Below are positions 1 through 64,000 of a stretch of DNA of 64,000 nt, piece after piece. The DNA comes from an uncultured Dehalococcoidales bacterium (GTDB taxonomy: Bacteria > Chloroflexota > Dehalococcoidia > Dehalococcoidales > CAYYQY01). The position numbers were made by a program, and so were the translations under genes. The stretch lies in contig CAYYQY010000003.1 in NCBI GenBank assembly GCA_964473905.1, forward strand, positions 20,546 to 84,545, given 5' to 3'. Positions within the stretch are counted from its first letter, which is position 1; every line of letters starts with the position of its first letter. The notes beneath the pieces are model-generated. The model worked only from the letters and a program-made list of their open reading frames with translations, did not search any database and was not told the DNA's origin.

Positions 1-3000
1 ACCGTCTGATTATTATATGGCTGTCTTCGGTGGAGACGGACTCCACTCTGGCACTGGTAGCCAGGGTCTTTATTTTTACCGCGTAGAGCAGGTTATTTAC
101 CTCCGGCGGCAATTTACCAAAGCGGTCTTTGAAGTCGTAAGCCAGGGTATCTATCTCCTCAACACTGTCTATTCTGGTAAGGCGCTGATAGAGGCTTAAC
201 CTGGTATCCAGGTCCGGTATATAGTCTTCAGGTATATGGGCGGCTAGAGGCAGGTCAACGGTGGACGCTGGCAGGCGTGCCAGGCTGGCGGCCAGTTCCG
301 GCTCGCCGTTACGTTTTGCTTTTTGCCCTGCTACCGCTTCGGCTAAAAGCCGCGTATAGAGGCCAAAACCGACAGCACTGATGTGTCCGCTCTGTTTGAC
401 TCCGAGCAGTGTGCCGGCGCCTCTAATCTCCAGGTCTTTGATGGCGATATTATAACCGGAGCCGAGCTCGGTCGCCTCAAATATCGTCCGCAGACGTTTT
501 TCGGCCGTCGTGGAGAGAATCGTTTCTTTATCATATAGAAAATAACCGTAGGCGAGATTTGTCCCGCGGCCCACTCTGCCCCGGAGCTGGTATAGCTGAG
601 TTAGTCCGAACCTGTCGGCGTCATTGACAATGAGAGTATTGACATTCGGCAGGTCAAGCCCCGACTCAATGATTGTGGTGCATACCAGGACGTCGCTTTT
701 GCCCTGCGTGAAATCCGTCATAACTCGCTCAAGCTCGGCTTCCGGCATCTGGCCGTGACCGATGACAATACTGGCCTCGGGTACGAGGTGTTGAAGTTTA
801 TTTGCCATGTAGGCGATACTCTGCACCCGGTTATGAACGAAGAAGACCTGCCCGTTTCTCTCCAGTTCACGGAGTACCGTCTCTCTAATAAGGTGGTCAT
901 CGTAGGCGGCGACAAATGTTTTTACCGGCAGGCGCTGTTCCGGTGGCGTCTCCATGGTGCTCATATCCCGGACACCAACCAGGGCCATGTGCAGGGTACG
1001 GGGGATAGGGGTGGCACTGAGCGTGAGCACGTCAACCTCGTGCCGCAGCTTCTTCAGGGACTCTTTATGGGTGACACCAAACCGCTGCTCTTCGTCAATG
1101 ATGATTAACCCCAGGTCTTTAAAGACCACGTCTTTTTGCAGCAGCCGGTGGGTGCCGATGCAGATGTCCACGCTGCCGTTGGCCAGACCGTCCAGGATAG
1201 CCTGTTGCTCCTTTGGTGTTCGGAAGCGGCTCAAAACACTGACCTTGACGGGGAAGGCGTTAAGCCGCTCGCTGAAGGTAATGAAGTGCTGGTCGGCGAG
1301 TACGGTGGTCGGTACCAGCACCGCTACCTGCTTGTTTTCCACCACCGCCTTAAAGGCAGCACGGATGGCAACCTCGGTCTTGCCGTAGCCTACGTCGCCG
1401 CAGACTAGCCTGTCCATGGGGCCTGCTTTTTCCATGTCCTCTTTTACCGCGCGCTGCACCACTATCTGGTCCGGCGTTTCCACATAAGGGAAAGCGGCCT
1501 CCATCTCCTGCTGCCATACCGTATCTTGGGAGAAGGCGAAGCCAGGCACCAGTTGCCGGGCGGCATAGAGTTCAATGAGGTCCTGGGCAATATCCAATGC
1601 TGATTCATTTACTCTTTGCTTGGTGCGTGTCCACTCCTGGCTACCCAGGTGGCTTAATGCCGGTGGCTGTTCGCTGGCCCCTATGTAGCGTTCGATGCGG
1701 TCTATCTGGTCGGAGGGGACATATAGTCTGTCGCTGCCGGCGTACTGCAGCACCAGGTATTCCTTCTCCGTATGATTGGTACGCATGGTGGTAACACCGC
1801 TGAACCGGCCGATGCCGTGCTCTACGTGTACCACGTATTCGCCCGGGGTTATTTCGGCGACAGTCTTGTGGGATGCTACCGGACGTTTCCTGCCCGCCCT
1901 GCTTTGCTTGACAAAACCAAAGATTTCGGCGTCGGTGAAGAGGTGGGTGTTATCGTTCATTACCCAGCCCTCGGGCAGCGAGCCTTTAACCAGCATCAGC
2001 GCACCGGGCGGTGGTATCTCGTTAATCTCGCTACGGACGGGGGCGATGACATCCTCTTCATCCAGCAGTTCGGATAACCTGTCAGCCTGGTGACTCAGGA
2101 TTACGATTCTTTGTCTCCGGTCCAGCATTGGTCTAATGCTTTTAATGAATGATACGAGCTGTCCGGCATAAATAGCCGCCGGAGTAAAGCCCAAGCTATA
2201 TAGAGGTTCGCTATCGGGCACCTGCCAGGAAGTAATGTGGAGTTTCGGCTGTGTTTCCAGTGACGGTTCAAGCTCACTCCAGTTGAAGTAGGGCCGGGGA
2301 AAATTGGGGGGTAGTTCTCCCCCAGCTATCTTCTCACTTCGTATCTCTTCGGCTTCTTTGTCCAGGTCGGCGATGGCTACCTTAATATTTTCCGGCTCAT
2401 CGAGTATTATCCTGGTGTCCCGGGGCAGGTAGTTCAGCAGAGAGTCATGGTTAAATAGCGGCGCGTAGAATAGCCCGGCGTCCGGGGTTTGCCGGCTTTG
2501 CATCAGGGCAATGTCCTGGCTGAACTGCTCTCTGGTTTCGGGTTTCAAGCAGCTGAGGTTAAGGCCGACCAGTATTTGCGTAAGCTCTTCACTACCTGAC
2601 AGCAGCGAAGCGAGCAGTGCCGTGGCCGGGCTGGCGATAACGGATGGCACCGGCTTCAGAGAACGCTGGTTTACCGGGTCGAATAGCCGGATACTGTCCA
2701 CGGTATTGCCAAAGAACTCTATCCTGACCGGTAGTTCGCTGTTTACCGGGTAAATATCAATAATGCCGCCGCGGTGGCTTATGGTGCCGGGCACCTCCAC
2801 CATGTTTTCCAGTGTGTAGCCGGTGGCCTGCCACCTGCCAAGTAGCTCAAACGGCTCGATATTCATACCGAGTTTAACATCACGCACCGCGCCGGTAAAG
2901 ATATCGAAGCGGGTTGTCTTCTGCATCAGGGCAGGGGCAGAGGCGACTACCAGCGGTGGCCCCGAAGTTGTGTCTTTACCGCACAGAGACCACAGCACCT

Positions 3001-3322
3001 GTATTCTGCCCATTTCCGTGGCGGTATCTGAGGTGATACGCTGGTAGGGCAGGGCGTCAGGTTCGGTGAACAGGAAAATGCCCGAAGCCGGGCACCACGT
3101 GACGAGCTGCTCATATAGCTTCCTGGCGCGCTCCGGCTGGGCGGTAACCAGCAGTACGGGTGAGCCGAGGTGGCGGTACAGCGCGGCTATGAGATAAGGC
3201 CTGGCTGCGTCCAGCAGCGAGGCACTCGTCCTGTTTTCCCCCTGAGAAAGCCTGTCCAGAAGCTTGCGGTAGGCAGGTAATTCCTTGATAAGCTCAAGCA
3301 GCTGATTAAGGTTAGTTTGCAT
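1..3322 (-). CDS. mfd: Transcription-repair coupling factor Mfd; the C-terminal end is cut by the window edge
   Basis: Absent from the ORF track because it is open at position 1. My minus-strand translation from ATG (3322-3320) reads MQTNLNQLLELIKELPAYRKLLDRLSQGENR... Around 1340-1425 it encodes PMDRLVCGDVGYGKTEVAIRAAF, the helicase motif I of Mfd/RecG type. The short ORFs listed between 17 and 3047 are shadow frames of this gene. Confidence 0.85.
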   Translation of the reverse strand, partial: MQTNLNQLLELIKELPAYRKLLDRLSQGENRTSASLLDAARPYLIAALYRHLGSPVLLVTAQPERARKLYEQLVTWCPASGIFLFTEPDALPYQRITSDTATEMGRIQVLWSLCGKDTTSGPPLVVASAPALMQKTTRFDIFTGAVRDVKLGMNIEPFELLGRWQATGYTLENMVEVPGTISHRGGIIDIYPVNSELPVRIEFFGNTVDSIRLFDPVNQRSLKPVPSVIASPATALLASLLSGSEELTQILVGLNLSCLKPETREQFSQDIALMQSRQTPDAGLFYAPLFNHDSLLNYLPRDTRIILDEPENIKVAIADLDKEAEEIRSEKIAGGELPPNFPRPYFNWSELEPSLETQPKLHITSWQVPDSEPLYSLGFTPAAIYAGQLVSFIKSIRPMLDRRQRIVILSHQADRLSELLDEEDVIAPVRSEINEIPPPGALMLVKGSLPEGWVMNDNTHLFTDAEIFGFVKQSRAGRKRPVASHKTVAEITPGEYVVHVEHGIGRFSGVTTMRTNHTEKEYLVLQYAGSDRLYVPSDQIDRIERYIGASEQPPALSHLGSQEWTRTKQRVNESALDIAQDLIELYAARQLVPGFAFSQDTVWQQEMEAAFPYVETPDQIVVQRAVKEDMEKAGPMDRLVCGDVGYGKTEVAIRAAFKAVVENKQVAVLVPTTVLADQHFITFSERLNAFPVKVSVLSRFRTPKEQQAILDGLANGSVDICIGTHRLLQKDVVFKDLGLIIIDEEQRFGVTHKESLKKLRHEVDVLTLSATPIPRTLHMALVGVRDMSTMETPPEQRLPVKTFVAAYDDHLIRETVLRELERNGQVFFVHNRVQSIAYMANKLQHLVPEASIVIGHGQMPEAELERVMTDFTQGKSDVLVCTTIIESGLDLPNVNTLIVNDADRFGLTQLYQLRGRVGRGTNLAYGYFLYDKETILSTTAEKRLRTIFEATELGSGYNIAIKDLEIRGAGTLLGVKQSGHISAVGFGLYTRLLAEAVAGQKAKRNGEPELAASLARLPASTVDLPLAAHIPEDYIPDLDTRLSLYQRLTRIDSVEEIDTLAYDFKDRFGKLPPEVNNLLYAVKIKTLATSARVESVSTEDSHIIIRR

Positions 3323-3549
3323 ACTATTATTAACCAAACACCCATAGGGCTAGCCGGAACGGACTAGCCCTCGGCTGAAATTGTAGCATAGTCTTATTAC
3401 GAGTAACAATCTGCCCTCCGGTTGCGTGGTGAAGCGGCCAGCGTCTATAATAAATGGTTGAGGAGAGCATCTTTTATATAAATAACCCCGATAGTCCCTG
3501 CCAATTTAATTACTGATGTCCCCTTTAAAAACTGCCTGGAGGAAGTTAA

Positions 3550-5394
3550 TTGTCTTATCTGGATAGCATACTGTACCGGGTTAATAAACCGGCTCGCTAT
3601 ACCGGCAACGAGTGGAACAGCCAGGTAAAAGACTGGGATAAGACGCCCATCAGAATCGCTCTTGCCTATCCGGATTTATACGAGATAGGCATGTCCAATC
3701 TGGCTTTGCCAATCCTATATGACCTGCTTAATAGCGAACCGGATACTCTGGCGGAAAGAGTTTTTGCGCCCTGGGTGGATATGGCGGCTTTAATGCGGCA
3801 GAGTGGCATTCCCCTCTTCAGCCTGGAGTCTAAACGGCCACTAAGGGAATTTGATATTGTCGGTTTTTCTCTGGGTTACGAGCTGACCTATACCAACGTG
3901 CTCAATATGCTTGACCTGGCCGGGATACCGGTGCTGGCTGCGGCGAGGGATGATACCCATCCGCTGGTCATTGCCGGCGGTAGCTGTGTTCTCAACCCGG
4001 AGCCCATGGCCGACTTCATTGATGCGTTCGTAATCGGGGACGGCGAAGAGGTCCTGCGGGAGATGCTGGAATGCGTTCGGGAATGGCAGGGCAGGACGGC
4101 TAAAGCCCCGAAGCAGCAGCTCCTTAAAAAACTGGCTGCTCTACCCGGCATCTATGTTCCCTCTCTATATGAGATTACCTATCAGGCTGACGGTCTGCTC
4201 ACCGGGGTTACGCCCGTGGTAGATGAGGCGAGCCCGACTATCAGCAGACGGATTGTCACGGAGTTAACGGCGCCCGTAACCAGGATGGTGGTGCCCTATA
4301 TTGAAGCGGTGCATGACCGGGGCGCTATAGAGATACAGCGGGGTTGCAGCCGCGGGTGCCGTTTTTGCCAGGCCGGGATGACATACCGCCCGGTACGGGT
4401 GCGCTCTCACGAGGAGGTAATAGAGGCAACCGGCGATATTATTGCCAGCTGTGGTTATGACGAGGTATCTCTACTCTCATTAAGCAGCAGCGATTATCCT
4501 GGTATTGACCGGCTGGTAGCCAGTCTGTCCGAATGCTACCCCGGTCTCGCCATATCGCTACCGAGCATGCGCATGGACAGCTTTTCCGTAGCGCTGGCGG
4601 AATCGCTCCCCGGCCGCAAAAAGACCGGTCTTACCTTTGCTCCCGAGGCTGGTAGCCAGAGGCTGCGCCAGGTAATAAACAAAGGTATTACCGATGACCA
4701 GATTATGGAGACGGTATCCAACGCCTTTGAACATGGCTGGACGGGTCTTAAGCTTTATTTTATGTTCGGATTGCCCACGGAGACCGGGGAGGACTTGGAA
4801 GATATTATACGAATGGTGAACGGCATATATAACGCCGGACGGAAGAGCAAGAGTAGAAGACCCCGGGTGAGGGTGAGCCTGTCCAGCTTTGTCCCGAAGC
4901 CGCATACGCCGTTTCAGTGGGTAGCGCAGAAGAGTGAAGACGAGCTTAATGCCGGGTATGAATTGGTCAGGGCAGGTTTATACCGGAAGGGTATCCAGCT
5001 ATCATATCCGAACCCCAGGATGAGCCTGCTGGAAGCGGCGATATCACGTGGCGACAGACGGCTCGGCAGAGTTATTCGCCGCGCCTGGGAGTTGGGTTCT
5101 GTCTTTGATGCCTGGAGTGAACACTTCCATTATGAAAACTGGTCACGCGCATTTGAAGAAAGCGGGCTTGAGGCGAGCTTTTATGCCCGGCGCGAGCGTT
5201 CACTGGATGAAGTGCTGCCATGGTCTCATATTGATAACGGCGTAACGCCGAGCTTTCTAAAGCGAGAGTATCATCAGGCTATGGCAGGCCGGGAGACTCC
5301 AAGCTGTCTTTATGATAGCTGTAATGTGTGCGGCCTGGAAAATATTCACCCGGACTGCAACCGGAAGTTAAAGTCGCTCAATCAAAAGCGGTAA
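3550..5394 (+). CDS. Radical SAM protein with an N-terminal B12-binding-like domain (resembles the uncharacterised TIGR03960 family)
   Basis: 614 aa. [11 protein letters not shown] matches the CX3CX2C radical-SAM cluster motif. TTG start 6 nt after GGAGGA. Confidence 0.8.
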
Positions 5395-7816
5395 TGGCGA
5401 CTACTCTATCACCTTCATCAAGTCTCATCAGCATTACACCCTGCGTACTCCGGCCTTGAATGGTGATTCCCTTTCTCGGATCTTTCTCAGTTACCGGCGT
5501 GCGAGTAACAATGCCCTCAGCCGATATAATCATTATCTGTTGATGGCTGGTAACTAGCTTAGCGGTAGTGACCGGGCCGGTCTTCTCAGTAACATTAAAG
5601 GTTCTGACACCACTACCGGCGCGGTGCTGATGCGGGTAGTCGGTAATTGGAGTCAGCTTCCCGAAGCCATTGGCGGTTACTACCAGGACAAAGCCATCCG
5701 GTCTAACGGTATCCAGACTCACTACCCTATCACCCTGCGCTAGACGTACACCGCGGACGCCGCCGCTTGTTCTGGAGCTGGTCCTGAGTTCTTTTACGGG
5801 AAACCTGATGGATTGACCCTGCTCAGTAATCATAATAATGTCGTCTTCTTTGCTACTGAGAGCAGTAGCTACCAGTTCGTCACCAGATTCAAGGTCCATA
5901 GCAATCAGCCCGCTGTTGCGGACGGCGGCGAATTTATCAGTGCTGGTCTTTTTAATCTCACCGTAGCCGGTGGCCATAAGTAAATAACTTTCCGGTTTGA
6001 AATCGGTAACCGTCAGCATGGTAGTTACCCTTTCCTTTTCAGCTATGGGAAAAAGGTTGGCCACTGCAGTACCTTTGGCTACTCTGGAAGTGTCGGACGG
6101 TAGCTCGTAGCACTTGAGGCTGAAGACCTTGCCCAGGCTGGTAAAGAACAGCGAATTATCGTGGGTGTCGGCGATGCTAAGGAGCCTCACCGCGTCTGTC
6201 TCTCTGGTTACCATGGCGATGATGCCACGTCCCCCGCGATGCTGAGGCTTGTAAGCCTGAGCCGGAACTCTTTTAATGAAGCCGCGGTGGCTAAGCGTCA
6301 CGGCTACTTCCTCATGGGGAACAAGGTCTTCTTCGCGGAACTGGAGTATAGCCTGGTCGCTTATCTGGGTACGTCGCTCGTCACCATATTTAGCTTTTAT
6401 TTCAGCAATCTCGGTCTTTATCAGGAGCAGTATTCTGGCCGGGTTGGCAAGCAGGTCTTCCAGGTAGGCGATTGTTTTCAGTATTTCTTCATACTCGTCA
6501 ATTATCTTTTTACGCTCCAGGTTAGCCAGTCGCCGCAGCTGCATGTCAAGTATGGCCTGTACCTGCTCGTGGGACAGACTGAATTTGCTTATTAGATTCT
6601 GCCGGGCAATCTCCACCGTTTCCGACTTGCGGATAGTTGAGATTACCTCGTCCAGGTGGTCTAAGGCGATTTTAAGTCCTTCCAGTATGTGAGCCCTCGC
6701 TTTAGCTTCGTTCAGCTCAAACCGGGAGCGCCGGGTAATGACCTCGTGGCGGAAATCTATGAAATATTGAAGGGCTTCCTTGAGGCTGATGACACGTGGC
6801 TGACCATCAACCAGTGCCAGCATGTTGATAAAGAAGGTCGATTGCATGGCGGTGTACTTGTAAAGGCTGTTAAGCACTTGCTGTGAGTGTGCCTCTTTTT
6901 TCAGTTCAATGACAACGCGCATACCGTGCCGGTCTGATTCGTCACGCAGTTCACTGACGCCCTCAACCTTCTTGTTCTTAACCAGTTGGGCTATTTTCTC
7001 TACCAGGGCTGCCTTGTTTGTCTGATAGGGTAACTCGGTGACTATTATCTGGGTACGGCCGGTACCCTGAATCTCTCCTAATATGGCCTTGGCACGGATG
7101 GTGACTCTCCCGTGACCGGTGGCGTAGGCATTCTTGATTCCTTCCTGGCCGAGGATTATACCGGACGTGGGAAAATCCGGGCCTTTGATAAACTGGATCA
7201 GGTCATCAACCGTTGCTTCGGAGTTGTCTATGAGGTAGCTGATGGCATCACATACTTCACTGAGATTATGGGGCGGAATATTCGTGGCCATACCGACAGC
7301 TATACCTGAACTGCCGTTGATTAGCAGGTTGGGGATTCTGGTAGGTAGTACCACCGGCTCTTTCAGAGAATCATCGAAGTTGGGTGAAAAATCAACAGTG
7401 TCCTTATCTATATCGGCCAGTGTCTCCATGGCTATGGCGGCCAGCCTGGCTTCCGTATAACGCATGGCTGCCGGCGGGTCGTTATCCATACTGCCGTAGT
7501 TGCCCTGTCCGTCAACGAGCATATAGCGCATGGAGAAGTCCTGTGCCATGCGTACCATCGCGTCATAAACAGACGAATCTCCGTGCGGGTGATATTTACC
7601 CAGCACTTCACCAACAATACGGGCGCTCTTTTTGTGCGGGCTGTTGGGGACCAGGCCTATCCCCTGCATTGCATAAAGAATTCGTCTGTGGACCGGTTTC
7701 AGCCCGTCTCTGACGTCAGGCAGTGCCCGGGACACGATAACGCTCATCGCGTAGTCCAGGTATGAACTTTTTATTTCATCTTCGATGTTGACCGGTTTTA
7801 CTTTTCCTAAAACCAA
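5378..7816 (-). CDS. gyrA: DNA gyrase subunit A
   Basis: 812 aa. N-terminus [49 protein letters not shown], and active-site [13 protein letters not shown] start preceded by GGGAGG. Confidence 0.97.
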
Positions 7817-7834
7817 AATTACTCAAGCCTCCCA

Positions 7835-8599
7835 TTAATTATTGCTGTCCTCTTCATCTTCCTGGTCGAGAGCATCCTCGGCGTAAGATTCTTCGTATCC
7901 CATACGTTCCCTTAACATATTATCGCTGACGTAGGTCCGTGAATCCCGGAGTGTCTTGGAGGGGAAAGACATCTGTCCGGTCTGGCTGGGGTCCTGATAT
8001 GTCTCCCTGATAATAGCCGTGACATTATCGTCACTGGCGCTAATAACGTTAGCGGCGTACCTGTTGCCACCCTGCATCAGCCTGATAAGCCGCTGCGCAA
8101 TTTTGGGGTCAATCTGTCCCACATATTCACCGTGGTTATTGCCTGCCGTGAGGTTTGAGCCGGCTATTCTGAGATACAACTGGTCGCCAGCTGCCAGCCG
8201 GACTGTGACATGACGGGGGGGCGGATAATTGAGTTTAATAACTCCAGCCTTACCCACTTCCTCTATAAAATGATGCGGCTCGGCCTTGTTTATATCCTCT
8301 TCGGCTTTTTCCTCGCCCTCTCCCAGTTGTGCCAGGCGCTGGAGGTTCTTTTTGGCGATATTGTTGTACGAATCAAGTTCCAGCGCGTAGCTATAAGCAT
8401 CACTTGATTTTGCGTACATACCGAGCTGCATGTAAGCCCTGCCCAGACGATTATAGGCTTCAATATCTTTGGGAAAGTTGTCTATTATTTCCTGATTTAC
8501 GGTTATAGCTTCTTTCCATCGTCCCTGCATGGCGAGGGCGATGGCATGTTTACTGCGCTGTCGCCTTAATCTGGCTTGTCCTTCTTCCTCGTATGTCAT
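7835..8599 (-). CDS. TPR-repeat protein with an uncharacterised C-terminal domain and an acidic tail
   Basis: 254 aa. The N-terminal half has TPR-like helices (AYNRLGRAYMQLGMYAKSSDAYSYALELD). The C-terminal about 130 aa are unassigned. The tail is DALDQEDEEDSNN. Confidence 0.6.
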   Translation of the reverse strand: MTYEEEGQARLRRQRSKHAIALAMQGRWKEAITVNQEIIDNFPKDIEAYNRLGRAYMQLGMYAKSSDAYSYALELDSYNNIAKKNLQRLAQLGEGEEKAEEDINKAEPHHFIEEVGKAGVIKLNYPPPRHVTVRLAAGDQLYLRIAGSNLTAGNNHGEYVGQIDPKIAQRLIRLMQGGNRYAANVISASDDNVTAIIRETYQDPSQTGQMSFPSKTLRDSRTYVSDNMLRERMGYEESYAEDALDQEDEEDSNN

Positions 8600-8602
8600 C
8601 AG

Positions 8603-10384
8603 TTACTCCACGGTTACACTTTTTGCCAGGTTACGCGGGAAGTCTATATCGCAACACCGCTCTTTTGCCGTGTAGTAGGCAAGAAGCTGTAAGGCTACTA
8701 CGTTCACTATCGGCGAGAATATGGCATCCACCTTCGGTACGCTGATAACGAAGTCGGCTATACTGCCGATAGTCTCGTCTTTCTCCTCGGCGAGTGCTAT
8801 GATGGGTGCTCCTCTAGCTTTCACCTCTTTTATATTGGTCAGCATGGACTCGTAGGTATTGTCCTTTGCTATTATAGCAATAACCGGGGTATTATTGCTA
8901 AGCAGGGCGAAGGGGCCGTGCTTGAGTTCTCCGGCGGCATAACCTTCGGCATGAATGTATGAAATCTCCTTTAGTTTCAGTGCTCCCTCCAGGGCTATAG
9001 GGTAGTTTATGCCTCTGCCCATAAAAAATACGTTATCGTATCCGGACAGGTAGCGGGCATGCTTAATCAAATTTTCCTCGTTGTCAAGGACCTGCTGTAC
9101 CTTGCTTGGCATCTGTCTTAAGCCCAACAGCATACCGGACAGCCTGATGGCATCTACCCTGGAGTACGACATCATCAGCCAGTAGAGTACCATGAGTTGG
9201 GCGGTAAAGCTTTTAGTAGCGGCAACACTTATCTCAGGCCCGGCCCGCGTATAGAGTTTATCGTCGGAGATACGGGCGGCGCTGCTGCCCAGAACATTGG
9301 TGATAACCATTACTTTACAACCGACTTCCTTCAGTATTTTTATAGTCTTGAGTATATCGGCTGTCTCCCCGGACTGGGTAATAACCAGGGCTACGGTGGC
9401 GGCCAGAGGTTCTCGGTAATAGCTGAACTCGGAAGCAATCTCAACTCTGGCCGGGATACCTAGCAGGTCCTGGACGAGGTACTTGCCCACCATTGCCGCG
9501 TGAAATGAAGAGCCGCAGGCCAGGATAAGCATGGCCTCTGTCTCCCGGGCCAGTATAGACTCCAGGCCGGTCAGCGGTTCCGCCGATTTCCATTCACCGA
9601 GAGTATCACGTATTACCTTGGGTTGCTCGTGAATCTCCTTTATCATGAAGTGTTCGTAGCCCGATTTACGGGCATCGTTGATAGTCCACGAGATTTTCTC
9701 TTCCTTTATTAAAACCTCTACCCCCTCTTTTTTTATCTGAATACCGTCGGTAGTGATAACGCCGATATCATCATCCTCCAGGTATATGAACCTATCCGTG
9801 TAATCCAGCAGTGCCGGTATATCAGAGGCGATAAAGTATTCCCTGTCGCCTACACCGAGAACCAGGGGATTGTCCTTTCTGGCGACCACCAGCCTGGGTT
9901 CTCCGGCTCTTAAAGCTATTATGGCAAAAGAGCCATCTATGTCCCTGAGGGCGCACTCAACCGCCTGCTCCAGGTTGCCGGTGTAGTATTTTTCAATCAG
10001 GTGCGGTATTATTTCCGTGTCTGTTTCAGAGGTAAAGTTATGTCCTTCTGCTGTGAGTTGTTCCCTTAATCTCTGAAAGTTGTTTATGACACCGTTGTGT
10101 ACAACAGCGATGTTATTATCACAATCACAGTGGGGATGAGCATTGAGCCGGCACGGTTCGCCATGGGTTGCCCATCTGGTGTGTCCGATGCCTATAGTGC
10201 CCGGTATCTGAGGCGCTATTTTACTCAGGGCTTTGACCCGGATAGCGTCTTTATATAAGTCGATGCTGTTGCCGCCTATTGCTATACCGCAGGAATCATA
10301 ACCCCGGTATTCAAGCTTGCTCAGGCAATCGAATAAAATAGGCTGGGCCTGTCTGTTTCCTATATAGCCAACAATACCACACAT
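8603..10384 (-). CDS. glmS: Glutamine--fructose-6-phosphate aminotransferase
   Basis: 593 aa. MCGIVGYIG N-terminal nucleophile Cys, a SIS-domain body, and the C-terminal ...LAKSVTVE. Confidence 0.95.
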   Translation of the reverse strand: MCGIVGYIGNRQAQPILFDCLSKLEYRGYDSCGIAIGGNSIDLYKDAIRVKALSKIAPQIPGTIGIGHTRWATHGEPCRLNAHPHCDCDNNIAVVHNGVINNFQRLREQLTAEGHNFTSETDTEIIPHLIEKYYTGNLEQAVECALRDIDGSFAIIALRAGEPRLVVARKDNPLVLGVGDREYFIASDIPALLDYTDRFIYLEDDDIGVITTDGIQIKKEGVEVLIKEEKISWTINDARKSGYEHFMIKEIHEQPKVIRDTLGEWKSAEPLTGLESILARETEAMLILACGSSFHAAMVGKYLVQDLLGIPARVEIASEFSYYREPLAATVALVITQSGETADILKTIKILKEVGCKVMVITNVLGSSAARISDDKLYTRAGPEISVAATKSFTAQLMVLYWLMMSYSRVDAIRLSGMLLGLRQMPSKVQQVLDNEENLIKHARYLSGYDNVFFMGRGINYPIALEGALKLKEISYIHAEGYAAGELKHGPFALLSNNTPVIAIIAKDNTYESMLTNIKEVKARGAPIIALAEEKDETIGSIADFVISVPKVDAIFSPIVNVVALQLLAYYTAKERCCDIDFPRNLAKSVTVE

Positions 10385-10393
10385 TGCAGAAAC

Positions 10394-11569
10394 TTAAACG
10401 AGCAGACTCCTATCATTTAATCTGCCCGTGATTAGCTTCAGTGATTGTACCTGGCTGTAGTTACCAACAATGGCCCCGGGCTGGGCGACTGTGTTGTTTC
10501 CCAGATAGCAACTCTCACCGATTATGGCTCCCATATTCACCCCGTAGTATTCATCGCCAATCTTAACATCAGCTTCCCCGCTGCATGCTATGAAATGACT
10601 TTTAATAACGCAACCCTTGTCTATAATTGAATCCTCAATAATGCACCCCGCCCCGATATGAACGTCGTTACAGATGATGCTGTTACGTATTTCACTGAAA
10701 GGCGATATTATGACGTTATCGCCGACACTGGTGGATGGCATCAGACATACGTTAGGGCCGATATCACAGTTCTTACCGATAACCACCGGGCCTACCAGGT
10801 AGGAGTTGGCGTGTATCAATGTGCCTTCCCCCACTGATACCTGTCCCTTGATGGTAACACCATTCTCTATTGTGCCACCGGTATTGCCGTCTATCCGGTG
10901 AAGAACGATATCGTTAAGACTGAGCAGGTGCCAGGGATGGACTACGTCCAGCCAGGTGCCATTTGTTTTCTGGGCGCTGATAGTATTGCCCTGTAAAATC
11001 ATGTTGTTCAGGACATCGGGGATGTCCAGTTCCGGTTCAATAAAATTGAATATATCGTTGGTAAAGGCGTAGATACCGGTATTAACCATATTGCTTACCG
11101 CTTCTCTGGGTTTCTCAATAATATTTCTAACCGAGCCGTTATCCAAAATGACAGCCCCGTATCTGGAGGGGTCATCCACTCTTTTTATAAGCACGGCATG
11201 CGGTTCGGCACTCACAAACCGGGCGATAGTAGCCGCTTCAATCAGATTATCTCCGGGCAGCACCAGGAATTTATCGGTAATCACAGACCTGACATGTGCC
11301 AGCGCATGAGCCGTGCCCAGTTGTCTTTCCTGTGTGACATAGTTGATTTCAACGCCGAATTGCTCTCCCGAGCCGAAATAATCTAGCACCTGCTCGCGCC
11401 GGTAGCCGACAACGAGCACAATATTGCGAATACCGTTTTCAGCCAGGGCTTCGATTACGTAGCTCAGTATGGGCTTACCGGCTACATGCAGCATTACCTT
11501 GGGCTTGGTAACCGTGAGCGGTCTCAGCCTTTGCCCTTCACCGGCGGCCAGTATTACTGCTTGCTCCAT
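10394..11569 (-). CDS. Sugar-1-phosphate nucleotidyltransferase fused to a left-handed beta-helix acyltransferase (archaeal-type GlmU-like), paralog 1
   Basis: 391 aa. ILAAGEGQRLRPLTVTKPK nucleotidyltransferase signature. The C-terminal half consists of hexapeptide repeats (IGKNCDIGPNVCL...VGDNVII...). Confidence 0.8.
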   Translation of the reverse strand: MEQAVILAAGEGQRLRPLTVTKPKVMLHVAGKPILSYVIEALAENGIRNIVLVVGYRREQVLDYFGSGEQFGVEINYVTQERQLGTAHALAHVRSVITDKFLVLPGDNLIEAATIARFVSAEPHAVLIKRVDDPSRYGAVILDNGSVRNIIEKPREAVSNMVNTGIYAFTNDIFNFIEPELDIPDVLNNMILQGNTISAQKTNGTWLDVVHPWHLLSLNDIVLHRIDGNTGGTIENGVTIKGQVSVGEGTLIHANSYLVGPVVIGKNCDIGPNVCLMPSTSVGDNVIISPFSEIRNSIICNDVHIGAGCIIEDSIIDKGCVIKSHFIACSGEADVKIGDEYYGVNMGAIIGESCYLGNNTVAQPGAIVGNYSQVQSLKLITGRLNDRSLLV

Positions 11570-11580
11570 AGCTTTTCTCC

Positions 11581-12783
11581 CTAGAAGACCCTGGCGTTGG
11601 GTAGAATAACGCCGCTGGCCAGGGCGCCCGGCCCGATTTGCGCGTTATTCCCGATAACAGTACCTATATTGATGCAGGCATTGATTCCCGTTTCTACCCC
11701 GTCACCAATTATAGCACCTAACTTACGCCTTTTGGTATCTATGCCGCCCACGGTGATATTATTGCCGTCAAGCCGGAGGTTAGCTATCTTGGTACCGGCA
11801 CCGAGATTGCACTCTTCACCTATAATACTATCGCCTATATAGTTGTGGTGAGGAATCTTGCTGTTCTTCATGATTATGCTGCTTTTAATCTCTACCGCGC
11901 TACCGATACGGCAGTTATCGCCGATAGCCGTGTAGGGGCGAATATAGCAGTTCGGGCCGATGTCACAGTTGTCCCCGATAATGACCGGCCCGACTATATA
12001 TGACCCTGACCGTACTTTAGTATTGGTACCAATGGATACCGCACCCTGCAGCACCGTATTATTTTCAATGTCGCCATAGTTCTGGGCTTCAACTGTACTG
12101 AGTAGAGACTGGTTGGCGGATAATAAATCCCAGGGGTGGCTCACGTCAAGCCAGCCGTTGATTTCCATGTAGGAAACACGCTGCATATTGTCTATAAGCA
12201 TCTGGAGAGTATCCGTAATTTCATATTCACCGCGCGGTGATTTCGGGGTACTCGCCATAAAGCTGAATATATCAGGGGTAAACAGATAAAGACCGGCATT
12301 GGCCATGAACGATGGGGGTTTAACTGTCTTTTCGTAAATGTGGACTACCCTGTCGCCGCTCGACTCTACCATGCCCAGGTCTTGGCCGTCTGTCGTCCTG
12401 AATAGACTGATAGTGTTTTCATGCCTGTTTGACAGGCTGAAGATTTCGTTACGCCGCACGATAATATCGCCGTTCATTACCAGGAAATTACCGTCAATCA
12501 GGCTTTCAGCCATTCTGATAGCGTCAGCCGTTCCCAGCCGCTTTTTCTGGGTGCAGTACTCTATGCTGACACCCCATTTATCACCACGGCCAAAGTAATC
12601 ACGCAGTTGCTCGTCGTGGTAGCCCACGATAAAAATATAATCATTGATGCCAGCTTGCCTCGCTTCAATGAGCAGGTGCTCAATGATGGGCTTATTGGCT
12701 ATGGGTAACATTACCTTGGGCCGGTTGAAGGTTAGCGGGCGCATGCGGTTACCTTCGCCGGCGGCCAGTATGACTGCCTGCAA
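11581..12783 (-). CDS. Sugar-1-phosphate nucleotidyltransferase fused to a left-handed beta-helix acyltransferase (archaeal-type GlmU-like), paralog 2
   Basis: ILAAGEGNRMRPLTFNRPK plus C-terminal hexapeptide repeats. I moved the start from the track's TTG at 12801 to the TTG at 12783. GGAGGG lies 8 nt upstream of 12783, the N-terminus then aligns with paralog 1 (M-QAVILAAGEG), and the start sits 1 nt after the glmM stop. Confidence 0.78.
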   Translation of the reverse strand: MQAVILAAGEGNRMRPLTFNRPKVMLPIANKPIIEHLLIEARQAGINDYIFIVGYHDEQLRDYFGRGDKWGVSIEYCTQKKRLGTADAIRMAESLIDGNFLVMNGDIIVRRNEIFSLSNRHENTISLFRTTDGQDLGMVESSGDRVVHIYEKTVKPPSFMANAGLYLFTPDIFSFMASTPKSPRGEYEITDTLQMLIDNMQRVSYMEINGWLDVSHPWDLLSANQSLLSTVEAQNYGDIENNTVLQGAVSIGTNTKVRSGSYIVGPVIIGDNCDIGPNCYIRPYTAIGDNCRIGSAVEIKSSIIMKNSKIPHHNYIGDSIIGEECNLGAGTKIANLRLDGNNITVGGIDTKRRKLGAIIGDGVETGINACINIGTVIGNNAQIGPGALASGVILPNARVF

Positions 12784-12784
12784 A

Positions 12785-14074
12785 CTATTTACCCTCCACA
12801 AAGCTATTAATTATCCCGGTAGCACTCTCATAAAAATAGCGAAGCCGCGCCTCTGTCCTGGCTTCAATGGTGAGCCTTATCTTGGGTTCGGTGCCGGAAG
12901 CCCGGCAGAGCACCCAGCCGTCTTTAAAATTGAGTCTGATGCCGTCATTATTGCTCACCGAGAGCGGTTCCAGGGCTAAAAGCCGTTGCTTAAGCTCTGG
13001 TGTGACCGCCGCGATATTATTTATGCTGCTCCGGATAATCGGGTAGTCGGGTATATTATCGGTGAGTTGGGAGAGCTTATGACGGCTCGCTATGGCTACG
13101 ATTCGCGCCGCGGCATATATGCCGTCGGGACACAGTGACACTTGGGGGAAGACCCAGCTTCCCGATGGTTCACCGCCGAATTCGCCGCCCTTTTTAAGCT
13201 CCTCGGAAACGTAGATGTCACCGACTGGCGTCCGGGTAATCTTTAGGCACGTATCGTCAATGGCCATGGAAGCATCTATGGTGGTAACCACCTCTTTGGC
13301 CCCCGCCTCCCGGGCGAAAAGGGTAAGAAGCTTGTCCCCGGAAATGAACCGGCCTATATCGTCAACGGCCATCATCCGGTCGGCATCACCGTCGTGGGCA
13401 ATACCCAGGTCGGCACCAATATCTTTAACCGTCTCCATTAACTTGTGTAAATTATCTGCCGTCGGCTCGATATCGTGGGGGAAGAAGCCGGAAGGCTGAC
13501 AGTTAAGGCTAATTGTCTCACACCCCATCCTGCCGAGCAGGGAAGGAGTAATTATACTGCCGGCTCCGCAGCCGCAGTCAATTACTACTTTGAGCCCGGC
13601 CTTAGCGGGGAAATCCTGTAATATGCGCTCTATATGCTGCTCTATAGCCAGCTCGTATGTAGCGCAATTCTTGATTTCGTGCCATGGTGTGCGGGGAAAG
13701 TACTCATTAAAGACCATGTCTTCAATCTGCTCACGCTGGTTACGATTAAAGGCGGAGCCGTCCGGGTTTAACAGCTTGATGCCGTTATATTCCGGGGGGT
13801 TATGCGAGGCGGTAATCATGGCCGCGGCATCGAATTCTCTCCCGGCGAGGGCGAGGGTGGGTGTGGGTACCAGCCCGGCAACGGAGCATCTGGCACCGAT
13901 GGTGAGCAGTCCTGAGACCAGGGAGTATTTCATGGCTTCGCTCGTGGTACGGCTGTCACAGCCCACGACTACTTTTCCGTAAACGCTGCCTATCGCCAGT
14001 CCTACCCGAAAGGCAAGTTCTATAAACTCCCTATCGGCTATAGCTCTTATCCCAGACGTGCCGAATAATCTCAT
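12785..14074 (-). CDS. glmM: Phosphoglucosamine/phosphohexose mutase (alpha-D-phosphohexomutase family)
   Basis: 429 aa. Active-site loop TASHNPPEYNGIK, metal loop HDGDADR, and MRLFGTSGIRA N-terminus. Confidence 0.85.
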   Translation of the reverse strand: MRLFGTSGIRAIADREFIELAFRVGLAIGSVYGKVVVGCDSRTTSEAMKYSLVSGLLTIGARCSVAGLVPTPTLALAGREFDAAAMITASHNPPEYNGIKLLNPDGSAFNRNQREQIEDMVFNEYFPRTPWHEIKNCATYELAIEQHIERILQDFPAKAGLKVVIDCGCGAGSIITPSLLGRMGCETISLNCQPSGFFPHDIEPTADNLHKLMETVKDIGADLGIAHDGDADRMMAVDDIGRFISGDKLLTLFAREAGAKEVVTTIDASMAIDDTCLKITRTPVGDIYVSEELKKGGEFGGEPSGSWVFPQVSLCPDGIYAAARIVAIASRHKLSQLTDNIPDYPIIRSSINNIAAVTPELKQRLLALEPLSVSNNDGIRLNFKDGWVLCRASGTEPKIRLTIEARTEARLRYFYESATGIINSFVEGK

Positions 14075-14083
14075 ATCGGATAG

Positions 14084-14112
14084 ATTGTAACCGTAGTATA
14101 TCGGGATGTCAA
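14084..14112 (-). promoter_or_regulatory. Sigma-70-type promoter of the glmM operon, placed so the mRNA would be leaderless or nearly so
   Basis: The minus strand reads TTGACA (14112-14107), a 17-nt spacer, TACAAT (14089-14084), then 9 nt (ctatccgat) and the glmM ATG at 14074. There is no Shine-Dalgarno in between. Confidence 0.55.
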
Positions 14113-14191
14113 TTTGCCAGATGGCATAATTATACGGAATTATTGGTCATAAAGCGTCAGATAAAGGAAGTTCCTTTTCAATAAGCAATTA

Positions 14192-15388
14192 TCACGGCTG
14201 CGTCAGAACAGCGCCACATTTAGCGCAAAATCTGCTATCCGGAGCGTTGGGATGGAAGCAAACCTTGCAAACCAGCAATTCTTTGGATGAGCCCTGCCCG
14301 AAGTAGAGTTTTACGTGAGGCCAGGGAATTTCTATACCCTCTTCGTCAAAAGCTTTCTTAATCCTCTTTCTCAGTTCACCCGTAACTTCCCACTGTGTTA
14401 GCGGCTTGGTATCGCCCAGTATTTTAATGTCTATACCGGAATCGCCAAAGTTGTTTACCCGGAGTACCTGGGGGGCAGCGATAATCTTCGGTCCGAAGTA
14501 TTTGTCCTTGGTCAGTTCGTTACCTACCCGGTTTATTACCTCTATTACACGGTCAAGGTCTTCGCCGTAGGCTACGGGCACGTCCAGGTTTACTCGGGAC
14601 CAGTCCCGCGTGTAATTGCTGGAGGTGGTAATTTCACCGTTAGGTATGCTGTGCACAATACCGTCAAGGTCACGCAGAACGGTTCTCTTTAAGTTGATGT
14701 CCTCAACGATGCCGCTAATTCCGGCTACCTTTACTACGTCTCCTTTATTGTACTGGTCTTCCATCAAGATAAATAGCCCGTTTAATACATCCTTTATTAG
14801 GCTCTGGGCACCGAAGCCGATGGCTATGCCGATAACTCCGGCGCTGGCCAGAAGTGGTGTAATATTCAGGCCCACCTCTGAAAGTAACATGAACAGTGCT
14901 ATCAGGCCTATAAGTGCGGCCGAAGTACTGGAAAGGATACTGCTGAGAGTATGTGTCCTCTTCTGCAGCTCTTCACGGGCTCGTTTGCCCTTGCCCCGTA
15001 CCTTGATTGACCGCTCTACTATCTCCGGTATCACCAGCCTTAAAAGGCGGTAGACTATGAATGATACGGCAATGATAATCAGGACGATAATACCATGCTG
15101 GAGTATCCATGCCTGTATCGTTTCCGTGGTTATCATCTTGCTGGCTCCCTGACGCGACATTATTATGGCCGCCAGGGCAGTGGCTACCAGTCCCAGGCAG
15201 ATGGCTTCAATAGTCCAGATAATCGTATTTACCAGGATATACGGTTCTTTACGCTTTTTCTTAAGCGCCGTTTTTTTCAGGTCAGCGAGAATCCGGTTTC
15301 TGAATACGATAAGCAGAATTGATACCAAGGCTGAGGCTATAAGTATCCAGACGCTGTTTACGGTGAACCACTCCCACATTTCAGGCAT
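14192..15388 (-). CDS. Small-conductance mechanosensitive channel (MscS family) with a C-terminal zinc-ribbon
   Basis: 398 aa. N-terminal TM helices and an MscS beta-domain region (GDVVKVAGISGIVEDINLKRTVLRDLDG). C-terminal CKVCFHPNAPDSRFCAKCG. An extended -10 (TGCTATAAT on the minus strand, 15411-15419) lies upstream. Confidence 0.8.
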   Translation of the reverse strand: MPEMWEWFTVNSVWILIASALVSILLIVFRNRILADLKKTALKKKRKEPYILVNTIIWTIEAICLGLVATALAAIIMSRQGASKMITTETIQAWILQHGIIVLIIIAVSFIVYRLLRLVIPEIVERSIKVRGKGKRAREELQKRTHTLSSILSSTSAALIGLIALFMLLSEVGLNITPLLASAGVIGIAIGFGAQSLIKDVLNGLFILMEDQYNKGDVVKVAGISGIVEDINLKRTVLRDLDGIVHSIPNGEITTSSNYTRDWSRVNLDVPVAYGEDLDRVIEVINRVGNELTKDKYFGPKIIAAPQVLRVNNFGDSGIDIKILGDTKPLTQWEVTGELRKRIKKAFDEEGIEIPWPHVKLYFGQGSSKELLVCKVCFHPNAPDSRFCAKCGAVLTQP

Positions 15389-15488
15389 CCTTATGCAAAA
15401 GAGTAGCTATATTATAGCACTCTACCGTGAATATGAAACAAAGGAATATGAACATCATTATTTGGAAACTGGTTGAAAATGCGGCGGG

Positions 15489-15686
15489 TCAGGTTACTTC
15501 TTTCGGTGGATTAAGAACTTTTACTCTGCGCTCCAAATTGCCCCTTGGCATCAGCACGTAGCACTGGCACTTCAGGCATCTAATGCCGATGTCGGTGCCC
15601 AGCCTGACTATCTGCCAGTCATAGCTGCCGCAGGGGTGTTTCTTTTTAAGGCGCACTGTGTCACCCAGTTTAAGCTCAGGTAACAT
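15489..15686 (-). CDS. DUF951 family small protein
   Basis: 65 aa. LGDTVRLKKKHPCGSYDWQIVRLGTDIGIRCLKCQ is the typical DUF951 pattern. Confidence 0.7.
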   Translation of the reverse strand: MLPELKLGDTVRLKKKHPCGSYDWQIVRLGTDIGIRCLKCQCYVLMPRGNLERRVKVLNPPKEVT

Positions 15687-15712
15687 ACTGGTATCCCGTA
15701 TTTAGTTTTTGG

Positions 15713-16519
15713 CTAGGCCCGGCAGTCATTAATACGTTCTCTTAAGGAGGCGGCGGCGTCCCTCGCCGCCCGGGCGAAGTCTAAATCTGGCGAGGCAAAA
15801 ATAATCTGGCGTGACGAGTTGATAATTATTCCCGCTCCTTCCCGGTTTACACCGTAGCGCACTGCCAGGGACAGCTCACCTCCCTGGGCTCCTATGCCGG
15901 GTATGAGGAGCGGCATGTCAGGGTGGCTTTGCCTGATAAGTCTCAACTCTTCGGGATAGGTAGCACCAACCACCAGACCGATGTTGCCGGTGCTGTTCCA
16001 CTGGCTCGCTTTGCGGGCTACCATCTCAAAGAGCCGGTACTCACCGGACTCTGCTGCGCAGCTAAGGGATTGAAAATCCAGGGCACCGCTGTTTGAAGTG
16101 CGGCACAGTATAAATACACCTTTATCGGTATACTGGATGAAGGGCTCTATAGAGTCAAAGCCCAGATACGGGTTAACGGTGGTGGCATCGCAGTTAAGGA
16201 CGGAGAATATAGCTCTGGCATAAGCCCTGGCGGTATTGCCGATGTCGCCGCGCTTGGCATCGCCGATAACCGGTATATCGTTGGGAATATATTTGATAGT
16301 CTGCTTCAGGGCTTCTAACCCTTCACTTTCCAGGGCTTCGTAGAAGGCAAAATTAAGCTTATAGGCGCATACCAGGTCACAGGTAGCATCAATAATAGCC
16401 TTGTTAAATTCAAGGACGCCTGTGTCAGCGGGCATGCGTTCCGGGTCCGGGTCCAAGCCGACACAGAGCAGGCTCTTATTCTGCCGTGTCGCACTGCTTA
16501 ACTTATCGCTAAATTTCAC
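15713..16519 (-). CDS. pyrF: Orotidine 5'-phosphate decarboxylase (type 2)
   Basis: 268 aa. LCVGLDPDP and GDAKRGDIGNT motifs. GTG start. Confidence 0.9.
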   Translation of the reverse strand: MKFSDKLSSATRQNKSLLCVGLDPDPERMPADTGVLEFNKAIIDATCDLVCAYKLNFAFYEALESEGLEALKQTIKYIPNDIPVIGDAKRGDIGNTARAYARAIFSVLNCDATTVNPYLGFDSIEPFIQYTDKGVFILCRTSNSGALDFQSLSCAAESGEYRLFEMVARKASQWNSTGNIGLVVGATYPEELRLIRQSHPDMPLLIPGIGAQGGELSLAVRYGVNREGAGIIINSSRQIIFASPDLDFARAARDAAASLRERINDCRA

Positions 16520-16686
16520 TTTCTACCTTCGTATGTCTGATTACAAACTGATAATATCAGCCGTCTGAAGGCAGCGTCAAGTCCACAAAATTGTTGGTTG
16601 CTCAGCGGCAATGATATAATTTGCCAGGAGATATGGCACCGCACCACTATAAAGTTACGGCTATGGGGTAAACGGAGGAGGCGAGC

Positions 16687-18069
16687 TTGTCGGCATTTAA
16701 CTATCAGCAAGCGCTGGATTACATCTACAGTTTTATTGACTATGAAGGGACATACAAGCCACAGTATAACACGGCAAATTATGACTTAAGACGCGTGGCG
16801 GTATTGCTGGAGAGGCTGGGTAATCCCCACCAGGCAGCCAAGTCGGTTCATGTTGCCGGTACCAAGGGTAAGGGAAGCACCTCGGCCATGGTGGCATCGG
16901 TGCTCACCACTTCCGGATATGTTACCGGGCTTTATACCTCACCCCATCTTCATAAAGTAAACGAGCGTATAAGGGTTGACGGGCAAGATATAGCTGACGA
17001 AGAGTTGGTGGATTTGGTCGAGTTATTAAAGCCTGATATTGAAGCGGTGCACCAGCGGGCGACATACGGTCGGTTAACCACGTTTGAGCTGTTGACTGTC
17101 CTGGCCTTTACCTACTTCGGGCAAAAAGAAGCGGATTTCCAAGTGTTGGAGGTGGGCATGGGTGGCCGGCTTGATGCCACCAATGTTATCTCTCCTTCAG
17201 TCTGTATTATTACCGCTATCAGCTTTGATCATGTAGCGGCATTGGGCAAAACCCTGTCTCAAATAGCGGCGGAAAAGGCGGGCATAATCAAGCCGGGCAG
17301 CATTGTTATATCGTCTCCCCAGCCTGCTGAAGCTGCCCGGATAATAGAAAAGACCTGCCTGAATTATAATGTGCCCATGCTCAGAGTAGGCAGTGACATC
17401 AGGTGGCAGAGCAAGGGTTTTGATATGGATAAACAGTGGTTCACGGTGGACGGAATATCAGGTAGCTACGAGCTGTCTATACCGCTTCTGGGTACTCACC
17501 AGTTGGATAATGCGGCGGCAGCGGTAGCCGCTCTTGAGTTGCTGTCTCAGCAGGGATACAGCATATCCAGGGAAAGCATTGCTGCCGGGCTTGGGGGAGT
17601 TGTCTGGCCGGGCAGATTGCAGGTACTGAGGCGACAACCACTCATAGTAGCTGACGGTGCCCATAACCCGGAGTCGGCTCGAGGGTTAAAGCAGTCTCTC
17701 GTTAAATACTTCGGGTTGTCAGCCGAGCTAACGAAAGAAGCGGTATCAAATAGTGTCCCCAAATATCCCGGCGGCTCCGTCCTGATTATCGGTGCCTCCT
17801 CGGGTAAGGATATTGCTGGCATAGTAGCCGAGCTACACTCGCTTTTTGATAGCGTTATCGTTACCAGCTCCCGTCATCCGCGGGCGATGGCGCCTTCTTT
17901 AATTGAATCCGAGTTTACCCGGTATGGTATAGAGGTAGTGACGGCGGATGATGTTGCGGTGGCCCTCTCCCTGGCTCTATCCATGAACCGGGACTTTATC
18001 TGCATTGCCGGGTCGCTATTTCTGGTCGGGGAGGCGATAGAGAGGGTAAATATGCCTTATACAGAGTAA
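16687..18069 (+). CDS. folC: Folylpolyglutamate synthase / dihydrofolate synthase
   Basis: 460 aa. HVAGTKGKGST P-loop and a Mur-ligase fold pattern. TTG start after GGAGGAGG. Confidence 0.9.
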   Translation: MSAFNYQQALDYIYSFIDYEGTYKPQYNTANYDLRRVAVLLERLGNPHQAAKSVHVAGTKGKGSTSAMVASVLTTSGYVTGLYTSPHLHKVNERIRVDGQDIADEELVDLVELLKPDIEAVHQRATYGRLTTFELLTVLAFTYFGQKEADFQVLEVGMGGRLDATNVISPSVCIITAISFDHVAALGKTLSQIAAEKAGIIKPGSIVISSPQPAEAARIIEKTCLNYNVPMLRVGSDIRWQSKGFDMDKQWFTVDGISGSYELSIPLLGTHQLDNAAAAVAALELLSQQGYSISRESIAAGLGGVVWPGRLQVLRRQPLIVADGAHNPESARGLKQSLVKYFGLSAELTKEAVSNSVPKYPGGSVLIIGASSGKDIAGIVAELHSLFDSVIVTSSRHPRAMAPSLIESEFTRYGIEVVTADDVAVALSLALSMNRDFICIAGSLFLVGEAIERVNMPYTE

Positions 18070-18103
18070 TGATAGGCCTATTACGAAAATATGGCCGGTA
18101 ACC

Positions 18104-18367
18104 TCAGATATTAATGTCATATCTTGTAGCCAGAGCCTCTTCAGGTAGCATATCACCCAGGATTTTTTGAAGGGCCATAGTGTGGCTGCAAAGCCCCCAG
18201 CTTGAGAAGAAATGACAGGAGCATTGCCACTCACCGTCTTTTAAGCTGACTTCATAGTTATCATGCTCACCCCGTAGCGTAACTGATAGTCCGGTAAAAG
18301 TGATTCGTTCTGCCTCTTGCGCATAGCGTTTCGCCTTTTCGATTTTCCCGATAAGGCTTGATTGCAT
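18104..18367 (-). CDS. Stand-alone SWIM zinc-finger protein
   Basis: 87 aa. CSCHFFSSWGLCSH matches the CxC..CxH SWIM signature. Confidence 0.6.
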   Translation of the reverse strand: MQSSLIGKIEKAKRYAQEAERITFTGLSVTLRGEHDNYEVSLKDGEWQCSCHFFSSWGLCSHTMALQKILGDMLPEEALATRYDINI

Positions 18368-18535
18368 ATAAATCCTCCCCTCGGCTAGCTAAGCACCGGA
18401 ACAGGCCGTTTAGTGCCTCACCTAATTATTTTACGGATATGTTAAGTGCAACCTCTGCAAGTTTTACGCTCTGATAACGATAAAGCTGACAGTACTAATT
18501 GTAGCGCCTTTTTGATTATTAGTCCAGTTCGTGTG

Positions 18536-18564
18536 TTGCTAAAAAAGACCGGCGGGATTATAAT
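18536..18564 (+). promoter_or_regulatory. Sigma-70-type promoter upstream of the ROK kinase / galU genes
   Basis: TTGCTA (18536-18541), a 17-nt spacer, then TATAAT (18559-18564). Confidence 0.5.
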
Positions 18565-18610
18565 CTGGCTACAAGAATCGGATAATTTTACAGATTGATA
18601 CCAGCAAAAG

Positions 18611-19612
18611 TTGACCAAACTCGAAATGACAAAAAAGAATATTCATGATTCGAGAGTGCTGGCGGTAGACTTGGGCGGGACTAAGATGGTTGCCGCTGTT
18701 GTTTCCCATGATGGTGATATAATAGCCCGTGACTATCAGCTTACTCAAGCCAGCGAAGGCCCGCAGCCGGTAATTACTAGGATCGGGTCTATGATGGATA
18801 GCCTTTTTGCTTCGGTGGAATTAGTGCCGGCGGAGCTAAGCGGTATCGGTGTGGCCTGCGCCGGCGCTATAGATATGACTGCGGGACTGGTTACCATGTC
18901 GCCTAATCTTCCCGGCTGGCATAATATCCCGTTAAGAGATATTATCCGGGACAGGTACGGGGTGAATACTTTCTTAATCAATGACGCCAGTGCCGCCGCT
19001 CTGGGCGAGAAGCATTTTGGCGCCGGCAGGGGCGTAAAAGACCTGATTTACATTACGGTAAGCACCGGTATCGGCGGCGGCATAATTATTGATGATAAGC
19101 TTTATTACGGTGCGCGGGGTGGTGCCGGTGAAATAGGGCACATGAGCATAGATATTAACGGGCCGCGGTGCCGATGCGGAAATAACGGCTGCCTGGAGGT
19201 GCTCGCCTCCGGCACGGCGGTAGCTAATGAAGCGAAGAGGCGTATTCGCACTGGGGAAAAGACCGTTCTTACCGAGATTACGGAAGGTAATATGGATAGT
19301 ATTACTGCCGAGCAGGTGGGTATAGCTGCCGGGCGTCAGGATACGCTCGCGTCAGACATTATTAGTAAGGCTGCCTTCTATCTGGGCATCGGTTTTACCA
19401 ATCTGGTAAACATCTTTAATCCGGAGATGATTATTGTCGGTGGCGGTATGGCCAGACTGGGCGACCTGCTGCTGGAGCCGGTACGAAGAGCAGTTCAGGA
19501 ACACGCTTTCAGATTATCGGCGGAGTCGGTAAGGATAGTTACCGCCGAACTTGGCGATAATGCCGGGGTGCTCGGCGCTGCCATGTACGCCTATCATAAG
19601 GAAACATGCTGA
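18611..19612 (+). CDS. ROK family sugar kinase (glucokinase-like)
   Basis: 333 aa. VLAVDLGGTK ATP-binding N-terminus and the ROK zinc motif CRCGNNGCLE. The start could be the TTG at 18611 or the ATG at 18626. Confidence 0.85.
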   Translation: MTKLEMTKKNIHDSRVLAVDLGGTKMVAAVVSHDGDIIARDYQLTQASEGPQPVITRIGSMMDSLFASVELVPAELSGIGVACAGAIDMTAGLVTMSPNLPGWHNIPLRDIIRDRYGVNTFLINDASAAALGEKHFGAGRGVKDLIYITVSTGIGGGIIIDDKLYYGARGGAGEIGHMSIDINGPRCRCGNNGCLEVLASGTAVANEAKRRIRTGEKTVLTEITEGNMDSITAEQVGIAAGRQDTLASDIISKAAFYLGIGFTNLVNIFNPEMIIVGGGMARLGDLLLEPVRRAVQEHAFRLSAESVRIVTAELGDNAGVLGAAMYAYHKETC

Positions 19613-19621
19613 GGTATTGAT

Positions 19622-20482
19622 ATGAAGGTTCGCCGGGCAATCATTACGGCGGCCGGTTGGGGAACCCGGTTTCTGCCTGTCACCAGGTCTCAACCCAAAG
19701 AGATGCTGCCTATTATAGATGAACCGGTAATTCAATATGCCGTTGAAGAGGCCGTCAATTCGGGTATTGAGCATATTGTAATCATCACTGCTCTTGGTAA
19801 ACAGGCTATTGAAGACTATTTTGACCGCTGTTTTGAGCTGGAGTACTTCTTGAAGAAGAAGGGGGAGACGGCTTTGCTTAAAAAGATGCGGGATATATCA
19901 AGCTTGGCCGATATCTGCTATATCAGGCAAAAGGAGCAGTTGGGTCTCGGTCATGCAATTTTAACAGCGCGGAGTGTCATTGGTAACGAGCCGTTTGCCG
20001 TAATATTGCCAGACGATATTATTGATAGCGAAGTACCGGCGCTCAAGCAGATGATGACCGTCTATAACGAACGTGGCGGTAATATCATAGCCGTTGAAAC
20101 CGTGAAAACGGAGGACACGGTAAAATACGGGATTATAAAACCAGAGGCGGTCACCTCCAGTTTATACCGGGTGCTGGGACTCGTGGAGAAACCGGCATCG
20201 GCCGAAGCCCCGTCCAATCTGGGGGTAGTGGGTAGATATATACTTATGCCCGAAGTATTTGATATTATCGGCAAGACCCCGTCGGGCAAAAACCAGGAGA
20301 TTCAGCTGACCGACGCCCTGGAGATATTGCTGCAAAAACAGGCGGTATATGCCTGGCAGTTTGAGGGCACCAGGTATGACGTGGGCACGCCCATCGGGTT
20401 GCTTAAGGCGACGGCGGCCATGGCTCTCAAACGTCCTGATATTCGCGAGGAGTTTCGGGATTACCTGAGTAAGCTGCTGTAA
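19622..20482 (+). CDS. galU: UTP--glucose-1-phosphate uridylyltransferase
   Basis: 286 aa. AAGWGTRFLPVTRSQPKEMLPI signature. Confidence 0.9.
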   Translation: MKVRRAIITAAGWGTRFLPVTRSQPKEMLPIIDEPVIQYAVEEAVNSGIEHIVIITALGKQAIEDYFDRCFELEYFLKKKGETALLKKMRDISSLADICYIRQKEQLGLGHAILTARSVIGNEPFAVILPDDIIDSEVPALKQMMTVYNERGGNIIAVETVKTEDTVKYGIIKPEAVTSSLYRVLGLVEKPASAEAPSNLGVVGRYILMPEVFDIIGKTPSGKNQEIQLTDALEILLQKQAVYAWQFEGTRYDVGTPIGLLKATAAMALKRPDIREEFRDYLSKLL

Positions 20483-20615
20483 GCCGGCTCTGCCTGCCAT
20501 TTCTATTTTCCCTCCGGGTCTTAGCACCGTAAGCAGCATTTGTATTGACAGCTATAGCTGGAAAGTCTTACACTAAAGTTATAGTCAATGCTTTTTACGG
20601 GTGGAGATTTCTTAA

Positions 20616-23231
20616 GTGACCACTGACGAGCTTCGTGCTCTATTTTTACGCTTCTTTGCAGAAAAAGACCATACAGTTATTCCAAGTTCGTCCTTAGTGC
20701 CAAGGGGTGACCCTACCTTACTGCTTACCAGTGCCGGCATGGTACAGATAAAGCCCTACTTTCTGGGTAAGGCGGTGCCGCCCAACCGGCGTTTAGCGTC
20801 TTGTCAGAAATGCTTTCGTACTACCGATATTGAATCCGTAGGTGATTCCACACACCTCACTTTATTTGAAATGCTGGGTAATTTCAGCGTCGGTGACTAC
20901 TTCAAGAAGGAAGCCATAAGCTGGGGCTGGGAGTTTGTTACCCGGTGGCTGAAGCTGCCGGAGGAGCGCCTCTGGATAACAATATTTCTGGACGATGATG
21001 AGTCTTATCATTACTGGCGGCAACTGGGTATTGCCGAAGACAGAATACTGAGATTCGGTGAGCAGCATAACTTCTGGGGGCCGGCTGGAGATTCCGGGCC
21101 GTGCGGTCCCTGCAGCGAGATTCACTATGATTTCGGGGAGAGTATCGGTTGCGGCAAGGATACCTGCGCCCCGGGCTGCGATTGCGGCCGTTTCTCCGAG
21201 TTGTGGAATCTGGTATTTACCCAGTATAACCAGGACGAGTACGGGAACAGGACTCTGTTGCCGAAGCCCAATATTGATACCGGCATGGGACTGGAGAGAA
21301 CAGCGGTGGTGATGCAGGGCAAGACCTCGGTCTATGAAACCGAACTCTTTGTGCCACTGCTGGAACGCATATCCGGGATATCAGGGAAGGATTACGGCGC
21401 TGACGTTAATACCGATAAGGCTATGCGGGTGGTAACCGAGCACGGGCGAGGTGTTGCCTTTCTGATTGCCGATGGTGTTATCCCCGGTAACGAGGGGACG
21501 GGTTATGTTCTGCGCCGGTTATTGCGCCGTGCTGCCCTGTTCGGCAAGAGATTGGGGCTGGACAAGCCATTCCTTGCCGAGATAGCCGAGATAGCTATCG
21601 GCAATATGGGGCATATATACTCGGAGTTAAAAGCGCGGCGGGACTTCATTTTGAAGGTTATAGAGAACGAGGAAACCCGGTTCGAGGAGACATTGAGCAA
21701 TGGGTTGGAATTACTGGACGGTATTATGGAGAAAGCTGCCGGTAACGGTGAAAGACAGATTGCCGGGGGAAAGATATTTGAGCTATATGATACTTACGGT
21801 TTTCCCGTAGAGCTAACCATGGAAGTCGCTACCGACCGCGGTTTTGTCATTGATATGGATGGCTTTGAATCAGAGATGAAAAAGCAGCGGGCACGAGCCA
21901 GGGCTTCACAAAAACTGGGCGAAGCGGAAAAGACGGTTACCGGAATGAATACCCTGGATATTAACAAGACGCCGTTCCTGGGATATCATAGACTGGAGCA
22001 TAACGCCAGTATAGTCAGCATATTAGTTGATAATAACCCGGTACAGAGAGTGGCAGCCGGGCAGGAGGCAAGCCTGGTTCTGGATGCTACTCCATTCTAT
22101 GGTGAGATGGGTGGACAGATGGGAGATACCGGTGAAATAGGTAGCGGGGCCGGATGGTTTACGGTAGAGAATACTATACATATCACGCCTGAAGTCATCG
22201 TACACCAGGGGCGTGTTACTGACGGTAACCTGAGTGTGGGGGATAAGGTTACGGCGGTAGTTGACGCGGAACGCCGGCTGGACATCGCGCGCAACCATAC
22301 CGCTACTCACCTGTTGCAGTATGCGCTGCACTGTGTGCTGGGAGAGCATGTTCAGCAGAGGGGTTCACTGGTGACGCCGGAGCGGTTCAGATTTGACTTC
22401 TCGCACCTCACGGCTATGACGAAGGAAGAACTGCTTGAGGTTCAGCATATGGTGAATGAAAATATACGCCGGAACCTGATAGTAGTTGACATAACTACGA
22501 CCTATACAGAGGCTTTAGAGGAGGGTGCGGTAGCCCTTTTTGATGAGAAGTATGGTGATACGGTACGGGTGATAAAAATCGGTGAGCCGGCTATCAGTGC
22601 CGAGCTTTGCGGTGGTACCCATGTTTCGACAACCGGGGAACTTGGTCTATTTCAGATCCTGGGAGAAACAAGCATAGGCGCCGGGCTACGTCGTATAGAA
22701 GCCGTCACCGGGCGGGCTGCGGAAAAGTTGGTTGACCTCAAAACCTCTGGTTACGAAGAGATGGCGCAATTCCTGGAGGCTTCTATAGACGAAGTCCCGG
22801 CTAAGGTTGCTGACCTGCTGGATGCGCTGAACGCGGAACGCAGGCAGCGGCAAGCCCTGGAACGAGAACTGGCGGCTAAACTGGCTGAATCTCTACTGTC
22901 TCAAGCAGAGGTAATAAACGGGGTGATGGTGCTGGTAGCCGGGGTGTCGTCTACACGGGTGGAAATACTGCGTGAGATGAGTGACCGTATAAGAGAGAAG
23001 CTGAAGAGCGGTATAATAGTCCTGGGCTCGGTTTATGAAGACAAGCCGGTATTTATTGTTGCCGTGACTCCCGATCTGATCAGCAAAGGTTACGATGCGG
23101 GCAAGATGATTAGGGAGGTGGCCAGGGTAACCGGTGGCGGTGGTGGTGGTAAAGCCGGCCTGGCTCAAGCCGGTGGTAAATATAAGAATAAGCTGGAAGA
23201 AGCCCTGCGTCTGGCGAGAAGCCTGGTGTAG
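20616..23231 (+). CDS. alaS: Alanine--tRNA ligase
   Basis: 871 aa. Editing-domain HTATHLL and CGGTHV, and a C-terminal DHHA1 region with GGGGGGKAGLAQAGG. GTG start. Confidence 0.97.
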   Translation: MTTDELRALFLRFFAEKDHTVIPSSSLVPRGDPTLLLTSAGMVQIKPYFLGKAVPPNRRLASCQKCFRTTDIESVGDSTHLTLFEMLGNFSVGDYFKKEAISWGWEFVTRWLKLPEERLWITIFLDDDESYHYWRQLGIAEDRILRFGEQHNFWGPAGDSGPCGPCSEIHYDFGESIGCGKDTCAPGCDCGRFSELWNLVFTQYNQDEYGNRTLLPKPNIDTGMGLERTAVVMQGKTSVYETELFVPLLERISGISGKDYGADVNTDKAMRVVTEHGRGVAFLIADGVIPGNEGTGYVLRRLLRRAALFGKRLGLDKPFLAEIAEIAIGNMGHIYSELKARRDFILKVIENEETRFEETLSNGLELLDGIMEKAAGNGERQIAGGKIFELYDTYGFPVELTMEVATDRGFVIDMDGFESEMKKQRARARASQKLGEAEKTVTGMNTLDINKTPFLGYHRLEHNASIVSILVDNNPVQRVAAGQEASLVLDATPFYGEMGGQMGDTGEIGSGAGWFTVENTIHITPEVIVHQGRVTDGNLSVGDKVTAVVDAERRLDIARNHTATHLLQYALHCVLGEHVQQRGSLVTPERFRFDFSHLTAMTKEELLEVQHMVNENIRRNLIVVDITTTYTEALEEGAVALFDEKYGDTVRVIKIGEPAISAELCGGTHVSTTGELGLFQILGETSIGAGLRRIEAVTGRAAEKLVDLKTSGYEEMAQFLEASIDEVPAKVADLLDALNAERRQRQALERELAAKLAESLLSQAEVINGVMVLVAGVSSTRVEILREMSDRIREKLKSGIIVLGSVYEDKPVFIVAVTPDLISKGYDAGKMIREVARVTGGGGGGKAGLAQAGGKYKNKLEEALRLARSLV

Positions 23232-23245
23232 CCTGGAGGTATAAA

Positions 23246-23662
23246 ACGCGCAGTCTGGGTCTTGATGTTGGAGACCGTAGAATCGGGGTAGCCTTAAGCG
23301 ACCCTACGGGGATGCTGGCTAGCCCGGTAGCTATAATCAACTGTACAAACGAAGTGGTAGATATCGAAGCCGTTCTCGATATTGTCAGGCAGCAGCAGGT
23401 TGAGCAGATAATAGTGGGGTTACCCATGTCCATGAGCGGCGAAACGGGTAAGCAGGCGGAGAAGGTTGTCGCTTTCGTCAAGCTATTGCGTACCCATACC
23501 GATGTCCCCGTAGAATTTCGCGACGAGCGTCTGTCAACGGTAGCGGCGGAGCGGTTGAAACGGCCCACAAAGACCAGGAAAACACGTGAAAAAACCAGAT
23601 ATGACGCTATGGCGGCCGCTATTATCCTGCAGGGTTATCTGGACGAAGTAGCTTTTCGATAG
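23246..23662 (+). CDS. ruvX: Holliday-junction resolvase-like nuclease RuvX/YqgF; the start codon is uncertain
   Basis: The track ORF starts at ATG 23312, but the same frame upstream encodes ..YKTRSLGLDVGDRRIGVALSDPTG, the conserved YqgF N-terminus with the catalytic Asp. No ATG/GTG/TTG exists between the in-frame stop at 23189-23191 and 23312. GGAGG lies at 23235-23239. Candidate starts are ACG 23246 or CTG 23255. Confidence 0.6.
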   Translation, partial: TRSLGLDVGDRRIGVALSDPTGMLASPVAIINCTNEVVDIEAVLDIVRQQQVEQIIVGLPMSMSGETGKQAEKVVAFVKLLRTHTDVPVEFRDERLSTVAAERLKRPTKTRKTREKTRYDAMAAAIILQGYLDEVAFR

Positions 23663-23725
23663 CTACTATACTCTACATGAATACCCCCTATAGTTGTTTA
23701 TTGAGACACCCGGGAAAAATATTTT

Positions 23726-25525
23726 ATGGATACTGATAAAGTACATTATAAGGCAATCCTATCTAATATTCTAAATAGGTTGCGCTCCAACGAAGGGGTT
23801 TTGGAAATAGTTCTAGCTGTATTGGTTGGGGTTGCTGCCGGATTTGGGGCTGTCTTATTCTGGGAGATGATAGAACTTTTCAGCTGGTTTTTCTTCAAGG
23901 AGGGAGCTGAAGCGTTAGCACCTTTGGGGAAATACTATGTGATTATAATACCGGCAATTGGTGGGTTAATATTAGGTCCTATTATCTATTTCTTAGGTAA
24001 GGAAGCAAAAGGAGAAGGTCCTCCAGAGGCGATGGAGGCTGTTGCTATTAGAGGTGGTCGGATTAGGCCACGAATAATGCCGATTAAGGTGCTGGTATCG
24101 TCACTATGCATAGGCAGCGGTGGTTCGGTTGGCCGTGAAGGTCCTATTGTACAGATTGGGGCTTCTATTGGCTCAAGTCTCGGACAGTGGTTACACCTGT
24201 CAGAGGAATCGCTAAAGACGCTGGCACTTTGTGGGGTTGCCGGCGGTATTTCTGCTACATTTAATGCACCACTGGCCGGCATGATATTCGCTCTGGAAGT
24301 AGTTGGGAAGAGAGTACTTACTCCCAGGTTCGTATATATTGTACTTAGCTCAGTGTCTGCCAATGTTATCGCCCGCATATTCCTGTTTACTGAAGAGCAG
24401 CCTACTTCTTTTACAGTGCCACAGTACACGATTGTTAGTTACTGGGAGCTCATTCTTTATGTTTTACTGGGGATAATTGTTGCTCTGGTTGCCGTTGGCT
24501 TTATGCGTTTCTTTTATAAGGTCGAAGATGCCTTTAACAAACTGAAGGTACCGGCCTATCTCAAGCCGGCTATAGGCGGTCTCGTTGTCGGAGTTATTGG
24601 TTTTTACTACCCCGAGGTTTTTGGTGTTGGCTACGGGACGCATTATGGCGTGGGTGGATCTATAATACAAGCAGGTGCGGTTGATAAGATGCTGGCCGGA
24701 GAGATAACGCTCACTGTGATTATAGTGATACTAGCACTTAAGATGTTAGCCTCCTCTATTACTCTGGGCAGTGGCGGTAGCGGTGGTATTTTCGCGCCAT
24801 CTTTGTTCATGGGTGCTGCATTGGGTGGAGCGTTTGGCATCATGGTGCATCAGAGCTTTCCTGCAGTAACGGCTGCCTCCGGTGCTTATGCACTGGTCGG
24901 TATGGGGGCGTTTTTCGCTACCATAGTTCGCGGGCCGATTACGGCTATCATTATGCTGTTTGAAATGACCTTGGATTATGCACTGATTTTACCGCTTATG
25001 ATAGTGGTTGTTGTCAGTAGCTTAATAGCCCGTCAATTTACTACGGAGAGTATCTACACAATGCGATTGCTAAGGCGAAATGTTGATATTCGGCAGTTGG
25101 AAGAAACCAGCCCGATGAGGATGGTTACCGTGGGCGAGGTTATGACCAAGAACTACCCTTCGGTGCCGTCAACAATGACGGTTGAAGAGCTTATCGCGAG
25201 ACTCCGTAACAGCGGCCATCACGGTTATACTGTCATAGATAAAGACGGTAATTTTAGCGGTATGGTCACCCTGTCCGATGTTGAGGCAGCGGTAGCCAGG
25301 GGCAGTATCGCCGATTTGACGGTAGGTAATATCGCCTCTAAATCTGTGATTACAGCTTATCCCGACCAGTACCTGCATGACGTAATGGTCGGGCTGGGAG
25401 AGAGGGAGGTGGGACGCATCCCGGTAGTTGATAGAAGTGACCCCAAACGTTTGCTGGGTTGTCTGCGCCGCCACGATATTATACGGGCTTATGCGCGGAA
25501 AACAGCCGGGAAGCCTCTTCGTTAG
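23726..25525 (+). CDS. ClC family chloride channel / H+-Cl- antiporter with C-terminal CBS pair
   Basis: 599 aa. GGSVGREGP and GSGGSGGIFAPS selectivity motifs, followed by two CBS-like segments at the C-terminus. Confidence 0.88.
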   Translation: MDTDKVHYKAILSNILNRLRSNEGVLEIVLAVLVGVAAGFGAVLFWEMIELFSWFFFKEGAEALAPLGKYYVIIIPAIGGLILGPIIYFLGKEAKGEGPPEAMEAVAIRGGRIRPRIMPIKVLVSSLCIGSGGSVGREGPIVQIGASIGSSLGQWLHLSEESLKTLALCGVAGGISATFNAPLAGMIFALEVVGKRVLTPRFVYIVLSSVSANVIARIFLFTEEQPTSFTVPQYTIVSYWELILYVLLGIIVALVAVGFMRFFYKVEDAFNKLKVPAYLKPAIGGLVVGVIGFYYPEVFGVGYGTHYGVGGSIIQAGAVDKMLAGEITLTVIIVILALKMLASSITLGSGGSGGIFAPSLFMGAALGGAFGIMVHQSFPAVTAASGAYALVGMGAFFATIVRGPITAIIMLFEMTLDYALILPLMIVVVVSSLIARQFTTESIYTMRLLRRNVDIRQLEETSPMRMVTVGEVMTKNYPSVPSTMTVEELIARLRNSGHHGYTVIDKDGNFSGMVTLSDVEAAVARGSIADLTVGNIASKSVITAYPDQYLHDVMVGLGEREVGRIPVVDRSDPKRLLGCLRRHDIIRAYARKTAGKPLR

Positions 25526-25540
25526 CAGGAGGATAGGGAT

Positions 25541-26662
25541 ATGGATTTCAGTCTGAGCGAGCAGGAAAAGATGTTACAGGGCATGGCCAGGGAATTTGCC
25601 ATAAAAACGATAGGCCCCCGTGCTGATGATATTGATCATAGCAGCCGTTTCCCACTTGATATTGTTGAAGAAATGGGTTCTCGTGGCTACTACGGGCTGC
25701 CCTACCCGGTTGCATACGGGGGTAGCGGCGCCGGTTATACGAGCTATGCCCTGGTCCTGGAGCAGATAAGCCGGGCTTCGATGACAGCCGGCGCTATTAT
25801 GTCGGTACACACGGTTCCCGAGGAGGCCATCTTTCGGTTCGGTAACGAGGTGCAGAAGCAGGTACTGCTAACACCTCTTACCAGTGGTGAGCTGCTGGGC
25901 TGTATTGCCTTTACCGAAGCGGAGACCGGCTCCGACCCGAGGGCCATAACTACCGCTGCCCGGAAGAACAACGGTGACTATGTGGTTACAGGGCAAAAGC
26001 AGTTCGTAGCCAATGCGCCGGCGGCTAACCTGGCGCTCGTATTTGCCCGGTGTGAGCAGGAGGGGCTCGCAGCTTTTATAATGGACACGTCATCACCGGG
26101 TTTCAATCTCCGCGAGCCGTGTGAGACAATGGGACTGCGTGGTCTGGGAACGTCGGTAATATTCCTGGATGATGTGTGCGTGCCGGGCGATAACCGGCTC
26201 GGGGCAGAGGGGCAGGGATACAGCATTTTGCTGGATACAATTTGCATTGAGCGGCTGGGAGTAGCCGTGCAGGCGTTGGGTGTAGCGCAGGCAGCACTGG
26301 AACTTGCTATTGACTATGCCAGAGAGCGCCGGGCTATGAATAGACCGATTGCTGAGCTGTCGACCATAAAGTGGCACTTGGCGGAGATGGCAACCAGAAT
26401 AGAGAGCACGCGGTGGCTCGTATACCGGACTGCTTTTCTCAGTGACCAGGGGCAGGATATCAAGTACGAGTCGGCACTCGTCAAGCTGGGCGCTTCCCAG
26501 ATGGCGGTAGATGTGACCCGTATGGCCATGCAGGTTCACGGGGCTTACGGTACGATGAAGACTTTGTCCATAGAGCGGCTGTACCGCGACGCCAAGATGA
26601 CTGAAATGTATGTTGGTGTCTCTGAAATACAGCGGATTATTATTGCCAGCTATTTGATATGA
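25541..26662 (+). CDS. Acyl-CoA dehydrogenase
   Basis: 373 aa. Typical ACAD layout (FAIKTIGPRADDIDHSSRFP..., CIAFTEAETGSDP, C-terminal YVGVSEIQRIIIA). Confidence 0.85.
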   Translation: MDFSLSEQEKMLQGMAREFAIKTIGPRADDIDHSSRFPLDIVEEMGSRGYYGLPYPVAYGGSGAGYTSYALVLEQISRASMTAGAIMSVHTVPEEAIFRFGNEVQKQVLLTPLTSGELLGCIAFTEAETGSDPRAITTAARKNNGDYVVTGQKQFVANAPAANLALVFARCEQEGLAAFIMDTSSPGFNLREPCETMGLRGLGTSVIFLDDVCVPGDNRLGAEGQGYSILLDTICIERLGVAVQALGVAQAALELAIDYARERRAMNRPIAELSTIKWHLAEMATRIESTRWLVYRTAFLSDQGQDIKYESALVKLGASQMAVDVTRMAMQVHGAYGTMKTLSIERLYRDAKMTEMYVGVSEIQRIIIASYLI

Positions 26663-27834
26663 GCGGTTTTAAACTGATAAGTACTGATGCCGGGAGCGGA
26701 GCGCGTGCCGGTGAAATACGTACCCTGCATGGTACGGTGCCGACGCCGGCATTTATGCCGGTAGGCAGCCAGGCTACGGTAAAGGCGGTATCGCCCGACG
26801 AGCTTGAGGATATCGGGGCAGGCATGATACTGGCCAATACCTATCATCTGTATTTGAGGCCGGGGATGGATGTGGTTGAAAAAATGGGCGGGTTACATAA
26901 GTTCATGGGCTGGGATAGAGCCATCCTGACTGATAGTGGCGGTTATCAGATATTCAGTCTGGCCAGGCTACGGAAAATAAACGATGACGGCGTCGTTTTC
27001 CGTTCGCATATTGATGGCAGCGAGCACTTTATTACCCCTGAGCTTGACATAAAGCTACAGGAGGCACTCGGTGCCGATATTATTATGGCGCTGGACGAGT
27101 GCCCGGCCAACGATGATAGCCTGGACAAAGTGGCGGAGGCTATGCACCGCACTCACTTGTGGGCAGAGAGATGTCTTAAGGCCAAGAAGCGGAGTGACCA
27201 GGAGCTGTACGCTATTGTGCAGGGGGGCGTATTCCCCGAGCTTCGCCGCCGTTCCGTGGCATATCTTAAGTCACTGGACTTTCCCGGGTACGCCATCGGT
27301 GGCCTGAGCCTGGGCGAACCGAAAAAGGTTACCCTCTCCATTGTTGAAGAGACGGTGAAAATGCTTCCCGAAGCCAGGACACGCTATCTCATGGGGGTGG
27401 GTTCGCCGGAGGATATTGTTGAGGGTGTAGCCAGGGGGTGCGATATATTTGACTGTGCTTTACCCACCAGGGTAGCCCGGAACGGCGCCTTCTTCGCCCG
27501 TGATGGCAGACATAATATCCGAAATGCTGTATATAGAAGGATAGAAGAGCCCATGGTGGATGGTTGTAATTGCTATACCTGCCGACACTTCTCCGCAGCA
27601 TATGTACATCATCTGTTTGCCTGTGAAGAGCTGCTGGGCTACCGGTTGATGACTATTCATAACCTGAGTTTTATGAATAACCTGGTAAGCGAGATAAGAG
27701 CCTCGATATTGAATGGCGGCTTCAAATCTTTCCGGGAAGGGTTTTTAGCGGAATACCGGCCTACTGATGAGCAGGTGCGGCTTAATCAGAAGCAGAAATG
27801 GCTGAAGTCACGCCACTCGGAATATTCGGAATAG
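26659..27834 (+). CDS. tgt: Queuine tRNA-ribosyltransferase (tRNA-guanine transglycosylase)
   Basis: 391 aa. LTDSGGYQ and the zinc site CNCYTCRHFSAAYVHHL. ATGA overlap with the upstream gene. Confidence 0.95.
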   Translation: MSGFKLISTDAGSGARAGEIRTLHGTVPTPAFMPVGSQATVKAVSPDELEDIGAGMILANTYHLYLRPGMDVVEKMGGLHKFMGWDRAILTDSGGYQIFSLARLRKINDDGVVFRSHIDGSEHFITPELDIKLQEALGADIIMALDECPANDDSLDKVAEAMHRTHLWAERCLKAKKRSDQELYAIVQGGVFPELRRRSVAYLKSLDFPGYAIGGLSLGEPKKVTLSIVEETVKMLPEARTRYLMGVGSPEDIVEGVARGCDIFDCALPTRVARNGAFFARDGRHNIRNAVYRRIEEPMVDGCNCYTCRHFSAAYVHHLFACEELLGYRLMTIHNLSFMNNLVSEIRASILNGGFKSFREGFLAEYRPTDEQVRLNQKQKWLKSRHSEYSE

Positions 27835-27870
27835 ACCACTGATAAAAGATGTCCCTGACTCAAAATCTGA

Positions 27871-28104
27871 CTACACGGTAGCGGGTTCTATCTTTACTCC
27901 CTTGGACGTTGCCCAGTCCAGGACACCGTTAATGGCAGTGCTATCCCCCTCAAGCTCGACTTCTATCCAGCCGCCGGACTCGCTCATGTTGGCCTGCCGG
28001 ATGTTGGTTTGCAAGGCAAAATCCTGCCCTATGCTATAGATAATCGGTTCAGCAGCCACTTCATCGTTAAAGGTCATTATTATACGCAATTTACTCATTT
28101 TCAT
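27871..28104 (-). CDS. Stand-alone NIL-domain protein (MetN C-terminal-like ligand-binding fold)
   Basis: 77 aa. Similar by eye to the N-terminal half of the NIL-ferredoxin at 33511-33921 (..EPIIYSIGQDF.. versus ..RPIVYRLVKDF..). Last gene of the operon. Confidence 0.6.
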   Translation of the reverse strand: MKMSKLRIIMTFNDEVAAEPIIYSIGQDFALQTNIRQANMSESGGWIEVELEGDSTAINGVLDWATSKGVKIEPATV

Positions 28105-28110
28105 TCCCTC

Positions 28111-29085
28111 TTACGATATAATAATAGCGCTTTCCAGACGCTTAACCGTAGCTTCGGCCTCTTCTACCATAGTATCGATAATCTCTCTAACAGAGGGGAT
28201 ATTGTGTATCAGTCCGACGGTCTCACCGGCGGAGATGACGCCTTTATTGATGTTGCCCTCCTCCAGTGCCTGTTTACCTCTGAGCCCGGTTATCGTGGGC
28301 AGCAGATCTTCCAGCGTAGCCCCCTTTTCCTCCATGCGCAGTACGTTGAGCGATAGCTCTGTTCTCAGCACCCGCTCCGGATTATTAAAGGTGCGGTTTA
28401 TCATTATCGTGTCTTTTTCCGTAGCCTGAATTAGCCACTCCTTGATTCTGGGATGAGCTGTGCATTCCTGGCTGGCCAGAAAGCGGGTGCCCAGCATCAC
28501 CCCATCGGCACCCAGGGCCAGGGCAGCCGTGAGGCCTTTACCATCGGCGATGCCCCCACCGGCAATAACCGGGATTTTAACTGCAGCTGCCGCCAGCGGA
28601 ATCTGGACGAGGGATGTAATTTCTTCCATGCCGGGGTTGCCGCCCGCCTCAAAGCCGACGATGGTTACCGCATCTACCCCCAATCTTTCCGCAGTAAGGG
28701 CATCCTTCACCCGGGCGCACTTGTGCATTGTAGTTGCCCCGGCGTCCTTAAGCATCTTGATGTAAGGTTGCGGATTTCTGCCGGAGGTCTCAATTATGCT
28801 GACGCCGGCCTCTATCGCGATAGCCAGGTATTTTTCATGATGCACGGGTCTGAAAGTTGGCAGAAGGGTAATATTGACGGCGAATGGATTGGCGGTCAGG
28901 CTCTGTGTCTTTTTTATACCCTCCCGAAAATCTTCCGCGGTGCCATAATTGGCTGAGGAAAGAATACCCAGACCGCCGGCATTGGATACGGCCGCTGCCA
29001 GTTCGGAATTGGCGAGCCACAGCATGGCTCCCTGGATTATCGGGTATTTTATACCGAGCATTTCCGTTATTCTGGTTTTAAACAT
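28111..29085 (-). CDS. FMN-dependent TIM-barrel oxidoreductase of the COG2070 / nitronate monooxygenase (NPD, FabK-like) family
   Basis: 324 aa. LGIKYPIIQGAMLWLANSELAAAVSNAGGLGIL N-terminal signature, and IPVIAGGGIADG. Confidence 0.8.
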   Translation of the reverse strand: MFKTRITEMLGIKYPIIQGAMLWLANSELAAAVSNAGGLGILSSANYGTAEDFREGIKKTQSLTANPFAVNITLLPTFRPVHHEKYLAIAIEAGVSIIETSGRNPQPYIKMLKDAGATTMHKCARVKDALTAERLGVDAVTIVGFEAGGNPGMEEITSLVQIPLAAAAVKIPVIAGGGIADGKGLTAALALGADGVMLGTRFLASQECTAHPRIKEWLIQATEKDTIMINRTFNNPERVLRTELSLNVLRMEEKGATLEDLLPTITGLRGKQALEEGNINKGVISAGETVGLIHNIPSVREIIDTMVEEAEATVKRLESAIIIS

Positions 29086-29092
29086 ATATCTC

Positions 29093-29368
29093 TTAACCTC
29101 CGCCTATCAGTGGTATAAGATCAATCTCATCCCCGTCCTTAACGGGCATATCCAGCTCGTCGGGAAAGGTATCTTTTTCATTCAAAAAGATACAGACCCA
29201 CTCCAGCAGTTCACCCTTACTATCAAACAGTTCGTTTTTAATGTCAGGCAGCTTTTCGGTAAGCTCCTGGATGCATTTACTCACGGTGTTACCGTTTACT
29301 TCCACTATTGAACATTCGTTGGGTAGTCCCTTTAGAAAATAGCGGTTGATATTAATCTTGGTACTCAT
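29093..29368 (-). CDS. ThiS/MoaD-family ubiquitin-like sulfur-carrier protein
   Basis: 91 aa ending ...DEIDLIPLIGGG (C-terminal Gly-Gly). Overlaps the upstream E1-like gene by 17 nt. Confidence 0.75.
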   Translation of the reverse strand: MSTKININRYFLKGLPNECSIVEVNGNTVSKCIQELTEKLPDIKNELFDSKGELLEWVCIFLNEKDTFPDELDMPVKDGDEIDLIPLIGGG

Positions 29369-30125
29369 TGTTCGCTTCCATCCCCAGTTGTTTACAGTGC
29401 TTGCAACCGGGGTCTCTTTTTACGGTAAACTCTCTGAATTGTAAATTAAGCCCATCGTAGACCAGTAATTTATTGGTCAGCAGTTTGCCGGTACCCAGGA
29501 TATACTTTATTACCTCCGTAGCCTGGATACTACCCATGATGGCTGCTGTAACGCCAACTATAGGTATTGTTGCGGCGGGTATAGCGCCGCGATATATGCA
29601 TTTCAGGCAGGCAGTTTTACCTGGGATTATGGTCGTAGCCCGGCCTTCAAAGCCATATACAGCGCCATGGAAGAAGGGTATGCCTTTGGATACGGCGGTC
29701 TTATTGAGAATAAATCTTGTCTTCAGGTTATCAACGGCATCCACTATTAAGTCACAACCATCCGTAAGCCCGAAGATATTGTCTTCGGTAATAAGCTCAT
29801 CCCTGGCTTCTACTGTCACCTCCGGGTTAATCAGGTTCAGCTTATCTACGGCTAAGTCAACCTTCATCCTGCCTATATCCTTATCCCGGTACAGTACCTG
29901 TCTATTAAGGTTGCTGAGCTCCACGCGGCCGCTATCAACCACTCGCAGCGTACCCACTCCCGCTGCTGCCAGGTAGGTGCATACTGGCGCGCCAATCCCG
30001 CCGGCGCCGGCGATGAAGACCTTGGCCCGCTTGAGTTTCTCCTGGCCGGCCTCACCGAAGCCTTCAATCATAATCTGACGGCTGTATCTTTCCCGTTCAC
30101 TTCCGGTAAGCATAGCGTTATTCAC
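29352..30125 (-). CDS. ThiF/MoeB/HesA-family adenylyltransferase (E1-like)
   Basis: 257 aa. RYSRQIMIEGFG, nucleotide loop IAGAGGIGAP, and two CxxC pairs (CLKC, CKHC) as in the zinc site of MoeB/ThiF. No rhodanese domain. Confidence 0.85.
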   Translation of the reverse strand: MNNAMLTGSERERYSRQIMIEGFGEAGQEKLKRAKVFIAGAGGIGAPVCTYLAAAGVGTLRVVDSGRVELSNLNRQVLYRDKDIGRMKVDLAVDKLNLINPEVTVEARDELITEDNIFGLTDGCDLIVDAVDNLKTRFILNKTAVSKGIPFFHGAVYGFEGRATTIIPGKTACLKCIYRGAIPAATIPIVGVTAAIMGSIQATEVIKYILGTGKLLTNKLLVYDGLNLQFREFTVKRDPGCKHCKQLGMEANNEYQD

Positions 30126-30136
30126 TCCCCGGTGCC

Positions 30137-30937
30137 TTAATCACTCTGGCTTATCTTTCCAGTTAATACCCTTGAAGGGTGACTGTATATGTTCATTCTG
30201 CTGCCGCGGACAAAACCGATTAGCGTTATACCCCGGTCGGCGGCTATCTTTACCCCCAGGGTAGTCGGTGCCGATTTGGATATGAGCACGGGGATATTTC
30301 TTCTGGCTATCTTGAGTATTATCTCCGAGGATACGCGGCCACTCGTAATCATTATACGGTCGTCCGTCGTTAAGCCGATGGCAAGACACTCGCCGATTAC
30401 CTTGTCAATGGCATTATGCCGGCCGATGTCCTCGCTGAACAGGAGAATATTTTGTCTGTCGCTCAGGGCGGCACTATGGACGCCGCCTGTTTTCCTGAAT
30501 ATCCGTGAGCGCTGCACAAAGTCATCCATAATTGTATAAATCTCAGCCGGTGATATTTGTAAGCCGGACTTTATCTCTCCGGGACTGTCGCCATTGGCAC
30601 TGGCGTAAGGCTGGAGAGTCCTGCCGCTGCTGGATGCAATAAGCTGAGGGGATGATAAATCAGGGGCTATAACCATGTTATTTCTGCTGGTTATACGGGC
30701 AAAGCCTCGCTCACTATCGATAGTGATACTATCTATATCGTCTTTACTTTTTATAAGCCCCTCTGAAACGAGGAAACCCAAGGCCAGATAGTCCAGTTTG
30801 GCCGGGGAACACAGCAGTGTTACGAGCTCCCGGTTGTCAAGTATTATGGTAATGGGTAGCTCTACGGTTACCGTATCCTTGAAGTCGCTCCTTCGCTGCT
30901 CGGTGATGCGTACTATGGGGACTTCATCTATCTCCAT
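30137..30937 (-). CDS. fdhD: FdhD/NarQ-family protein lacking the canonical Cys-pair loop
   Basis: 266 aa. LDYLALGFLVSEGLI, TGGVHSAAL and EDIGRHNAIDK match the FdhD family. Where E. coli FdhD has GRTGCGVCG, this protein has GRTLQPYAS. Confidence 0.8.
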   Translation of the reverse strand: MEIDEVPIVRITEQRRSDFKDTVTVELPITIILDNRELVTLLCSPAKLDYLALGFLVSEGLIKSKDDIDSITIDSERGFARITSRNNMVIAPDLSSPQLIASSSGRTLQPYASANGDSPGEIKSGLQISPAEIYTIMDDFVQRSRIFRKTGGVHSAALSDRQNILLFSEDIGRHNAIDKVIGECLAIGLTTDDRIMITSGRVSSEIILKIARRNIPVLISKSAPTTLGVKIAADRGITLIGFVRGSRMNIYSHPSRVLTGKISQSD

Positions 30938-31034
30938 AATTATATTTCCTGACCGGTTTGCCGGTTTTGGTCAGCCGAAAAAAGCTCTAATGTACAACTG
31001 TACTTATACTGCACTATATCTATTTAATTGTCTA

Positions 31035-31820
31035 TTACTTTCCAGACAGTTTATTTATGGCTACTTCGGCCGCTCTTTTGCCGGAAAGCAGCATACCGCC
31101 AAAAACGGGGCCCATTCTGGGTGAACCAAAAACGGCGTTGGCTGCCATACCGCTTACTATCAAGCCGGGATATGCTTCTTTAGTGTTATCCAGTATCTCT
31201 CTCTCCCCGATTTCAGCCCACATTGATTTTTCGCCGGCGATTTTGCCCGTTTCCAGTAATAGCTTGGCGCCGAGTTTTTCGCTCACTATATGACATACTT
31301 CGCTGGCATGTCCCGTGGCATCTATCACCGCCTTGGCGCGTATTGAGAGCGGGTCTACATGCAGTTTGGCTATTTGCGTGGCGGTCCAGTTTAAAACGAG
31401 GCCGGTTACCCGGTCATTCTCCCGTATCATTACGTCCTCAACGCTTATCAGGTTAAATATCTTCGCACCGGCTCTTATCGTGCGGTAGCATATAGCCGAG
31501 ACAGCTTCCAGGGCGTCCGCAGTGAAGTAGCCCGGTTGATACAACTTGGCGGCAATGTCAAACTCGTCCAGAATATGCTTACCCTCCTGCTGTACCACGA
31601 TATGATTGAACATCATACCGCCGCCGGGCATACCCCCACCGACACGAAGTTGCCTTTCAAAAATAACGGTTTTTAAGCCGGCTTTAGCCAGGAAATACGC
31701 GGCAGTCATACCGGACGGGCCGGCGCCGACTATAGCCACGTCAACCTGCATGGCGTCTAAGAAGTCTTTCATAAAGGTCTCAACAATTGCCTTGGATATG
31801 GTAATCTCGTCTAGTTCCAT
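31035..31820 (-). CDS. thi4: Thi4-type thiamine thiazole synthase
   Basis: 261 aa. [20 protein letters not shown] dinucleotide fold, [20 protein letters not shown], and a C-terminal [21 protein letters not shown] pattern typical of archaeal/eukaryotic Thi4. Confidence 0.85.
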
Positions 31821-31845
31821 GGTTCCCCTTTCCTAAAGCCTTTTC

Positions 31846-32763
31846 CTAGGCTATTTCTAACATTCTATCTACGGCGTGTTTTGCCCTGAGACGTATATCA
31901 GCCGGTACTTTAATCTCGTATTTCATGTCCTTTAGCGCCAGTAGCACCTTCTCCAGAGTGATAAGTTTCATGTCTGGGCAAATGGCCTGCACCGAGGCGG
32001 GAATAAATATTTTATCCGGGTTCTCCTTTATTAGCCGGTATATTATACCAATCTCCGTGCCGATGATTATTTCTCGCGCTTCTGTTTCCCTGGCAAACCG
32101 GCACATGCCGCTGGTGCTTAGGGCCTCATCGGCGAGGGCGATAACTTCGGGCTTGCACTCCGGATGCACAATTACTTTGGCTCGCGGATTTGCTAGTTTC
32201 GCCTTCAAAATATCTTCGGGGCTAATACGGGCATGGGTAGGGCAGAAACCGGGCCAGAGGGAAATATTCTTTCTACCGGTCTTTAAGGCGACATACTGCC
32301 CCAGGTACTGGTCGGGAATAAATAGAATCTCCCTGTCGCCCAGGCTTTTTACAATATTCACCGCATTCGCCGACGTACAGCAGATGTCTGACTCGGCTTT
32401 AACCTCTGCTGACGAGTTCACGTAGCAGACAACGGTGGCTACCGGCATCTCTGCTTTCCGTTTATTTAAGCTGTCGGCGGTAATCATATCTGCCATGGGG
32501 CAACCGGAACGGGCATCGGGCAGCAGGACTTTTTTGTCCGGGCACAGGATGGAAGCTGTCTCTGCCATAAAACGGACACCGCAGAAAACAATCGTCTCCG
32601 CATTGGTTCTGGCTGCCCGCTGGCTTAGCTCCAGTGAATCACCCACCAGGTCGGCTATATCCTGCACTTCGCCCGGCTGATAGTTGTGGGCAAGTATGAT
32701 GGCATGCCTCCGCTCTTTGAGGTAGAGTATATTTTCCTTAATTTCGCTAATATTCAAAACCAT
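31846..32763 (-). CDS. nadA: Quinolinate synthase
   Basis: 305 aa. ILAHNYQPGEVQDIAD, FCGVRFMAET and VIVHPEC are typical NadA blocks. Confidence 0.9.
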   Translation of the reverse strand: MVLNISEIKENILYLKERRHAIILAHNYQPGEVQDIADLVGDSLELSQRAARTNAETIVFCGVRFMAETASILCPDKKVLLPDARSGCPMADMITADSLNKRKAEMPVATVVCYVNSSAEVKAESDICCTSANAVNIVKSLGDREILFIPDQYLGQYVALKTGRKNISLWPGFCPTHARISPEDILKAKLANPRAKVIVHPECKPEVIALADEALSTSGMCRFARETEAREIIIGTEIGIIYRLIKENPDKIFIPASVQAICPDMKLITLEKVLLALKDMKYEIKVPADIRLRAKHAVDRMLEIA

Positions 32764-32783
32764 GATATTTAAACCCTGCCGTT

Positions 32784-33506
32784 TCAGGTCCCGGATATTA
32801 CGACATCTCCCCAGACTCCCATACTGTCATCCTTGATTATGACGGTACCGGTTATACCGTCAATACACCTCGCAAATCCTATCCCTTTAGGGATATCACC
32901 GGACTCCTTAACCATGTTGCCTGTGGCCGTAGCCACGGCATCGGCCAGGCTGGCGGATGCGGAAATAACTATTACGGCATCCGCCCGACCGTAGCTCAGC
33001 GAGTGGCCTACCGTACCGGAAGAAGTACAGATGCCCAGAGGAGTGTCCCGGCCTTCAATTTCCAGTGCTATTTTCCCGCTTAAAGGAGAGTTACCGGCAT
33101 AGATGCCGATTAGCCGCTTTCGCGAGGATTTAAGATATATATCCCCGCCGTTCTCAATAATTACCTCCTCTGCTGAGTTAATCAGTCTACTACCGACATA
33201 CTCGGCTATTGCTCCGGCTACCGAGGCCATAGGGCCTACTCCAGCTTTTCTTGATGCATCCATCATCGGTCTCAGGATAGGAGCTATGTCTCCGGTACCC
33301 GGCAGCGGTTCCAGTGAAGTTAGAAACGGCGGATGCCGTTCTATGTAGCTCTCCAGGGTGTCACGGTATTTTATTACCAGATTCAGCGCCTCTTCCTCCA
33401 GGTTAGCGGAGGCACGGATATATAAATCAGTCTCCTTTATCACCACGTTGAAACTGGTTAAATCCTCGCCTTTAATCCAGTGACGGTAGGTCTTGGGTTC
33501 GTACAT
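32784..33506 (-). CDS. UPF0280 / COG2122 ApbE-like protein (family of Methanosarcina MA1715)
   Basis: 240 aa. MYEPKTYRHWIKGEDLTSFNVVIKETDLYIRA is a UPF0280-type N-terminus. Sits directly after the COG1900 and NIL-ferredoxin genes. Confidence 0.7.
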   Translation of the reverse strand: MYEPKTYRHWIKGEDLTSFNVVIKETDLYIRASANLEEEALNLVIKYRDTLESYIERHPPFLTSLEPLPGTGDIAPILRPMMDASRKAGVGPMASVAGAIAEYVGSRLINSAEEVIIENGGDIYLKSSRKRLIGIYAGNSPLSGKIALEIEGRDTPLGICTSSGTVGHSLSYGRADAVIVISASASLADAVATATGNMVKESGDIPKGIGFARCIDGITGTVIIKDDSMGVWGDVVISGT

Positions 33507-33510
33507 CAGG

Positions 33511-33921
33511 TTAGAAGTGTAGCTCCATAGCCCGTGGCGGGCAGGCCGTTATGCACTGTCCGCAGGCTATGCACTTATCATCTTCAAAGTTTATTTTTTT
33601 GGTCACCGGGTCAAGGACAAAGGCTCCGGTGGGACATATGGTAACACAGGCGCCACAGTGGGTACATCTGTCTTCGTTACGAACAACGTCCTGGCTCAGC
33701 GATTGAATCTTGATTCCGCTTTTGGTCAGGTAATTGATACCTTTATCGTAGTCCTCTTGCCTGCCTCTTATCTCCAGTACCATCAAGCCTTCCTCTTCCG
33801 GGGTGAAAAAGGCCTTCAGGATATTGAATTCAAGGTCAAAGTCCTTGACGAGCCGGTATACTATGGGCCGGTCTACGATGCGTTTCGGGAAACGGAGGAC
33901 TATCTTCTTTGCTACAGCCAT
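33511..33921 (-). CDS. NIL domain fused to a 2x[4Fe-4S] ferredoxin (family of MA1822)
   Basis: 136 aa. N-terminal NIL-like domain, then CTHCGACVTICP and CIACGQCITACP. Confidence 0.8.
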   Translation of the reverse strand: MAVAKKIVLRFPKRIVDRPIVYRLVKDFDLEFNILKAFFTPEEEGLMVLEIRGRQEDYDKGINYLTKSGIKIQSLSQDVVRNEDRCTHCGACVTICPTGAFVLDPVTKKINFEDDKCIACGQCITACPPRAMELHF

Positions 33922-33939
33922 GGCTAATGCCTTTGTGTT

Positions 33940-35148
33940 TTATTCTTCTATAGGGCGTTCGTTAAGAGGTTTACAGCTTATGCCTGACTCAATGCCGGGT
34001 AGCGGTGCTACCGGTTCACTGAGCAGGAACTCTCCGTTCTCTATCCAGGTCTTAAGCGTGCCGGCTATTTCCAGCGCCCGGGAGTAGCTGGATAGAGAAG
34101 CCGTGGGCACGTCTTTACCCTGGATATTTACCCTACCGCTTCTAAGCTGAGCGTAGCTTACCTCAGCTACTATATCCGGCTTCAAATTGGGGTAAGCATC
34201 TGAGTAATCTATAACCGCGGCCATGATTTCGCTATCGCTTACCGCTGTGTACCTGAGGATTTCTTCAGAGAGTATAGGTATAGGTACGCCGATACCCACG
34301 GTTAAAGTGCAGCCATAGCCCAGCATGCTGGTGCCCACCAGCCAGCGCGGGTTCATATGCTTCAGGTCACCGATTACGGCCAGGGTGCCGGCCCCTCTAC
34401 TGGGTACGCCGTTATCGGTTCGCGGTGCGTTCGGGCTGTGCTGGGTGCCCTGCCAGGCAACATAACCTGTCCCGCCGCCCAGAAATATCTTGGTGCCGAT
34501 ACCGATAGTCTTATAATAGGGGTCATTCAGCAGCGGTGAGAGCTGCCCGGCGGTAGCGTAATTGATGTTTCCCAGATTAGGCTTAAGTACCCCCAGATAG
34601 GTATATATTGTCCGCTTGGATAGGTTGGCCGCCACATTATAGTTCTGGTAGGCATTTCTTATATTGAAAAGCACCGCTTCATTCAGGTCCTTGATATTAA
34701 TCAGGGTTTCAAGACGCTTTCTGGGATAGCAATCGGTGCCGTAAGCGGTGGCTACCAGGCTGATATCCTTACCGGCTACCAGCTCCTCAATCACGTGGCC
34801 GCCACCATAGTTGAATTCACCGGGATGGACTCTATTCCTGGGGTCATCATCGGGCAGCGCGCCGGCGCCGACAAATAAATCGGCTGCGGCCAATCCGGTG
34901 TAGGCTGGTACATCGTTGAGATATACCCTGCCGCCGCCGAGCTTGATTCTCGGTTTTGAGTGGCCGATGTTGAAGTAGGCACCTGACGAGCACATAGGAC
35001 CAAGGGTGCCCGTGGTAACCACGTCAACTTCCCGGGCTACCTTTTGTAGCCCCTTCTCTCTGACCAGGTCAATTATTTCCTCGGCAGTGACGACGACTGC
35101 CTTGCCCAGTTTTATCTTTTCGTTTATTTCGCCAATCGTTCTTGTCAT
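33940..35148 (-). CDS. COG1900 (DUF39) homocysteine-biosynthesis protein (family of MA1821), without CBS domains
   Basis: 402 aa. TIGEINEKIKLGKAVVVTAEEI N-terminus and overall COG1900 pattern. Genomic pairing with the NIL-ferredoxin. Confidence 0.75.
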   Translation of the reverse strand: MTRTIGEINEKIKLGKAVVVTAEEIIDLVREKGLQKVAREVDVVTTGTLGPMCSSGAYFNIGHSKPRIKLGGGRVYLNDVPAYTGLAAADLFVGAGALPDDDPRNRVHPGEFNYGGGHVIEELVAGKDISLVATAYGTDCYPRKRLETLINIKDLNEAVLFNIRNAYQNYNVAANLSKRTIYTYLGVLKPNLGNINYATAGQLSPLLNDPYYKTIGIGTKIFLGGGTGYVAWQGTQHSPNAPRTDNGVPSRGAGTLAVIGDLKHMNPRWLVGTSMLGYGCTLTVGIGVPIPILSEEILRYTAVSDSEIMAAVIDYSDAYPNLKPDIVAEVSYAQLRSGRVNIQGKDVPTASLSSYSRALEIAGTLKTWIENGEFLLSEPVAPLPGIESGISCKPLNERPIEE

Positions 35149-35156
35149 TGTACTAG

Positions 35157-35185
35157 ATGATAGTATGTAAGCCTGTAATTGTCAA
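35157..35185 (-). promoter_or_regulatory. Sigma-70-type promoter of the COG1900 sulfur operon, placed so the mRNA would be leaderless or nearly so
   Basis: The minus strand reads TTGACA (35185-35180), a 17-nt spacer, TATCAT (35162-35157), then 8 nt (ctagtaca) and the ATG at 35148. No Shine-Dalgarno. Confidence 0.55.
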
Positions 35186-35340
35186 TTTGGCCATCTTGCC
35201 AGTATCCTGCTTATACGGCATCTATAATATTAGCTGTGACATGTGGCCTGCCGATAAAGGTAAATGAAAAAGATAATAATCTATAGATTGAGACATGAAG
35301 AGTATTAGACAGGAACACCTAAGGCCATCAACTTTTTGGA

Positions 35341-35766
35341 TTACTCGCCGAATGCAGTAACCAAAGGGTGCTGTTCCCGGTACTCAATAAGCTCAATCAT
35401 GACGCCAAAGGTATCCTTGGGGTGGAAGGTAGCCGTCCGGGCATCGCCAATCTGCTCGCCGCCGATTTGCCGGATACCCTTTGCCTTCATTTCGGTTATG
35501 GCCGCATCCAGGTCGGGCACCTTGAAGGATATCATGGATACACCCTCTCCCTTCTGCTCCAGGAGCCGCTCGGCATTGCCGCCCGGCGTTAGCGGTGCAC
35601 ACAGGTTAATACAAGATGGTAAAGGGCCTACGGTTTGCTTAATATCAAAATTCTTGTTATCCCAGGACTGTGAAAACTCAATACCCATTACGTCGCTAAA
35701 AAGCCCTATCGCTTTCGCCAGGTCTCTTACAAAAATGGTAATGTGGTCAATCCTATCGATTTTCAC
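35341..35766 (-). CDS. VOC/glyoxalase-family protein (methylmalonyl-CoA epimerase-like)
   Basis: 141 aa. IDHITIFVRDLAKAIGLFSDVMG VOC motif. GTG start behind GGGAGG. Confidence 0.7.
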   Translation of the reverse strand: MKIDRIDHITIFVRDLAKAIGLFSDVMGIEFSQSWDNKNFDIKQTVGPLPSCINLCAPLTPGGNAERLLEQKGEGVSMISFKVPDLDAAITEMKAKGIRQIGGEQIGDARTATFHPKDTFGVMIELIEYREQHPLVTAFGE

Positions 35767-35840
35767 GGTGTCACCTCCCGAATTATTCTATAGCTACAGG
35801 CGCATCATTGTCAATTTGACGTACCCGAGACGGGCGACGG

Positions 35841-35870
35841 TTGCCGAACAGTCTCCATATGAGCTATAAT
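35841..35870 (+). promoter_or_regulatory. Sigma-70-type promoter of aspS
   Basis: TTGCCG (35841-35846), an 18-nt spacer, then TATAAT (35865-35870). The track's ORF start at 35841 is this -35 box. Confidence 0.45.
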
Positions 35871-35900
35871 TTAAAGCTGATACTTTTTCTGGAGGTAGTC

Positions 35901-37694
35901 TTGCTGAGAACACATAGCTGCGGTGAGCTGCGGAAGGAACATACCGGCACCAGGGTAACTCTGGCCGGTTGGGTAGACCGCCGCCGTGATCACGGGGGCC
36001 TCATATTTATTGATCTCCGGGGGCGGGACGGTATAGTCCAGGTGGTCTATAACCCGGAAGTATCAGGCATATGCCACGAAACTGCCGGCGAGATGCGCAG
36101 CGAGTACGTGGTACAGGTAACCGGTGAGGTGGCGCCCCGGCCGAGGGGAACGGAAAATCCAAGATTGCCTACGGGTGAAATAGAGGTTATTGCAGGGGAA
36201 ACCAGAATATTAAATCCGTCAATAACCCCGCCTTTTTACATCAACGAGGACATTGAGATAGAAGAGAGCCTGCGTCTTAAGTATCGCTACCTTGACATAC
36301 GGCGGGCGCGGATGAAAAACAATATATTTCTCCGACACCGGGTAGTGAAATATGTCCGTGATTTCCTGGATGCAAGAGGGTTTATTGAGGTAGAAACGCC
36401 CATCCTCATAAAAAGCACGCCGGAAGGCGCACGTGATTACCTGGTGCCAAGCCGCGTCCATCCAGGCGAGTTCTATGCTCTGCCCCAGTCGCCGCAGCAG
36501 CTTAAGCAACTGCTCATGGTGGCCGGAGTGGAGAAATATTTTCAGATAGCCAGGTGCTTCCGAGATGAAGACCTCCGCGCCGATCGCCAGCCCGAGTTTA
36601 CCCAGCTTGACATGGAAATGAGTTTCATTGAAGAGGAAGATATCATCAGCCTGATGGAAGAGATGTTCACGGCCCTTGTAACTGAAGTAAAGCCTGAAAT
36701 GAGGATGATAAAACCATTCCCTCGCCTGAAATATGCCGAGGCGATGGAGCGTTACGGGACTGATAAGCCGGACCTGCGTTTCGGCATGGAAATAAAGGGT
36801 GTATCAGACATTGTCGGTGATTCTGATTTTTCCATATTCCGTAATGCAATAAAAGGCGGTGGAGTAGTCAAAGGCATATGTGCGCCGGGCTGCGCCGGCT
36901 ATACACGGCATCAACTGGAGGAATTGAACCAGATAGTAAGAAGTTTCGGTGCCGAAGGCGTTATAAATATTTCTATAGGAGATAATGCTTCGGGCATAGA
37001 TGATTTGAGCCTTGATATGCTCCGGTCTGTTGCTATCAAATACCTCACCCTGGAGCAGGTAAAGGCAATAGCGGGGCGGCTGGCAGCGACCCCCGGAGAC
37101 CTGTTGCTCATAATGGCGGGTAAGCCGGAAATCGTCGCCATCGCATTGGGAGAGCTGCGGCTGGAGATGGGACGCCGGCTCAACCTGGCTGCTGGCGATT
37201 CGCTTGCCTTTGCTTTTATACTGGACTTTCCGTTATTCAAGTGGGATGAGAAGATGGGGTACTGGGAGACGATGCATCACCCCTTCACCGCGCCCAAGGA
37301 TGAGGATGCCTGTCTGGTGGATACCGAGCCTGGTAAGATGCGGGGTAAACACTACGACATTGTATGTAACGGCTACGAAATAGCAGGCGGTAGCCTGAGA
37401 ATTTACTCCAGCGAGATGCAGAGAAAGGTGTTCAGAATGCTGGGCTATAAAGATGCGGATATTGATGACCGCTTCGGTCATTTACTGGAGGCCTTTGATT
37501 ACGGGGCGCCGCCACACGGTGGTATTGCCTCCGGTATTGACCGCTTGGTCATGCTGCTCGCCGGAGAGCAAAACATCAGGGAGGTTATTGCTTTCCCCAA
37601 GACGCAGAGTGCTATTGATTTAACGCTGAATGCGCCTTCGGCGGTTGGCGATGAGCAGCTTAGAGAGCTGCACTTGAGAATAACAGAGGACTAG
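35901..37694 (+). CDS. aspS: Aspartate--tRNA ligase
   Basis: Class II motif FRDEDLRADRQPEFTQLD, and LRTHSCGELR N-terminus. I place the start at TTG 35901 (GGAGG at 35891-35895, 5-nt spacing) rather than the track's 35841. Confidence 0.93.
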   Translation: MLRTHSCGELRKEHTGTRVTLAGWVDRRRDHGGLIFIDLRGRDGIVQVVYNPEVSGICHETAGEMRSEYVVQVTGEVAPRPRGTENPRLPTGEIEVIAGETRILNPSITPPFYINEDIEIEESLRLKYRYLDIRRARMKNNIFLRHRVVKYVRDFLDARGFIEVETPILIKSTPEGARDYLVPSRVHPGEFYALPQSPQQLKQLLMVAGVEKYFQIARCFRDEDLRADRQPEFTQLDMEMSFIEEEDIISLMEEMFTALVTEVKPEMRMIKPFPRLKYAEAMERYGTDKPDLRFGMEIKGVSDIVGDSDFSIFRNAIKGGGVVKGICAPGCAGYTRHQLEELNQIVRSFGAEGVINISIGDNASGIDDLSLDMLRSVAIKYLTLEQVKAIAGRLAATPGDLLLIMAGKPEIVAIALGELRLEMGRRLNLAAGDSLAFAFILDFPLFKWDEKMGYWETMHHPFTAPKDEDACLVDTEPGKMRGKHYDIVCNGYEIAGGSLRIYSSEMQRKVFRMLGYKDADIDDRFGHLLEAFDYGAPPHGGIASGIDRLVMLLAGEQNIREVIAFPKTQSAIDLTLNAPSAVGDEQLRELHLRITED

Positions 37695-37720
37695 CCGGGG
37701 TTGGCACGGGGAGAAGATTT

Positions 37721-38656
37721 ATGGTTGACGTTATTGAAGTAGGTGAAAACATATACATGATAGACGACCAGGTATGTTCGGTACCCCGGATGGGCAGCGT
37801 ATATCTGATAAATGAAGAAAAGAAAGCCCTGATTGATAGTGGCCCGCCGAGTTCGGCACCGGTGGTGCTGGCGGGGCTTGAGCAGCTAGGGGTAAGACCG
37901 GAAGATATAGATTATATAGTGGCTACGCACATTCACCTGGACCACGGGGGTGGCTGTGGGGTACTGAGTAAATATATGCCCGGGGCAAAAGTGGTGGTGC
38001 ATCACAAGGGGGCTTCGTATCTGGTGGAGCCTGGAGTCCTCGTAGAAAGTGCCGTTAAAGCGCTTGGTGCCGAGGTAATAGCCCAGCATGGTGAAGTAGT
38101 ACCCGTGGAGCCAGAGAAAATTCAGGCTGTTGGCGATGATGATACGATAACCCTTGGCGAGCAGCAGGTGCTGCATTTTATAGATGCTCCGGGACACGCC
38201 CCGCATGAATTGTGCATACACGAAAAGCGAAATAACGGCATGTTTGTCGGGGATGCCATGGGTCTTTATCTGGGTGACGGCAGCGTGCTACTGCAGTGCC
38301 ATCCGCCGCCGAGCTTCAACCCGGAAGTATGTATCAGCACCATTGAGAGGCTAATAAAGTTAGACAGCGCTACCATATATTTTGCCCATTTTGGCGCCTG
38401 TAACCGGGCACAGGAGACTTACCAGAGGGCTATAGAGCAGCTTCAGGGCTACATTGACGTACTGGCTAAAGCTGACGGGAATGATAGTCTTGATGCGGCT
38501 ATTGCGGAGATAGAGGGCGTCATTAAGGCGGAACTGGAACCGATAAAAGAGACACCGCAGCTATATGAGTTCGTGGATAAGACCATCGTAACGCCCTGCA
38601 TTACCGGTCTTGTGCATTATTATAAGCGAAGATTTAACGCCAAACTGACTGAGTGA
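37721..38656 (+). CDS. MBL-fold metallo-hydrolase
   Basis: 311 aa. THIHLDHGGG metal motif. Confidence 0.75.
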   Translation: MVDVIEVGENIYMIDDQVCSVPRMGSVYLINEEKKALIDSGPPSSAPVVLAGLEQLGVRPEDIDYIVATHIHLDHGGGCGVLSKYMPGAKVVVHHKGASYLVEPGVLVESAVKALGAEVIAQHGEVVPVEPEKIQAVGDDDTITLGEQQVLHFIDAPGHAPHELCIHEKRNNGMFVGDAMGLYLGDGSVLLQCHPPPSFNPEVCISTIERLIKLDSATIYFAHFGACNRAQETYQRAIEQLQGYIDVLAKADGNDSLDAAIAEIEGVIKAELEPIKETPQLYEFVDKTIVTPCITGLVHYYKRRFNAKLTE

Positions 38657-38663
38657 GGGAGAA

Positions 38664-39980
38664 GTGAAGGTAACAAAAGATAAAATAGAAAGTAGCCAGG
38701 TGTATTTAACTATTGAAGTAGAGCCCGCCGAGGTGGAAGAGTATATGGATGCCGCCTACCGGCAGATGGTAAAGAAAGTGAACATACCCGGTTTCCGTAA
38801 GGGCAAGGCATCCCGTGATGTGCTGGAACGTTATATCGGGAAAGAGAGCCTGCTTGAAGAGGCACTCAATAATTTAGTTCCAGAAACCTACGAAAAGGCG
38901 ATTGCGGAGCAGGAGATTGAGCCTATTTCCCAGCCGCAACTGGAAATAGCGAAGACCGAGCCTATGGTCTTGAAAGTGGTTATACCGGTTAAGCCAACGG
39001 TTGAGCTTGGCGAATATTCCGGTATTGACATTAAAGCGGAACCGGTGCAGGTAACCGAGGTAGAGGTTAATAATATAATAGAAGAACTGCGTCACCGCTC
39101 TGCTGACTGGGAACCGGTAGAAAGGCCAGTAGTCATTGGTGATATGTTAACGATAGATGTTGACAGCAGTATTGACGGTAGCTCTTTTATCAACCGGGAG
39201 GGTGTCCAGTATCAGGTGCGCAGTGGTTTCCCCTATCCGGCCCCCGGCTTTGCCGAGCAGTTGGTGGATATGACGATAGATGAAGAAAAGGAGTTTGCGC
39301 TTAGTTTTCCAGAAGATTTTATCCGAACTGAGCTGGCGGGGAAGACAGCGTCGTTTACGGTGAAGATTAAAGAGGTGAAGAAGGAGAACCTGCCTGAAAT
39401 AAACGATGATTTTGCCCGTCAGATTGACCCGGAATGGGAGAGCATGGAGCAACTGAGAAATCAGATTAATACCGACCTGCTGTCCAAGGCTGAGGATGAA
39501 GCCAGGAGAGATCATGAAGAGCGGGTGGTAACCGCAGTAACCGAGCTTTCCAAAATAGAGTACCCCCCGGTACTGGTGGAAGAAGGTATAAACCGGCTTA
39601 TAGATGAGCGGCTGAGGCAACTGCAGATGGCTGATAGGGGACTGGATGAGTATCTCAAGCAGGTTAATAAAACGGAGGAGGAAGTACGGGAGGAGCTAAG
39701 GCCAATGGCGGTAAAGCAGCTTACCGGCTCACTGGTACTGGAGCATGTGGCTGAAAAGGAAAACATTGAGGCATGTGAAGCTGAGATTGATACCGAGATT
39801 CAAACCTTGACAAGCACGATGGATGAGAGTAAAAAAGAGGACATGGGGAAATTCCTGAACATGGCTGAAACTCGAAATCAAATCAAGCAGATGCTTATAA
39901 CCAAGAACACGGTAAAACGACTGGTGGAAATAGCTGAAACAAACAGTGGCGGGGAAGAAAGCAGTGCCGAAAGTGATTGA
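38664..39980 (+). CDS. tig: Trigger factor
   Basis: 438 aa. N-terminal ribosome-binding region with GFRKGKA and an FKBP-like middle domain. GTG start. Confidence 0.9.
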   Translation: MKVTKDKIESSQVYLTIEVEPAEVEEYMDAAYRQMVKKVNIPGFRKGKASRDVLERYIGKESLLEEALNNLVPETYEKAIAEQEIEPISQPQLEIAKTEPMVLKVVIPVKPTVELGEYSGIDIKAEPVQVTEVEVNNIIEELRHRSADWEPVERPVVIGDMLTIDVDSSIDGSSFINREGVQYQVRSGFPYPAPGFAEQLVDMTIDEEKEFALSFPEDFIRTELAGKTASFTVKIKEVKKENLPEINDDFARQIDPEWESMEQLRNQINTDLLSKAEDEARRDHEERVVTAVTELSKIEYPPVLVEEGINRLIDERLRQLQMADRGLDEYLKQVNKTEEEVREELRPMAVKQLTGSLVLEHVAEKENIEACEAEIDTEIQTLTSTMDESKKEDMGKFLNMAETRNQIKQMLITKNTVKRLVEIAETNSGGEESSAESD

Positions 39981-40021
39981 TATAGGTTTATATAAGTTAT
40001 GGCAAGGAGGGCTGTATCCAA

Positions 40022-42055
40022 ATGGACGTAGTCAAGACCGTCTGTAATATGTGTGATGTTAGGTGCGGTATAGATGCCTATGTTGAGAACGGGCAGATAG
40101 TAAAAATTGATGGTATGCCGGAGCACCCGCATAACTCCCTCTGTGTTAAGGCATATGCTATTCCGGAGCTTGTTCATTCCAAAGACCGGTTGACCAGCCC
40201 CATGCTTAAGGTAAACGGAGAGTTCAAGGATATTACCTGGGACGAGGCGTTTACTGTTATCGCTGATAATTTGAACAGAGTTAAGGAGAAGTACGGGCCG
40301 CAGGCGCTCAATGTCCATGTTGGTAATGCCTATATCGGTACCCAGACAGAGAAAATAGTAAGGCGTTTTAGCGATCTTTTTGGCACGCCCAACTACTCTA
40401 CGGGTGGTTCGTACTGCTTTCTGGCCAGTACTCTGGGGCACATGATAACATGCGGGGCACACGTGCTCCCGGATTTTGAGGGTAATCCCAGGTGCATGGT
40501 TATGTGGGCTAGCAACCGTACTCAGAGCAGTCCTCCCTACGCCGAGGTGATTAGCCGCTGGGTAAGTGATAAAACCAAGTTAATAGTGATCGATCCCAGA
40601 ATTACCAAACGCGCTAAAGAGGCGGATATATATGCTCAAATCAGGCCGGGAACGGATTGTGCTCTGGCACTCGGTATGCTGAATGTTATTATCGCTGAAG
40701 AGCTTTATGATAAACAGTTTGTAGAGCAGTGGACTGTTGGCTTTGAACAGTTAGCTCAACATGTAAAGACATACTCGCCCGAGAAGGTTGAGACGATAAC
40801 GTGGGTACCGGCAGGCACTATCCGGGATATGGCCCGCCTGTACGCCACGAGTAAGCCGGCCTGCATCTCGCTGGGTATTCCCACCAATCACAGCACTAAC
40901 GGGGTTCAAACCGTCAGGGCTATTACCATACTGATGGCTATTACGGGTAACATTGATGTAGCCGGTGGCGATATTATTACACCATCACTGTGGCAGTCAA
41001 GCATCCGGGTTAAAGGCAGCATACCTGATTTAAGCACTTCGCTCGGTGCTGACTACCCTATATTCAGGAGATATGCGGTAGAGTCAACAGCTTCGCCTCT
41101 TACCGAGACAATACTCAGCGAAGTACCTTACCCGGTAAAAGCCTTGATTTTTGCTGGCTGTAACCCACTAATGACCATGCCGAATACTAACAAGGTAAGA
41201 CGTGCCTTTGAAAAGCTGGATTTCATGGCGGTTATAGACATATTTATGACGGATACGGCCAGGATGGCTGACCTGGTACTGCCTGGAACGAGCTTTGCGG
41301 AAAGGGAGGACTTAAGGCACTGGCGTGCGGATGGGCTAAGCCTGGTAGTGGCGACCAATAAGGTGGTGGAACCGCCTGGAAACTGCATGGAAGACTGGAA
41401 AATATGGGCGGCGCTGGCCGAAAAGATGGGTTATGGTGAGTATTTTCCCTGGAAGACGACCGTAGATCTGCTTGAATACCTGCTTAAACCGTCCGGTATT
41501 ACGCTGGAGCAGCTCAGGGCAAACCCGGGTGGTGTCTACTATGCCGGGAAAAAATATAAAAAATATCTGGAGGAAGGATTTGCTACACCGTCTAAAAAGG
41601 TAGAGCTGTATTCCGAACTGATGGAGCAGCACGGGTATGAACCACTACCATCATTTAAAGAGCCGGTGGAAAGTCCGGTAAGCCAGCCTGATTTAGCCGC
41701 GAGCTATCCTTTAATAATGATTACCGGTACCCGGACAGCGGGTTATCTCCACTCTGAGTACCGCAATTTGCCCAGCCTGCGTAGGCTTATGCCGGAGCCG
41801 ATAATTGAAATAAATACGGATACGGCGCATAATCTTAATATAACGGATGGAGACCGGGTTAAAGTTGAATCAAGAAGGGGAAGCGTTGAGTTAAAGGCCA
41901 GAGTGCATAATGATATACATCCTGAGGTGGTATCCATGCAGCACGGGTGGAGTGAGGCTAACGCTAATGTGTTGACCAATGATGAGGTCCGTGACCCGGT
42001 ATCGGGCTTCCCCGCGTTTAAGGGTGTTTTGTGCAGAGTGGTTAAGGTAGGCTAA
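40022..42055 (+). CDS. Cytoplasmic molybdopterin (Mo/W-bisPGD) oxidoreductase, stand-alone catalytic subunit, substrate unknown
   Basis: 677 aa. N-terminal [4Fe-4S] motif CNMCDVRC...(x24)...C (Cys8, Cys11, Cys15, Cys41). No twin-arginine signal. The candidate metal ligand is Cys132 in GGSYCFLAS. AGGAGG lies upstream. Confidence 0.85.
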   Translation: MDVVKTVCNMCDVRCGIDAYVENGQIVKIDGMPEHPHNSLCVKAYAIPELVHSKDRLTSPMLKVNGEFKDITWDEAFTVIADNLNRVKEKYGPQALNVHVGNAYIGTQTEKIVRRFSDLFGTPNYSTGGSYCFLASTLGHMITCGAHVLPDFEGNPRCMVMWASNRTQSSPPYAEVISRWVSDKTKLIVIDPRITKRAKEADIYAQIRPGTDCALALGMLNVIIAEELYDKQFVEQWTVGFEQLAQHVKTYSPEKVETITWVPAGTIRDMARLYATSKPACISLGIPTNHSTNGVQTVRAITILMAITGNIDVAGGDIITPSLWQSSIRVKGSIPDLSTSLGADYPIFRRYAVESTASPLTETILSEVPYPVKALIFAGCNPLMTMPNTNKVRRAFEKLDFMAVIDIFMTDTARMADLVLPGTSFAEREDLRHWRADGLSLVVATNKVVEPPGNCMEDWKIWAALAEKMGYGEYFPWKTTVDLLEYLLKPSGITLEQLRANPGGVYYAGKKYKKYLEEGFATPSKKVELYSELMEQHGYEPLPSFKEPVESPVSQPDLAASYPLIMITGTRTAGYLHSEYRNLPSLRRLMPEPIIEINTDTAHNLNITDGDRVKVESRRGSVELKARVHNDIHPEVVSMQHGWSEANANVLTNDEVRDPVSGFPAFKGVLCRVVKVG

Positions 42056-42120
42056 GGAGGGAATAATAACCCTGTTTAACGTGAAAAGGAAAGAGAAGTA
42101 ACAGGAGGGAGACGAGAGAA

Positions 42121-42729
42121 ATGGAAAATATACCGACGAATGTTATTCCAATGGTGATTGAAAGTAGTCCCAGGGGTGAACGGGCCTTCGATATATACTC
42201 GCTTCTGCTTAAAGACCGTATTGTAATGCTGGGTATGCCCATTAATGACCAGGTGGCCAATGTTATCGTAGCCCAGCTTCTATATCTGGAACGTGAAGAT
42301 CCGGATAAGGACATAAGCCTTTATATTCACTGCCCGGGTGGTGTTATAAGCGCCGGGCTGGCTATCTATGATACCATGCAGCTCATACGTCCCGATGTAT
42401 CCACCATATGTGTCGGGCTGGCTGCCAGCATGGGGACGGTGCTCCTCTGTGCCGGGGCCAAGGGTAAGCGCTACGCTTTGCCCAATGCCACCATCCACAT
42501 GCACCAGGCTTTCGGCGGTGCTCAGGGGCAAGCTTCTGATATAGAAATTGCTGCCCGCGAGATTATGCGTATGCAGGAGATAATCAGAAACACGCTGGCA
42601 AAACATACCGGTCAGCCGCTGGAAAAAATAACTCACGATACAGACCGGGATTTCTACCTGAATCCGGAGCAGGCGGTAGAGTACGGGATTGTGGATGAAA
42701 TCCTGACCAAGCCGGTAGATAGCAAGTAG
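42121..42729 (+). CDS. clpP: ATP-dependent Clp protease proteolytic subunit
   Basis: 202 aa. Catalytic Ser in GLAASMG, His in IHMHQAFGG, Asp in DTDRDFY. Confidence 0.95.
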
Positions 42730-42771
42730 CCGAATATAGATATATAAAAATTAAATGCAGTAAGTTAGAGT

Positions 42772-42806
42772 GGAGGAAGGCAAGCAGGCCTTCCTCCGTG
42801 CTTTTA
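42772..42806 (+). terminator. Intrinsic terminator after clpP
   Basis: GGAGGAAGGC (42772-42781), loop AAGCAG, GCCTTCCTCC (42788-42797), followed by GTGCTTTTA. Confidence 0.6.
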
Positions 42807-42871
42807 GCTCAATCATGCACGGCAAGATGCGGGGTCAGGTATCAAGTAGGGGTCTATACAGCGTCGTTCCG

Positions 42872-43516
42872 CTAGAACTGTTTCTTTAGCTTGTTCCAGG
42901 TGGTGGCGATGTGAACCAGCGGGCTGGATCTTTTGCCATAGATTTTACCCTGTGCCAGGGATTTAAGAAAACTCAGCTTGTCTTCAAATTCGGGCATCTC
43001 AACATAGGCGTTACCTATCTCGCCAAGGGTATGGGCGTCGCTACCGGCACTGCCGGGGATATTATGCTTGCGGGCAAAAGCGAGAGACTTTTTCGAAGTG
43101 AAGTGGAGCGGGCTCCTGGCATTGAAGACTTCAACAACATCAATCTGGTCTGCTATCTGTGATAGGACTCTGCTGTTTAAACCGGCTCTGGTAACGCTGT
43201 CAAAAGGATGCGGCGTGCATACGAGAGCTCCCTGTTGCCGGATGCGGGCTAATGTTTCATCTACTGATAGACCACTGGGTATTGTCTCGTTAAGAAACAT
43301 ACCCATAATCTCGCCATGCGGCGTAAGAATTTCCTCCGCTACGATTACCGGGAAGGGGGCCATGCTTTTGGCTTTCAATGCCCCTTCAGCGGTACCGTGA
43401 TCGGCTATAGCAATACAGTTGATTCCGACCTCAAGGCAGCGCTCAATTATCTTCTCCAGCGGAGTACCACAGTCCATAGAGTAGGCAGAGTGTATATGCA
43501 AATCGGCTTTTAGCAA
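42872..43516 (-). CDS. PHP-domain metal-dependent phosphoesterase
   Basis: 214 aa. MLKADLHIHSAYSMDC and IADHGT motifs. Confidence 0.75.
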   Translation of the reverse strand: MLKADLHIHSAYSMDCGTPLEKIIERCLEVGINCIAIADHGTAEGALKAKSMAPFPVIVAEEILTPHGEIMGMFLNETIPSGLSVDETLARIRQQGALVCTPHPFDSVTRAGLNSRVLSQIADQIDVVEVFNARSPLHFTSKKSLAFARKHNIPGSAGSDAHTLGEIGNAYVEMPEFEDKLSFLKSLAQGKIYGKRSSPLVHIATTWNKLKKQF

Positions 43517-43524
43517 TTTATCAC

Positions 43525-44082
43525 TCAGCTTACCCTTTCCAGATAACTGCCGGTACGGGTGTCTACCTTTATAACGTTGCCGGTGTTAATAAACAATGGG
43601 ACCTGAATGGTGATACCGGTCTCCATTACGGCCGGTTTGTTGCCGCCGGTAGCGGTATCTCCTTTAAAACCGGAACCGGTCTCGGTAACCGTAAGCTCCA
43701 CGGTAATGGGAAACTCCACGCCAACGACCTCATCCTTATAGCTTGATACCTGTAAGACCATACCTTCTTTCAGATAGTTAAGGCCGTCTCCGAGCCTCTC
43801 TGCGTTCAAGGCTGTCTGTTCGAAGCTTTCCTGGTCCATGAAGTTATATATATCGCCATCATTATAGAGGTACTGCATGTCGCGTATATCAAGACGGGCG
43901 CGGGTAAATTTCTCGTTGGATTGGAAAGTCCGTTCAATAGTATGACCGGCATTTATATCGCGAAGCTTGATGCGGGTCAGAGCAGTCCGTTTCATTTTAA
44001 TATGCTGGTAGTCAAGGACCTGATAGAGTCCTCCTTCCAGTTCGATAATAATGCCTTTCCTTAAATCGCCACTGCTTATCAT
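43525..44082 (-). CDS. efp: Elongation factor P with a non-canonical beta3-beta4 loop
   Basis: 185 aa. Colinear with bacterial EF-P (C-terminal VPLFINTGNVIKVDTRTGSYLERV). The loop reads QHIKMKRTALTRIKLRD. Confidence 0.88.
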   Translation of the reverse strand: MISSGDLRKGIIIELEGGLYQVLDYQHIKMKRTALTRIKLRDINAGHTIERTFQSNEKFTRARLDIRDMQYLYNDGDIYNFMDQESFEQTALNAERLGDGLNYLKEGMVLQVSSYKDEVVGVEFPITVELTVTETGSGFKGDTATGGNKPAVMETGITIQVPLFINTGNVIKVDTRTGSYLERVS

Positions 44083-45164
44083 GTTGTCCTCCGGGCTTTT
44101 GATAGTACTTTTACGGCGCCATTTTCTATGGTTACGTCATCCTCTATCCTGACTCCTCCCCAACCGGGAAGATAGATACCGGGTTCAATGGTAAAAACCA
44201 TACCATTGGTAAGGCATTCGTCGGCACCCGGGCCCAACCGCGGGAATTCATGGCAGGCAAGACCTATACCGTGACCCAGGCTGTGGCCGAAGGCTTCGCC
44301 GTAGCCTGCCTGTTCAATGACCCTTCTTGACAGGCTGTCAGCCTCTTCGCCGGTAAGTCCCTCTTCTATTTTTATGATAGCTTCTTCTTGAGCACGGCGT
44401 ACAGTGTCATATACCATGGCATAGGTGTCATCGGCAGGGCTGATACAGAAAGTACGGCTGATATCGCTCGAATATCCTTCATATCTGGCACCCATATCTA
44501 TGATAACGGGTTCGCCTCCACCGATAGCGCGCGATGACGGCTGGGCGTGGGGCAGGGCGGCGTTGGGACCGGAAGCTACGATAACGTTAAAAGGCATGCT
44601 CTCGCTACCATTCTCTCGGAGAAACATCTCTATAGACCAGGCCAGTTCCTTTTCTGTCATACCGGCGTGAATTATATCTTCAATATATTCTGTAGCGCTG
44701 ACCGTTATTGCCACCGCTTTCTTGATGAGCTCAATTTCCCCGGCTTCCTTGATAGCCCGGAGTGATTCAACCATTCCTTCACGGGGGATAAATTCAAGTC
44801 CGGGTCTGGCCCTATTAAGTATATCAGTAAACTGGTGGTAGGTGGTAACGGTAAAGTATTCCGCTTCAAAGCCGAGCCTGTTGATGTTTAGCCCGGATAC
44901 AAGCCCGGGCAGCCAGCTATCGGGGCTCCCGGCTATTTTTATTATCTCGTAATCAGGAGCCTCTACCTTTACCTGTTCTATATAGCGGAAATCGGTAGCC
45001 AGAAATTTATCCTGAGGGGTAATCAGCAAAAAACCTGCCGAACCACTGAAGCCCGACAGATAATACCTGTTTTCGGGTTGAGATACCAGTAGGGCGTCTA
45101 TTTCCTGGTCTACCAGCTTACGGCGTAGTTTTTCAACACGACTGGCTGTCTGCAAGGTCGTCAT
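44079..45164 (-). CDS. Xaa-Pro aminopeptidase (M24B family)
   Basis: 361 aa. DMGARYEGYSSDISRT, HSLGHGIGLACHE and FTIEPGIY metal-ligand blocks. Confidence 0.88.
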   Translation of the reverse strand: MTTLQTASRVEKLRRKLVDQEIDALLVSQPENRYYLSGFSGSAGFLLITPQDKFLATDFRYIEQVKVEAPDYEIIKIAGSPDSWLPGLVSGLNINRLGFEAEYFTVTTYHQFTDILNRARPGLEFIPREGMVESLRAIKEAGEIELIKKAVAITVSATEYIEDIIHAGMTEKELAWSIEMFLRENGSESMPFNVIVASGPNAALPHAQPSSRAIGGGEPVIIDMGARYEGYSSDISRTFCISPADDTYAMVYDTVRRAQEEAIIKIEEGLTGEEADSLSRRVIEQAGYGEAFGHSLGHGIGLACHEFPRLGPGADECLTNGMVFTIEPGIYLPGWGGVRIEDDVTIENGAVKVLSKARRTT

Positions 45165-46086
45165 TCCTTTCCTGAGCCATGGGGTGAGCCGATAGATATA
45201 CTTTCCTGGCGCGGCTCTGGGTTACGTGCGTATAGATCTGGGTAGAAGTAAGATTCGTATGTCCCAGGAGCTCCTGGACTACCCTCAAATCGGCGCCGCC
45301 ATCCAGCAGGTGAGTAGCGAAGGTGTGGCGCAGCAGGTGAGGGTGAACCCACTTGTCTATGCAGGCACTTCTGGCATATTCGTTTAATAATTTCTGTACA
45401 CTTCTTTCGGTAAGGCGGTCTCCATAATAGTTTAAAAACAGTGCTTTCGTATTATTACTGCCCATTAGTTTAGGCCGTCCCTGGTTAAGATAGGTTTTAA
45501 GAGCTCTTGCCGCCGGCTTGCCCATCAGGACCACTCTTTCTTTGGCACCCTTCCCCCGGACACGTATTTCACGGGTATCAAAGTCAATCTGGCCAATATC
45601 GAGATGTATAAGCTCGCTTACTCTCAGCCCCGAAGCATATAAAAGTTCTATAAAGGCACGGTCGCGCTGGCCGAGTGGTGTGGTTAGGTCTGGGGCCAGC
45701 AGCAATTTATTCACCTCGGTAATGGTGAGGAACTCGGGCAGACGCTTATCCAGTTTAGGTGATGAAACATTTTCCATGGGGTTCACGGATAGCTTTTCTT
45801 CCCGTAAAAGGTAACGGAACAGGGAACGAATGGCCGAAAGCTTGCGGGCGATACTCACCCTGGCAATACCCTTCTCCATAAGCCAGGTAATGTATTCACG
45901 CACCAGAATCCGGTCTACCTTGTCTAGAGAATTGACATTTTTCAGTCTGAGGAACTGGAAAAATCCTGTCTCCGGGCCGCGGCAGTAGTTACCCAGCAAA
46001 TCGTTTTTATAGTTACGTACCGTATAAACGGAGGCGTTTCGTTCAGCCTCCAGATACTGGATATAGCTGTCAAATAGTCTCTTCAC
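45133..46086 (-). CDS. xerC: Tyrosine recombinase XerC/XerD family
   Basis: 317 aa. N-terminal SAM-like domain (YIQYLEAERNASVYTVRNY), catalytic LLRHTFATHLL and LGHTNLTSTQIYTHV. GTG start. Overlaps the aminopeptidase gene by 32 nt. Confidence 0.85.
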   Translation of the reverse strand: MKRLFDSYIQYLEAERNASVYTVRNYKNDLLGNYCRGPETGFFQFLRLKNVNSLDKVDRILVREYITWLMEKGIARVSIARKLSAIRSLFRYLLREEKLSVNPMENVSSPKLDKRLPEFLTITEVNKLLLAPDLTTPLGQRDRAFIELLYASGLRVSELIHLDIGQIDFDTREIRVRGKGAKERVVLMGKPAARALKTYLNQGRPKLMGSNNTKALFLNYYGDRLTERSVQKLLNEYARSACIDKWVHPHLLRHTFATHLLDGGADLRVVQELLGHTNLTSTQIYTHVTQSRARKVYLSAHPMAQERNDDLADSQSC

Positions 46087-46281
46087 CAGTCCCCCAGTTC
46101 AGCACTTATTACGAGCCATAGCTAACAACGAATACTTATTACAAAAATCCGGTGTTTAGCTTACCGGTACCTAAAATATTTACTCTTAATACTAGCCCAG
46201 GGAATACCTTTCTCTGCTCTCGATTAAGCGTCATACCGGTGCACCGGGAGACTGGAAGAAGCGTGACTATTTATTAATCTT

Positions 46282-47793
46282 TTAAAAACACAGTTTACCC
46301 GGGTTCATAATGTTATTCGGGTCACTCTTATTCTTGAGTTTCTTCAGATATTCGGCGTAAGTCCCGGAGCGACTGTACATAATTTCAGCCCAGGGTCCGT
46401 AGGGTCTATCAAAGAAACCACCCATATCAACCACTACTTCGCTGGCCTCTTTGTAGAGAGCCTTAACCGCTTGACTTTCCGCCGCGTCGTCAAGGTTGCA
46501 GTGAAAGTCAAATTCGCAGTATATGGTTCTCGCCCGCTCTATGGGCAGCAGATAGCCGCCGATATCACTGGTCGGGTAGTTGTATTTACAGGCTACGTCG
46601 TAGATAGCTGCCTCCAGTAAGCCTACCGTGTCCGGGCTCGAGTGGAACATAAGCCCGTGGCATGAGCCTTTATAACCGAATCGCTTCTGCATCCGGCCAG
46701 GCAGTATCACTTCCTCCTTGATGATATTGCTCAGTCCGGTTATAGCACCTACGGTATTCTTTAGCTCGCAACCACTTTCAACCGCTACGTCCTTCAGGTC
46801 CAGTTCCTGGTAGGCTAGTTTCTCATCGGCGCGTCTTGCCCAGCCGGTGAGGCAAACAATTATCGTCCAGGGTGGCAGGTTACCTCTGATGCTTTCAAAC
46901 TGCATGACCTGCTCTTCTGTCCAGGGGTTGGCGCCTCTATTCCCGACGTAAGTTCCCTTTTTCAGCTTATCGTCCTCACCCGGTATGTCTACCACCAGGG
47001 CGGCCAGGTCAAAGCTGTTAAAGGCAAAACATTCCAGTCCCAGTTCCTTGCGCTCAATACGCTGTATGATATGGGTCGCCTGGCTTACTGTCTCCGCCGG
47101 TATAAAGATGACTTTTTGGGCGGTCGGTAGTGGCAGGAGCCTTATTGCCATCTGTGTCACGATGCCGAAGGTGCCCTGAGAGCCCATGTAAAGGCGATAA
47201 AAGTCAAATGCCGGTCCGTCCGGGGCCATAGCACGTGATTTCTGTGTTGGCGGATGACCTATCGTGAACAGCTCGCCGGTAGGCATTAACATGTCGTAGG
47301 TACTGAAAAGCTCATTACCGAAGACGAAATCAGGAGCGGTAACCACCGGGTTCCTCTCTATATAGTCCACCAGCACCGAAGCCGAAGGCGGACTGGTAAG
47401 CGGTGCGGCTACTCTCAGGCCGTATTTTTCCAGTTCCGGTTGAAGCTGGGCATAGGTTACTCCGGCTTCAATCAGGGCGTGCCAGTTCCGCTCGTCTATA
47501 TAGGTAATCTTGTTGAGCCTCTGCAGGTTTACCAGGATACCGCCGATACTGGGAACGGCACCGCCGTGAAAGTCTGTCCCCGAGCTATAGGGGACAACCG
47601 GCATCAGGAGTTTGTTGGCCAGTCTGACTATTTCCTGGACCTCCGCTACAGTACCCGGCGTGACTACATAGTTAGGCCTTGTCTGCGGGACAAAACTCTG
47701 GTCGCGTGAATATTTATCCAGGACTAAGGGGTCATCGGAGGCATTATCTTTGCCTACGATAGCTGCTAATTCCTCAAGGATGCTATCACTCAC
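46282..47793 (-). CDS. FAD-linked oxidase/dehydrogenase subunit, type B, copy 1 (GlcD/D-lactate dehydrogenase-like)
   Basis: 503 aa. FAD_binding_4-type loop VVPYSSGTDFHGGAVP, and a C-terminal DPNNIMNPGKLCF. Confidence 0.8.
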   Translation of the reverse strand: MSDSILEELAAIVGKDNASDDPLVLDKYSRDQSFVPQTRPNYVVTPGTVAEVQEIVRLANKLLMPVVPYSSGTDFHGGAVPSIGGILVNLQRLNKITYIDERNWHALIEAGVTYAQLQPELEKYGLRVAAPLTSPPSASVLVDYIERNPVVTAPDFVFGNELFSTYDMLMPTGELFTIGHPPTQKSRAMAPDGPAFDFYRLYMGSQGTFGIVTQMAIRLLPLPTAQKVIFIPAETVSQATHIIQRIERKELGLECFAFNSFDLAALVVDIPGEDDKLKKGTYVGNRGANPWTEEQVMQFESIRGNLPPWTIIVCLTGWARRADEKLAYQELDLKDVAVESGCELKNTVGAITGLSNIIKEEVILPGRMQKRFGYKGSCHGLMFHSSPDTVGLLEAAIYDVACKYNYPTSDIGGYLLPIERARTIYCEFDFHCNLDDAAESQAVKALYKEASEVVVDMGGFFDRPYGPWAEIMYSRSGTYAEYLKKLKNKSDPNNIMNPGKLCF

Positions 47794-47860
47794 TTCTCTA
47801 CCCCCTTTCTTGAGTTATGCTGATAGTAAACAGCACTCACCAGTATTTGTTTCTTGGACA

Positions 47861-49393
47861 TTATTGCTCCAGCCTGACAAGCTTCCCCGGGTTCATGGTG
47901 TCGTTGGGGTCAAAGACGTTCTTTATCTGGGTTACCCAGTGCTTGGCGTTGGGACCTACCCTTGGGGAGTATATGGTAAGCACGGGTTCCATATAGTAGT
48001 ATCCCAGGTCAAGCAGGTCTTGCTTGGGTGTGCGGACAAAGCCGTCTATATTCATATCGCGGGCTGAACTCGCTTCCTCGTAATCAGACTGGTCAAAGAC
48101 CGTATCGTCTTCAAACAGCGCGTAATACCCCCGCTCAAAGATGTAAACCCAGGGGGTCTCCTCGTCGAACATGTAGTGGGAATGTCTCATGACTATATCC
48201 TGAGACCGCTCGTAAAACTCCCGGTGGTTGTCTATGTGACCGCAGCCGAGTTTGATAGAAGAAAAGCTGCCCCGGCGCTGGAAACGGCTGCCGCAGCCGT
48301 CGCGGAAGGCATCGCCATGCCAGGTTGCCATCTCTTCATTAAGGTCATCTCTGAACTTGCCGCCGGTCTCCTTGACGATATCCCGGAGAACGTTCTCTTC
48401 GTGGTCCAACTGCCTTGTCGACGAGATACCGGCGTTGATGACGTAAATCATGTGTCGGGGGAAGAACCCCTCGTGCCATCTCTTTTCCGCAAGCTCTTCG
48501 GTTTGCTGTGTCATACCGGTAACCCAACCATTTGAAGCCCCGTTAAGGTGGGTGCCGATGCCGGAGTGCGCGATTTCGTACATGGCTTCATTCATGGGCT
48601 CAATATCGGGGTATTCTACGTAGTAAATCCTGTGGTTGGCAGGTAACGGCGGCCTGTTGTAAACGGTCTCCTGTGGCCATTCGCCTCCGGCCCAGGGATG
48701 CAGCTTCATGGTGGCCTCTACGATAACCGCCATACCGCCATGATTGCAGAACTCAAAAATACCCTTGAGGTCAGGCCCAGGTCCCTGGCACCAGAAGTTG
48801 CCGCAGGCGGGTATGGTAGCCGAACCGGTCTTCAGAATATCACCGTTGGGTAAAACCAGGGTGAGGTTGGCTATTGAGCGCAGACCGACACCGTAGGCCA
48901 GCGAACTCTGCCAGGTACCGCTGTTAATAATGTTGGATAAGAGTCCGCAGCTACCCGGGGCTAACGGGGTGCCCCCGTTCCACAGCCCTCGCTTCATGGT
49001 TTCAGCCTGAATACGGGCGAAACTAACGTAGGGCTGAATGGTAGCCGTCATGGTATCTTCGTTGATTTCAAGAATCTTGTCCATTCGTTTCAGGTCAAGA
49101 GAAATGGTGCCCGGTTCACTCGGTATGCAGAGGGATACCATGTTAGCACCGGTACTTATGGGGATTACCTTTAGCCCGTACCTGTTAGCGATGCGGACTA
49201 CCCCTTGCACCTCCTCCGTGCTTGCCGGTAATACCACCAGGTCCGGAATAGCGGAGGGGTCTTGCTTGTATCTCTTCATAATTCCGGGGAAGGCCCCGTC
49301 CTTGGAGTATGTCTGGCGAACCATGGGGTCATCGCTGATAAAATCAGGGCCGACCACCGCGGCTATTGCTTGATAAACATGAGGTTCAATCAA
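47861..49393 (-). CDS. FAD-linked oxidase/dehydrogenase subunit, type A, copy 1
   Basis: 510 aa. PCMH-type FAD domain with a divergent loop VIPISTGANMVSLCIP, and a C-terminal DPNDTMNPGKL. TTG start behind AAGGAGGTG. Confidence 0.75.
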   Translation of the reverse strand: MIEPHVYQAIAAVVGPDFISDDPMVRQTYSKDGAFPGIMKRYKQDPSAIPDLVVLPASTEEVQGVVRIANRYGLKVIPISTGANMVSLCIPSEPGTISLDLKRMDKILEINEDTMTATIQPYVSFARIQAETMKRGLWNGGTPLAPGSCGLLSNIINSGTWQSSLAYGVGLRSIANLTLVLPNGDILKTGSATIPACGNFWCQGPGPDLKGIFEFCNHGGMAVIVEATMKLHPWAGGEWPQETVYNRPPLPANHRIYYVEYPDIEPMNEAMYEIAHSGIGTHLNGASNGWVTGMTQQTEELAEKRWHEGFFPRHMIYVINAGISSTRQLDHEENVLRDIVKETGGKFRDDLNEEMATWHGDAFRDGCGSRFQRRGSFSSIKLGCGHIDNHREFYERSQDIVMRHSHYMFDEETPWVYIFERGYYALFEDDTVFDQSDYEEASSARDMNIDGFVRTPKQDLLDLGYYYMEPVLTIYSPRVGPNAKHWVTQIKNVFDPNDTMNPGKLVRLEQ

Positions 49394-49410
49394 TTCAACT
49401 CACCTCCTTT

Positions 49411-50646
49411 TCATAACCCCTGCAGTACAAGGTCCAGCAAATCATACATTTTCATCTTGTTGCCGTTTCTCTGGATAGCCTCGCCCAGGTTTTCTTCACA
49501 GTGGGGGCAGTAAGTAACCAGGGCTTCAGCACCGGTGCTCTCTGCCTCCTCAATGCGCTTGTCCGCTGTCCACTGTGCCAGTTCCAGGTATCCATCCCGG
49601 AGCCAGCTACCGGCACCGCAACACCACGAATCATCCCTGTTTCTATCCATTTCGGTTAGTGTAATACCGGGAATACTGTTCAGGATATTCCTGGGTGGCT
49701 CATAGATACCGGAGAAAGCTCCCGTGCCGCTGATACCATAATCGCTGATTCTGCCGAGGTGGCAGGGGTCGTGGTAGGTCACGTTCAGGTTAACCGGCTT
49801 GGTTAGTTTGAGTTTACCCTGGGTTATGAGCTCGTCTGTGAACTCAAGGATATGGACAACCTCAAAGTTCATCTTTTCACCTACCTCGGGGTAGTCGCGC
49901 TTAAAAGTGCTGTAGCAGAAGGGGCAGATGGTAACCAGCTTTTCGATTCCCATATCATTGAACATCTTGATGTTCTCTTTGGCGAAAGCGTGGAACGAGT
50001 CCACATCGCCCATTCGGAGCGAGGGATTGCCACAGCAGCGCTCTTTCTCGCCGAGGATACCGACGTCAACACCGGCCTTGATGAGAACGGTAGCAGCGTC
50101 CTGAGCCATTTTCTCGGCTGAGGGGTCGCGGAGCGGGAAACAGCCGACATAGAGCAGGGTCTTGGTCTTGGTGCCTGTGCCGGAGATACCGTCGGCCAGG
50201 CTGGCGGGCAGACCCTTCATCCAGTTAATTCTCTCGGCGTCGTGTTTCCTGTAGGGGTTCATGTATTCTCTAAGGTCATCCAGGAAGGTTTTGAAGCCGC
50301 CGGGCGGGTTCAGACCGTCCTTGAGTGCCTTGGCCCTCATTGCCTGGATTATCTGTGTGGGTTGCATCTCTTTGATACGTCCGCATATATAATCACAGGC
50401 GCCGCAGAGCGGGTCCTGATAAATTACCTCAAGCATGCTGTCAGACCAGTCCAGTTCGCCCTCAATTAAGGCACGGGCGATATCCATTTTACCCTGAGCA
50501 GCGTAACAGTCAAACTTGTATCGGGATATACTGGGGCAAATCTGGTAGAACTCTGCGTTCTTGGTATGCCAGGGGAAGACCTGCTTACACTGGCTATCGC
50601 GAAAGCAGTTCCAGGTCCACCGACGGTAATCTTTAAGTTCTTTCAT
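49411..50646 (-). CDS. Soluble (Fe-S)-binding protein with two CCG domains (HdrD/GlcF-like), copy 1
   Basis: 411 aa. CCG motifs ...YVGCFP..CCGNP..ICPFCY and ...HDPCHL..CCGAG..YCPHCE. N-terminal non-canonical Cys pattern. ATG behind GGAGGA. Confidence 0.8.
   Translation of the reverse strand: MKELKDYRRWTWNCFRDSQCKQVFPWHTKNAEFYQICPSISRYKFDCYAAQGKMDIARALIEGELDWSDSMLEVIYQDPLCGACDYICGRIKEMQPTQIIQAMRAKALKDGLNPPGGFKTFLDDLREYMNPYRKHDAERINWMKGLPASLADGISGTGTKTKTLLYVGCFPLRDPSAEKMAQDAATVLIKAGVDVGILGEKERCCGNPSLRMGDVDSFHAFAKENIKMFNDMGIEKLVTICPFCYSTFKRDYPEVGEKMNFEVVHILEFTDELITQGKLKLTKPVNLNVTYHDPCHLGRISDYGISGTGAFSGIYEPPRNILNSIPGITLTEMDRNRDDSWCCGAGSWLRDGYLELAQWTADKRIEEAESTGAEALVTYCPHCEENLGEAIQRNGNKMKMYDLLDLVLQGL
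49907..50249. repeat. Near-identical tract shared with 51426-51768 (inside the CCG-protein gene, copy 1)
   Basis: Base-by-base comparison at a fixed offset of 1519 nt gives 343 nt with a single mismatch (49954 A versus 51473 G, synonymous GAT/GAC). Positions 49955-50249 are a perfect 295-nt match. Confidence 0.9.
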
Positions 50647-50882
50647 ACCTTATCCTCCTCATATCTTGAGAAGTGGAAGCGGAGTAGCATGTACTGGCAA
50701 AATACGAATACGTGATACTATCTCTTCCTTATCCATGTCATTCTACTTGCCGGAAAATCTGTAAGCCTAGCCCGGACAAAAAATTCCGAGTGTCATGCCC
50801 GGTATCGTAAGTATAAGGTCTGAATATATACAGGCTGCCGTATTACCGGACAGCATAAATGACATAGCTCTCGCCGTTAATA

Positions 50883-50919
50883 GAAGAGTAAGGTTCTTTT
50901 TTATAGAACCTTACTCTTC
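50883..50919 (-). terminator. Perfect 15-bp hairpin just downstream of the CCG-protein gene, copy 2 (possible terminator separating the two modules)
   Basis: GAAGAGTAAGGTTCT (50883-50897), 7-nt loop, AGAACCTTACTCTTC (50905-50919). Starts 10 nt after the stop codon at 50930. No clear U-tract. Confidence 0.35.
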
Positions 50920-50929
50920 GCTATCTTTA

Positions 50930-52171
50930 TTACAGTGCCTGCAGTACAAGGTCCAGCAGGTCATACATTTGCATCTTGTTGCCGTTTCTCTGGATAGCCT
51001 CGCCCAGGTTTTCTTCACAGTGGGGGCAGTAGGTAACCAGCGCTTCAGCACCGGTGCTTTCTGCCTCCTCAATGCGCCTGTCGGCTGTCCACTGTGCCAT
51101 GTCAAGATATCCGTCCCGGAGCCAGCCACCGGCACCGCAGCACCAGGAATCATCCTTGTTGCGGTACATCTCGGTAAGCGTTACGCCGGGAATGCTGTTC
51201 AGGATGTTTCTTGGCTGTTTATACTTGCCAATGAAATCATCCGTACCACTGGTACCATTACCGCTGATTCTGCCGAGGTGGCAGGGGTCGTGGTAGGTAA
51301 CGTTCAGGTTAACCGGCTTTGTCAGTTTGAGTTTGCCCTGTGCGATAAGTTCATCCACCATATCCAGGATGTGGATAACCTCGAAGTTCATCTTCTCGTC
51401 AACCATGGGATAATCGCGGGTAAAGGTGCTGTAGCAGAAGGGGCAGATGGTAACCAGCTTTTCGATTCCCATGTCATTGAACATCTTGATGTTCTCTTTG
51501 GCGAAAGCGTGGAACGAGTCCACATCGCCCATTCGGAGCGAGGGATTGCCACAGCAGCGCTCTTTCTCGCCGAGGATACCGACGTCAACACCGGCCTTGA
51601 TGAGAACGGTAGCAGCGTCCTGAGCCATTTTCTCGGCTGAGGGGTCGCGGAGCGGGAAACAGCCGACATAGAGCAGGGTCTTGGTCTTGGTGCCTGTGCC
51701 GGAGATACCGTCGGCCAGGCTGGCGGGCAGACCCTTCATCCAGTTAATTCTCTCGGCGTCGTGTTTCCGGAAGGGGTTCATGTATTCTCTGAGGTCATCC
51801 AGGAAGGTTTTAAAGCCGCCGGGCGGGTTCAGGCCGTCCTTGAGTGCCTTGGCCCTCATTGCCTGGATAACCCGGGTTGGTTGCATCTCAGTAATACGTC
51901 CGCAGTTATAATCACAGGCGCCGCAGAGCGGGTCCTGATAGATTACCTCAAGCAGTTTATCTGACCACTCTATTTCACCTTCAATCATGGCACGGGCTAA
52001 ATCGCCCATTTTCCCTTGAGAGGAATAGGCATCAAATTTATAACGTGTCAGAGTCGGGCAGATATCATCATAGTCTGCATTCTTGAGGTGCCAGGTGAAG
52101 ACATGTTTACATGTGCTATCGCGAAAGCAGTTCCAGCACCAATGTCTGTACTCTTCCAGTTCCTTGATCAT
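50930..52171 (-). CDS. Soluble (Fe-S)-binding protein with two CCG domains (HdrD/GlcF-like), copy 2
   Basis: 413 aa. About 85% identical by eye to copy 1, with the same CCG motifs. Confidence 0.8.
   Translation of the reverse strand: MIKELEEYRHWCWNCFRDSTCKHVFTWHLKNADYDDICPTLTRYKFDAYSSQGKMGDLARAMIEGEIEWSDKLLEVIYQDPLCGACDYNCGRITEMQPTRVIQAMRAKALKDGLNPPGGFKTFLDDLREYMNPFRKHDAERINWMKGLPASLADGISGTGTKTKTLLYVGCFPLRDPSAEKMAQDAATVLIKAGVDVGILGEKERCCGNPSLRMGDVDSFHAFAKENIKMFNDMGIEKLVTICPFCYSTFTRDYPMVDEKMNFEVIHILDMVDELIAQGKLKLTKPVNLNVTYHDPCHLGRISGNGTSGTDDFIGKYKQPRNILNSIPGVTLTEMYRNKDDSWCCGAGGWLRDGYLDMAQWTADRRIEEAESTGAEALVTYCPHCEENLGEAIQRNGNKMQMYDLLDLVLQAL
51426..51768. repeat. Near-identical tract shared with 49907-50249 (inside the CCG-protein gene, copy 2)
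   Basis: See the partner repeat at 49907-50249: 343 nt with 1 mismatch, and a 295-nt perfect core (51474-51768). Confidence 0.9.
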
Positions 52172-52191
52172 TTAGACTCCTCCTTTTGAGA

Positions 52192-53715
52192 TTAGAAGCA
52201 GAGCTTGCCCGGATTCATAATGTTGTTGGGGTCCAGTTGCGCCTTTACTTTCTTAAGGTACTCGGCATAGTTACCGCTACGCCGGTACATCATGTCTGCC
52301 CAGACTCCATAGGGCCTATCGAAGAACGCGCCAGCATCGATAGCAGCTTCACTGGCTTCATGGAATAAAGCCTTGACTCTTTCCACGTCAGCGGCACTGG
52401 CTGATTCACAGTGCAGGTCATAGACGCAGTAGAAAGAGCGCGCCCGTTCCACCGGCTGGACATAAGCGCCAACATCACCCCATGAATAGTTGTATTTGGC
52501 AGCTACCTTGGCTATAGCTTCTTCAATCTTGGAGAGTGCAGCACCGGTACTGTAGAACATTAGACCGTGGCAAGAGCCTCTGTAACCAAATCTCTTTTGC
52601 ATTCTCCATGGGAGGAGCATTTCCTCCTCGATTATTTTTCCAAGACCCGATATACCGCCTACGGATGGCTTTAGCTCAAAGCCAACTTCAGCAGACAGGT
52701 CTCTGAGGTCGAGTTCCTGGTATTGAACTTTCTCCTCGGGATGTCTTGCCCAACCTGTAAGCGTAATTACCAGGGTCCAGGGGGGCAGGGCATGTCTCAG
52801 TGTCTCGAAACGCTTTCTTTGAGCCTGAGACCAGGGCTTGGCACCAGTGTTACCGATGTATGAGCCTTGCTTCAAGCTCTTGGTATCGGCGGCGTCCTCG
52901 TCAACGGCGAGGGTAGCCAGGTCAAAGCTGTTGAGCGCGAAGCATTCAAAACCGAGTTCCTGGCGCTGAATGCGTTTCATAGCGCCTATAACGTCAGCGG
53001 CATTAGCAAAGGCAACGAAGAACACTTTCTGTGCTTTGGGTTTCGGGATTACTCTCACGTTAATTTCATAAACAGTACCCAGTGTTCCCTCTGCACACAT
53101 GAACATTCGGTAGAAGTTCAGGCCGGGGCCAAAGATATGCGAGTGTGGGGCCCCTTCAACTGCCGGGTTACCCATGGTGAAGCTGTCACCGTTGGGTATT
53201 ACGACACGCATAGTCTGCATCTGCTCATTGCCGTAAATGAAGTCTGCCGCGCACGGTACCGGCTCTCTCTCAACGTATGAAATGAGGGCTGATGCCGAGG
53301 GAGGAGCCATAAGTGGCGTGGGCAATCTAAGGTCGTGCTTATCGAGCTCTTCTTTCAGCTGGGCAAAGGTTAAACCGGGGCCGATACTTACCCAGTGATA
53401 GAAAGTGTCAAGCTCGGATATCTTGTTCATTTGACTCAGGTCAACCACGATACCGCCCTGAGTGGGTACGGAGCCCCCGTGGAAATCGGTAGCGGAGCTA
53501 CGCGGCACCAGGGGCATGAGTTGCTCGTTGGCGAATTTAACGATGTTTTGCAGTTCCTCGAGTGACTTGGGTTTTACCACATAGTGGGGCTTGCGGGCCG
53601 GGGTAAAGCTCTGGTCACGGGAATATTTTTCTAAGGTAGCAGTGTCGCTGGACACCCCTTTGGCGCCGACTATTTTATTCAGTCCATCTTTAATGGCATC
53701 TTTAACTTCACTCAT
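52192..53715 (-). CDS. FAD-linked oxidase/dehydrogenase subunit, type B, copy 2
   Basis: 507 aa. LVPRSSATDFHGGSVP and a C-terminal DPNNIMNPGKLCF. Roughly half identical to copy 1 by eye. Confidence 0.8.
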   Translation of the reverse strand: MSEVKDAIKDGLNKIVGAKGVSSDTATLEKYSRDQSFTPARKPHYVVKPKSLEELQNIVKFANEQLMPLVPRSSATDFHGGSVPTQGGIVVDLSQMNKISELDTFYHWVSIGPGLTFAQLKEELDKHDLRLPTPLMAPPSASALISYVEREPVPCAADFIYGNEQMQTMRVVIPNGDSFTMGNPAVEGAPHSHIFGPGLNFYRMFMCAEGTLGTVYEINVRVIPKPKAQKVFFVAFANAADVIGAMKRIQRQELGFECFALNSFDLATLAVDEDAADTKSLKQGSYIGNTGAKPWSQAQRKRFETLRHALPPWTLVITLTGWARHPEEKVQYQELDLRDLSAEVGFELKPSVGGISGLGKIIEEEMLLPWRMQKRFGYRGSCHGLMFYSTGAALSKIEEAIAKVAAKYNYSWGDVGAYVQPVERARSFYCVYDLHCESASAADVERVKALFHEASEAAIDAGAFFDRPYGVWADMMYRRSGNYAEYLKKVKAQLDPNNIMNPGKLCF

Positions 53716-53716
53716 C

Positions 53717-55276
53717 TCAACCCTCCTTCTCCGCTTTCTTCTTTTCCGGAGGTCTTATGAAAGTTAATGCGTCCGGATTAAGAATGTCCTTGGGGTCGAA
53801 TACACTCTTCATCCGCTTGAGCATCAAATGGAAATTGGGACCTATCTTGGGGCCAAACCAGGCTCCTGTTGGCTCGGCAAGCGTAAAGTAACCAGAGGGG
53901 TTCTCACAAGTGGTTTTAACGATTTCAACTACGAACGGTAGTATCTTCTGAGAGTAGTCCAGCTGGTCGCCGTAGAGGTCGCGCTCGTCAACCCAGAAAT
54001 AACCGCGGTCGTAGGCATAATACCACGGCCAGGTGGTATTAACGCTTGGAATATCCCCATTTTTAATTACGTCCTGCTGGCTGTGATGAACCTGGACCAT
54101 GTTTTCAATAGGTCCGCGTCCGAATCCGGTTATGGCGTATATTCCGTAACGAATCCAGCGAACGAAGTCGCCGCTGCGGAAGCAGTCCTGGTTATAAGCA
54201 TCCATGTGGCCTCTGCGTTCACCGGTGAGAGGTTCTCCACCCACCTCTTCCATTATCTCCTTCAGTATCATTTCTTCGTAATCCAGCTGGCGGGGAGAGA
54301 AGCCGGCGAGCATAATGTACATCCAGTGCGGTTCGTAAAAACCCTCGTCGAATCGTTTTACGGAAAGCGCCTGGTGAGACTCGCCGACCAGTGAATCAAC
54401 AGATTTCATGGTCAGGTTAACACCAATAGCAATGCCGGCGTAGCATATATCATGGCCGGCTTTAATCGCTTGCTCGGGTTTATTGAATCTGTACCAGAAA
54501 ACGCGATGGTTGGCGGGTAGCGGTGGATGAGCGTAGACCTCCTCTTGGGGCCACTCTCCGCCTACCCAGGTGTGCAGCTTATAAATTACTTCGGTTATCA
54601 CACCGATAGCACCGAAACTGCCCATTTCCCAGAGTGCCTTGAGGTCCGGGCCGGGGCCGTACCAGTAGGTAGAATCGCCTGGATTTAAGCCGTGGGCACC
54701 GGTGCGAATGATTTCTCCGTTAGGCAGGACAACGGTAAAGGCGAGGACGCCTCTGATACCGAAACCATAAGCTACGGAGGTTTGCCAGTCGCCACCATAG
54801 GCCAGTATGTTTGAAATGAGGTTATTACTGGCTGGAGCGGCAGGTGTGCCGCCATTCCATAGACCGCGTTTCATTGCTTCAGCCTGGACTCGGGAGTAGC
54901 TGACCCAAGGTTGCATCCTGATGAACTTGTTTTCCTCATCAATTTCCAGAATCTTGTCCATGCGTTTGAGGTCAAGAATAATAGTCCTGGGCCTTCGCGG
55001 GATACAGTATCCGGTAAGGTTATCCCCAGAACCCATGATTATCACGTTGACTGCGTACCTGTTGCAAATACGCATGACTCCCTGTACTTCTTCTGTATCC
55101 AAAGGGATAACTATGGCATCAGGAATGGCAACCGGGTCTTTTTTCAGCTTCCTCACGGTGATTGATGGGTGAGGATCCCGGCTATAGGCGTGGCGGATAA
55201 CAATGTCATCACTAACAAAATCAGGACCGACAACTTCAGCAAGTGCCTGGATAACATAAGGTTCTATCAATTCCAA
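53717..55276 (-). CDS. FAD-linked oxidase/dehydrogenase subunit, type A, copy 2
   Basis: 519 aa. VIIMGSGDNLTGYCIP and DPKDILNP. The N-terminus MELIEPYVIQALAEVVGPDFVSDD parallels copy 1. TTG start behind AAGGAGGTG. Confidence 0.75.
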   Translation of the reverse strand: MELIEPYVIQALAEVVGPDFVSDDIVIRHAYSRDPHPSITVRKLKKDPVAIPDAIVIPLDTEEVQGVMRICNRYAVNVIIMGSGDNLTGYCIPRRPRTIILDLKRMDKILEIDEENKFIRMQPWVSYSRVQAEAMKRGLWNGGTPAAPASNNLISNILAYGGDWQTSVAYGFGIRGVLAFTVVLPNGEIIRTGAHGLNPGDSTYWYGPGPDLKALWEMGSFGAIGVITEVIYKLHTWVGGEWPQEEVYAHPPLPANHRVFWYRFNKPEQAIKAGHDICYAGIAIGVNLTMKSVDSLVGESHQALSVKRFDEGFYEPHWMYIMLAGFSPRQLDYEEMILKEIMEEVGGEPLTGERRGHMDAYNQDCFRSGDFVRWIRYGIYAITGFGRGPIENMVQVHHSQQDVIKNGDIPSVNTTWPWYYAYDRGYFWVDERDLYGDQLDYSQKILPFVVEIVKTTCENPSGYFTLAEPTGAWFGPKIGPNFHLMLKRMKSVFDPKDILNPDALTFIRPPEKKKAEKEG

Positions 55277-55457
55277 ACCACCTCCTTTAGAATATTAAGT
55301 AAAAAAATAGCTATTATGCTCCGGTGTCACCTCCCTTCTATTCTATACGCATGCCAAAGGCAGCATAAGCAAAAAAGTTATTAACAACTCTACAATATGT
55401 GGTGCTTCAAAGTCAATAGTAACTACGTTGAGCCGGCTCACGGGTTAACGTAGATTT

Positions 55458-57575
55458 TTAGGTCTCGGTGGTCTCAACTTTGCTCTTATGAGCGCACTTG
55501 GTGCATTTTGCCCACTTGCTTCTGTAGAGAGTTTGCATGCTGCCGCATTTGGGACATGGTTCGGGTAACGGCCTGAAGTTCGTGGCAAACTGGCAATCGG
55601 GGTAGTTGCTGCAGCCAAAGAAGGTACGTCTTTTTTTATTCAGCTTCTCTACCAGCTCGCTGCCACACTCCGGACATTTAACGCCGGTTTTTATTTGATA
55701 GGACTTGCTGTATTTACATTCCGGATAACCGCTGCAGGCGAGGAATTTACCGTAACGCCCGGTTTTGATAGCCAACTGCCTGTTGCACTTGGGGCAGGTC
55801 TCATCCACCAGTTCGTCCGCCATCTCAACTTTCTCCAAGAGTGAAGAGGCTTGGGTTAAGTTTATTTCAAAGGGTGTATAGAAATCCCGGATAACGCTGG
55901 TCCAGTCTCTATGCTCGCTGACTATCTCGTCCAGTTCCTGTTCCATGCGGGCGGTAAAACCGATATCGATTACATCGCTGAAGTACTGGGCGAGTATATC
56001 ATTGACTATGATACCCAGCTCCGTAGTGTGGAAGGTGCCGGCACTGCGAGTGACATACTCCCGCTCCTGAATAGTGGATAGAATGGGCGCATAGGTGCTG
56101 GGACGGCCTATCCCCTCCTGCTCCAGGGATTTGACCAGTGTCGCCTCGGTAAAGCGGGGTGGGGGTTGCGTAAAATGCTGCTCAGGATTAAGTTTGACGA
56201 GGACAAGGGCGTCTTCCTTTTCCAGGTGCGGTAGAGGCGAGCTTTTATTCGCCGTCTTGTCTGTCTCGTCCTTTCCCTCCGTGTAAAGGACGGTAAACCC
56301 GGCAAAGATGAGGTCGGAGCTGGAAGCTCGGAGCAGGTAGTTGGAAGTGGGGTGCGAGAGGCTGGCTTTAATATCCACTGTAATGTTATTAAAGGTGGCC
56401 GCTGACATCTGGCTGGCTATCATTCTTTGCCAGATAAGCTGGTACAGCTTGAACTGGTTGCTGGTAAGGTGTTGCTTGATGATAGACGGTTCCCGCCGGG
56501 TACTGGTTGGACGTATAGCCTCATGGGCCTCCTGGGCTCCTTTTACCTTGCGGGAAAAGGAACGGGCGTGGGGTGGTAAAAATTGAGGGCCGTACTTGTC
56601 GCTGATGAATTCCCGGGTTTCGGTAACGGCATGGTTTGCTACCCGGGTTGAATCTGTACGCATATAGGTGATAAGGCCAACCGTGCCTTCGCTGCCTACA
56701 GGCAGCCCTTCGTAAAGCTGCTGGGCAATAGCCATGGTTTGTTTAGCGGTAAAACGCAGCTTGCGCCAGGCTTCCTGTTGCAGGGTGCTGGTGATAAAGG
56801 GCGGCGGCGGCTGGCGGGTGGCTTTCTTGCTACCTACTTTAGCTACTTGGTAGCTCGCCTCTTTAAGTCCCTGGCAAATCTTATCGGCTTCCGTCTGGGT
56901 ATGAATATGCAGCCTGGTACCGTTAAGGTGGCCGATAAGCGTGGCTTTGAAAATGCTATTCCCTTCGGCGCCGGTGTGCTTTTTTAGTTCGGCATCCACG
57001 GACCAGTATTCTTCCTTGACGAACTGCTGGATTTCCCTTTCACGGTCAACGATTATACGTAAGGCCACTGACTGTACCCGGCCTGCGGACAGGCGCTTGC
57101 GCACCTTGTTCCAGAGGAGCGGGCTAATCTTGTAGCCTACCAGCCTGTCCAGGATACGGCGTGCCTGCTGGGCGTTTACTAGTTGAATGTCAATAGACCG
57201 GGGATGTTTGAAAGCGTGCAGCACCGCCTCCTTTGTTATCTCATGGAAAGTGACTCGCTGATACGGTACATCGTTAGTTCGGGTTACCTCGGCCAGATGC
57301 CATGATATGGCCTCTCCCTCGCGGTCAGGGTCTGTTGCCAGGTAGACGGTGGAAGCTGACTTTATCGCCTCTTTTAGCTCCTGAACTACCTTCCTTTTAT
57401 CTTTGGGTACAACGTATTTGGGGGTAAAGTCGTGCTCTACATCAACACCCAGGCGGCTTCTCGGCAGGTCACGCACATGACCCAGCGATGCCTTAAGAGT
57501 GTAGCCTTTACCCAGTATCTTACCGAGAGTTCTCGCCTTCGCCGGTGATTCCACAATAACCAGTTTGTTTGTCAT
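55458..57575 (-). CDS. topA: DNA topoisomerase I
   Basis: 705 aa. TOPRIM LVIVESPAKARTL, active-site region ITYMRTDSTR, and three C-terminal zinc ribbons (CPKC.., CPEC.., CPKC..). Confidence 0.96.
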   Translation of the reverse strand: MTNKLVIVESPAKARTLGKILGKGYTLKASLGHVRDLPRSRLGVDVEHDFTPKYVVPKDKRKVVQELKEAIKSASTVYLATDPDREGEAISWHLAEVTRTNDVPYQRVTFHEITKEAVLHAFKHPRSIDIQLVNAQQARRILDRLVGYKISPLLWNKVRKRLSAGRVQSVALRIIVDREREIQQFVKEEYWSVDAELKKHTGAEGNSIFKATLIGHLNGTRLHIHTQTEADKICQGLKEASYQVAKVGSKKATRQPPPPFITSTLQQEAWRKLRFTAKQTMAIAQQLYEGLPVGSEGTVGLITYMRTDSTRVANHAVTETREFISDKYGPQFLPPHARSFSRKVKGAQEAHEAIRPTSTRREPSIIKQHLTSNQFKLYQLIWQRMIASQMSAATFNNITVDIKASLSHPTSNYLLRASSSDLIFAGFTVLYTEGKDETDKTANKSSPLPHLEKEDALVLVKLNPEQHFTQPPPRFTEATLVKSLEQEGIGRPSTYAPILSTIQEREYVTRSAGTFHTTELGIIVNDILAQYFSDVIDIGFTARMEQELDEIVSEHRDWTSVIRDFYTPFEINLTQASSLLEKVEMADELVDETCPKCNRQLAIKTGRYGKFLACSGYPECKYSKSYQIKTGVKCPECGSELVEKLNKKRRTFFGCSNYPDCQFATNFRPLPEPCPKCGSMQTLYRSKWAKCTKCAHKSKVETTET

Positions 57576-57579
57576 CCAG

Positions 57580-58707
57580 TTAATCCACCCTTACATTGTA
57601 TTCCTTACTTACCTCGCGAGCTATAACATAACTCATAATACCTACCTGCTTCACCAGCCCTTTGAGCTCCATCATGCTCAGGGTGCTGCTGACTGTAGCT
57701 ATAGGGAGGCTGCTGGCACGGCAAATATCATCAATATGCGTAGGTTCGCCGGTGAGCCCATTCAGCAACAGCGACTCGGTATCGGAGGCGGGTATGAGTT
57801 CTGTCATCTCCATCTGTTGTGCTACCTGAGTATAGTTTAATTCCACCAGGATATCCGTGTAGTTACGGACCAGCTTGGCACCTTCCTGGATAAGGAGATT
57901 GGTGCCGCGGCTCGCCGGTGATAAAATGCTGCCCGGAACGGCAAAAACCTCCCGGTTCTGTTCCAGTGCCAGATGCGCCGTAATCAGGGCGCCGCTTGAC
58001 TCCCCGGCTTCAATGACCAGCACGCCCGGGCTAAGTCCGCTTAAAATCCGGTTGCGGCGGGGGAAGTTATCGGGTCTGGGTCGGGTACCCAGGGGGTATT
58101 CGCTTATTAAGGCCCCCTGTTGAGAGAGACTGCGGGCTAAACTGGTGTTCTCGTGCGGGTATACCGTGTCCAGTCCCGAGGCGAATACGGCGATGCTTCT
58201 ACCCCCGGCGTCCAGCGCGCTGCGGTGGGCCATAGTATCTATGCCTTTCGCCAGACCGCTGACGATAGTAATATTACTACGTGCCAGATCGGCTACTATT
58301 TCATCTGTCACCTGACGGCCGTAGATGGAAGCCCGGCGGCTGCCGACAACTGCCAGACACCACTCATCGGCGGGTAGCAGGGAACCTTTTACATATAAAA
58401 GGGGCGGGCAATCATATATTTCTTTGAGCCGGGAAGGGAAATCATCATCGTGCCAGGTAAGCGTCCTGACGCCATATTTTTCCAGCTTTTCCATTTCCGC
58501 ATCCGGTGATATTCTGGGACGCCAGGTATTGATGCTGCGAATGGTACTGCTTTCCAGTCCGGCTTGCTTTAAGTCAGCGGATGAGGCTAGCCAAGCGTCC
58601 TCAAGACTACCGAAGTAGTTCTCAAGTTGGGCAAATCTAACTCGCCCGATGCCGGGGATAATGCTGAAACCTACCCGGTATTTCTTATCATTACGTAACG
58701 TATCCAA
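57580..58707 (-). CDS. dprA: DNA processing protein DprA/Smf
   Basis: 375 aa. Rossmann-like core VVGSRRASIYG..IVSGLAKGID..H and a C-terminal winged-helix. TTG start with no obvious SD. Confidence 0.88.
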   Translation of the reverse strand: MDTLRNDKKYRVGFSIIPGIGRVRFAQLENYFGSLEDAWLASSADLKQAGLESSTIRSINTWRPRISPDAEMEKLEKYGVRTLTWHDDDFPSRLKEIYDCPPLLYVKGSLLPADEWCLAVVGSRRASIYGRQVTDEIVADLARSNITIVSGLAKGIDTMAHRSALDAGGRSIAVFASGLDTVYPHENTSLARSLSQQGALISEYPLGTRPRPDNFPRRNRILSGLSPGVLVIEAGESSGALITAHLALEQNREVFAVPGSILSPASRGTNLLIQEGAKLVRNYTDILVELNYTQVAQQMEMTELIPASDTESLLLNGLTGEPTHIDDICRASSLPIATVSSTLSMMELKGLVKQVGIMSYVIAREVSKEYNVRVD

Positions 58708-58949
58708 AGCAGTGCCATTCTAGCATAGAGGTAGATTATAGACAATTTGGCAAGTAAACGTAATTATATTACGTCGTGGCTTCTGGCAGGGCGGTCAGGA
58801 AGGCATAAGGAATGTATTTAGTAAGTAGATAATTTGGGTGAAGTAAGAAGAATATTTAAGTGGAGAAGGTGACTTCAGTATATTTTATATATAACTAAAG
58901 TAATATCGCAGGATGGATAATAGTAGTCGTATAGTAAGCCAGAAGGAAG

Positions 58950-59038
<89 letters not shown>

Positions 59039-59055
59039 GTAAGATAATATTAAAC

Positions 59056-59146
59056 TGGCGGAGAGGGTGGGATTCGAACCCACGCTCCGCTGTAGGCGGA
59101 GACCGCTTTTCGAGAGCGGCACCATGAACCACTCGGACACCTCTCC
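59056..59146 (-). tRNA. tRNA-Ser (anticodon CGA), CCA encoded
   Basis: Acceptor GGAGAGG/CCTCTCC, anticodon stem CCGCT/AGCGG with loop CTCGAAA, long variable arm CTCCGC-CTACA-GCGGAG, and the same T-arm and 3' end as the neighbouring tRNA-Ser. An extended -10 (TGGTATAAT on the minus strand, 59158-59166) lies just upstream. Confidence 0.9.
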
Positions 59147-59236
59147 AACGAAAAATAATTATACCATATGCTTTACAGTGTTGCCTCATTTTAATTATAG
59201 TAGTACTTACTGCCTTATTTATGGAGCGAATAGCTA

Positions 59237-60238
59237 TTGGTCTGGTTTAAGTTTTTACTGTGTCTTGTCATCATACTGTTCGCTGGCACCAAGCTGGCCC
59301 GGTATGGTGATGCCATTGCCGAGAAAACGAATCTGGGGCGAATATGGATAGGGCTGATACTTATTGCAGCCGTAACCTCCATGCCCGAGTTTGTTACCGG
59401 GATAAGTGCCGCGGCCTTGGTGGAAAAGCCAGATTTAGCTTTGGGAACTCTGCTGGGAAGCTGTATCTTTAATCTCGCTATTATTGGCTTACTGGATATC
59501 ATGAGCTACAGAGTACCGATATTATACGGGGCGAGTTCAAGGCATATACTGGCGGCGGTTGTCGGCATTGTGCTCGCGGTTATCGCCTGCGGCGGTATCC
59601 TGGGCGGGGACGTATTATCCAGGTTTTCGCTCGGCTGGGTCGGCGTGGTTGGTTTTCTGCTGCCGGTGGTATATATCCTGGGTATGAGGCGCATGTTTCT
59701 CATTGAGCAGAAACATAAAATAGCGTTGGCGCCAGCGGTCAAGATGCGGTATGGAGAGCTATCCAGTAAAGAGGTTTACCTGAAATTTGCCTTGGCTTCG
59801 GTGGCCGTAATTGGCGTTGGCATATGGCTCTCCTTCGTCGGTGATGAAATAGCTGTGACTACCGGTTGGAATGACAGCTTTGTGGGCAGTCTCTTTCTGG
59901 CCATCACCACCTCGGCGCCGGAACTGGTGGTTGCCATCACTGCTCTCCGCATCGGCGCTGTTGACATGGCGGTGGCTGACATACTGGGTGCTAATATGCT
60001 GGATATAGCCCACGTCTTTACCGTTGACCTTTTCTATACCAAAGGGGTTATACTCTCTGCCGCATCAAACGCTCATATCATAACCATGGGAATAATTATT
60101 ATTATGAGCCTGCTGGTTATTCTAGGGCTGCGTTTTAAACAGAGCCGCAAGACATTTGTGTATATAAGCTGGTACGGTGTGGTTTTGATTGGTCTCTATC
60201 TATTTAGTGCCTACGCCCTTTTCGTGGCGGTGGTATAG
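59237..60238 (+). CDS. Ca2+/cation antiporter (CaCA, sodium/calcium exchanger membrane-region family)
   Basis: 333 aa polytopic membrane protein with two alpha-repeat-like segments (AAVTSMPEFVTGISA and AITTSAPELVVAITA). TTG start. Confidence 0.75.
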   Translation: MVWFKFLLCLVIILFAGTKLARYGDAIAEKTNLGRIWIGLILIAAVTSMPEFVTGISAAALVEKPDLALGTLLGSCIFNLAIIGLLDIMSYRVPILYGASSRHILAAVVGIVLAVIACGGILGGDVLSRFSLGWVGVVGFLLPVVYILGMRRMFLIEQKHKIALAPAVKMRYGELSSKEVYLKFALASVAVIGVGIWLSFVGDEIAVTTGWNDSFVGSLFLAITTSAPELVVAITALRIGAVDMAVADILGANMLDIAHVFTVDLFYTKGVILSAASNAHIITMGIIIIMSLLVILGLRFKQSRKTFVYISWYGVVLIGLYLFSAYALFVAVV

Positions 60239-60366
60239 ACGGGGCCTGCCGGCACGCTATCATTTCTGTTGCCAATTACAGTCCATATAGGTTATAATAA
60301 AACATCTCCTTTCAGCGCACTGCGTTACTTCCCAGGTTTTGTTATTACAACCGACATATCCTTTTC

Positions 60367-60396
60367 TTGCTATAAAATATATCTATAGGTTAGAAT
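60367..60396 (+). promoter_or_regulatory. Sigma-70-type promoter for tRNA-Arg (and possibly the por operon)
   Basis: TTGCTA (60367-60372), an 18-nt spacer, then TAGAAT (60391-60396), 9 nt before the tRNA 5' end. A similar box pair (TTGCCA-18-TATAAT) lies about 95 nt further upstream. Confidence 0.4.
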
Positions 60397-60405
60397 AATT
60401 AACTA

Positions 60406-60478
60406 GCCCCTGTAGCTCAGGTGGATAGAGCACCAGCCTCCGGAGCTGGTTGCGAGCGTTCGAGTCGCTCCAGGGGCA
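60406..60478 (+). tRNA. tRNA-Arg (anticodon CCG), CCA not encoded
   Basis: Acceptor GCCCCTG/CAGGGGC, D-arm GCTC..GAGC, anticodon stem CCAGC/GCTGG with loop CTCCGGA, T-arm GAGCG-TTCGAGT-CGCTC, discriminator A. Confidence 0.9.
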
Positions 60479-60506
60479 TTTTCTATATGGTAAGCAGGAG
60501 GCAAAG

Positions 60507-61082
60507 GTGACAGAGAAAAGTGAGCTTATTGAGATCAGGTGGCATGGTAGAGGCGGTCAGGGAGGAGTAACGTCTGCGGAGTTGGTGGCACAGGCTGCCA
60601 TAAGTGAAGGACGTTACGGTCAGGCTTTTCCCAGTTTTGGTCCGGAAAGAAGGGGTGCCCCGGTACTGGCTTTTATCCGGGTGAGTAACCAGCCTATCCG
60701 GTTGCGGATGGAGATTACGGAGCCTGACGTGATTGTAGTACTCGATCCGGGGCTGCTGCCTATAGTCAATGTGACTTCCGGTCTCAAACCCGGAGGTATA
60801 GCGGTGGTTAACACCAGGAAATCTCCCGAGGAAATCAGAGAAGAATTTAAAATAGACTGGCAAATAGCTACCGTAAATGCTACCAGAATTGCCCGCGAGC
60901 TGCTGGGAGTCCCTATTACTAATACCACCATGATCGGTGCCCTGGTCAGGGTTACCGGATTGGTCAACATGGAATCACTGGTAGCGCCGGTGGAGCACCG
61001 TTTTGGCCGACTGGCGGAACGGAATATTAATGCTATGAAAAGGGCTTACGAGGAAACCATAGTAAAGGAGCGTAAGAAGTGA
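60507..61082 (+). CDS. porC: Pyruvate/2-oxoacid:ferredoxin oxidoreductase, gamma subunit
   Basis: IEIRWHGRGGQGGVTSAELVA signature. I place the start at GTG 60507 (AGGAGG at 60495-60500). The track's start at 60450 lies inside the tRNA-Arg gene. Confidence 0.88.
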   Translation: MTEKSELIEIRWHGRGGQGGVTSAELVAQAAISEGRYGQAFPSFGPERRGAPVLAFIRVSNQPIRLRMEITEPDVIVVLDPGLLPIVNVTSGLKPGGIAVVNTRKSPEEIREEFKIDWQIATVNATRIARELLGVPITNTTMIGALVRVTGLVNMESLVAPVEHRFGRLAERNINAMKRAYEETIVKERKK

Positions 61083-61372
61083 CGAAGCGGGAAAATGAGA
61101 TAACCTGGAAGGATGTGGGTGTTGGCGGTATTGTAGAGGAGGCCGGAAATGCCAGCCAGTATGAGAGCGGTACCTGGCGCTCACAGAGACCTACCTATGA
61201 CTTTAGCCGGTGTATCAAATGCGGCCTTTGCCAGCTCTTCTGCCCCGAGGGCTGCATTGAGCAGAATGCTGAAGGGTACTTCGAAGCCAACATGTATTAC
61301 TGTAAAGGGTGTGGTATTTGTGCTCGTGAGTGCTGGACGAAAGTTATTACCATGGTAGAGGAGGAGGAGTAA
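61079..61372 (+). CDS. porD: Pyruvate/2-oxoacid:ferredoxin oxidoreductase, delta (2x[4Fe-4S]) subunit
   Basis: 97 aa. CIKCGLCQLFCP and CKGCGICARECW. GTGA overlap with porC. Confidence 0.88.
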   Translation: MTKRENEITWKDVGVGGIVEEAGNASQYESGTWRSQRPTYDFSRCIKCGLCQLFCPEGCIEQNAEGYFEANMYYCKGCGICARECWTKVITMVEEEE

Positions 61373-62547
61373 TGGCCGAGAGAGTTGGGATAGAGGTTTC
61401 GCTGGCGGTAGCTGAAGCGGCAATGATGGCCAACACCGACGTGGTGGCGGCTTATCCTATAACGCCGCAGACTCACATAGTAGAGCATCTTGCCGAGCTG
61501 GTGGCAGACGGCGCGTTGGATGCCGCCTATATACCGGTTGAATCTGAGCACTCGGCCATGAGCGCCTGTCTGGGGGCATCAGCAGCCGGTGCCAGGACAT
61601 TTACCGCTACTGCCGGGCAGGGTCTGGAGCTAATGCACGAAGTGCTCTATGTCGCTTCAAATATGCAACTGCCGGTGGTTATGGCAGTAGCCAACAGGGC
61701 GCTGTCATCACCACTCAGTGTATGGGGTGACCATTCCGATGTTATGTCGGTACGTGACACCGGGTGGATTCAGATATTTGTTGAGAACGGGCAGGAATCC
61801 CTGGATAACGTACTGTGTGCTTTCCGTATAGCGGAAGACCCCCGGGTATTGCTGCCTATCATGGTTCACCTGGACGGGTTCTATCTGTCGCACGTAATCG
61901 AGCCGATAGTCTACCCTGAGCAGAGTGAAGTTGATAAATTTATCCCCCCCTTCAAATACGCACTGCGCCTGGATACCGATAACCCGGTCAGCATGGGCAC
62001 TTTCGCGCCGCCTGTCGTCTATTCGGAGACGAAAAAAGCGCAGGAGTTGCATTTGAGAAGCACGAAAGAGGTAATCCTGGAGTGCTGGCGTGAGTTCGGC
62101 AAACAATTCGGACGTAATTACTGCCCGGTAGAGAGCTATCACGCGGAAGATGCCAGTATACTAATGTTGACTATGGGTAGTTTCAGTGAGACGGCGATGA
62201 CGGCGGTGGATAAACTCAGGGGTGAAGGAATGGATGTCGGGCTGGTAAGGCTCCGCTTATGGCGTCCCTTCCCCTTTGAGGAGTTGCGCGAGGCAGTTAA
62301 GAATGCTGACGTGCTCATCGTTCTGGACAGGGCAATTTCCTACGGCGGACCCGGCGGCCCGGTATGCTCCGAGATCAGGTCGGCTTTATATAACGAAGTA
62401 AAGAAGCCGAAGGTAGTTGGCTTCGTTGGCGGTCTGGGTGGCAGAGATATTACCGTAGCTGGATTTGAGGATATAATCAAGAAGGGTCTGGATATCTCTC
62501 AAAACGGAAGCGAAGAAGAATTCGAGATATACGGAGTGAGAGAATAA
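61372..62547 (+). CDS. porA: Pyruvate/2-oxoacid:ferredoxin oxidoreductase, alpha subunit
   Basis: MAERVGIEVSLAVAEAAMMANTDVVAAYPITPQT. ATG at 61372 overlaps the porD stop (TAATG). The track's start at 61330 lies inside porD. Confidence 0.9.
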   Translation: MAERVGIEVSLAVAEAAMMANTDVVAAYPITPQTHIVEHLAELVADGALDAAYIPVESEHSAMSACLGASAAGARTFTATAGQGLELMHEVLYVASNMQLPVVMAVANRALSSPLSVWGDHSDVMSVRDTGWIQIFVENGQESLDNVLCAFRIAEDPRVLLPIMVHLDGFYLSHVIEPIVYPEQSEVDKFIPPFKYALRLDTDNPVSMGTFAPPVVYSETKKAQELHLRSTKEVILECWREFGKQFGRNYCPVESYHAEDASILMLTMGSFSETAMTAVDKLRGEGMDVGLVRLRLWRPFPFEELREAVKNADVLIVLDRAISYGGPGGPVCSEIRSALYNEVKKPKVVGFVGGLGGRDITVAGFEDIIKKGLDISQNGSEEEFEIYGVRE

Positions 62548-63482
62548 TGGAAAAATACGCTATATATGTACCGAGACTGGTAGCCCAAAAGGAGAACTTT
62601 GCCCCAGGGCACCGGGCATGTATCGGCTGCGGTGAAGCCCTGGCTGTCAGGCAGGCCTTCAAAGCGTTAGGGCAGAACGTTATAGTGGTTAACGCTACCG
62701 GTTGCATGGAGATTGTAGCCTCGCAGTTCCCTTATACCTCGTGGCGGCTCCCTTGGATTCATACTTTATTTGAGAATACGGCGGCCGTTGCCTCCGGCGT
62801 TGAGGCGGCCTTAAAGGTCATGATAAGGAAAGGGAAGCGTCCGGATAGGAATGACAAGATTGTAGCTATTGCCGGTGACGGCGGTACCAGCGATATCGGT
62901 CTTCAGGCACTATCCGGGGCTATGGAGAGAGGTCACGATTTCACCTACATTTGCTTTGATAACGAAGCCTATATGAATACTGGTATCCAGAGGTCTTCGT
63001 CAACCCCATTTGGTGCTTTTACCACGACGTCACCGATAGGCAGAAAGAGTTTCGGGCAGTTCAGCTGGAAAAAGGATATGCCGGCTATAGCGGTCGCCCA
63101 CAACATACCCTATGTAGCCACGGCATGCCACAGCTACCCGTTTGATCTGATGGAAAAGGTGGCTCGGGCAGTGGCCACACCCGGCCCGGCTTATGTTCAT
63201 GTGCTTTCGGTTTGTCCTACCGGCTGGCGGTCTACCCCCGACCTGACGGTAAGATTGGGACGGCTGGCGGTGGAGACGGGTGTATTCCCGCTATACGAGG
63301 TGGTTAACGGCAAATATAACCTTACCTTTGATGTAGCTGAGTTAAGGCCGATTAATGACTATATGAAGTTGCAGGGCAGGTTCAGACATCTGAGTGATAA
63401 CAATATAGAAATTATCCAGAATCGAGTAAGAGAAGAATACACCAAAATCAGGGACAAAGCTAAACTAGAGGGTGCAAAGTGA
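62547..63482 (+). CDS. porB: Pyruvate/2-oxoacid:ferredoxin oxidoreductase, beta (TPP-binding) subunit
   Basis: 311 aa. CIGCGEAL, TPP motif IAGDGGTSDIGLQALSG..FDNEAYMNTG. Confidence 0.9.
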   Translation: MEKYAIYVPRLVAQKENFAPGHRACIGCGEALAVRQAFKALGQNVIVVNATGCMEIVASQFPYTSWRLPWIHTLFENTAAVASGVEAALKVMIRKGKRPDRNDKIVAIAGDGGTSDIGLQALSGAMERGHDFTYICFDNEAYMNTGIQRSSSTPFGAFTTTSPIGRKSFGQFSWKKDMPAIAVAHNIPYVATACHSYPFDLMEKVARAVATPGPAYVHVLSVCPTGWRSTPDLTVRLGRLAVETGVFPLYEVVNGKYNLTFDVAELRPINDYMKLQGRFRHLSDNNIEIIQNRVREEYTKIRDKAKLEGAK

Positions 63483-64000
63483 ATAAAGTAGTATTCAGCA
63501 GTTGGGCAGACAGTATTATTGATAACAGAGGTCTTGAGGCGGATAAATATAAGGATGCGGAGAACCTGGGAATACCTCTGGAATATGATAAACATCAGAT
63601 AAAGGCTTTCATGTCCTGGAACGGCGTGGTACTGGCTGACGGCAGTGTTAATATTATAGACATGCTTAATGCCTATATTAAGGAAGTAGCCAGGCTTAGC
63701 TGCGGTCAGTGCAGCGTCGGCTATCTGGGTATTAAAGCCATAAAGGCCATATTGGGAAAAATTACAGGCGGCGCCGGTGCGGAGAGTGACGTCCAGTCGC
63801 TAAAGAGATTAGCCGCCAATGTGAAGGAAAATACGCGGTGTGATTTCTGTGCGTCAGCGGTAACCCCTGTTCTGGATACGATAAATTATTTTAGTGATGA
63901 ATTTGATAAGCTCATAACTGGTAAAGGTAGCATACCACAGTCATCATATGTGACCAGAGTAACTGCCCCCTGTATGGCTGCCTGCCCGGCACATCAGGAT
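63479..64000 (+). CDS. NuoF-type Fe-S domain fused to a GltD/NfnB-like NAD(P)H oxidoreductase; N-terminal part only, runs off the right edge
   Basis: Not in the track because it is open-ended. My translation from GTG 63479 (GTGA overlap with the porB stop) reads VNKVVFSSWADSII...LSCGQCSVGYLG...TRCDFCASA...TAPCMAACPAHQD. SCGQC resembles the NuoF soluble-ligand/4Fe-4S region. CMAACPAHQD resembles the N-terminus of glutamate-synthase small-subunit-like proteins. Confidence 0.55.
   Translation, partial: MNKVVFSSWADSIIDNRGLEADKYKDAENLGIPLEYDKHQIKAFMSWNGVVLADGSVNIIDMLNAYIKEVARLSCGQCSVGYLGIKAIKAILGKITGGAGAESDVQSLKRLAANVKENTRCDFCASAVTPVLDTINYFSDEFDKLITGKGSIPQSSYVTRVTAPCMAACPAHQD

Follow-up and report, generated by a model that had tools for sequence, protein, structure and literature searches.

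A ten-gene sulfur operon predicted in an uncultured Dehalococcoidales bacterium, a probable variant of a recurrent Dehalococcoidia supra-operon

The COG1900, NIL-ferredoxin and COG2122 families are genetically defined homocysteine (L-ASST) genes in other organisms (PMC5764234, PMC12068725), and a contiguous trio has already been recorded in Dehalococcoides, as DET0921:DET0919 (PMC5764234). A 2026 publication (PMC13325395) describes clustering of Thi4 with ThiS, ThiF, FdhD and HcyBio, and MoaD linked to tungsten aldehyde oxidoreductase (AOR) is likewise a described class (PMC1779556). The locus presented here lies in a window of 64 kb, the whole stretch of DNA analysed, from an uncultured Dehalococcoidales (Dehalococcoidia) bacterium, and brings together sulfide- or iron-sulfur-dependent enzymes for homocysteine, the thiamin thiazole, NAD and the molybdenum cofactor. 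The initial annotation rightly placed its first three genes in the homocysteine families; it also stressed their contiguity and knew of no described system that couples a ThiS/ThiF pair to COG1900 chemistry, whereas both the contiguous trio and the clustering of HcyBio with Thi4, ThiS, ThiF and FdhD have published precedents.

The operon comprises ten open reading frames, all on the minus strand, between 27871 and 35148, with intergenic gaps, calculated from the ORF coordinates in gene order, of 18, 4, 20, 25, 97, 11, -17, 7 and 6 nt. The ORF listing agreed exactly with the coordinates, strand and spacings given by the initial annotation, and profile-HMM assignment bore out all ten of its gene identities. 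A sigma-70-type promoter (TTGACA-17-TATCAT; 35157..35185, minus strand) matches the consensus at 11 of 12 positions. The consensus scan by itself was not significant (14 sites vs 10.7 ± 3.1 expected); when the sequence 5' of COG1900 was aligned with that of six syntenic relatives, the -35/-10 block was the sole conserved stretch. With 8 nt separating the -10 hexamer from the COG1900 ATG, the mRNA is predicted to be near-leaderless; no Shine-Dalgarno sequence precedes this start, and one is present for most of the downstream genes. Scanning of the gaps revealed no terminator-like site in any of them, and no Rfam family matched across 27500-36000. The longest gap, the 97-nt Thi4-FdhD spacer (30938..31034, minus strand), could hide an internal transcription start, and the signal scan found neither a promoter-like nor a terminator-like match in it. 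Taken together, the promoter match, its footprint in relatives and the terminator-free gaps support, at the sequence level, the earlier proposal that the ten genes form one transcription unit with one promoter.

The first gene (33940-35148) encodes a COG1900/HcyBio protein of 402 aa, matched by PF01837 over residues 17-376 (E 3e-152), without a C-terminal CBS domain and with Cys53 and Cys140 invariant among relatives. It is followed by a NIL plus 2x[4Fe-4S] ferredoxin of 136 aa (33511-33921; NIL 9e-15, Fer4 families), the L-ASST small subunit of MA1822 type, with two CxxCxxCxxxC motifs (Cys at 86/89/92/96 and 117/120/123/127), and by a COG2122/ApbE-like protein of 240 aa (32784-33506), the third homocysteine-pathway component, of MA1715/DvMF_0044 type (NF003323, 302.6 bits vs a cutoff of 271; precomputed PF27030 AbpE_bact). 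Judged from their homologues, as is every biochemical step proposed here, the three proteins would convert aspartate semialdehyde and sulfide to homocysteine by the L-ASST pathway. The quinolinate synthase NadA of 305 aa (31846-32763; PF02445, 1.7e-124; NF006878, 420.7 bits vs a cutoff of 294) is a [4Fe-4S] enzyme expected to form quinolinate. The Thi4 thiazole synthase of 261 aa (31035-31820; TIGR00292, 323.7 bits vs a cutoff of 148) is of the catalytic, sulfide-dependent His type: its best PDB match is 7rk0 (E 2.5e-84), its closest PDB entries are the sulfide-dependent TaThi4 and MjThi4, and His154 occupies the suicide-cysteine position, where 'LHVDP' of the window aligns with 'SCMDP' of the Arabidopsis enzyme. 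Its predicted substrates for thiamin-thiazole synthesis are NAD, glycine and free sulfide. Since characterised homologues of this type use free sulfide, Thi4 needs no carrier, and the suggestion that a carrier thiocarboxylate is its sulfur donor loses ground.

Downstream of the spacer lies an FdhD-like protein of 266 aa (30137-30937; TIGR00129, 201.6 bits vs a cutoff of 140.9), from the family of molybdenum-cofactor sulfuration and insertion. Alignment of its loop showed SSSG in place of SGCG, so the cysteine expected for persulfide relay is missing and the canonical mechanism cannot hold unchanged. The E1 adenylyltransferase of MoeB/ThiF/UbaA type (29352-30125; ThiF PF00899) is closest to E. 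coli MoeB (1jw9, 1e-46), followed by ThiF (2.6e-40); both zinc CxxC pairs are present (Cys173/176 and Cys241/244), and a rhodanese domain is absent. It is listed with 257 aa from GTG 30125, and probably starts at ATG 30113 (253 aa), the start that gene callers picked for L001, an identical contig. The carrier gene (29093-29368), which overlaps the E1 gene by 17 nt, encodes a beta-grasp protein (Ubl) of MoaD_arch/SAMP1 type (91 aa, C-terminus GGG; ThiS PF02597). Its top NCBIfam matches were SAMP1 (44.3 bits) and moaD_arch (43.1 bits), both below cutoff, and such scores are similar to those of homologues that follow AOR and ferredoxin genes. These AOR-linked carriers share one large sequence cluster with the E1-, NIL- and COG2070-linked carriers of relatives; the window carrier has at most 53% identity to any member of it and clusters apart with two others.

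Recurrence of the linkage was assessed in two neighbourhood censuses, one of 80 species-level COG1900 loci, almost all from Dehalococcoidia (same strand, ≤10 kb), and one of 80 metagenomic carrier loci; the loci are phylogenetically related, and the counts represent non-independent events. COG1900 was accompanied by NIL-ferredoxin in 53 of the 80 loci, by COG2122 in 41, CysK-like in 30, Rrf2 in 23, NifS in 18, Thi4 in 17 and E1 in 12; FdhD and CysE were each found in 11, NadA, Ubl and NIL in nine, and MOSC and CutA1 in six, and COG2070 was rare beyond the sub-lineage of the window (two). Matches to CutA1 or to any of the ten families in the window were all on the COG1900 strand, and the added query families gave only three opposite-strand matches (NifS, IscU, NifU). 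The layout Rrf2-CysK-Thi4-CysE-COG1900-NILFdx-COG2122-NifS-MOSC-FdhD-NadA recurred in L040, L045, L067 and L074, and close variants of the window were the same layout without E1 (L011), trio-NadA-Thi4-MOSC-FdhD-Ubl-COG2070 (L123), trio-NadA-MOSC-FdhD-E1-Ubl (L116) and trio-FdhD-CutA1-E1-Ubl-Ubl-COG2070 (L009, L017). The Dehalococcoidia trio lies in a sulfur supra-operon that is co-directional but variable in content; it often begins with an Rrf2 regulator and recruits Thi4, NadA, FdhD, MOSC, CysK, CysE, NifS, IscU, E1/Ubl, CutA1 and NIL in many orders. Chance juxtaposition unique to this genome does not account for the linkage, because the window is one rich variant of a cluster that recurs in the same or a close arrangement in other species; nor do the ten genes form the fixed, fused system first proposed, being one of many shuffled variants. 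On balance, we favour the reading that this lineage has its own variant of a recurrent sulfur and iron-sulfur supra-operon, in which each product most likely does the usual job of its own family, and we propose a shared dependence on sulfide or Fe-S supply as the reason for the predicted co-expression of the genes. A co-regulated sulfide regulon was one of two alternatives in the initial annotation that the censuses support best.

The other is the mundane one, that the E1/Ubl pair is MoeB/MoaD for molybdopterin, and the pair indeed looks, from sequence comparison, like MoeB with a MoaD/SAMP1-type carrier. Besides the likeness of E1 to MoeB, the pair most often adjoins FdhD, MOSC or CutA1: in the carrier-centred census, CutA1 was found in 24, FdhD in 19 and MOSC in 13 of the 80 loci, vs 11 with any trio component, and the carrier family includes the MoaD-type genes linked to AOR. 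In addition, a Mo/W-bisPGD oxidoreductase resembling formate dehydrogenase alpha (677 aa; 40022..42055, plus strand; Molybdop_Fe4S4, Molybdopterin and Molydop_binding domains; TIGR01591, 393 bits, under the cutoff of 666) lies outside the operon, 5 kb away, and could plausibly be served by the FdhD-like protein and E1/Ubl. However, the 64-kb window contains none of moaE, moaA, moaC, moeA and mobA, MoaE is absent from the top Pfam families among 50 unrecognised neighbours of carrier genes, no MoaD/SAMP model reaches its curated cutoff with the carrier, and the FdhD-like protein lacks its relay cysteine. In L024, L143, L103 and L013, E1-Ubl stands directly 3' of COG2122 and both FdhD and MOSC are missing from the vicinity, an arrangement equally compatible with a link to L-ASST and with one to the molybdenum cofactor. 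Transfer of sulfur from the carrier to COG1900 for homocysteine synthesis is possible, but nothing points to it specifically, given the usual neighbours of E1/Ubl and the AOR-linked members of the carrier family. In the reading favoured here, E1 would adenylate the MoaD/SAMP1-like carrier, whose thiocarboxylate would serve molybdopterin or tungstopterin synthesis, and the FdhD-like protein may act in maturation of the nearby molybdoenzyme.

The last two genes encode a COG2070/NMO-family FMN oxidoreductase of 324 aa (28111-29085; NMO PF03060) and a stand-alone NIL protein of 77 aa without cysteine (27871-28104; PF09383, 3.2e-12), whose true start may lie two codons downstream, giving 75 aa. The COG2070 protein is closest, over its full length, to P. 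aeruginosa PA1024 (2gjl, E 1e-86), an NADH:quinone oxidoreductase (PMC10033279); assignment as FabK was rejected (275 bits vs a cutoff of 453). Our most tentative suggestion, drawn from neighbourhood and homology, is that both proteins assist the homocysteine module as accessories: the PA1024-like NADH flavoprotein may pass electrons from NADH to the NIL-ferredoxin, and/or NIL may mediate methionine-responsive regulation. The stand-alone NIL is a recurrent final gene of L-ASST and E1-Ubl clusters: COG2122 abuts COG2070-NIL, with the carrier absent, in L006 and L008, and NIL stands immediately 3' of COG2122 in L019, L026, L032 and L092.

The ten minus-strand open reading frames that the initial annotation had placed at 27871-35148 were matched exactly by the ORF listing, and the spacings calculated from their coordinates (18, 4, 20, 25, 97, 11, -17, 7, and 6 nt) were the same. 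Profile searches also bore out all ten family assignments, in the order COG1900, a ferredoxin with an NIL domain (NIL-Fdx), COG2122, NadA, Thi4, an FdhD-like protein, an E1 adenylyltransferase, its beta-grasp carrier (Ubl), COG2070, and a stand-alone NIL protein. Identical operons are present on three metagenomic contigs. On the identical contig L001, gene callers chose later starts for two genes: an ATG 12 nt further on for E1, which is preceded by GGGGAG and gives 253 aa, and a start two codons further on for the NIL protein (75 aa). The operon lies in a housekeeping neighbourhood, flanked by aspS and tgt, and its relatives are MAGs of Dehalococcoidia/Dehalococcoidales. No gene for Rrf2, NifS, CysK, CysE, IscU, MOSC, MoaA, MoaC, or MoaE was found in the 64-kb window.

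A consensus promoter had been proposed upstream of COG1900, and it is supported by conservation across relatives, not by the consensus match. The consensus scan located TTGACA-17-TATCAT at 35185-35157, with 11 of 12 positions matching; the 14 promoter-like sites in the region are no excess over shuffled sequences (10.7 ± 3.1). When the sequences upstream of the operon in the window and in six syntenic relatives were aligned, a sole conserved block emerged, AAATTGACAA followed after 16 or 17 nt by TA(T/C)TAT(C/T)AT, with the start codon 8-9 nt further on; in one related locus (L008), a 16-nt insertion is located at this block. The block is the phylogenetic footprint of a predicted promoter, which would give a near-leaderless mRNA. 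Shine-Dalgarno-like sequences were observed before most genes after the first and none before COG1900. The scan detected no terminator-like site in any intergenic gap of the operon, and it found neither an internal promoter nor a terminator in the 97-nt gap between Thi4 and FdhD. No Rfam family matched anywhere in 27500-36000, and a SAM, TPP, or Moco riboswitch or leader RNA in the 192-nt upstream region or in the 97-nt gap was discarded for lack of an Rfam match at E ≤ 1. A glyoxalase/VOC-family gene of 141 aa (35341-35766, minus strand) lies 192 nt upstream of the operon on the same strand, has its own promoter-like site at 35814-35785, and occurs at the same place in the related locus L011, being absent there from the other relatives.

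The first three genes correspond to the trio that defines the homocysteine (L-ASST) pathway genetically and is contiguous in Dehalococcoides (PMC5764234, PMC4045070), with examples in Methanosarcina acetivorans (MA1821/MA1822/MA1715), Desulfovibrio vulgaris (DvMF_1464/0262/0044), and Dehalococcoides (DET0921-0919). As in these systems, all three families are full length and contiguous in the window. The COG1900/HcyBio domain is complete (PF01837, E 3e-152, profile positions 1-349 of 349), and it is adjoined, at gaps of 18 and 4 nt, by the small subunit, which carries an NIL domain and both [4Fe-4S] motifs, and by the COG2122-type protein (NF003323 match above cutoff). The window COG1900 has Cys53 (GPMCSSGAY) and Cys140 (GTDCYPRK), which are invariant in seven relatives and, judged by position only, are candidate counterparts of the two conserved cysteines of COG1900a, Cys54 (essential) and Cys131 in M. 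acetivorans numbering (PMC12068725). The window protein differs from archaeal COG1900 enzymes in having no CBS domain, and its operon differs from the known trio in carrying seven more genes downstream, including a second NIL and a PA1024-like flavoprotein. An exhaustive search for COG1900 representatives retrieved 1018 at E ≤ 1e-3. Many anaerobes, among them organohalide-respiring Dehalococcoidia and methanogens, have no route to methionine other than the COG1900 enzyme, whose sulfur species and electron source were still unsettled in 2025 (PMC12068725).

The wider association was evaluated in a census seeded with an alignment of seven COG1900 proteins, which yielded 80 species-level loci at 70-82% identity, nearly all from Dehalococcoidia and a few labelled Aerophobetes, Omnitrophota, Clostridia, or Desulfobacterales. 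The loci were scanned by tblastn with the ten window proteins and with the families found by Pfam in neighbours. On the COG1900 strand and within 10 kb, NIL-Fdx was detected in 53 of the 80 loci and COG2122 in 41, followed by CysK-like (30), Rrf2 regulator (23), NifS (18), Thi4 (17), E1 (12), FdhD and CysE (11 each), NadA, Ubl, and stand-alone NIL (9 each), MOSC, CutA1, and IscU (6 each), NifU (5), DUF6775 (4), and COG2070 (2); opposite-strand matches numbered three in total. Among the 31 loci with long flanks, Thi4 was found in 11, FdhD in 8, NadA in 7, E1 in 3, and COG2070 in 1. A common large layout, Rrf2-CysK-Thi4-CysE-COG1900-NILFdx-COG2122-NifS-MOSC-FdhD-NadA, was shared by the loci L040, L045, L067, and L074, and a different one, Rrf2-NifS-NifU-ThiS-E1-FdhD-BshCAB-NadA-CysK-COG1900-NILFdx-Thi4-DUF6775, by L065, L080, and L082. 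These last three, from MAGs labelled 'bacterium', Clostridia, and Aerophobetes, respectively, hold a 14-gene sulfur cluster in which a Cys-type Thi4 is followed by DUF6775 and bacillithiol-synthesis genes (BshC, a GT4 glycosyltransferase, and a PIG-L deacetylase) stand between FdhD and NadA.

The association of NadA, Thi4, FdhD, and E1-Ubl with COG1900 thus recurs and survives rearrangement, which argues that it is not due to chance; it is a loose sulfur supra-operon, with no fixed ten-gene system. Of the ten-gene linkage initially described, the operon itself and the recurrence of the linkage stood, and its reading as a fixed unit did not. Dehalococcoidia pool the sulfur chemistry of cysteine, homocysteine, thiazole, NAD, Fe-S, and Mo-cofactor in one shuffled cluster, often headed by Rrf2, which helps annotation of their streamlined genomes.

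Six neighbourhoods compared earlier had been seeded with the COG2070 protein and are hence biased. All six keep the aspS...tgt frame. Between COG2122 and COG2070, the window has NadA-Thi4-FdhD-E1-Ubl, L011 has NadA-Thi4-FdhD-Ubl with E1 absent, L009 has FdhD-CutA1-E1-Ubl-Ubl, L004 and L012 have CutA1-E1-Ubl-Ubl, and L006 and L008 have nothing, so that COG2122 abuts COG2070-NIL. A conserved five-gene core of COG1900, NIL-Fdx, COG2122, COG2070, and NIL was dropped because the supporting loci came from this seeding; COG2070 occurred in just 2 of the 80 unbiased loci. Mutual exclusion of NifS and E1/Ubl after COG2122 was likewise rejected, with both present in 5 loci, NifS alone in 13, and E1 alone in 7. 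The slot following COG2122 is highly variable: where 1.5 kb or more could be read beyond COG2122 (32 loci), the next position held no recognised cluster gene in 19.

A second census, in which an alignment of eight carriers retrieved 80 metagenomic loci, revealed that E1 is directly upstream of the carrier in 39 of 55 loci, and that the downstream neighbour is NIL in 15 of 69 and COG2070 in 12 of 69. The remaining downstream genes are mostly convergent, which indicates that the operon ends there. Anywhere in the 80 loci, CutA1 was found in 24, FdhD in 19, MOSC in 13, and any trio component in 11; among the ten loci with at least 4.5 kb upstream, the trio was present in four and absent from six. 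The closest echoes of the window were L123 (trio-NadA-Thi4-MOSC-FdhD-Ubl-COG2070) and L116 (trio-NadA-MOSC-FdhD-E1-Ubl). In the locus L172, an aldehyde:ferredoxin oxidoreductase (AOR) gene precedes the carrier homologue, with a 4Fe-4S ferredoxin gene in between, and three more carrier neighbours contain AFOR domains. The AOR-linked carriers share one large sequence cluster with E1-, NIL-, and COG2070-linked copies from relatives; the window carrier is at most 53% identical to members of this cluster, including the AOR-linked ones, and clusters apart with two others.

Several further genes were observed in these loci. CutA1 (divalent-cation tolerance, PII-like), absent from the window, precedes E1 immediately in relatives more often than any other gene does, in the order CutA1-E1-Ubl (for example at L004:8228-8566 and in L009, L012, and L017). 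An 880-aa DUF5695 protein is encoded on the same strand between carrier and stand-alone NIL on metagenomic loci (L115:437-3070, L116:7167-9809, and L125:2673-5306). An ArsP-type permease with an inserted metal-binding domain (YHS/TRASH) stands beside E1, MOSC, or NIL at L013:3956-4963 and L023:14139-15140 and in L129 and L144, and an Rrf2 regulator lies inside the L013 operon; TRASH proteins are described as clustering with non-suicide Thi4 (PMC13325395).

The NadA assignment is at equivalog level (NF006878, 420.7 against 294; TIGR00550, 349.4 against 262.9). The nifS-nadBCA region of Bacillus subtilis is a precedent for a link between NifS and NadA. Thi4 was also present in eight of the nine NadA-bearing COG1900 loci. 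The window Thi4 (TIGR00292, 323.7 bits against a cutoff of 148.3) has His154 at the active-site position (KLHVDP, compared with SCMDP in Arabidopsis THI1), and its best PDB matches, 7rk0 and 4y4n, are the sulfide-dependent TaThi4 and MjThi4; it is therefore predicted to be of the catalytic sulfide-dependent type (EC 2.4.2.59). His-type residues were found in 15 of 19 aligned linked Thi4 genes (the window, L011, and 17 census loci), and the four Cys-type ones are exactly the loci with DUF6775 (L041, L065, L080, and L082).

Clusters of Thi4 with ThiF, ThiS, FdhD, HcyBio, NifS, NifU, CysK, CysE, and MOSC were reported by Oliveira-Filho et al. (ACS Omega 2026, PMC13325395; bioRxiv 10.1101/2025.09.23.678117), who proposed that the carrier feeds Thi4. 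The COG1900 census recovers the same families. That survey was seeded with Cys-type ('suicide') Thi4 and features DUF6775, whereas the window Thi4 is His type, as are most of the linked ones, and the His-type loci have no DUF6775. The window thus lacks both marks of the published Thi4/ThiS/ThiF/DUF6775 cluster, a Cys-type Thi4 and a DUF6775 beside it. In addition, NadA, COG2070, and NIL are not on the published list, and the carrier is considered there as donor to Thi4, not to COG1900. The close link of His-type Thi4 with L-ASST in Dehalococcoidia seems to be new, and sulfur-relay genes are thus closely linked to the His type too, not just to the Cys type.

The FdhD-like protein matched its family in full length above curated cutoffs (PF02634, 7.6e-76; TIGR00129, 201.6 bits against 140.9), and an Fdh-alpha-like molybdoenzyme is encoded nearby, 5 kb away, as a 677-aa Mo/W-bisPGD oxidoreductase (40022-42055) with formate dehydrogenase alpha as best match, below cutoff. 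Compared with E. coli FdhD (FdhD/NarQ, PDB 4pde), the persulfide-loop cysteine is replaced: the loop reads SSSG in the window, GCGVCG in E. coli, and SGCG in most relatives, and the only cysteines of the window protein are at positions 43 and 184. The loop cysteine is missing in 16 of 30 linked FdhD-like proteins (SGGG, SSSG, or SGSG; loci L009-L171), so that about half of them have lost a cysteine thought essential for sulfur transfer. Such proteins were found in 14 of 21 loci without NifS and in 2 of 9 with NifS, a weak excess (Fisher p = 0.046, kinship ignored). The Cys-less FdhD variants seem to be new.

The E1 (29352-30125) belongs to the MoeB/ThiF-type adenylyltransferases (PF00899, 6.9e-75), has E. 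coli MoeB (1e-46) as its nearest match and ThiF as the second, aligns to the MoeB C-terminus, and has both zinc CxxC pairs (Cys173/176 and Cys241/244); no rhodanese domain was found on it. Its scores are below every equivalog cutoff: PRK08762 (MoeB), 256.7/449; UbaA, 236/450; PRK05690, 226.6/266; ThiF, 204/275. The 91-aa carrier (29093-29368; PF02597, 7.7e-9), ending in LIGGG, is below the curated MoaD cutoffs (moaD_arch, 43.1 against 49.5; SAMP1, 44.3 against 60), with the AOR-linked homologue of L172 showing the same sub-threshold SAMP1 and moaD_arch scores. Its solved relatives are a MoaD-related protein, CysO-type carriers (4n6e_B, 6e-5; 3dwg_C, 1e-4), and MoaD, and typing the carrier from solved structures was abandoned, as the matches split among types at weak E-values and do not discriminate. 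Relatives at L004:9337-9968, L009:9402-9991, L012:9361-9992, L017, and L098 have tandem diverged carriers of 92 and 91 aa behind a single E1, each approximately 45-49% identical to the single carrier of the window, with Cys32 and the GG end invariant.

The pair resembles the MoeB/MoaD relay, represented by AOR-linked MoaD (PMC1779556) and archaeal SAMP1/UbaA, in the MoeB fold of E1 with both CxxC pairs, in the beta-grasp carrier with its GG end, and in the best profile matches (MoeB, UbaA, SAMP1, and moaD_arch, all below curated cutoffs). FdhD, MOSC, and molybdoenzyme genes occur nearby in the window or in related loci, and carrier homologues lie behind AOR and ferredoxin genes; MoaD proteins linked to AOR have been described as a class of their own, with a proposed role in making the tungsten-cofactor pterin (Iyer, Burroughs, and Aravind 2006; PMC1779556). 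It differs in that MoaE was found neither in the window nor in the neighbourhoods examined (moaE, moaA, and moaC are all absent from the 64 kb), in that E1 and carrier are adjacent and overlapping, a MoaD-MoeB adjacency described as rare (PMC1779556), and in that E1 and carrier form part of a homocysteine operon, with tandem carriers in relatives.

HcyS/HcyF/MetY of Wolinella form a protein-thiocarboxylate homocysteine pathway, and the thiocarboxylate pathways known for cysteine or homocysteine depend on PLP enzymes together with a hydrolase (in part from the GapMind 2026 preprint). As in CysO/CysM of M. tuberculosis and MetO/MetM/MoeZ/Mec of Streptomyces (GapMind 2026 preprint), the window has an E1 and a GG-ended carrier beside a sulfur amino-acid pathway. 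In contrast to these systems, it has no PLP sulfhydrylase or threonine-synthase-like enzyme and no JAMM/Mec hydrolase (neither PALP nor JAMM/Mec genes were found in the operon or the window), its E1 lacks rhodanese, and the linked enzyme is the unrelated COG1900.

The COG2070 protein matched 2gjl (PA1024) over its full length at 1e-86, ahead of FabK 7l00 (1.9e-64) and NMO 4q4k (5.5e-27), and was below cutoff with the FabK profile. PA1024 of Pseudomonas aeruginosa is an FMN-dependent NADH:quinone oxidoreductase (EC 1.6.5.9; PMC10033279), and the window protein, of the same NMO/COG2070 TIM-barrel family, resembles the PA1024 class, with a putative NADH:quinone activity. It differs from PA1024 in its host, an anaerobic member of the Dehalococcoidia, and in its gene position, between a sulfur carrier and NIL in a homocysteine operon. 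COG2070 is confined to one sub-lineage. Neither the stand-alone NIL nor the PA1024-like flavoprotein is mentioned in the literature examined on the L-ASST trio, and as companions of L-ASST they seem to be new.

Taken as a whole, the observed architecture and recurrence, with all chemistry drawn from homologues, make co-expression of sulfide- and Fe-S-dependent enzymes the best mechanism for the operon, which we consider reasonably probable. One near-leaderless transcript would co-express enzymes with a shared need for sulfide or Fe-S clusters, with L-ASST leading to homocysteine, NadA to quinolinate, and the His-type Thi4 converting NAD, glycine, and sulfide to thiazole; E1, the MoaD/SAMP1-like carrier, and the FdhD-like protein would serve to make the pterin cofactor and to mature the Fdh-like enzyme encoded nearby. 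Two further products would be L-ASST accessories, the PA1024-like flavoprotein as a plausible NADH-linked electron input to NIL-Fdx and NIL as a plausible methionine-responsive regulator, in keeping with COG2122 abutting COG2070-NIL in L006 and L008 and with NIL coming straight after COG2122 in L019, L026, L032, and L092; these two roles are the weakest part of the explanation. The comparative data agree best with the mundane readings offered in the initial annotation, namely that the genes form a co-regulated sulfur regulon and that E1 and carrier are a MoeB/MoaD-like pair; if these readings hold, this is a neat annotation result with no new biochemistry. A chance juxtaposition, or independent head-to-tail units of a compact genome with no meaning beyond gene density, would agree with the small, gene-dense genomes of Dehalococcoidia, with the variability of the slot after COG2122 and the restriction of COG2070 to a single sub-lineage, and with promoter and terminator scans not above shuffled expectation. 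However, the same families rejoin COG1900 in other orders, also in MAGs that bear the labels of different phyla (Aerophobetes L082, Clostridia L080), and with few exceptions they share its strand; the gaps are of 4-25 nt, with one 17-nt overlap and a conserved upstream promoter; and 27 of the 80 COG1900 loci have at least one of Thi4, NadA, FdhD, E1, and Ubl in 10 kb, whereas our own estimate of the expectation, for a single-copy gene and a genome of 1.5-2 Mb, is about 1%. The census thus largely refutes this explanation, which we regard as very improbable.

A bolder proposal is that the COG1900 enzyme, and possibly the Cys-less FdhD-like protein too, physiologically receives its sulfur from the carrier thiocarboxylate: E1 would spend ATP to load free sulfide on the C-terminal glycine of the carrier, NIL would be an adaptor, and the PA1024-like flavoprotein would supply NADH electrons, giving a thiocarboxylate-dependent, PLP-independent homocysteine route useful at low sulfide. 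In the window and many relatives, E1-Ubl is indeed part of the L-ASST operon, with COG2122 on one side and (COG2070-)NIL on the other, and it abuts COG2122, with Mo-cofactor genes not nearby, in L024 (gap of 56 nt), L143, and L103. The commonest recognised genes downstream of the carrier are NIL, otherwise typical of the L-ASST small subunit, and COG2070; yet NIL directly follows COG2122 with no carrier in L019, L026, L032, and L092, so that the adjacency of carrier and NIL is explicable if E1-Ubl was inserted into an operon of the trio and NIL. Which sulfur species L-ASST uses is left open in the literature (PMC12068725), COG2122 is tied to growth at low sulfide (PMC5764234), and the Ubl carriers of Thermococcus, which act for the tungsten cofactor and in tRNA thiolation, are important chiefly when sulfur is low (PMC11323500). 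CysO-type amino-acid sulfur carriers are among the closest solved relatives of the carrier, and Cys-less FdhD tends to go with NifS-free loci (p = 0.046, kinship ignored). Nevertheless, the trio functions genetically with no linked carrier in Desulfovibrio and Methanosarcina (PMC5764234), only 12 and 9 of the 80 COG1900 loci have E1 and Ubl, respectively, more than half of the slots after COG2122 (19/32) hold no recognised cluster gene, the trio is missing from 6 of 10 long carrier loci, the carrier family includes AOR-linked MoaD-type genes, and the JAMM/Mec hydrolase and PLP sulfhydrylase of known thiocarboxylate pathways are absent; on this balance, the proposal is unlikely. Its full form, in which the carrier, charged by E1 with sulfide and ATP, is donor for both COG1900 and the Cys-less FdhD-like protein, NIL docks the carrier or regulates the complex, and the PA1024-like flavoprotein gives two NADH electrons, is more doubtful still; if true, homocysteine synthesis would be thiocarboxylate-dependent and PLP-independent, and L-ASST would gain a named sulfur donor, which has long been sought, as well as a named electron donor. 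It is also rather improbable, to about the degree of the simpler donor proposal, that E1 and carrier form a multi-client SAMP/TtuB-like system, perhaps with protein conjugation too, serving the pterin cofactor, tRNA thiolation, and perhaps Thi4 or L-ASST, with a position reflecting general sulfur trafficking. UbaA is the second-best NCBIfam match of E1 (236 bits) and SAMP1 the best of the carrier, one E1 with two diverged carriers in relatives resembles systems with one E1 and several Ubls, Ubls are redundant and multi-purpose in Thermococcus (PMC11323500), and ThiS/ThiF are found clustered with Thi4, as are numerous other sulfur users (PMC13325395); but TtuA/NcsA, JAMM protease, and E2-like genes were not found in the window or the neighbourhoods examined, all scores are below equivalog cutoffs, and the window has a single carrier. 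The operon and its relatives provide a short list of candidate partners for L-ASST: an ATP-dependent carrier pair, a second NIL, and an NADH flavoprotein.

Other features were observed elsewhere in the window. The segment 1-3550 contains ORFs of at most 144 aa and has a GC of 0.55, slightly above the rest of the window; no Pfam match (three ORFs of 144, 101, and 80 aa), Rfam match, or tandem repeat was detected in it. A gene for a XerC/D-type tyrosine recombinase with Phage_integrase domains is located at 45133-46086 (minus strand), and three tRNA genes are located at 58953-59146 (minus) and 60406-60478 (plus). The region 46282-55276 (minus strand) holds six genes arranged as two tandem triplets of FAD_binding_4, FAD_binding_4, and a CCG-domain protein, which appear to be a duplication and resemble glycolate-oxidase- or lactate-dehydrogenase-like enzymes with an Hdr-type CCG subunit.

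Follow-up and report, generated by a model that had tools for sequence, protein, structure and literature searches.

The window analysed here, which is the whole stretch of 64,000 nucleotides (64 kb), carries a 10-gene co-directional array whose genes are listed in Table 1. The array is headed by HcyBio, NIL-ferredoxin, and UPF0280, a trio for sulfide-dependent homocysteine synthesis (32784..35148), with a promoter-like site in front of it. NadA and Thi4 come next, and the fdhD gene lies downstream of the Thi4 gene after a gap of 97 nt. Only 11 nt separate fdhD from the E1 gene, which in turn overlaps the Ubl gene by 17 nt, confirming that an E1 and a GG-terminated carrier are the next two genes, as the first-pass annotation had claimed. 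The NMO/FabK-like protein and the short NIL-domain protein form the tail, and this pair is kept after FdhD/Ubl in four relatives (L067, L069, L073, and L074). Thi4 has a cysteine five residues past the histidine of its TGH (motif TGHASEVCH). No RNA regulator, such as a riboswitch tying fdhD to the Mo-cofactor, SAM, or TPP, was found at the Rfam gathering thresholds in the whole 64-kb window. At E ≤ 1 there was likewise no riboswitch over 27500-35900, and the whole search yielded only three tRNAs elsewhere.

Table 1. Coordinates of the fdhD locus and related features in the 64-kb window
Feature	Position	Strand	Size or residues	Evidence
NIL-domain protein, tail of array	27871-28104	-	77 aa	PF09383, E 3.2e-12
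NMO/FabK-like FMN protein, tail of array	28111-29085	-		PF03060, E 1.9e-59
MoaD/ThiS/SAMP-like ubiquitin-fold sulfur carrier (Ubl), C-terminus GGG	29093..29368	-	91 aa	PF02597, E 7.7e-09
MoeB/ThiF-type E1 adenylyltransferase	29352..30125	-	257 aa (253 aa from called start)	PF00899, E 6.9e-75
FdhD/NarQ-family protein without flexible-loop cysteine	30137..30937	-	266 aa	PF02634, TIGR00129, PDB matches, AlphaFold/Foldseek
EDIGRHNAIDK motif (E. coli EDVGRHVALDK)	30401..30433	-	residues 169-179	invariant in clade alignment
TGGVHSAAL motif (E. coli TGCTHAAAW)	30464..30490	-	residues 150-158	alignment to E. coli
Loop region predicted to be disordered	30584..30664	-	residues 92-118	pLDDT, translation, alignments
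Translated loop segment	30599-30640	-		translation, 0 Cys
Thi4 thiazole synthase	31035..31820	-		PF01946, E 5.5e-80; TIGR00292, 323.7 bits
NadA quinolinate synthase	31846..32763	-		PF02445
UPF0280/AbpE_bact	32784-33506	-		PRK04334
NIL + 2x[4Fe-4S] ferredoxin	33511-33921	-		NIL + Fer4
HcyBio	33940-35148	-		PF01837, E 3e-152
Promoter-like site, TTGACA-17-TATCAT	35185-35157			
Cytoplasmic Mo/W-bisPGD enzyme, acetylene-hydratase-like	40022..42055	+	677 aa	best PDB match 2e7z, 2.1e-102

The fdhD open reading frame starts with ATG and is intact and full length. PF02634 (FdhD-NarQ) spans its product (E 7.6e-76, 255.4 bits vs. a cut-off of 27.2, profile positions 2-236 of 237), and TIGR00129 (fdhD_narQ) scores 201.6 bits and exceeds its curated cut-off of 140.9, which bears out the originally claimed FdhD match from end to end. 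The score for the narrower equivalog NF001943 (212.8) is under its cut-off of 269. The PDB sequence relatives of the protein are two FdhD structures only, 2pw9 (6.5e-30) and 4pde (2.1e-23), the putative FdhD of Desulfotalea psychrophila and the FdhD of E. coli, respectively. The AlphaFold monomer model has a mean pLDDT of 76 and a pTM of 0.75, and is weak in confidence at both conserved motifs (residues 153-157 and 170-172). A Foldseek search of the PDB with this model gave five matches at E ≤ 0.001, namely four 2pw9 chains and 4pde, with E values of 1e-14 to 2e-15 and a probability of 1.0. The TM-scores to these crystal structures are just 0.42-0.50, suggesting that the domain placement in the model either differs from the crystal structures or is badly modelled. 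The product is predicted by the model to have the two-domain FdhD fold seen in 4pde and 2pw9. An identical protein is found on seven contigs, and the four that are listed come from four different samples in the records of four sources; an assembly error is therefore excluded.

The core of the family is well represented in this protein. Both motifs quoted in the earlier annotation are found in it, and the first contains the invariant family histidine, His154, a column with His in 149 of the 150 nearest cluster representatives and invariant in the clade alignment. The Arg173 column has Arg in all 150 representatives and the His174 column has His in 140. The SxR motif is present as S199-G-R201, and the R201 column is again Arg in 150/150. 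Across 49 clade members with 52-62% identity to the protein, 53 columns are invariant, and the strongest constraint falls on residues shared with E. coli FdhD. The alignments thus indicate that the TGxxH, EDxGRH, and SxR core motifs of GDP-bound E. coli FdhD are kept.

The flexible loop is where the protein departs from the E. coli type. It translates to IASSSGRTLQPYAS, with a cysteine count of 0, and neither MAFFT nor HMMER alignments with the E. coli and Desulfotalea proteins and ~330 homologs placed a cysteine in it, so the claimed absence of the loop cysteine pair is confirmed. Ser104 occupies the column where most relatives carry Cys (T-S-G-C-G). The by-eye register of the first-pass annotation, which set GRT against GRT, did not hold, as the family register pairs SSS-G with SGC-G a few residues off; the loop is Cys-less in both registers. 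Exactly two isolated cysteines occur elsewhere, as had been noted; these are C43 and C184, and both are invariant across the clade alignment. The AlphaFold pLDDT is below 50 at residues 92-118, and the loop is accordingly still predicted to be disordered. Judged by translation and alignment, the product would not count as a persulfide-relay FdhD of the E. coli type. The view that persulfide cannot pass from IscS through Cys121/Cys124 to the cofactor by way of such a loop is supported.

Loops of this kind were counted among the 150 nearest FdhD cluster representatives (50%-identity clusters). The loop segment is without any Cys in 54 of them (36%), and the canonical column lacks Cys in 64 (43%); this column contains Cys in 86 representatives, Gly in 25, a gap in 14, and Ser in 9. 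Among the 120 homologs closest to the protein, which are Dehalococcoidia wherever a name is given, 39 have a Cys-less loop. In a rough loop-masked NJ tree of these 120, the loop cysteine undergoes at least five state changes, and the Cys-less state is kept across several FdhD subclades. The loop itself varies and, in the homologs P0036 and P0069, is wholly deleted. The Cys-less state is common and arose repeatedly.

Cys-less FdhD forms are already in print (Schwanhold et al. 2018, PMC6239281; Magalon 2023, PMC10609526). The CXXC of FdhD is not conserved and group III has members without cysteine, while active formate dehydrogenase (FDH) was still obtained with the C121A/C124A variant of E. coli FdhD and the C104A/C107A variant of FdsC, and the trait common to FdhD proteins is bis-MGD binding (PMC6239281). 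The FdhD of Methanococcus maripaludis has no loop Cys, keeps the nucleotide-binding motif, and has been proposed to use another sulfuration route (PMC10609526). Both published descriptions have already speculated on an alternative sulfur source for Cys-less FdhDs (PMC6239281, PMC10609526), and how organisms with such an FdhD add the sulfido ligand of the cofactor is still an open question (PMC10609526). With 36-43% of the nearest clusters and published forms showing it, the supposed unusualness of the Cys-less loop is not supported. The first-pass annotation was to be given up if such homologs proved common, already known, and unrelated to ThiS/ThiF; they are common and already described, and the lack of relation to ThiS/ThiF holds outside the clade and only partly inside it. 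By its sequence, the product appears as an ordinary member of the known Cys-less FdhD variant (group III or M. maripaludis type).

The enzyme at 40022-42055 is the sole Mo enzyme in the 64-kb window and lies ~9 kb from fdhD. Its best PDB match is an acetylene hydratase. It has Cys at the ligand position (SYCF) and is without the His and Arg that mark formate dehydrogenases. L067, L074, and L075 have orthologues of 70% identity at this site, and the enzyme is missing from the syntenic site in L069 and L072, where fdhD is still present. The presence of E1/Ubl was also compared with that of this enzyme, and the two agree in all four contexts with it and both contexts without it; this sample is tiny and phylogenetically nested, and the pattern is not relied on. 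The enzyme is a candidate client for the FdhD chaperone, and we know of no FdhD requirement in the acetylene-hydratase-like class. Pfam detected no moa/mob/moe gene or formate dehydrogenase among the scanned ORFs (130 aa or longer) of the window, and no cysteine desulfurase (Aminotran_5) among the ORFs scanned there. A tblastn search of the 64-kb window with five MOSC proteins of relatives found no MOSC gene (best E 0.42).

The gene contexts of relatives were obtained in two ways: a pattern-based contig scan gave mostly distant FdhD relatives and two Dehalococcoidia loci, and the close contexts came from 12 exact-protein look-ups. Most FdhD relatives outside Dehalococcoidia adjoin Mo-bisPGD enzymes. 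In the Atribacteria contexts L025 and L027, a Cys-less FdhD is near a formate dehydrogenase with Cys-His and Arg signatures. A MOSC gene overlaps the Cys-less fdhD in L073, L075, and L078; fusions with Cys-less loops are MOSC-FdhD (P0121) and FdhD-MobB (P0254), and MobA-FdhD fusions also occur in the subfamily. A coupling of loop-cysteine loss to MOSC loss was considered and is ruled out by these three loci and the P0121 fusion, which combine MOSC with a Cys-less loop. A cysteine desulfurase is present near fdhD in L004, L071, and L078, and no MoaE was found among the listed genes of the FdhD contexts read. These gene orders and fusions indicate that Cys-less FdhD forms remain tied to the Mo-cofactor pathway.

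The gene probably encodes a functional FdhD-family chaperone of the recognised branch without loop cysteines, that is, a Mo/W-bisPGD chaperone with no loop persulfide. Among the options named in the first-pass annotation, a cofactor chaperone without a loop-cysteine sulfur role is the best-supported one. The FdhD dimer would bind Mo/W-bisPGD (the guanine-dinucleotide molybdenum or tungsten cofactor), shield it, and pass it to the apo-enzyme without a loop-borne persulfide. The client may be the acetylene-hydratase-like enzyme 9 kb off, or an enzyme encoded outside the 64-kb window. A terminal sulfido ligand, if the client requires one, would get its sulfur by another route. One candidate in relatives is a MOSC-domain partner, whose gene is fused or translationally coupled to that of FdhD; another is free sulfide, which would fit because the neighbouring families HcyBio and Thi4 are annotated as direct sulfide users. 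To our knowledge, no naturally Cys-less FdhD has been characterised biochemically. The E1 and Ubl would belong to one sulfur-trafficking island with FdhD. The best PDB match of the E1 is E. coli MoeB (1jw9, 1.1e-46), with ThiF behind (2.6e-40), and it is under the cut-off for every NCBIfam equivalog. The Ubl has its best PDB matches in the MoaD-related 1v8c, ThiS/MoaD 4n6e, and CysO 3dwg, and the SAMP1 and moaD_arch models match it under their cut-offs. Most likely, the two proteins serve molybdopterin dithiolene synthesis (MoeB/MoaD-like), Thi4, or other thiolation, and do not supply sulfur to FdhD.

The steady neighbours of fdhD are sulfur-assimilation and NadA genes, not Mo-enzyme genes, and there is therefore room left for another role of FdhD. 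NadA is the steadiest neighbour in Dehalococcoidia and adjoins fdhD or lies at most two genes away in L004, L063, L067, L069, L070, L071, L073, L074, L075, and L076. It is unlikely, though conceivable, that FdhD was recruited to a task other than maturing the Mo-cofactor; one such task would be that of a nucleotide-binding accessory to the sulfide-assimilation/NadA/Thi4 cluster. Such a recruitment would agree with the placement of fdhD beside NadA, HcyBio, NIL-ferredoxin, and UPF0280 genes (L004, L063, L067, L069, and L070-L075), and with the absence of FDH from the 64-kb window. It would also agree with the loop-deleted FdhD that adjoins Thi4 in Bathyarchaeota L046, the Methanoregula FdhD near NadA, IscS/IscU, and PP-loop enzymes, and a preprint that lists FdhD among the genes clustering with Thi4 (10.1101/2025.09.23.678117). 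However, the most constrained residues are those in common with E. coli FdhD, the subfamily fusions are all to Mo-cofactor proteins (MOSC, MobA, and MobB), and most relatives outside Dehalococcoidia are beside Mo-bisPGD enzymes. Moreover, a small collinear region (aspS-tig ... tgt-alaS) can keep its synteny without functional coupling.

A direct sulfur route from the neighbouring genes to FdhD is improbable. By this route, the E1 would adenylate the GG-terminated carrier, and the resulting thiocarboxylate would give the sulfido sulfur to the cofactor on Cys-less FdhD in place of the IscS persulfide. The tight packing of the three genes favours it, as does an E1 without a rhodanese domain. The pair also recurs by Cys-less FdhD: E1s of 63-76% identity adjoin FdhD in L078 and L075, and Ubl orthologues of 40-51% identity, all ending in GG, occur in L067, L073, L074, and L078, so that L078 has both. 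The pairing is nevertheless inconstant, since among ten Cys-less Dehalococcoidia contexts an E1 is found in three and a Ubl in five, and neither is found in L069, L072, L076, and L077. For the seven Cys-less FdhDs from other phyla, no E1 was detected in the flanking sequence available (at most 8 kb). Methanoregula L058 has an E1 (54% identical) and a ThiS-family Ubl near a Cys-bearing FdhD. The proposed tie of Cys-less FdhD to E1/Ubl is thus weak. More conventional candidate clients for the pair, namely the Cys-type Thi4, HcyBio, and molybdopterin dithiolene synthesis, are available in the cluster, the E1 is closest to MoeB, and we know of no precedent for a thiocarboxylate as donor of a metal sulfido ligand.

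A broader arrangement is about as doubtful, in which Cys-less FdhD, the MOSC and CutA1 proteins of relatives, the MoeB-like E1, and the MoaD-like carrier would form one module, with thiocarboxylate or sulfide sulfurating Mo/W-bisPGD; alternatively, FdhD would serve the homocysteine/thiazole thiolation cluster. L078 has the overlapping genes MOSC-FdhD-CutA1-E1-Ubl with a Cys-less FdhD. If true, such a module would be a concrete answer to how organisms with Cys-less FdhD sulfurate the cofactor. Lastly, fdhD is very unlikely to be a decaying, functionless remnant of a formerly Cys-dependent FdhD: the variable and sometimes deleted loop, the MOSC partner absent from the region, and relatives that keep FdhD without the syntenic Mo enzyme could be read that way, but the frame is intact, the identical protein occurs in four independent samples, 53 columns are invariant among the 49 homologs with every core motif retained, and the Cys-less state persists across subclades.

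When compared to known systems, the FdhD of E. coli (4pde) has the family, fold, and disordered-loop position in common with the product, along with the motifs TGxxHxAA, EDxGRHxxxDK, SxR, and GFxxxxR. In contrast, its loop has C121-x-x-C124 where the product has Ser104 and no loop Cys, Cys43 of the product is Ala in E. coli, and no FDH, IscS, or fdhE is near fdhD at this locus. E. coli FdhD serves formate dehydrogenases both as a bis-MGD chaperone and as an IscS-dependent sulfurtransferase, and its structure has been solved with GDP bound. The group III FdhDs, such as that of Methanococcus maripaludis, are similarly Cys-less in the loop and keep the nucleotide-binding motif, and their hosts and the host here are of the anaerobic, sulfide-using type with a presumed alternative sulfuration route. 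They accompany known formate dehydrogenases, whereas the neighbours here are HcyBio, NadA, Thi4, and E1/Ubl. In the FdhD homolog FdsC of Rhodobacter capsulatus, cofactor binding and delivery are essential and the loop cysteines are not, as the C104A/C107A variants are functional; unlike the product, FdsC retains CXXC, and it is encoded together with an NAD-dependent FDH in the fds operon. The Desulfotalea psychrophila protein, the closest solved structure by sequence, keeps one loop cysteine. Single-Cys Dehalococcoidia FdhDs (TSGCGRG) are 52-57% identical to the product and share its NadA neighbourhood. Their genes overlap a MOSC gene that precedes them, L004 and L071 also carry a cysteine desulfurase gene upstream, and the window has neither. 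Cultured Dehalogenimonas has fdhD in an fdnGHI-MOSC-moa/moe/mob cluster (PMC13390414). It belongs to the same class, and its pairing of MOSC with FdhD is also seen in relatives of the product; its fdhD is in an FDH and cofactor-biosynthesis cluster, whereas here the gene is in a sulfur-assimilation cluster without MOSC.

The protein is a further instance of the documented Cys-less FdhD class and leaves the current understanding unchanged. The Dehalococcoidia contexts provide candidate sulfuration partners for this class in the overlapping MOSC-fdhD genes, the Cys-less MOSC-FdhD and FdhD-MobB fusions, and one operon that runs Rrf2-MOSC-FdhD-CutA1-E1-Ubl-TusA-DsrE-IscS-IscU. The automatic annotation "formate dehydrogenase accessory sulfurtransferase" is too specific for this protein, because there is no FDH in this part of the genome and the loop has no sulfur-carrying residue.

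The gene under study encodes a full-length FdhD/NarQ protein, which matches PF02634 with an E-value of 7.6e-76 over profile positions 2-236 of 237, scores 201.6 bits against TIGR00129 (cut-off 140.9), and misses the narrower NCBIfam equivalog NF001943 (212.8 vs 269). The sole solved structures matched by its sequence are those of Desulfotalea (2pw9, 6.5e-30) and E. coli (4pde, 2.1e-23). An AlphaFold model with 49 homologs as input (mean pLDDT 76, pTM 0.75) retrieved just these two at E ≤ 0.001 in Foldseek (E ~1e-15, probability 1.0), and the TM-scores of just 0.42-0.50 indicate imperfect domain placement in the model. Seven contigs encode the identical protein. Four of these were listed, each from a different sample, and the neighbours are the same in all four; the sequence is therefore real.

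Coordinates of the features discussed, in the window unless a relative's locus (L-number) is named
Feature	Position	Strand	Remarks
FdhD/NarQ protein, full length	30137-30937	-	ATG start, 266 aa; PF02634, TIGR00129
FdhD loop, residues 100-113	30599-30640	-	IASSSGRTLQPYAS
FdhD C43	30809-30811	-	LLCSP
FdhD C184	30386-30388	-	
E1, MoeB/ThiF-type adenylyltransferase	29352-30125	-	
Ubl, ubiquitin-fold sulfur carrier	29093-29368	-	91 aa
Ubl, NMO/FabK-like FMN protein, NIL-domain protein	27871-29368	-	NIL-domain protein 77 aa
Thi4 thiazole synthase	31035-31820	-	NCBIfam name 'sulfide-dependent'; motif TGHASEVCH
HcyBio (PF01837), NIL/2x[4Fe-4S] ferredoxin, UPF0280/AbpE_bact	32784-35148	-	
Sigma-70-like promoter, near-consensus	35157-35185	-	TTGACA-17-TATCAT, 11/12; directly upstream of HcyBio
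Cytoplasmic Mo/W-bisPGD enzyme, acetylene-hydratase-like	40022-42055	+	677 aa; between trigger factor and clpP
FAD_binding_4 x2, CCG-domain x2, FAD_binding_4 x2	46282-55276	-	six genes in a row
tRNA	60406-60478	+	64 bits
POR gamma-subunit ORF	60450-61082		listed TTG start
MOSC-FdhD-NadA, single-Cys relatives	L070:966-3113; L071:9565-11705; L004:7528-9684		overlapping genes
Sulfur island, Methanoregula	L058:3794-10912		single-Cys FdhD
Rrf2 to IscU operon	L078:291-5848		
NadA in two ORFs	L069:8232-9154		95 + 212 aa

The loop lies within residues 92-118, which are disordered in the model (pLDDT < 50); disorder is also described for the cysteine-bearing loop of the E. coli protein (PMC10609526). 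No loop cysteine appeared in any alignment, whether by HMMER against PDB chains or by MAFFT with 120 close homologs, 61 GTDB loci, and 150 cluster representatives. The family register of the loop is T-S-G-C-G, and Ser104 occupies the Cys column. The first-pass annotation had paired GRT with GRT by eye, a register that is a few residues off, and the absence of a loop cysteine holds in either register. The alignments and the neighbouring ORFs thus bear out an FdhD without the cysteine pair beside an E1 and a Ubl, and the view that the canonical persulfide relay of the loop cannot operate is correct for want of a loop cysteine, though not new. C43 and C184 are the only cysteines of the protein, and both are invariant across the clade. 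The former is Cys in 132/150 nearest representatives, whatever the loop state, and Ala in E. coli; the latter is Cys in 76/150.

A Cys-less loop is not unusual and is already covered by the literature. Among the best 150 representatives of 50%-identity clusters, out of 8,690 hits, the loop segment has no cysteine in 54, the canonical column is non-Cys in 64 (Gly 25, gap 14, Ser 9, others), and CXXC occurs in just 2. The Cys-less state is found in 39 of the 120 closest homologs (Dehalococcoidia wherever the source names an organism); most of the 120 have a single Cys (TSGCGRG), and two have the loop deleted. By parsimony on a rough neighbour-joining tree built without the loop columns, the loop cysteine has changed state at least five times. 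Schwanhold et al. 2018 reported that CXXC is not conserved, that group III has members without cysteine, and that formate dehydrogenase is still active with the E. coli C121A/C124A and R. capsulatus FdsC C104A/C107A variants (PMC6239281). The M. maripaludis FdhD is a named Cys-less example with an intact nucleotide-binding motif, and such proteins have been tied to organisms that have minimal Fe-S machinery or lack a cysteine desulfurase; sulfuration by another route, with cofactor insertion by FdhD, was proposed for them (Magalon 2023 review, PMC10609526). The window gene belongs to this known Cys-less branch.

The protein is probably a Mo/W-bisPGD chaperone, which would bind the cofactor and deliver it, the loop cysteine being dispensable. 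This reading is based on a conserved core, fusions to cofactor-pathway domains, and the genes found near relatives. TGGVHSAAL, EDIGRHNAIDK, S-G-R201, and the C-terminal SKSAPT / GFxRG are clade-invariant and line up with their E. coli counterparts, and His154, Arg173, and Arg201 are retained in 149-150 of 150 representatives. Cofactor binding is a property common to FdhDs (Schwanhold et al. 2018, PMC6239281). Within the subfamily, MobA-FdhD (P0137, P0146, P0151), FdhD-MobB (P0254, loop Cys-less), and MOSC-FdhD fusions (P0065 and P0121, the latter Cys-less in the loop) point to the guanine-dinucleotide cofactor pathway. Cys-less fdhD genes of two Atribacteria loci (L025, L027) lie near catalytic subunits with the formate dehydrogenase signatures CARLCHS and PLRGQSNVQG, and cultured Dehalogenimonas has fdhD together with a MOSC gene, moaA/C, moeA, mobA/B, and fdnGHI (PMC13390414).

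The window encodes a single Mo enzyme. It is no formate dehydrogenase: it has neither the His after the ligand nor the conserved Arg. Among solved structures, acetylene hydratase (2e7z, 2.1e-102) is nearest to it in sequence, and the two share Asp after the second cluster cysteine (C8xxC11-D12) and a Cys metal ligand (SYC-F vs MYM-C-I, ungapped register). Three relatives (L067, L074, L075) carry orthologues of ~70% identity at the corresponding site. This enzyme is a candidate client of FdhD at best, because L069 and L072 retain fdhD and have no such enzyme at the site. Elsewhere in the window, the six-gene row of FAD_binding_4 and CCG-domain genes resembles a glycolate-oxidase/D-lactate-dehydrogenase-like set in two copies. 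The tRNA overlaps the TTG start of the POR gamma-subunit ORF, so translation of that gene probably begins further downstream.

Gene contexts of Cys-less FdhD in the ten Dehalococcoidia loci compared
Locus	Gene order	Acetylene-hydratase-like enzyme at tig/clpP site
L063 (window)	Thi4-FdhD-E1-Ubl-NMO-NIL	present
L067	NadA-FdhD-Ubl-NMO-NIL	present
L074	Thi4-FdhD-Ubl-NMO-NIL	present
L073	Thi4-MOSC-FdhD-Ubl-NMO-NIL	site not covered
L075	NadA-MOSC-FdhD-CutA1-E1, then contig end	present
L078	Rrf2-MOSC-FdhD-CutA1-E1-Ubl-TusA-DsrE-IscS-IscU	site not covered
L069	Thi4-FdhD (loop deleted)-NMO-NIL	absent
L072, L077	ArsP-FdhD-(CutA1)-NIL	absent in L072; site not covered in L077
L076	SBF-FdhD-CDF-NadA	site not covered

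In the window, fdhD is the sixth of ten co-directional, closely packed genes (HcyBio, NIL-ferredoxin, UPF0280/AbpE_bact, NadA, Thi4, FdhD, E1, Ubl, NMO-like, NIL), spaced by -17 to 25 nt, with a wider gap of 97 nt only ahead of fdhD. The strong promoter-like site upstream of HcyBio and the absence of any terminator-like site or Rfam element inside the array are consistent with a single long transcript; no riboswitch was detected. The first three genes, a set for sulfide-dependent homocysteine synthesis familiar from methanogens, occur here in a Dehalococcoidia bacterium and are kept in every close relative read. Ubl, NMO-like, and NIL genes form a triad conserved in L067, L073, and L074, and NMO-NIL stands without Ubl in L069; the match of the NMO-like protein to ThiG is weak and sub-threshold (E 1.5e-4). 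The split NadA of L069, whose FdhD is loop-deleted, could be a frameshift or a pseudogene.

Next to the Cys-less genes of the ten contexts, E1 occurs in 3/10, Ubl in 5/10, and MOSC in 3/10. The single-Cys Dehalococcoidia relatives typically carry MOSC-FdhD-NadA as overlapping genes (3/3, E1 in none), with a cysteine desulfurase gene upstream in L004 and L071. Outside the class, E1 was found near 0/7 Cys-less FdhDs (GTDB sample, flanks up to 8 kb), and the loci with E1 in that sample, Bacillus L021 and Methanoregula L058, both have Cys-containing FdhDs. From these counts, the E1/Ubl association recurs in the clade without being universal, and it is not specific to FdhDs with a Cys-less loop. 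In the archaeon Methanoregula, the E1 (ThiF) shares 54% identity with that of the window; its island also holds ThiS, IscU, IscS, a PP-loop protein, FdhD, a TtuA-like PP-loop protein, NadA, and DUF2099, and FdhD-NadA proximity thus recurs outside Dehalococcoidia. The special E1/Ubl-linked sulfuration system suggested at first finds no support past a clade-restricted gene adjacency.

The window E1 best matches E. coli MoeB (1.1e-46), then ThiF (2.6e-40), and passes none of the NCBIfam equivalog cut-offs; the Ubl is nearest to a MoaD-related protein, a ThiS/MoaD protein, and CysO. In L078, where overlaps of 7-11 nt join MOSC, FdhD, CutA1, and E1 and a gap of 3 nt separates E1 from Ubl, E1 and Ubl (63% and 40% identical to those of the window) are accompanied by TusA, DsrE, IscS, and IscU. 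In E. coli, IscS and TusA have been linked to the thiocarboxylation of MoaD. The L078 operon, including MOSC and FdhD, can be read as a putative 'cofactor sulfur' module; MoaE is not listed in any of the contexts read, which counts against that reading, as does the Thi4 of the window array. The Thi4 motif has a Cys five residues past the TGH histidine, as in all Dehalococcoidia copies seen, presumably the suicide-type active-site Cys (yeast numbering His200/Cys205). Suicide-type Thi4 genes cluster with ThiS/ThiF, HcyBio, MOSC, and FdhD genes, and ThiS thiocarboxylate has been proposed to serve these enzymes (preprint 10.1101/2025.09.23.678117); the window Thi4, clustered with ThiS/ThiF, follows this pattern. 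Thi4 and molybdopterin synthesis are both candidate clients of the E1/Ubl pair, and direct passage of sulfur from a thiocarboxylate to FdhD is improbable. For the probable cofactor chaperone, clues to how the sulfido ligand is supplied when FdhD is without its cysteine could come from the MOSC-FdhD coupling and from the L078 operon.

Follow-up and report, generated by a model that had tools for sequence, protein, structure and literature searches.

The window, i.e., the whole 64,000-nt stretch of DNA analysed, contains a co-directional cluster of aspS, a gene for a metallo-beta-lactamase-fold (MBL) protein, tig, an ORF for a 677-aa member of the MopB superfamily (here mopB), and clpP (Table 1). 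The mopB ORF has an ATG start and zero internal stops, and its GC content is in line with that of its neighbours (0.48–0.50). Alignments of aspS to relatives by tblastn start at residue 23 and leave an N-terminal extension visible; its true start probably lies ~22 codons after the TTG given in the ORF list. The intergenic gaps are 26 nt (aspS-MBL), 7 nt (MBL-tig), 41 nt (tig-mopB), and 65 nt (mopB-clpP). The coordinates confirm the tig-mopB-clpP order and the tight upstream spacing described in the initial annotation, and the separate Shine-Dalgarno sequence assigned there to mopB is present.

Table 1. Features of the mopB locus and of the upstream fdhD region, in window positions
Feature	Position	Strand	Evidence and remarks
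MoeB/ThiF-like gene	29352..30125		beside the FdhD gene
FdhD, bis-MGD sulfurtransferase/chaperone	30137..30937	-	TIGR00129, 201.6 bits (cutoff 140.9)
aspS, aspartyl-tRNA synthetase	35841..37694	+	Pfam tRNA-synt_2, GAD, and OB domains; opens the co-directional cluster
MBL-fold protein	37721..38656	+	Pfam Lactamase_B, 96.5 bits
tig, trigger factor	38664..39980	+	TIGR00115, 341.7 bits (cutoff 180.2)
Shine-Dalgarno AAGGAGGG of mopB	40004..40011	+	10 nt upstream of the ATG
mopB, MopB-superfamily enzyme, 677 aa	40022..42055	+	[4Fe-4S] and bis-MGD domains, Cys132 ligand; Pfam, alignment, AF2 model, tree, HMM
Fe-S motif C8-N-M-C11-D12-V-R-C15	40043..40066	+	four cluster Cys invariant in the family
D12 codon GAT	40055-40057	+	acidic only in the closest subclade
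Fourth cluster ligand C41	40142-40144	+	invariant in the family
Relay Lys43	40148-40150	+	Lys in 42/43 family members
Cys132-Phe133, inferred Mo/W ligand	40415..40420	+	Cys in 43/43 family members; aligns to Cys141 of acetylene hydratase
Arg166-Thr-Gln168, G-x-N-P loop	40517..40525	+	Pro to Arg and Glu to Gln subclade-specific; loop bears Trp179 in acetylene hydratase
Asn289	40886..40888	+	replaces the Asp/Glu found in 107/111 of the remaining family
Shine-Dalgarno AGGAGG of clpP	42103..42108	+	sequence
clpP	42121..42729	+	closes the cluster; Pfam CLP_protease, 264.8 bits; NF001368, 311.5 bits (cutoff 249)
Terminator-like hairpin	42770..42799	+	12-bp stem with 7 GC, then a T-rich tail

Terminator-like sites are absent from the two gaps flanking mopB, and the strongest one of the region is found just after clpP, in agreement with the hairpin-free gaps and the terminator past clpP reported earlier. 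This hairpin likely marks the end of the transcription unit, and, judged by spacing alone, co-transcription of mopB with tig and clpP is plausible. An internal promoter for clpP was rejected, as the 12 promoter-like matches inside mopB show no excess over the shuffled expectation of 11.9. An Rfam scan of the window for a Moco or other riboswitch gave three tRNAs only. The next gene past clpP encodes a PHP-domain protein on the opposite strand. No ClpX-like ORF was found among the window ORFs scanned with Pfam, and no FeS, cytochrome, or membrane partner gene adjoins mopB; both absences had been pointed out at the outset.

Three Pfam domains cover the MopB protein: Molybdop_Fe4S4 at residues 1–52 (55 bits, cutoff 22.7), Molybdopterin at residues 56–468 (186 bits, cutoff 24), and Molydop_binding at residues 565–669 (100 bits, cutoff 26.8). 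In the NCBIfam search, no model scored above its own cutoff. The AF2 model (pLDDT 90.6, pTM 0.90) has the four-domain MopB fold, with Foldseek TM values of 0.77–0.92 to solved MopB structures. The motifs CNMCDVRC, NSLCVKA, and GGSYCFLAS read in the translation as initially claimed. The residue after the ligand Cys is F, Y, A, or W in the family, and His in 7/120. As the Fe-S motif already starts at residue 8, a Tat signal would not fit in front of it, which agrees with the earlier description of a stand-alone cytoplasmic protein. The product of the ORF is thus probably a soluble enzyme of one subunit that is functional and carries Mo- or W-bis(MGD) and a [4Fe-4S] cluster. The FdhD encoded 9 kb upstream of mopB is a possible maturation factor for it, although the link is unproven. 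As a conserved partner, FdhD was rejected, since it adjoins a family member in 1 of ~85 loci (L071).

The initial annotation regarded mopB as an insertion between tig and clpP, and the relatives contradict this. The tig-mopB-clpP order recurs in ~18 distinct contigs with MopB identities of 48–74%. The order, or the part of it reached by the contig, is present in L001, L010–L012, L017–L023, L025, L037, L092, L095, and L097. A single-protein scan of genome contigs gave only six loci, which makes for thin synteny evidence from named genomes. The relatives are labelled Dehalococcoidales, Dehalococcoidia, or Chloroflexota, and their mopB junctions are either overlapping gene calls, including overlaps with tig, or gaps of 21–63 nt. 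Two relatives without mopB (L098 and L099), in which tig and clpP are directly adjacent, are nested inside the backbone tree, which indicates an ancestral mopB with two or more losses. The tig-mopB-clpP order is therefore a shared ancestral one, a finding that the initial annotation itself had named as refuting an insertion, and mopB has likely been passed on vertically at the tig-clpP junction of a Dehalococcoidia-like lineage. A recent horizontal insertion was rejected because the GC content matches the neighbours, flanking repeats or remnants were not found, and the backbone and MopB trees largely agree in locus grouping. The MBL gene is present in L001, L012, L018, L092, L095, and L098, and absent in L019–L021, L037, and L099.

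The place of mopB within aspS-MBL-tig-clpP has been kept over deep divergence, and in L004, where the subclade member has been relocated, the gene immediately follows that of a cyclophilin-type PPIase. Both observations would fit a tie to proteostasis, e.g., the reductive repair of oxidised residues such as methionine sulfoxide on nascent or damaged proteins. Nevertheless, such a role is very unlikely. The gene was cleanly deleted at least twice, in two lineages with an identical backbone, and is therefore dispensable for tig and clpP. Other family members sit in catabolic clusters. The known MopB-type sulfoxide reductases BisC, DmsA, and TorZ/MtsZ have a Ser ligand and not Cys. Moreover, the presence of the MBL gene one junction away varies as well, which suggests that the operon simply tolerates accessory insertions.

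Acetylene hydratase (AH) is, to our knowledge, the only known non-redox Mo/W enzyme. The likeness to AH seen in the initial annotation holds for sequence and fold: AH from Pelobacter/Syntrophotalea acetylenicus (PDB 2E7Z) is the nearest characterised relative and best solved-structure match of the MopB protein (346.7 bits, ~33% identity), and also its best fold match in Foldseek (TM 0.92, rmsd 2.7 Å). Both are single-subunit cytoplasmic MopB proteins with an N-terminal [4Fe-4S] cluster, a Cys metal ligand, and a relay Lys, and both have the fourth-Cys context N-S-[LI]-C-x-K. C8, C11, C15, C41, and K43 align to Cys9/12/16/46 and Lys48 of AH, Cys132 aligns to Cys141, and the Asp after the second cluster Cys is common to both (Asp13 in AH, Asp12 here). 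In addition, the D/E interchange at this position in the closest subclade fits the tolerated D13E mutant of AH. A genuine AH, in which Asp12 activates W-bound water and acetylene is converted to acetaldehyde as in Pelobacter acetylenicus, would account for these similarities.

However, the features that set AH apart are missing, and this identity is extremely unlikely. In the AH clade (120 proteins), Asp13 is found in 117/117, and Trp179 and Trp293 each in 120/120. Trp179 corresponds to a gap in 40 of the 43 window-family members, including the window MopB, and Trp293 is replaced by Leu284 at a position that is variable across the family. Asp13 of AH is hydrogen-bonded to Trp179 (PMC7970554), which, like Trp293, belongs to a hydrophobic ring. 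The rearranged connector between domains II and III redirects substrate access in AH (PMC6013536). This connector is 84 residues long in the AH clade, compared with 53 in the window family and 62–65 in formate dehydrogenases (FDHs), its length being only a proxy for the rearranged access route. The C-terminal insertion of AH is missing from the window family, which also keeps the common pterin motif L-H-S in contrast to F-Q-S in AH. Asp298, invariant in the AH clade sampled, is Asn289 in the window MopB. Furthermore, positional orthologues in the tig-clpP slot lack the acid, and the AH pocket is tightly tuned to acetylene.

The trees and profiles give the same separation. In a neighbour-joining (NJ) tree from one alignment with two FDH outgroups only, the AH clade is monophyletic and the window family lies outside it, with a bootstrap of 200/200. 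The AH-clade HMM gives the window MopB 526 bits versus 1028–1290 for held-out AH-clade members, and the reciprocal test with the window-family HMM gives 1150 versus at most 580 bits. FDHs score higher on the window-family HMM than on the AH-clade HMM. A placement within the AH clade is thus not borne out by phylogeny, and the protein is most probably a member of a large, uncharacterised family of MopB proteins that is separate from this clade. In surveys of the MopB superfamily, acetylenotrophy is attributed to a broad 'AH cluster' (PMC10100899, PMC7858054). The present case shows that best-match likeness to AH, the Cys-Asp motif included, is insufficient to identify an AH. What discriminates is the presence of Trp179 and Trp293, a long connector between domains II and III, and an Asp conserved across orthologues. 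With these features in use, fewer bins of Chloroflexota and Desulfobacterota would be over-called as acetylenotrophic. A further outcome is the delimitation of a large cytoplasmic Mo/W family of hundreds of sequences (48–74% identity) that is common in subsurface Dehalococcoidia.

Position 12 is acidic in 9 of ~120 family members, which constitute the closest subclade of the window MopB. All nine have D or E, an interchange also tolerated by AH, and all other family members have L, P, S, G, T, H, N, M, or Q. Among the genes located between tig and clpP, this residue is D, E, L, P, H, M, S, or Q. Coordinated active-site changes in the subclade comprise D/E12, Arg166, Gln168, Asn289, Ser136, Met386, and Trp434. 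Among 11 subclade-specific substitutions, five fall no more than 5 residues from an AH active-site position, compared with 33/443 for the background (p = 0.001). Read from these alignments, Asp12 is part of a lineage-specific active-site remodelling and not an AH signature. The AH-like hydratase activity initially suggested from this residue is not supported, as the acid is absent from other family members and Trp179, Trp293, and the long connector are missing. Asp12 possibly pairs with Arg166. An acid at 12 together with Arg at 166 was not found outside the one D/E subclade, and because the co-occurrence is limited to this subclade, their coupling cannot be shown statistically.

The subclade could have evolved non-redox hydratase or lyase chemistry independently, acting on another small substrate with D/E12 and Arg166 paired next to the metal-bound water, where AH uses Asp13-Trp179. 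At the Asp13 position an acid has arisen and been retained, accompanied by Arg166 in the loop of Trp179 and by the loss of Glu168, Asp289, and Arg136. The enrichment of subclade substitutions around the active site and an operon without a redox partner point in the same direction. On the other hand, all changes trace to one clade and represent one evolutionary event, and the independent C-x2-C-D/E clades (L049, L059, L063, L090, L041, and L055) have Pro at 166. Moreover, an Asp-Arg salt bridge would keep the Asp deprotonated, which may be at odds with the protonated Asp needed in some AH mechanisms. Independent hydratase chemistry is thus unlikely, if less so than a genuine AH. Comparably doubtful is the wider proposal of a second non-redox (hydratase/lyase) or otherwise new MopB chemistry that would use Asp/Glu12-Arg166, with a proteostasis operon of uncultivated Dehalococcoidia providing constitutive expression. 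The branch with the remodelled active site is a reasonable, though unsurprising, target for enzymology.

FdhF-type FDHs (1AA6, 9T1S_L, and 7BKB_D) resemble the window MopB in size, domain order, cytoplasmic location, cluster, Lys, and Cys/Sec position, with ~31–32% identity and a TM of 0.85. They are its next-best PDB matches after AH, and TIGR01591 (FDH) is its top NCBIfam match. Together with the upstream FdhD, this would be compatible with a divergent FdhF-type FDH or CO2 reductase working with ferredoxin. In contrast, the TIGR01591 score of 393.5 bits is far under the cutoff of 666.25 bits, the His after the ligand in FDHs is Phe133 here, Sec is absent, and the locus has no adjoining hydrogenase, F420, or NAD module. 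For the catalytic Arg of FDHs (P-L-R-G-Q-N-N-V-Q-G), MAFFT places the near-invariant Arg329 at this position, whereas HMMER and the local GNI...P anchors place Leu323 there; Leu323 is the likelier counterpart, though the two alignment methods disagree. An FDH is therefore highly improbable, as the initial annotation had argued from the residue following Cys132. PsrA (2VPW) and PhsA are also MopB proteins with a Cys ligand (TM 0.87), and PhsA is the second-best NCBIfam match, at 332 bits far under the 694-bit cutoff. However, Psr/Phs/Arr-type reductases have a Tat signal and FeS/membrane subunits, while the window MopB has neither a Tat signal nor PsrB/PsrC-type partners.

Taken with these comparisons, the most likely reading, at roughly even chances, is that the window MopB is a redox enzyme using a soluble carrier. 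FdhF and NarB are stand-alone cytoplasmic MopB enzymes that use soluble carriers, and a missing dedicated partner hence does not imply non-redox chemistry. The invariant cluster and Lys43, the FDH scores on the family HMM, and the FdhD gene further back a redox function. Conservation of the cluster and Lys is no proof of electron transfer, because AH keeps both without net redox. In the proposed scheme, mopB would be transcribed with aspS-MBL-tig-clpP and therefore be expressed constitutively. Turnover of the substrate would take place at the Mo/W centre bound by Cys132, with electrons travelling via Lys43 and the [4Fe-4S] cluster and on to a soluble carrier, e.g., ferredoxin. Redox-suggesting neighbours occur beside members of more distant paralogous clades (35–57% identity), not beside the tig-linked genes; they include ferredoxin-domain/TPP proteins (14 loci), FAD/NAD oxidoreductases, aldehyde:ferredoxin oxidoreductases, OYE-type reductases, and FrhB.

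The 677-residue ORF has an ATG start, with AAGGAGGG standing 10 nt 5' of it, and contains three MopB domains by Pfam, all well over cutoff. Five genes, aspS, a metallo-beta-lactamase (MBL)-fold gene, tig, mopB, and clpP, follow one another on the forward strand with gaps of 26, 7, 41, and 65 nt, and the sole strong terminator-like hairpin lies 3' of clpP. The ORF check, Pfam, the flanking genes, and the gaps confirm the intact MopB ORF between tig and clpP described in the initial annotation, and its reading of the motifs CNMCDVRC, NSLCVKA, and GGSYCFLAS and of a terminator only past clpP was correct. The claimed lack of a Tat signal also agrees, because the Fe-S motif starts at residue 8. As had been noted, neither clpX nor any Fe-S, cytochrome, or membrane partner gene is found by Pfam among the window genes near mopB. 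The window protein is firmly an intact, cytoplasmic, single-subunit Mo/W-bisMGD and [4Fe-4S] enzyme, and its gene is very probably co-transcribed with the housekeeping genes. For aspS, the TTG listed as its start brings in ~22 residues unmatched in relatives and overlaps the end of a divergent glyoxalase-like ORF; translation probably begins near codon 23, at ...LLRTHSCGELR.

Coordinates of mopB, its neighbors, and other window features
Feature	Position	Strand	Remark
FdhD gene and MoeB/ThiF-family adenylyltransferase gene	29352-30937	-	adjacent; Thi4 and NadA flank both
Glyoxalase-like ORF	35341-35766	-	divergent from aspS
Listed aspS start region	35841-35906		TTG start
MBL-fold gene	37721-38656	+	between aspS and tig
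Trigger factor (tig)	38664-39980	+	5' neighbor of mopB
mopB	40022-42055	+	Pfam, three MopB domains
ClpP (clpP)	42121-42729	+	3' neighbor of mopB
Terminator-like hairpin	42770-42799		downstream of clpP
FAD_binding_4/CCG-domain array	46282-55276	-	tandem genes

Among all PDB sequences, the top match for the window protein is Pelobacter acetylenicus acetylene hydratase (AH; 2E7Z, 346.7 bits), followed by cytoplasmic formate dehydrogenases (FDHs; 263-272 bits) and PsrA (236 bits). The AF2 model, which is confident (pLDDT 90.6, pTM 0.90), also fits 2E7Z best (TM 0.92, rmsd 2.7 Å), versus TM 0.85-0.88 and rmsd 3.9-5.0 Å for PsrA, ArrA, and FDHs. Both searches bear out AH as the closest known enzyme. 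No NCBIfam model reaches its cutoff on the window protein (Fdh-alpha 393.5 against 666, PhsA 332 against 694). An FDH identity, which the initial annotation had doubted, is rejected on the Phe after the ligand Cys and on Leu323, which most likely corresponds to the FDH Arg. Arg329, near-invariant in the window family, lies six residues C-terminal to Leu323.

The search with the window protein returned hundreds of relatives (53-74% identity); their source is Chloroflexota and Desulfobacterota bins, and 'molybdopterin-dependent oxidoreductase' is the sole name they carry. The AH query retrieved a distinct set of >120 proteins (42-99% identity, 660-1566 bits). In this AH clade, Asp13 (117/117) and Cys141, Trp179, and Trp293 (120/120 each) are invariant. 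The invariance of Asp13 and Cys141 fits a review that describes both as conserved, AH-subfamily-specific residues and in which the D13E variant is tolerated whereas D13A is inactive (PMC12096430). Asp13 is hydrogen-bonded by Trp179 in the crystal structure of AH (PMC7970554), and the domain II-III connector of AH is an 'entirely different assembly' that reroutes access to the metal (PMC6013536). Invariant in the window family are all four Cys of the cluster, the Lys of the relay, and the Cys ligand. In contrast to the AH clade with its 84-residue connector, the family has a connector of 53 residues (62-65 in FDHs), a deletion at Trp179, Leu or a variable residue at Trp293, and a variable Asp13 position. 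In a neighbor-joining tree of 143 taxa rooted on two FDHs, the all-Asp AH clade without the window family is recovered in 200/200 bootstraps. Reciprocal profile HMMs, each trained on half of its group, separate the two cleanly: held-out members score 1028-1290 bits on the AH-clade model, against 526 for the window protein, and the window-family model gives the window protein 1150 and AH-clade members 439-580. On this sequence evidence, the tree, the HMMs, the Trp179 and Trp293 sites, and the connector place the window protein outside the AH clade.

Two MopB genes of cultured Shewanella (S. basaltis L007 and S. metallivivens L008) have the motif C-A-T-C-D-I-S-C and Trp at the AH 179 and 293 positions, reach 1065 bits with the AH-clade HMM, and group within the AH clade in the tree, as candidate AH-clade enzymes. 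Another AH-clade protein, P0136 (919 aa, 51% identity to AH), carries fused Flavodoxin_2/FMN_red domains, which hints that some members may be paired with a flavin reductase, either in redox turnover or in reductive activation.

The Asp after the second Cys had been taken as an AH-like signature, and this did not hold. The D/E subclade, formed by the window protein and proteins P0002-P0009 (68-74% identity; monophyletic in 199/200 bootstraps), has D, E, E, E, E, E, D, E, and D at position 12. The residue is acidic only there, and the other 111 family members examined have L/P/S/G/T/H/N/V; genes in the tig-clpP slot have D, E, L, P, H, M, L, S, or Q, and loci L092 (Pro12) and L095 (Asp12), from one sample, have a common extended backbone. 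Since position 12 varies within slot and family, Asp12 is not a family-defining catalytic residue. It nonetheless belongs to a coordinated change in the subclade. The further subclade-only changes, from the rest of the family to the subclade, stand at positions 166 (Pro to Arg), 168 (Glu to Gln), 136 (Arg/Lys to Ser), 289 (Asp/Glu to Asn; Asp298 is invariant in the AH clade sampled), 386 (Trp to Met), 434 (Tyr to Trp), and 287 (Ser to Pro). Of 11 substitutions that are specific to the subclade and fall at columns conserved elsewhere, five lie ≤5 residues from named AH active-site positions, against a background of 33/443 (odds ratio 10, p = 0.001), a count that for a single clade amounts to one evolutionary event. 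We read the subclade as having a putatively remodelled active site, in which a D/E12-Arg166 pair may possibly take the place of the AH Asp13-Trp179 contact; independent C-x2-C-D/E clades are without Arg166. One separate clade (L049, L059, L063, L090; C-R-M-C-D-D-R-C, ~39% identity to the window protein) gained the Asp independently and kept Pro166 and Glu289, and its L049 and L059 adjoin Fer4/TPP and Pyr_redox_2 genes. Two subclade members have moved out of the slot: P0008 (L004), now 3' of a cyclophilin-type PPIase and 5' of a GH3-family gene, and P0009 (L096), with PEPCK on one side, a radical-SAM gene on the other, and a NiFe hydrogenase nearby.

The 'acetylene hydratase-like' genes on Chloroflexi scaffolds (PMC3971608) and the broad 'AH clusters' of MopB surveys (PMC10100899, PMC7858054) were noted earlier, and no literature on window-family function or on the tig-clpP slot was found. 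The window protein adds a new member to a well-known superfamily, in a large subfamily without a characterised representative, and its chief value is a cautionary rule for AH calling and a defined enzymology target.

The chemistry of the window protein has about an even chance of being a redox reaction that uses a soluble carrier. This reading is favored, on grounds that are all indirect, because the cluster and Lys relay are invariant, because the window family keeps FDH-like features lost by AH (the L-H-S pterin motif and short connector; FDHs also score higher on the window-family HMM than on the AH-clade HMM), because distant members adjoin redox genes, and because a genuine FdhD (bis-MGD sulfurtransferase; above the TIGR00129 cutoff) lies 9 kb upstream. 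The distant members adjoin ferredoxin-domain/TPP proteins (14 loci), FAD/NAD oxidoreductases, and aldehyde:ferredoxin oxidoreductases, and are also near OYE-type reductases, FrhB-like proteins, CoA ligases, TetR regulators, and TRAP/ABC transporters. Hydratase-type chemistry in the D/E subclade is improbable, and true acetylene hydration by the window protein is very improbable. One distant clade (L016, L033, L048, L064, L065, L070, L072, L073, and related loci; 38-41% identity, C-T-[IL]-C-Y-H-S-C) recurs beside aldehyde:ferredoxin oxidoreductase, a TetR regulator, and AMP-dependent ligases, and the oxidoreductase pairing would suit an aldehyde-producing or -consuming pathway.

The tig-mopB-clpP order, or as much of it as a contig covers, recurs in loci L001, L010, L011, L012, L017-L023, L025, L037, L092, L095, and L097, where MopB is 48-74% identical to the window protein; aspS and the MBL gene frequently lie upstream, and PHP-efp-M24 downstream. 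These relatives space the genes as closely as the window does or more so (21-63 nt), and the called tig and mopB genes of L092 and L095 overlap. The aspS plus tig backbone tree groups the loci much like the MopB tree, and GC content is uniform across mopB and its neighbors. Two tig-anchored look-ups, picked without reference to MopB, gave L098 and L099, in which the backbone is identical and clpP comes right after tig (40-50 nt, only an RBS between); judged by tig, L098 (66%) is the nearest relative of the window, to which it is also sister in the backbone tree, and L099 is sister to L019. The simplest history is that mopB is ancestral in the slot, was inherited vertically, and was cleanly deleted at least twice, so the proposed insertion between tig and clpP is refuted as a recent event. 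These losses with an intact backbone speak against any role in proteostasis being obligatory. Between aspS and tig, the MBL gene has the same presence/absence pattern (absent in L019-L021, L037, and L099), and accessory genes seem to be tolerated at the junctions of the operon.

In L099, the block NMO/FabK-like-ThiF-FdhD-Thi4-NadA is also missing between TGT and an AbpE-like gene. The array downstream of clpP comprises four FAD_binding_4 (GlcD/D-lactate-dehydrogenase-like) and two CCG-domain (HdrD/GlcF-like) genes and looks like a duplicated three-gene module (FAD-FAD-CCG, twice); L092 also has a FAD_binding_4 gene 3' of its XerC gene.
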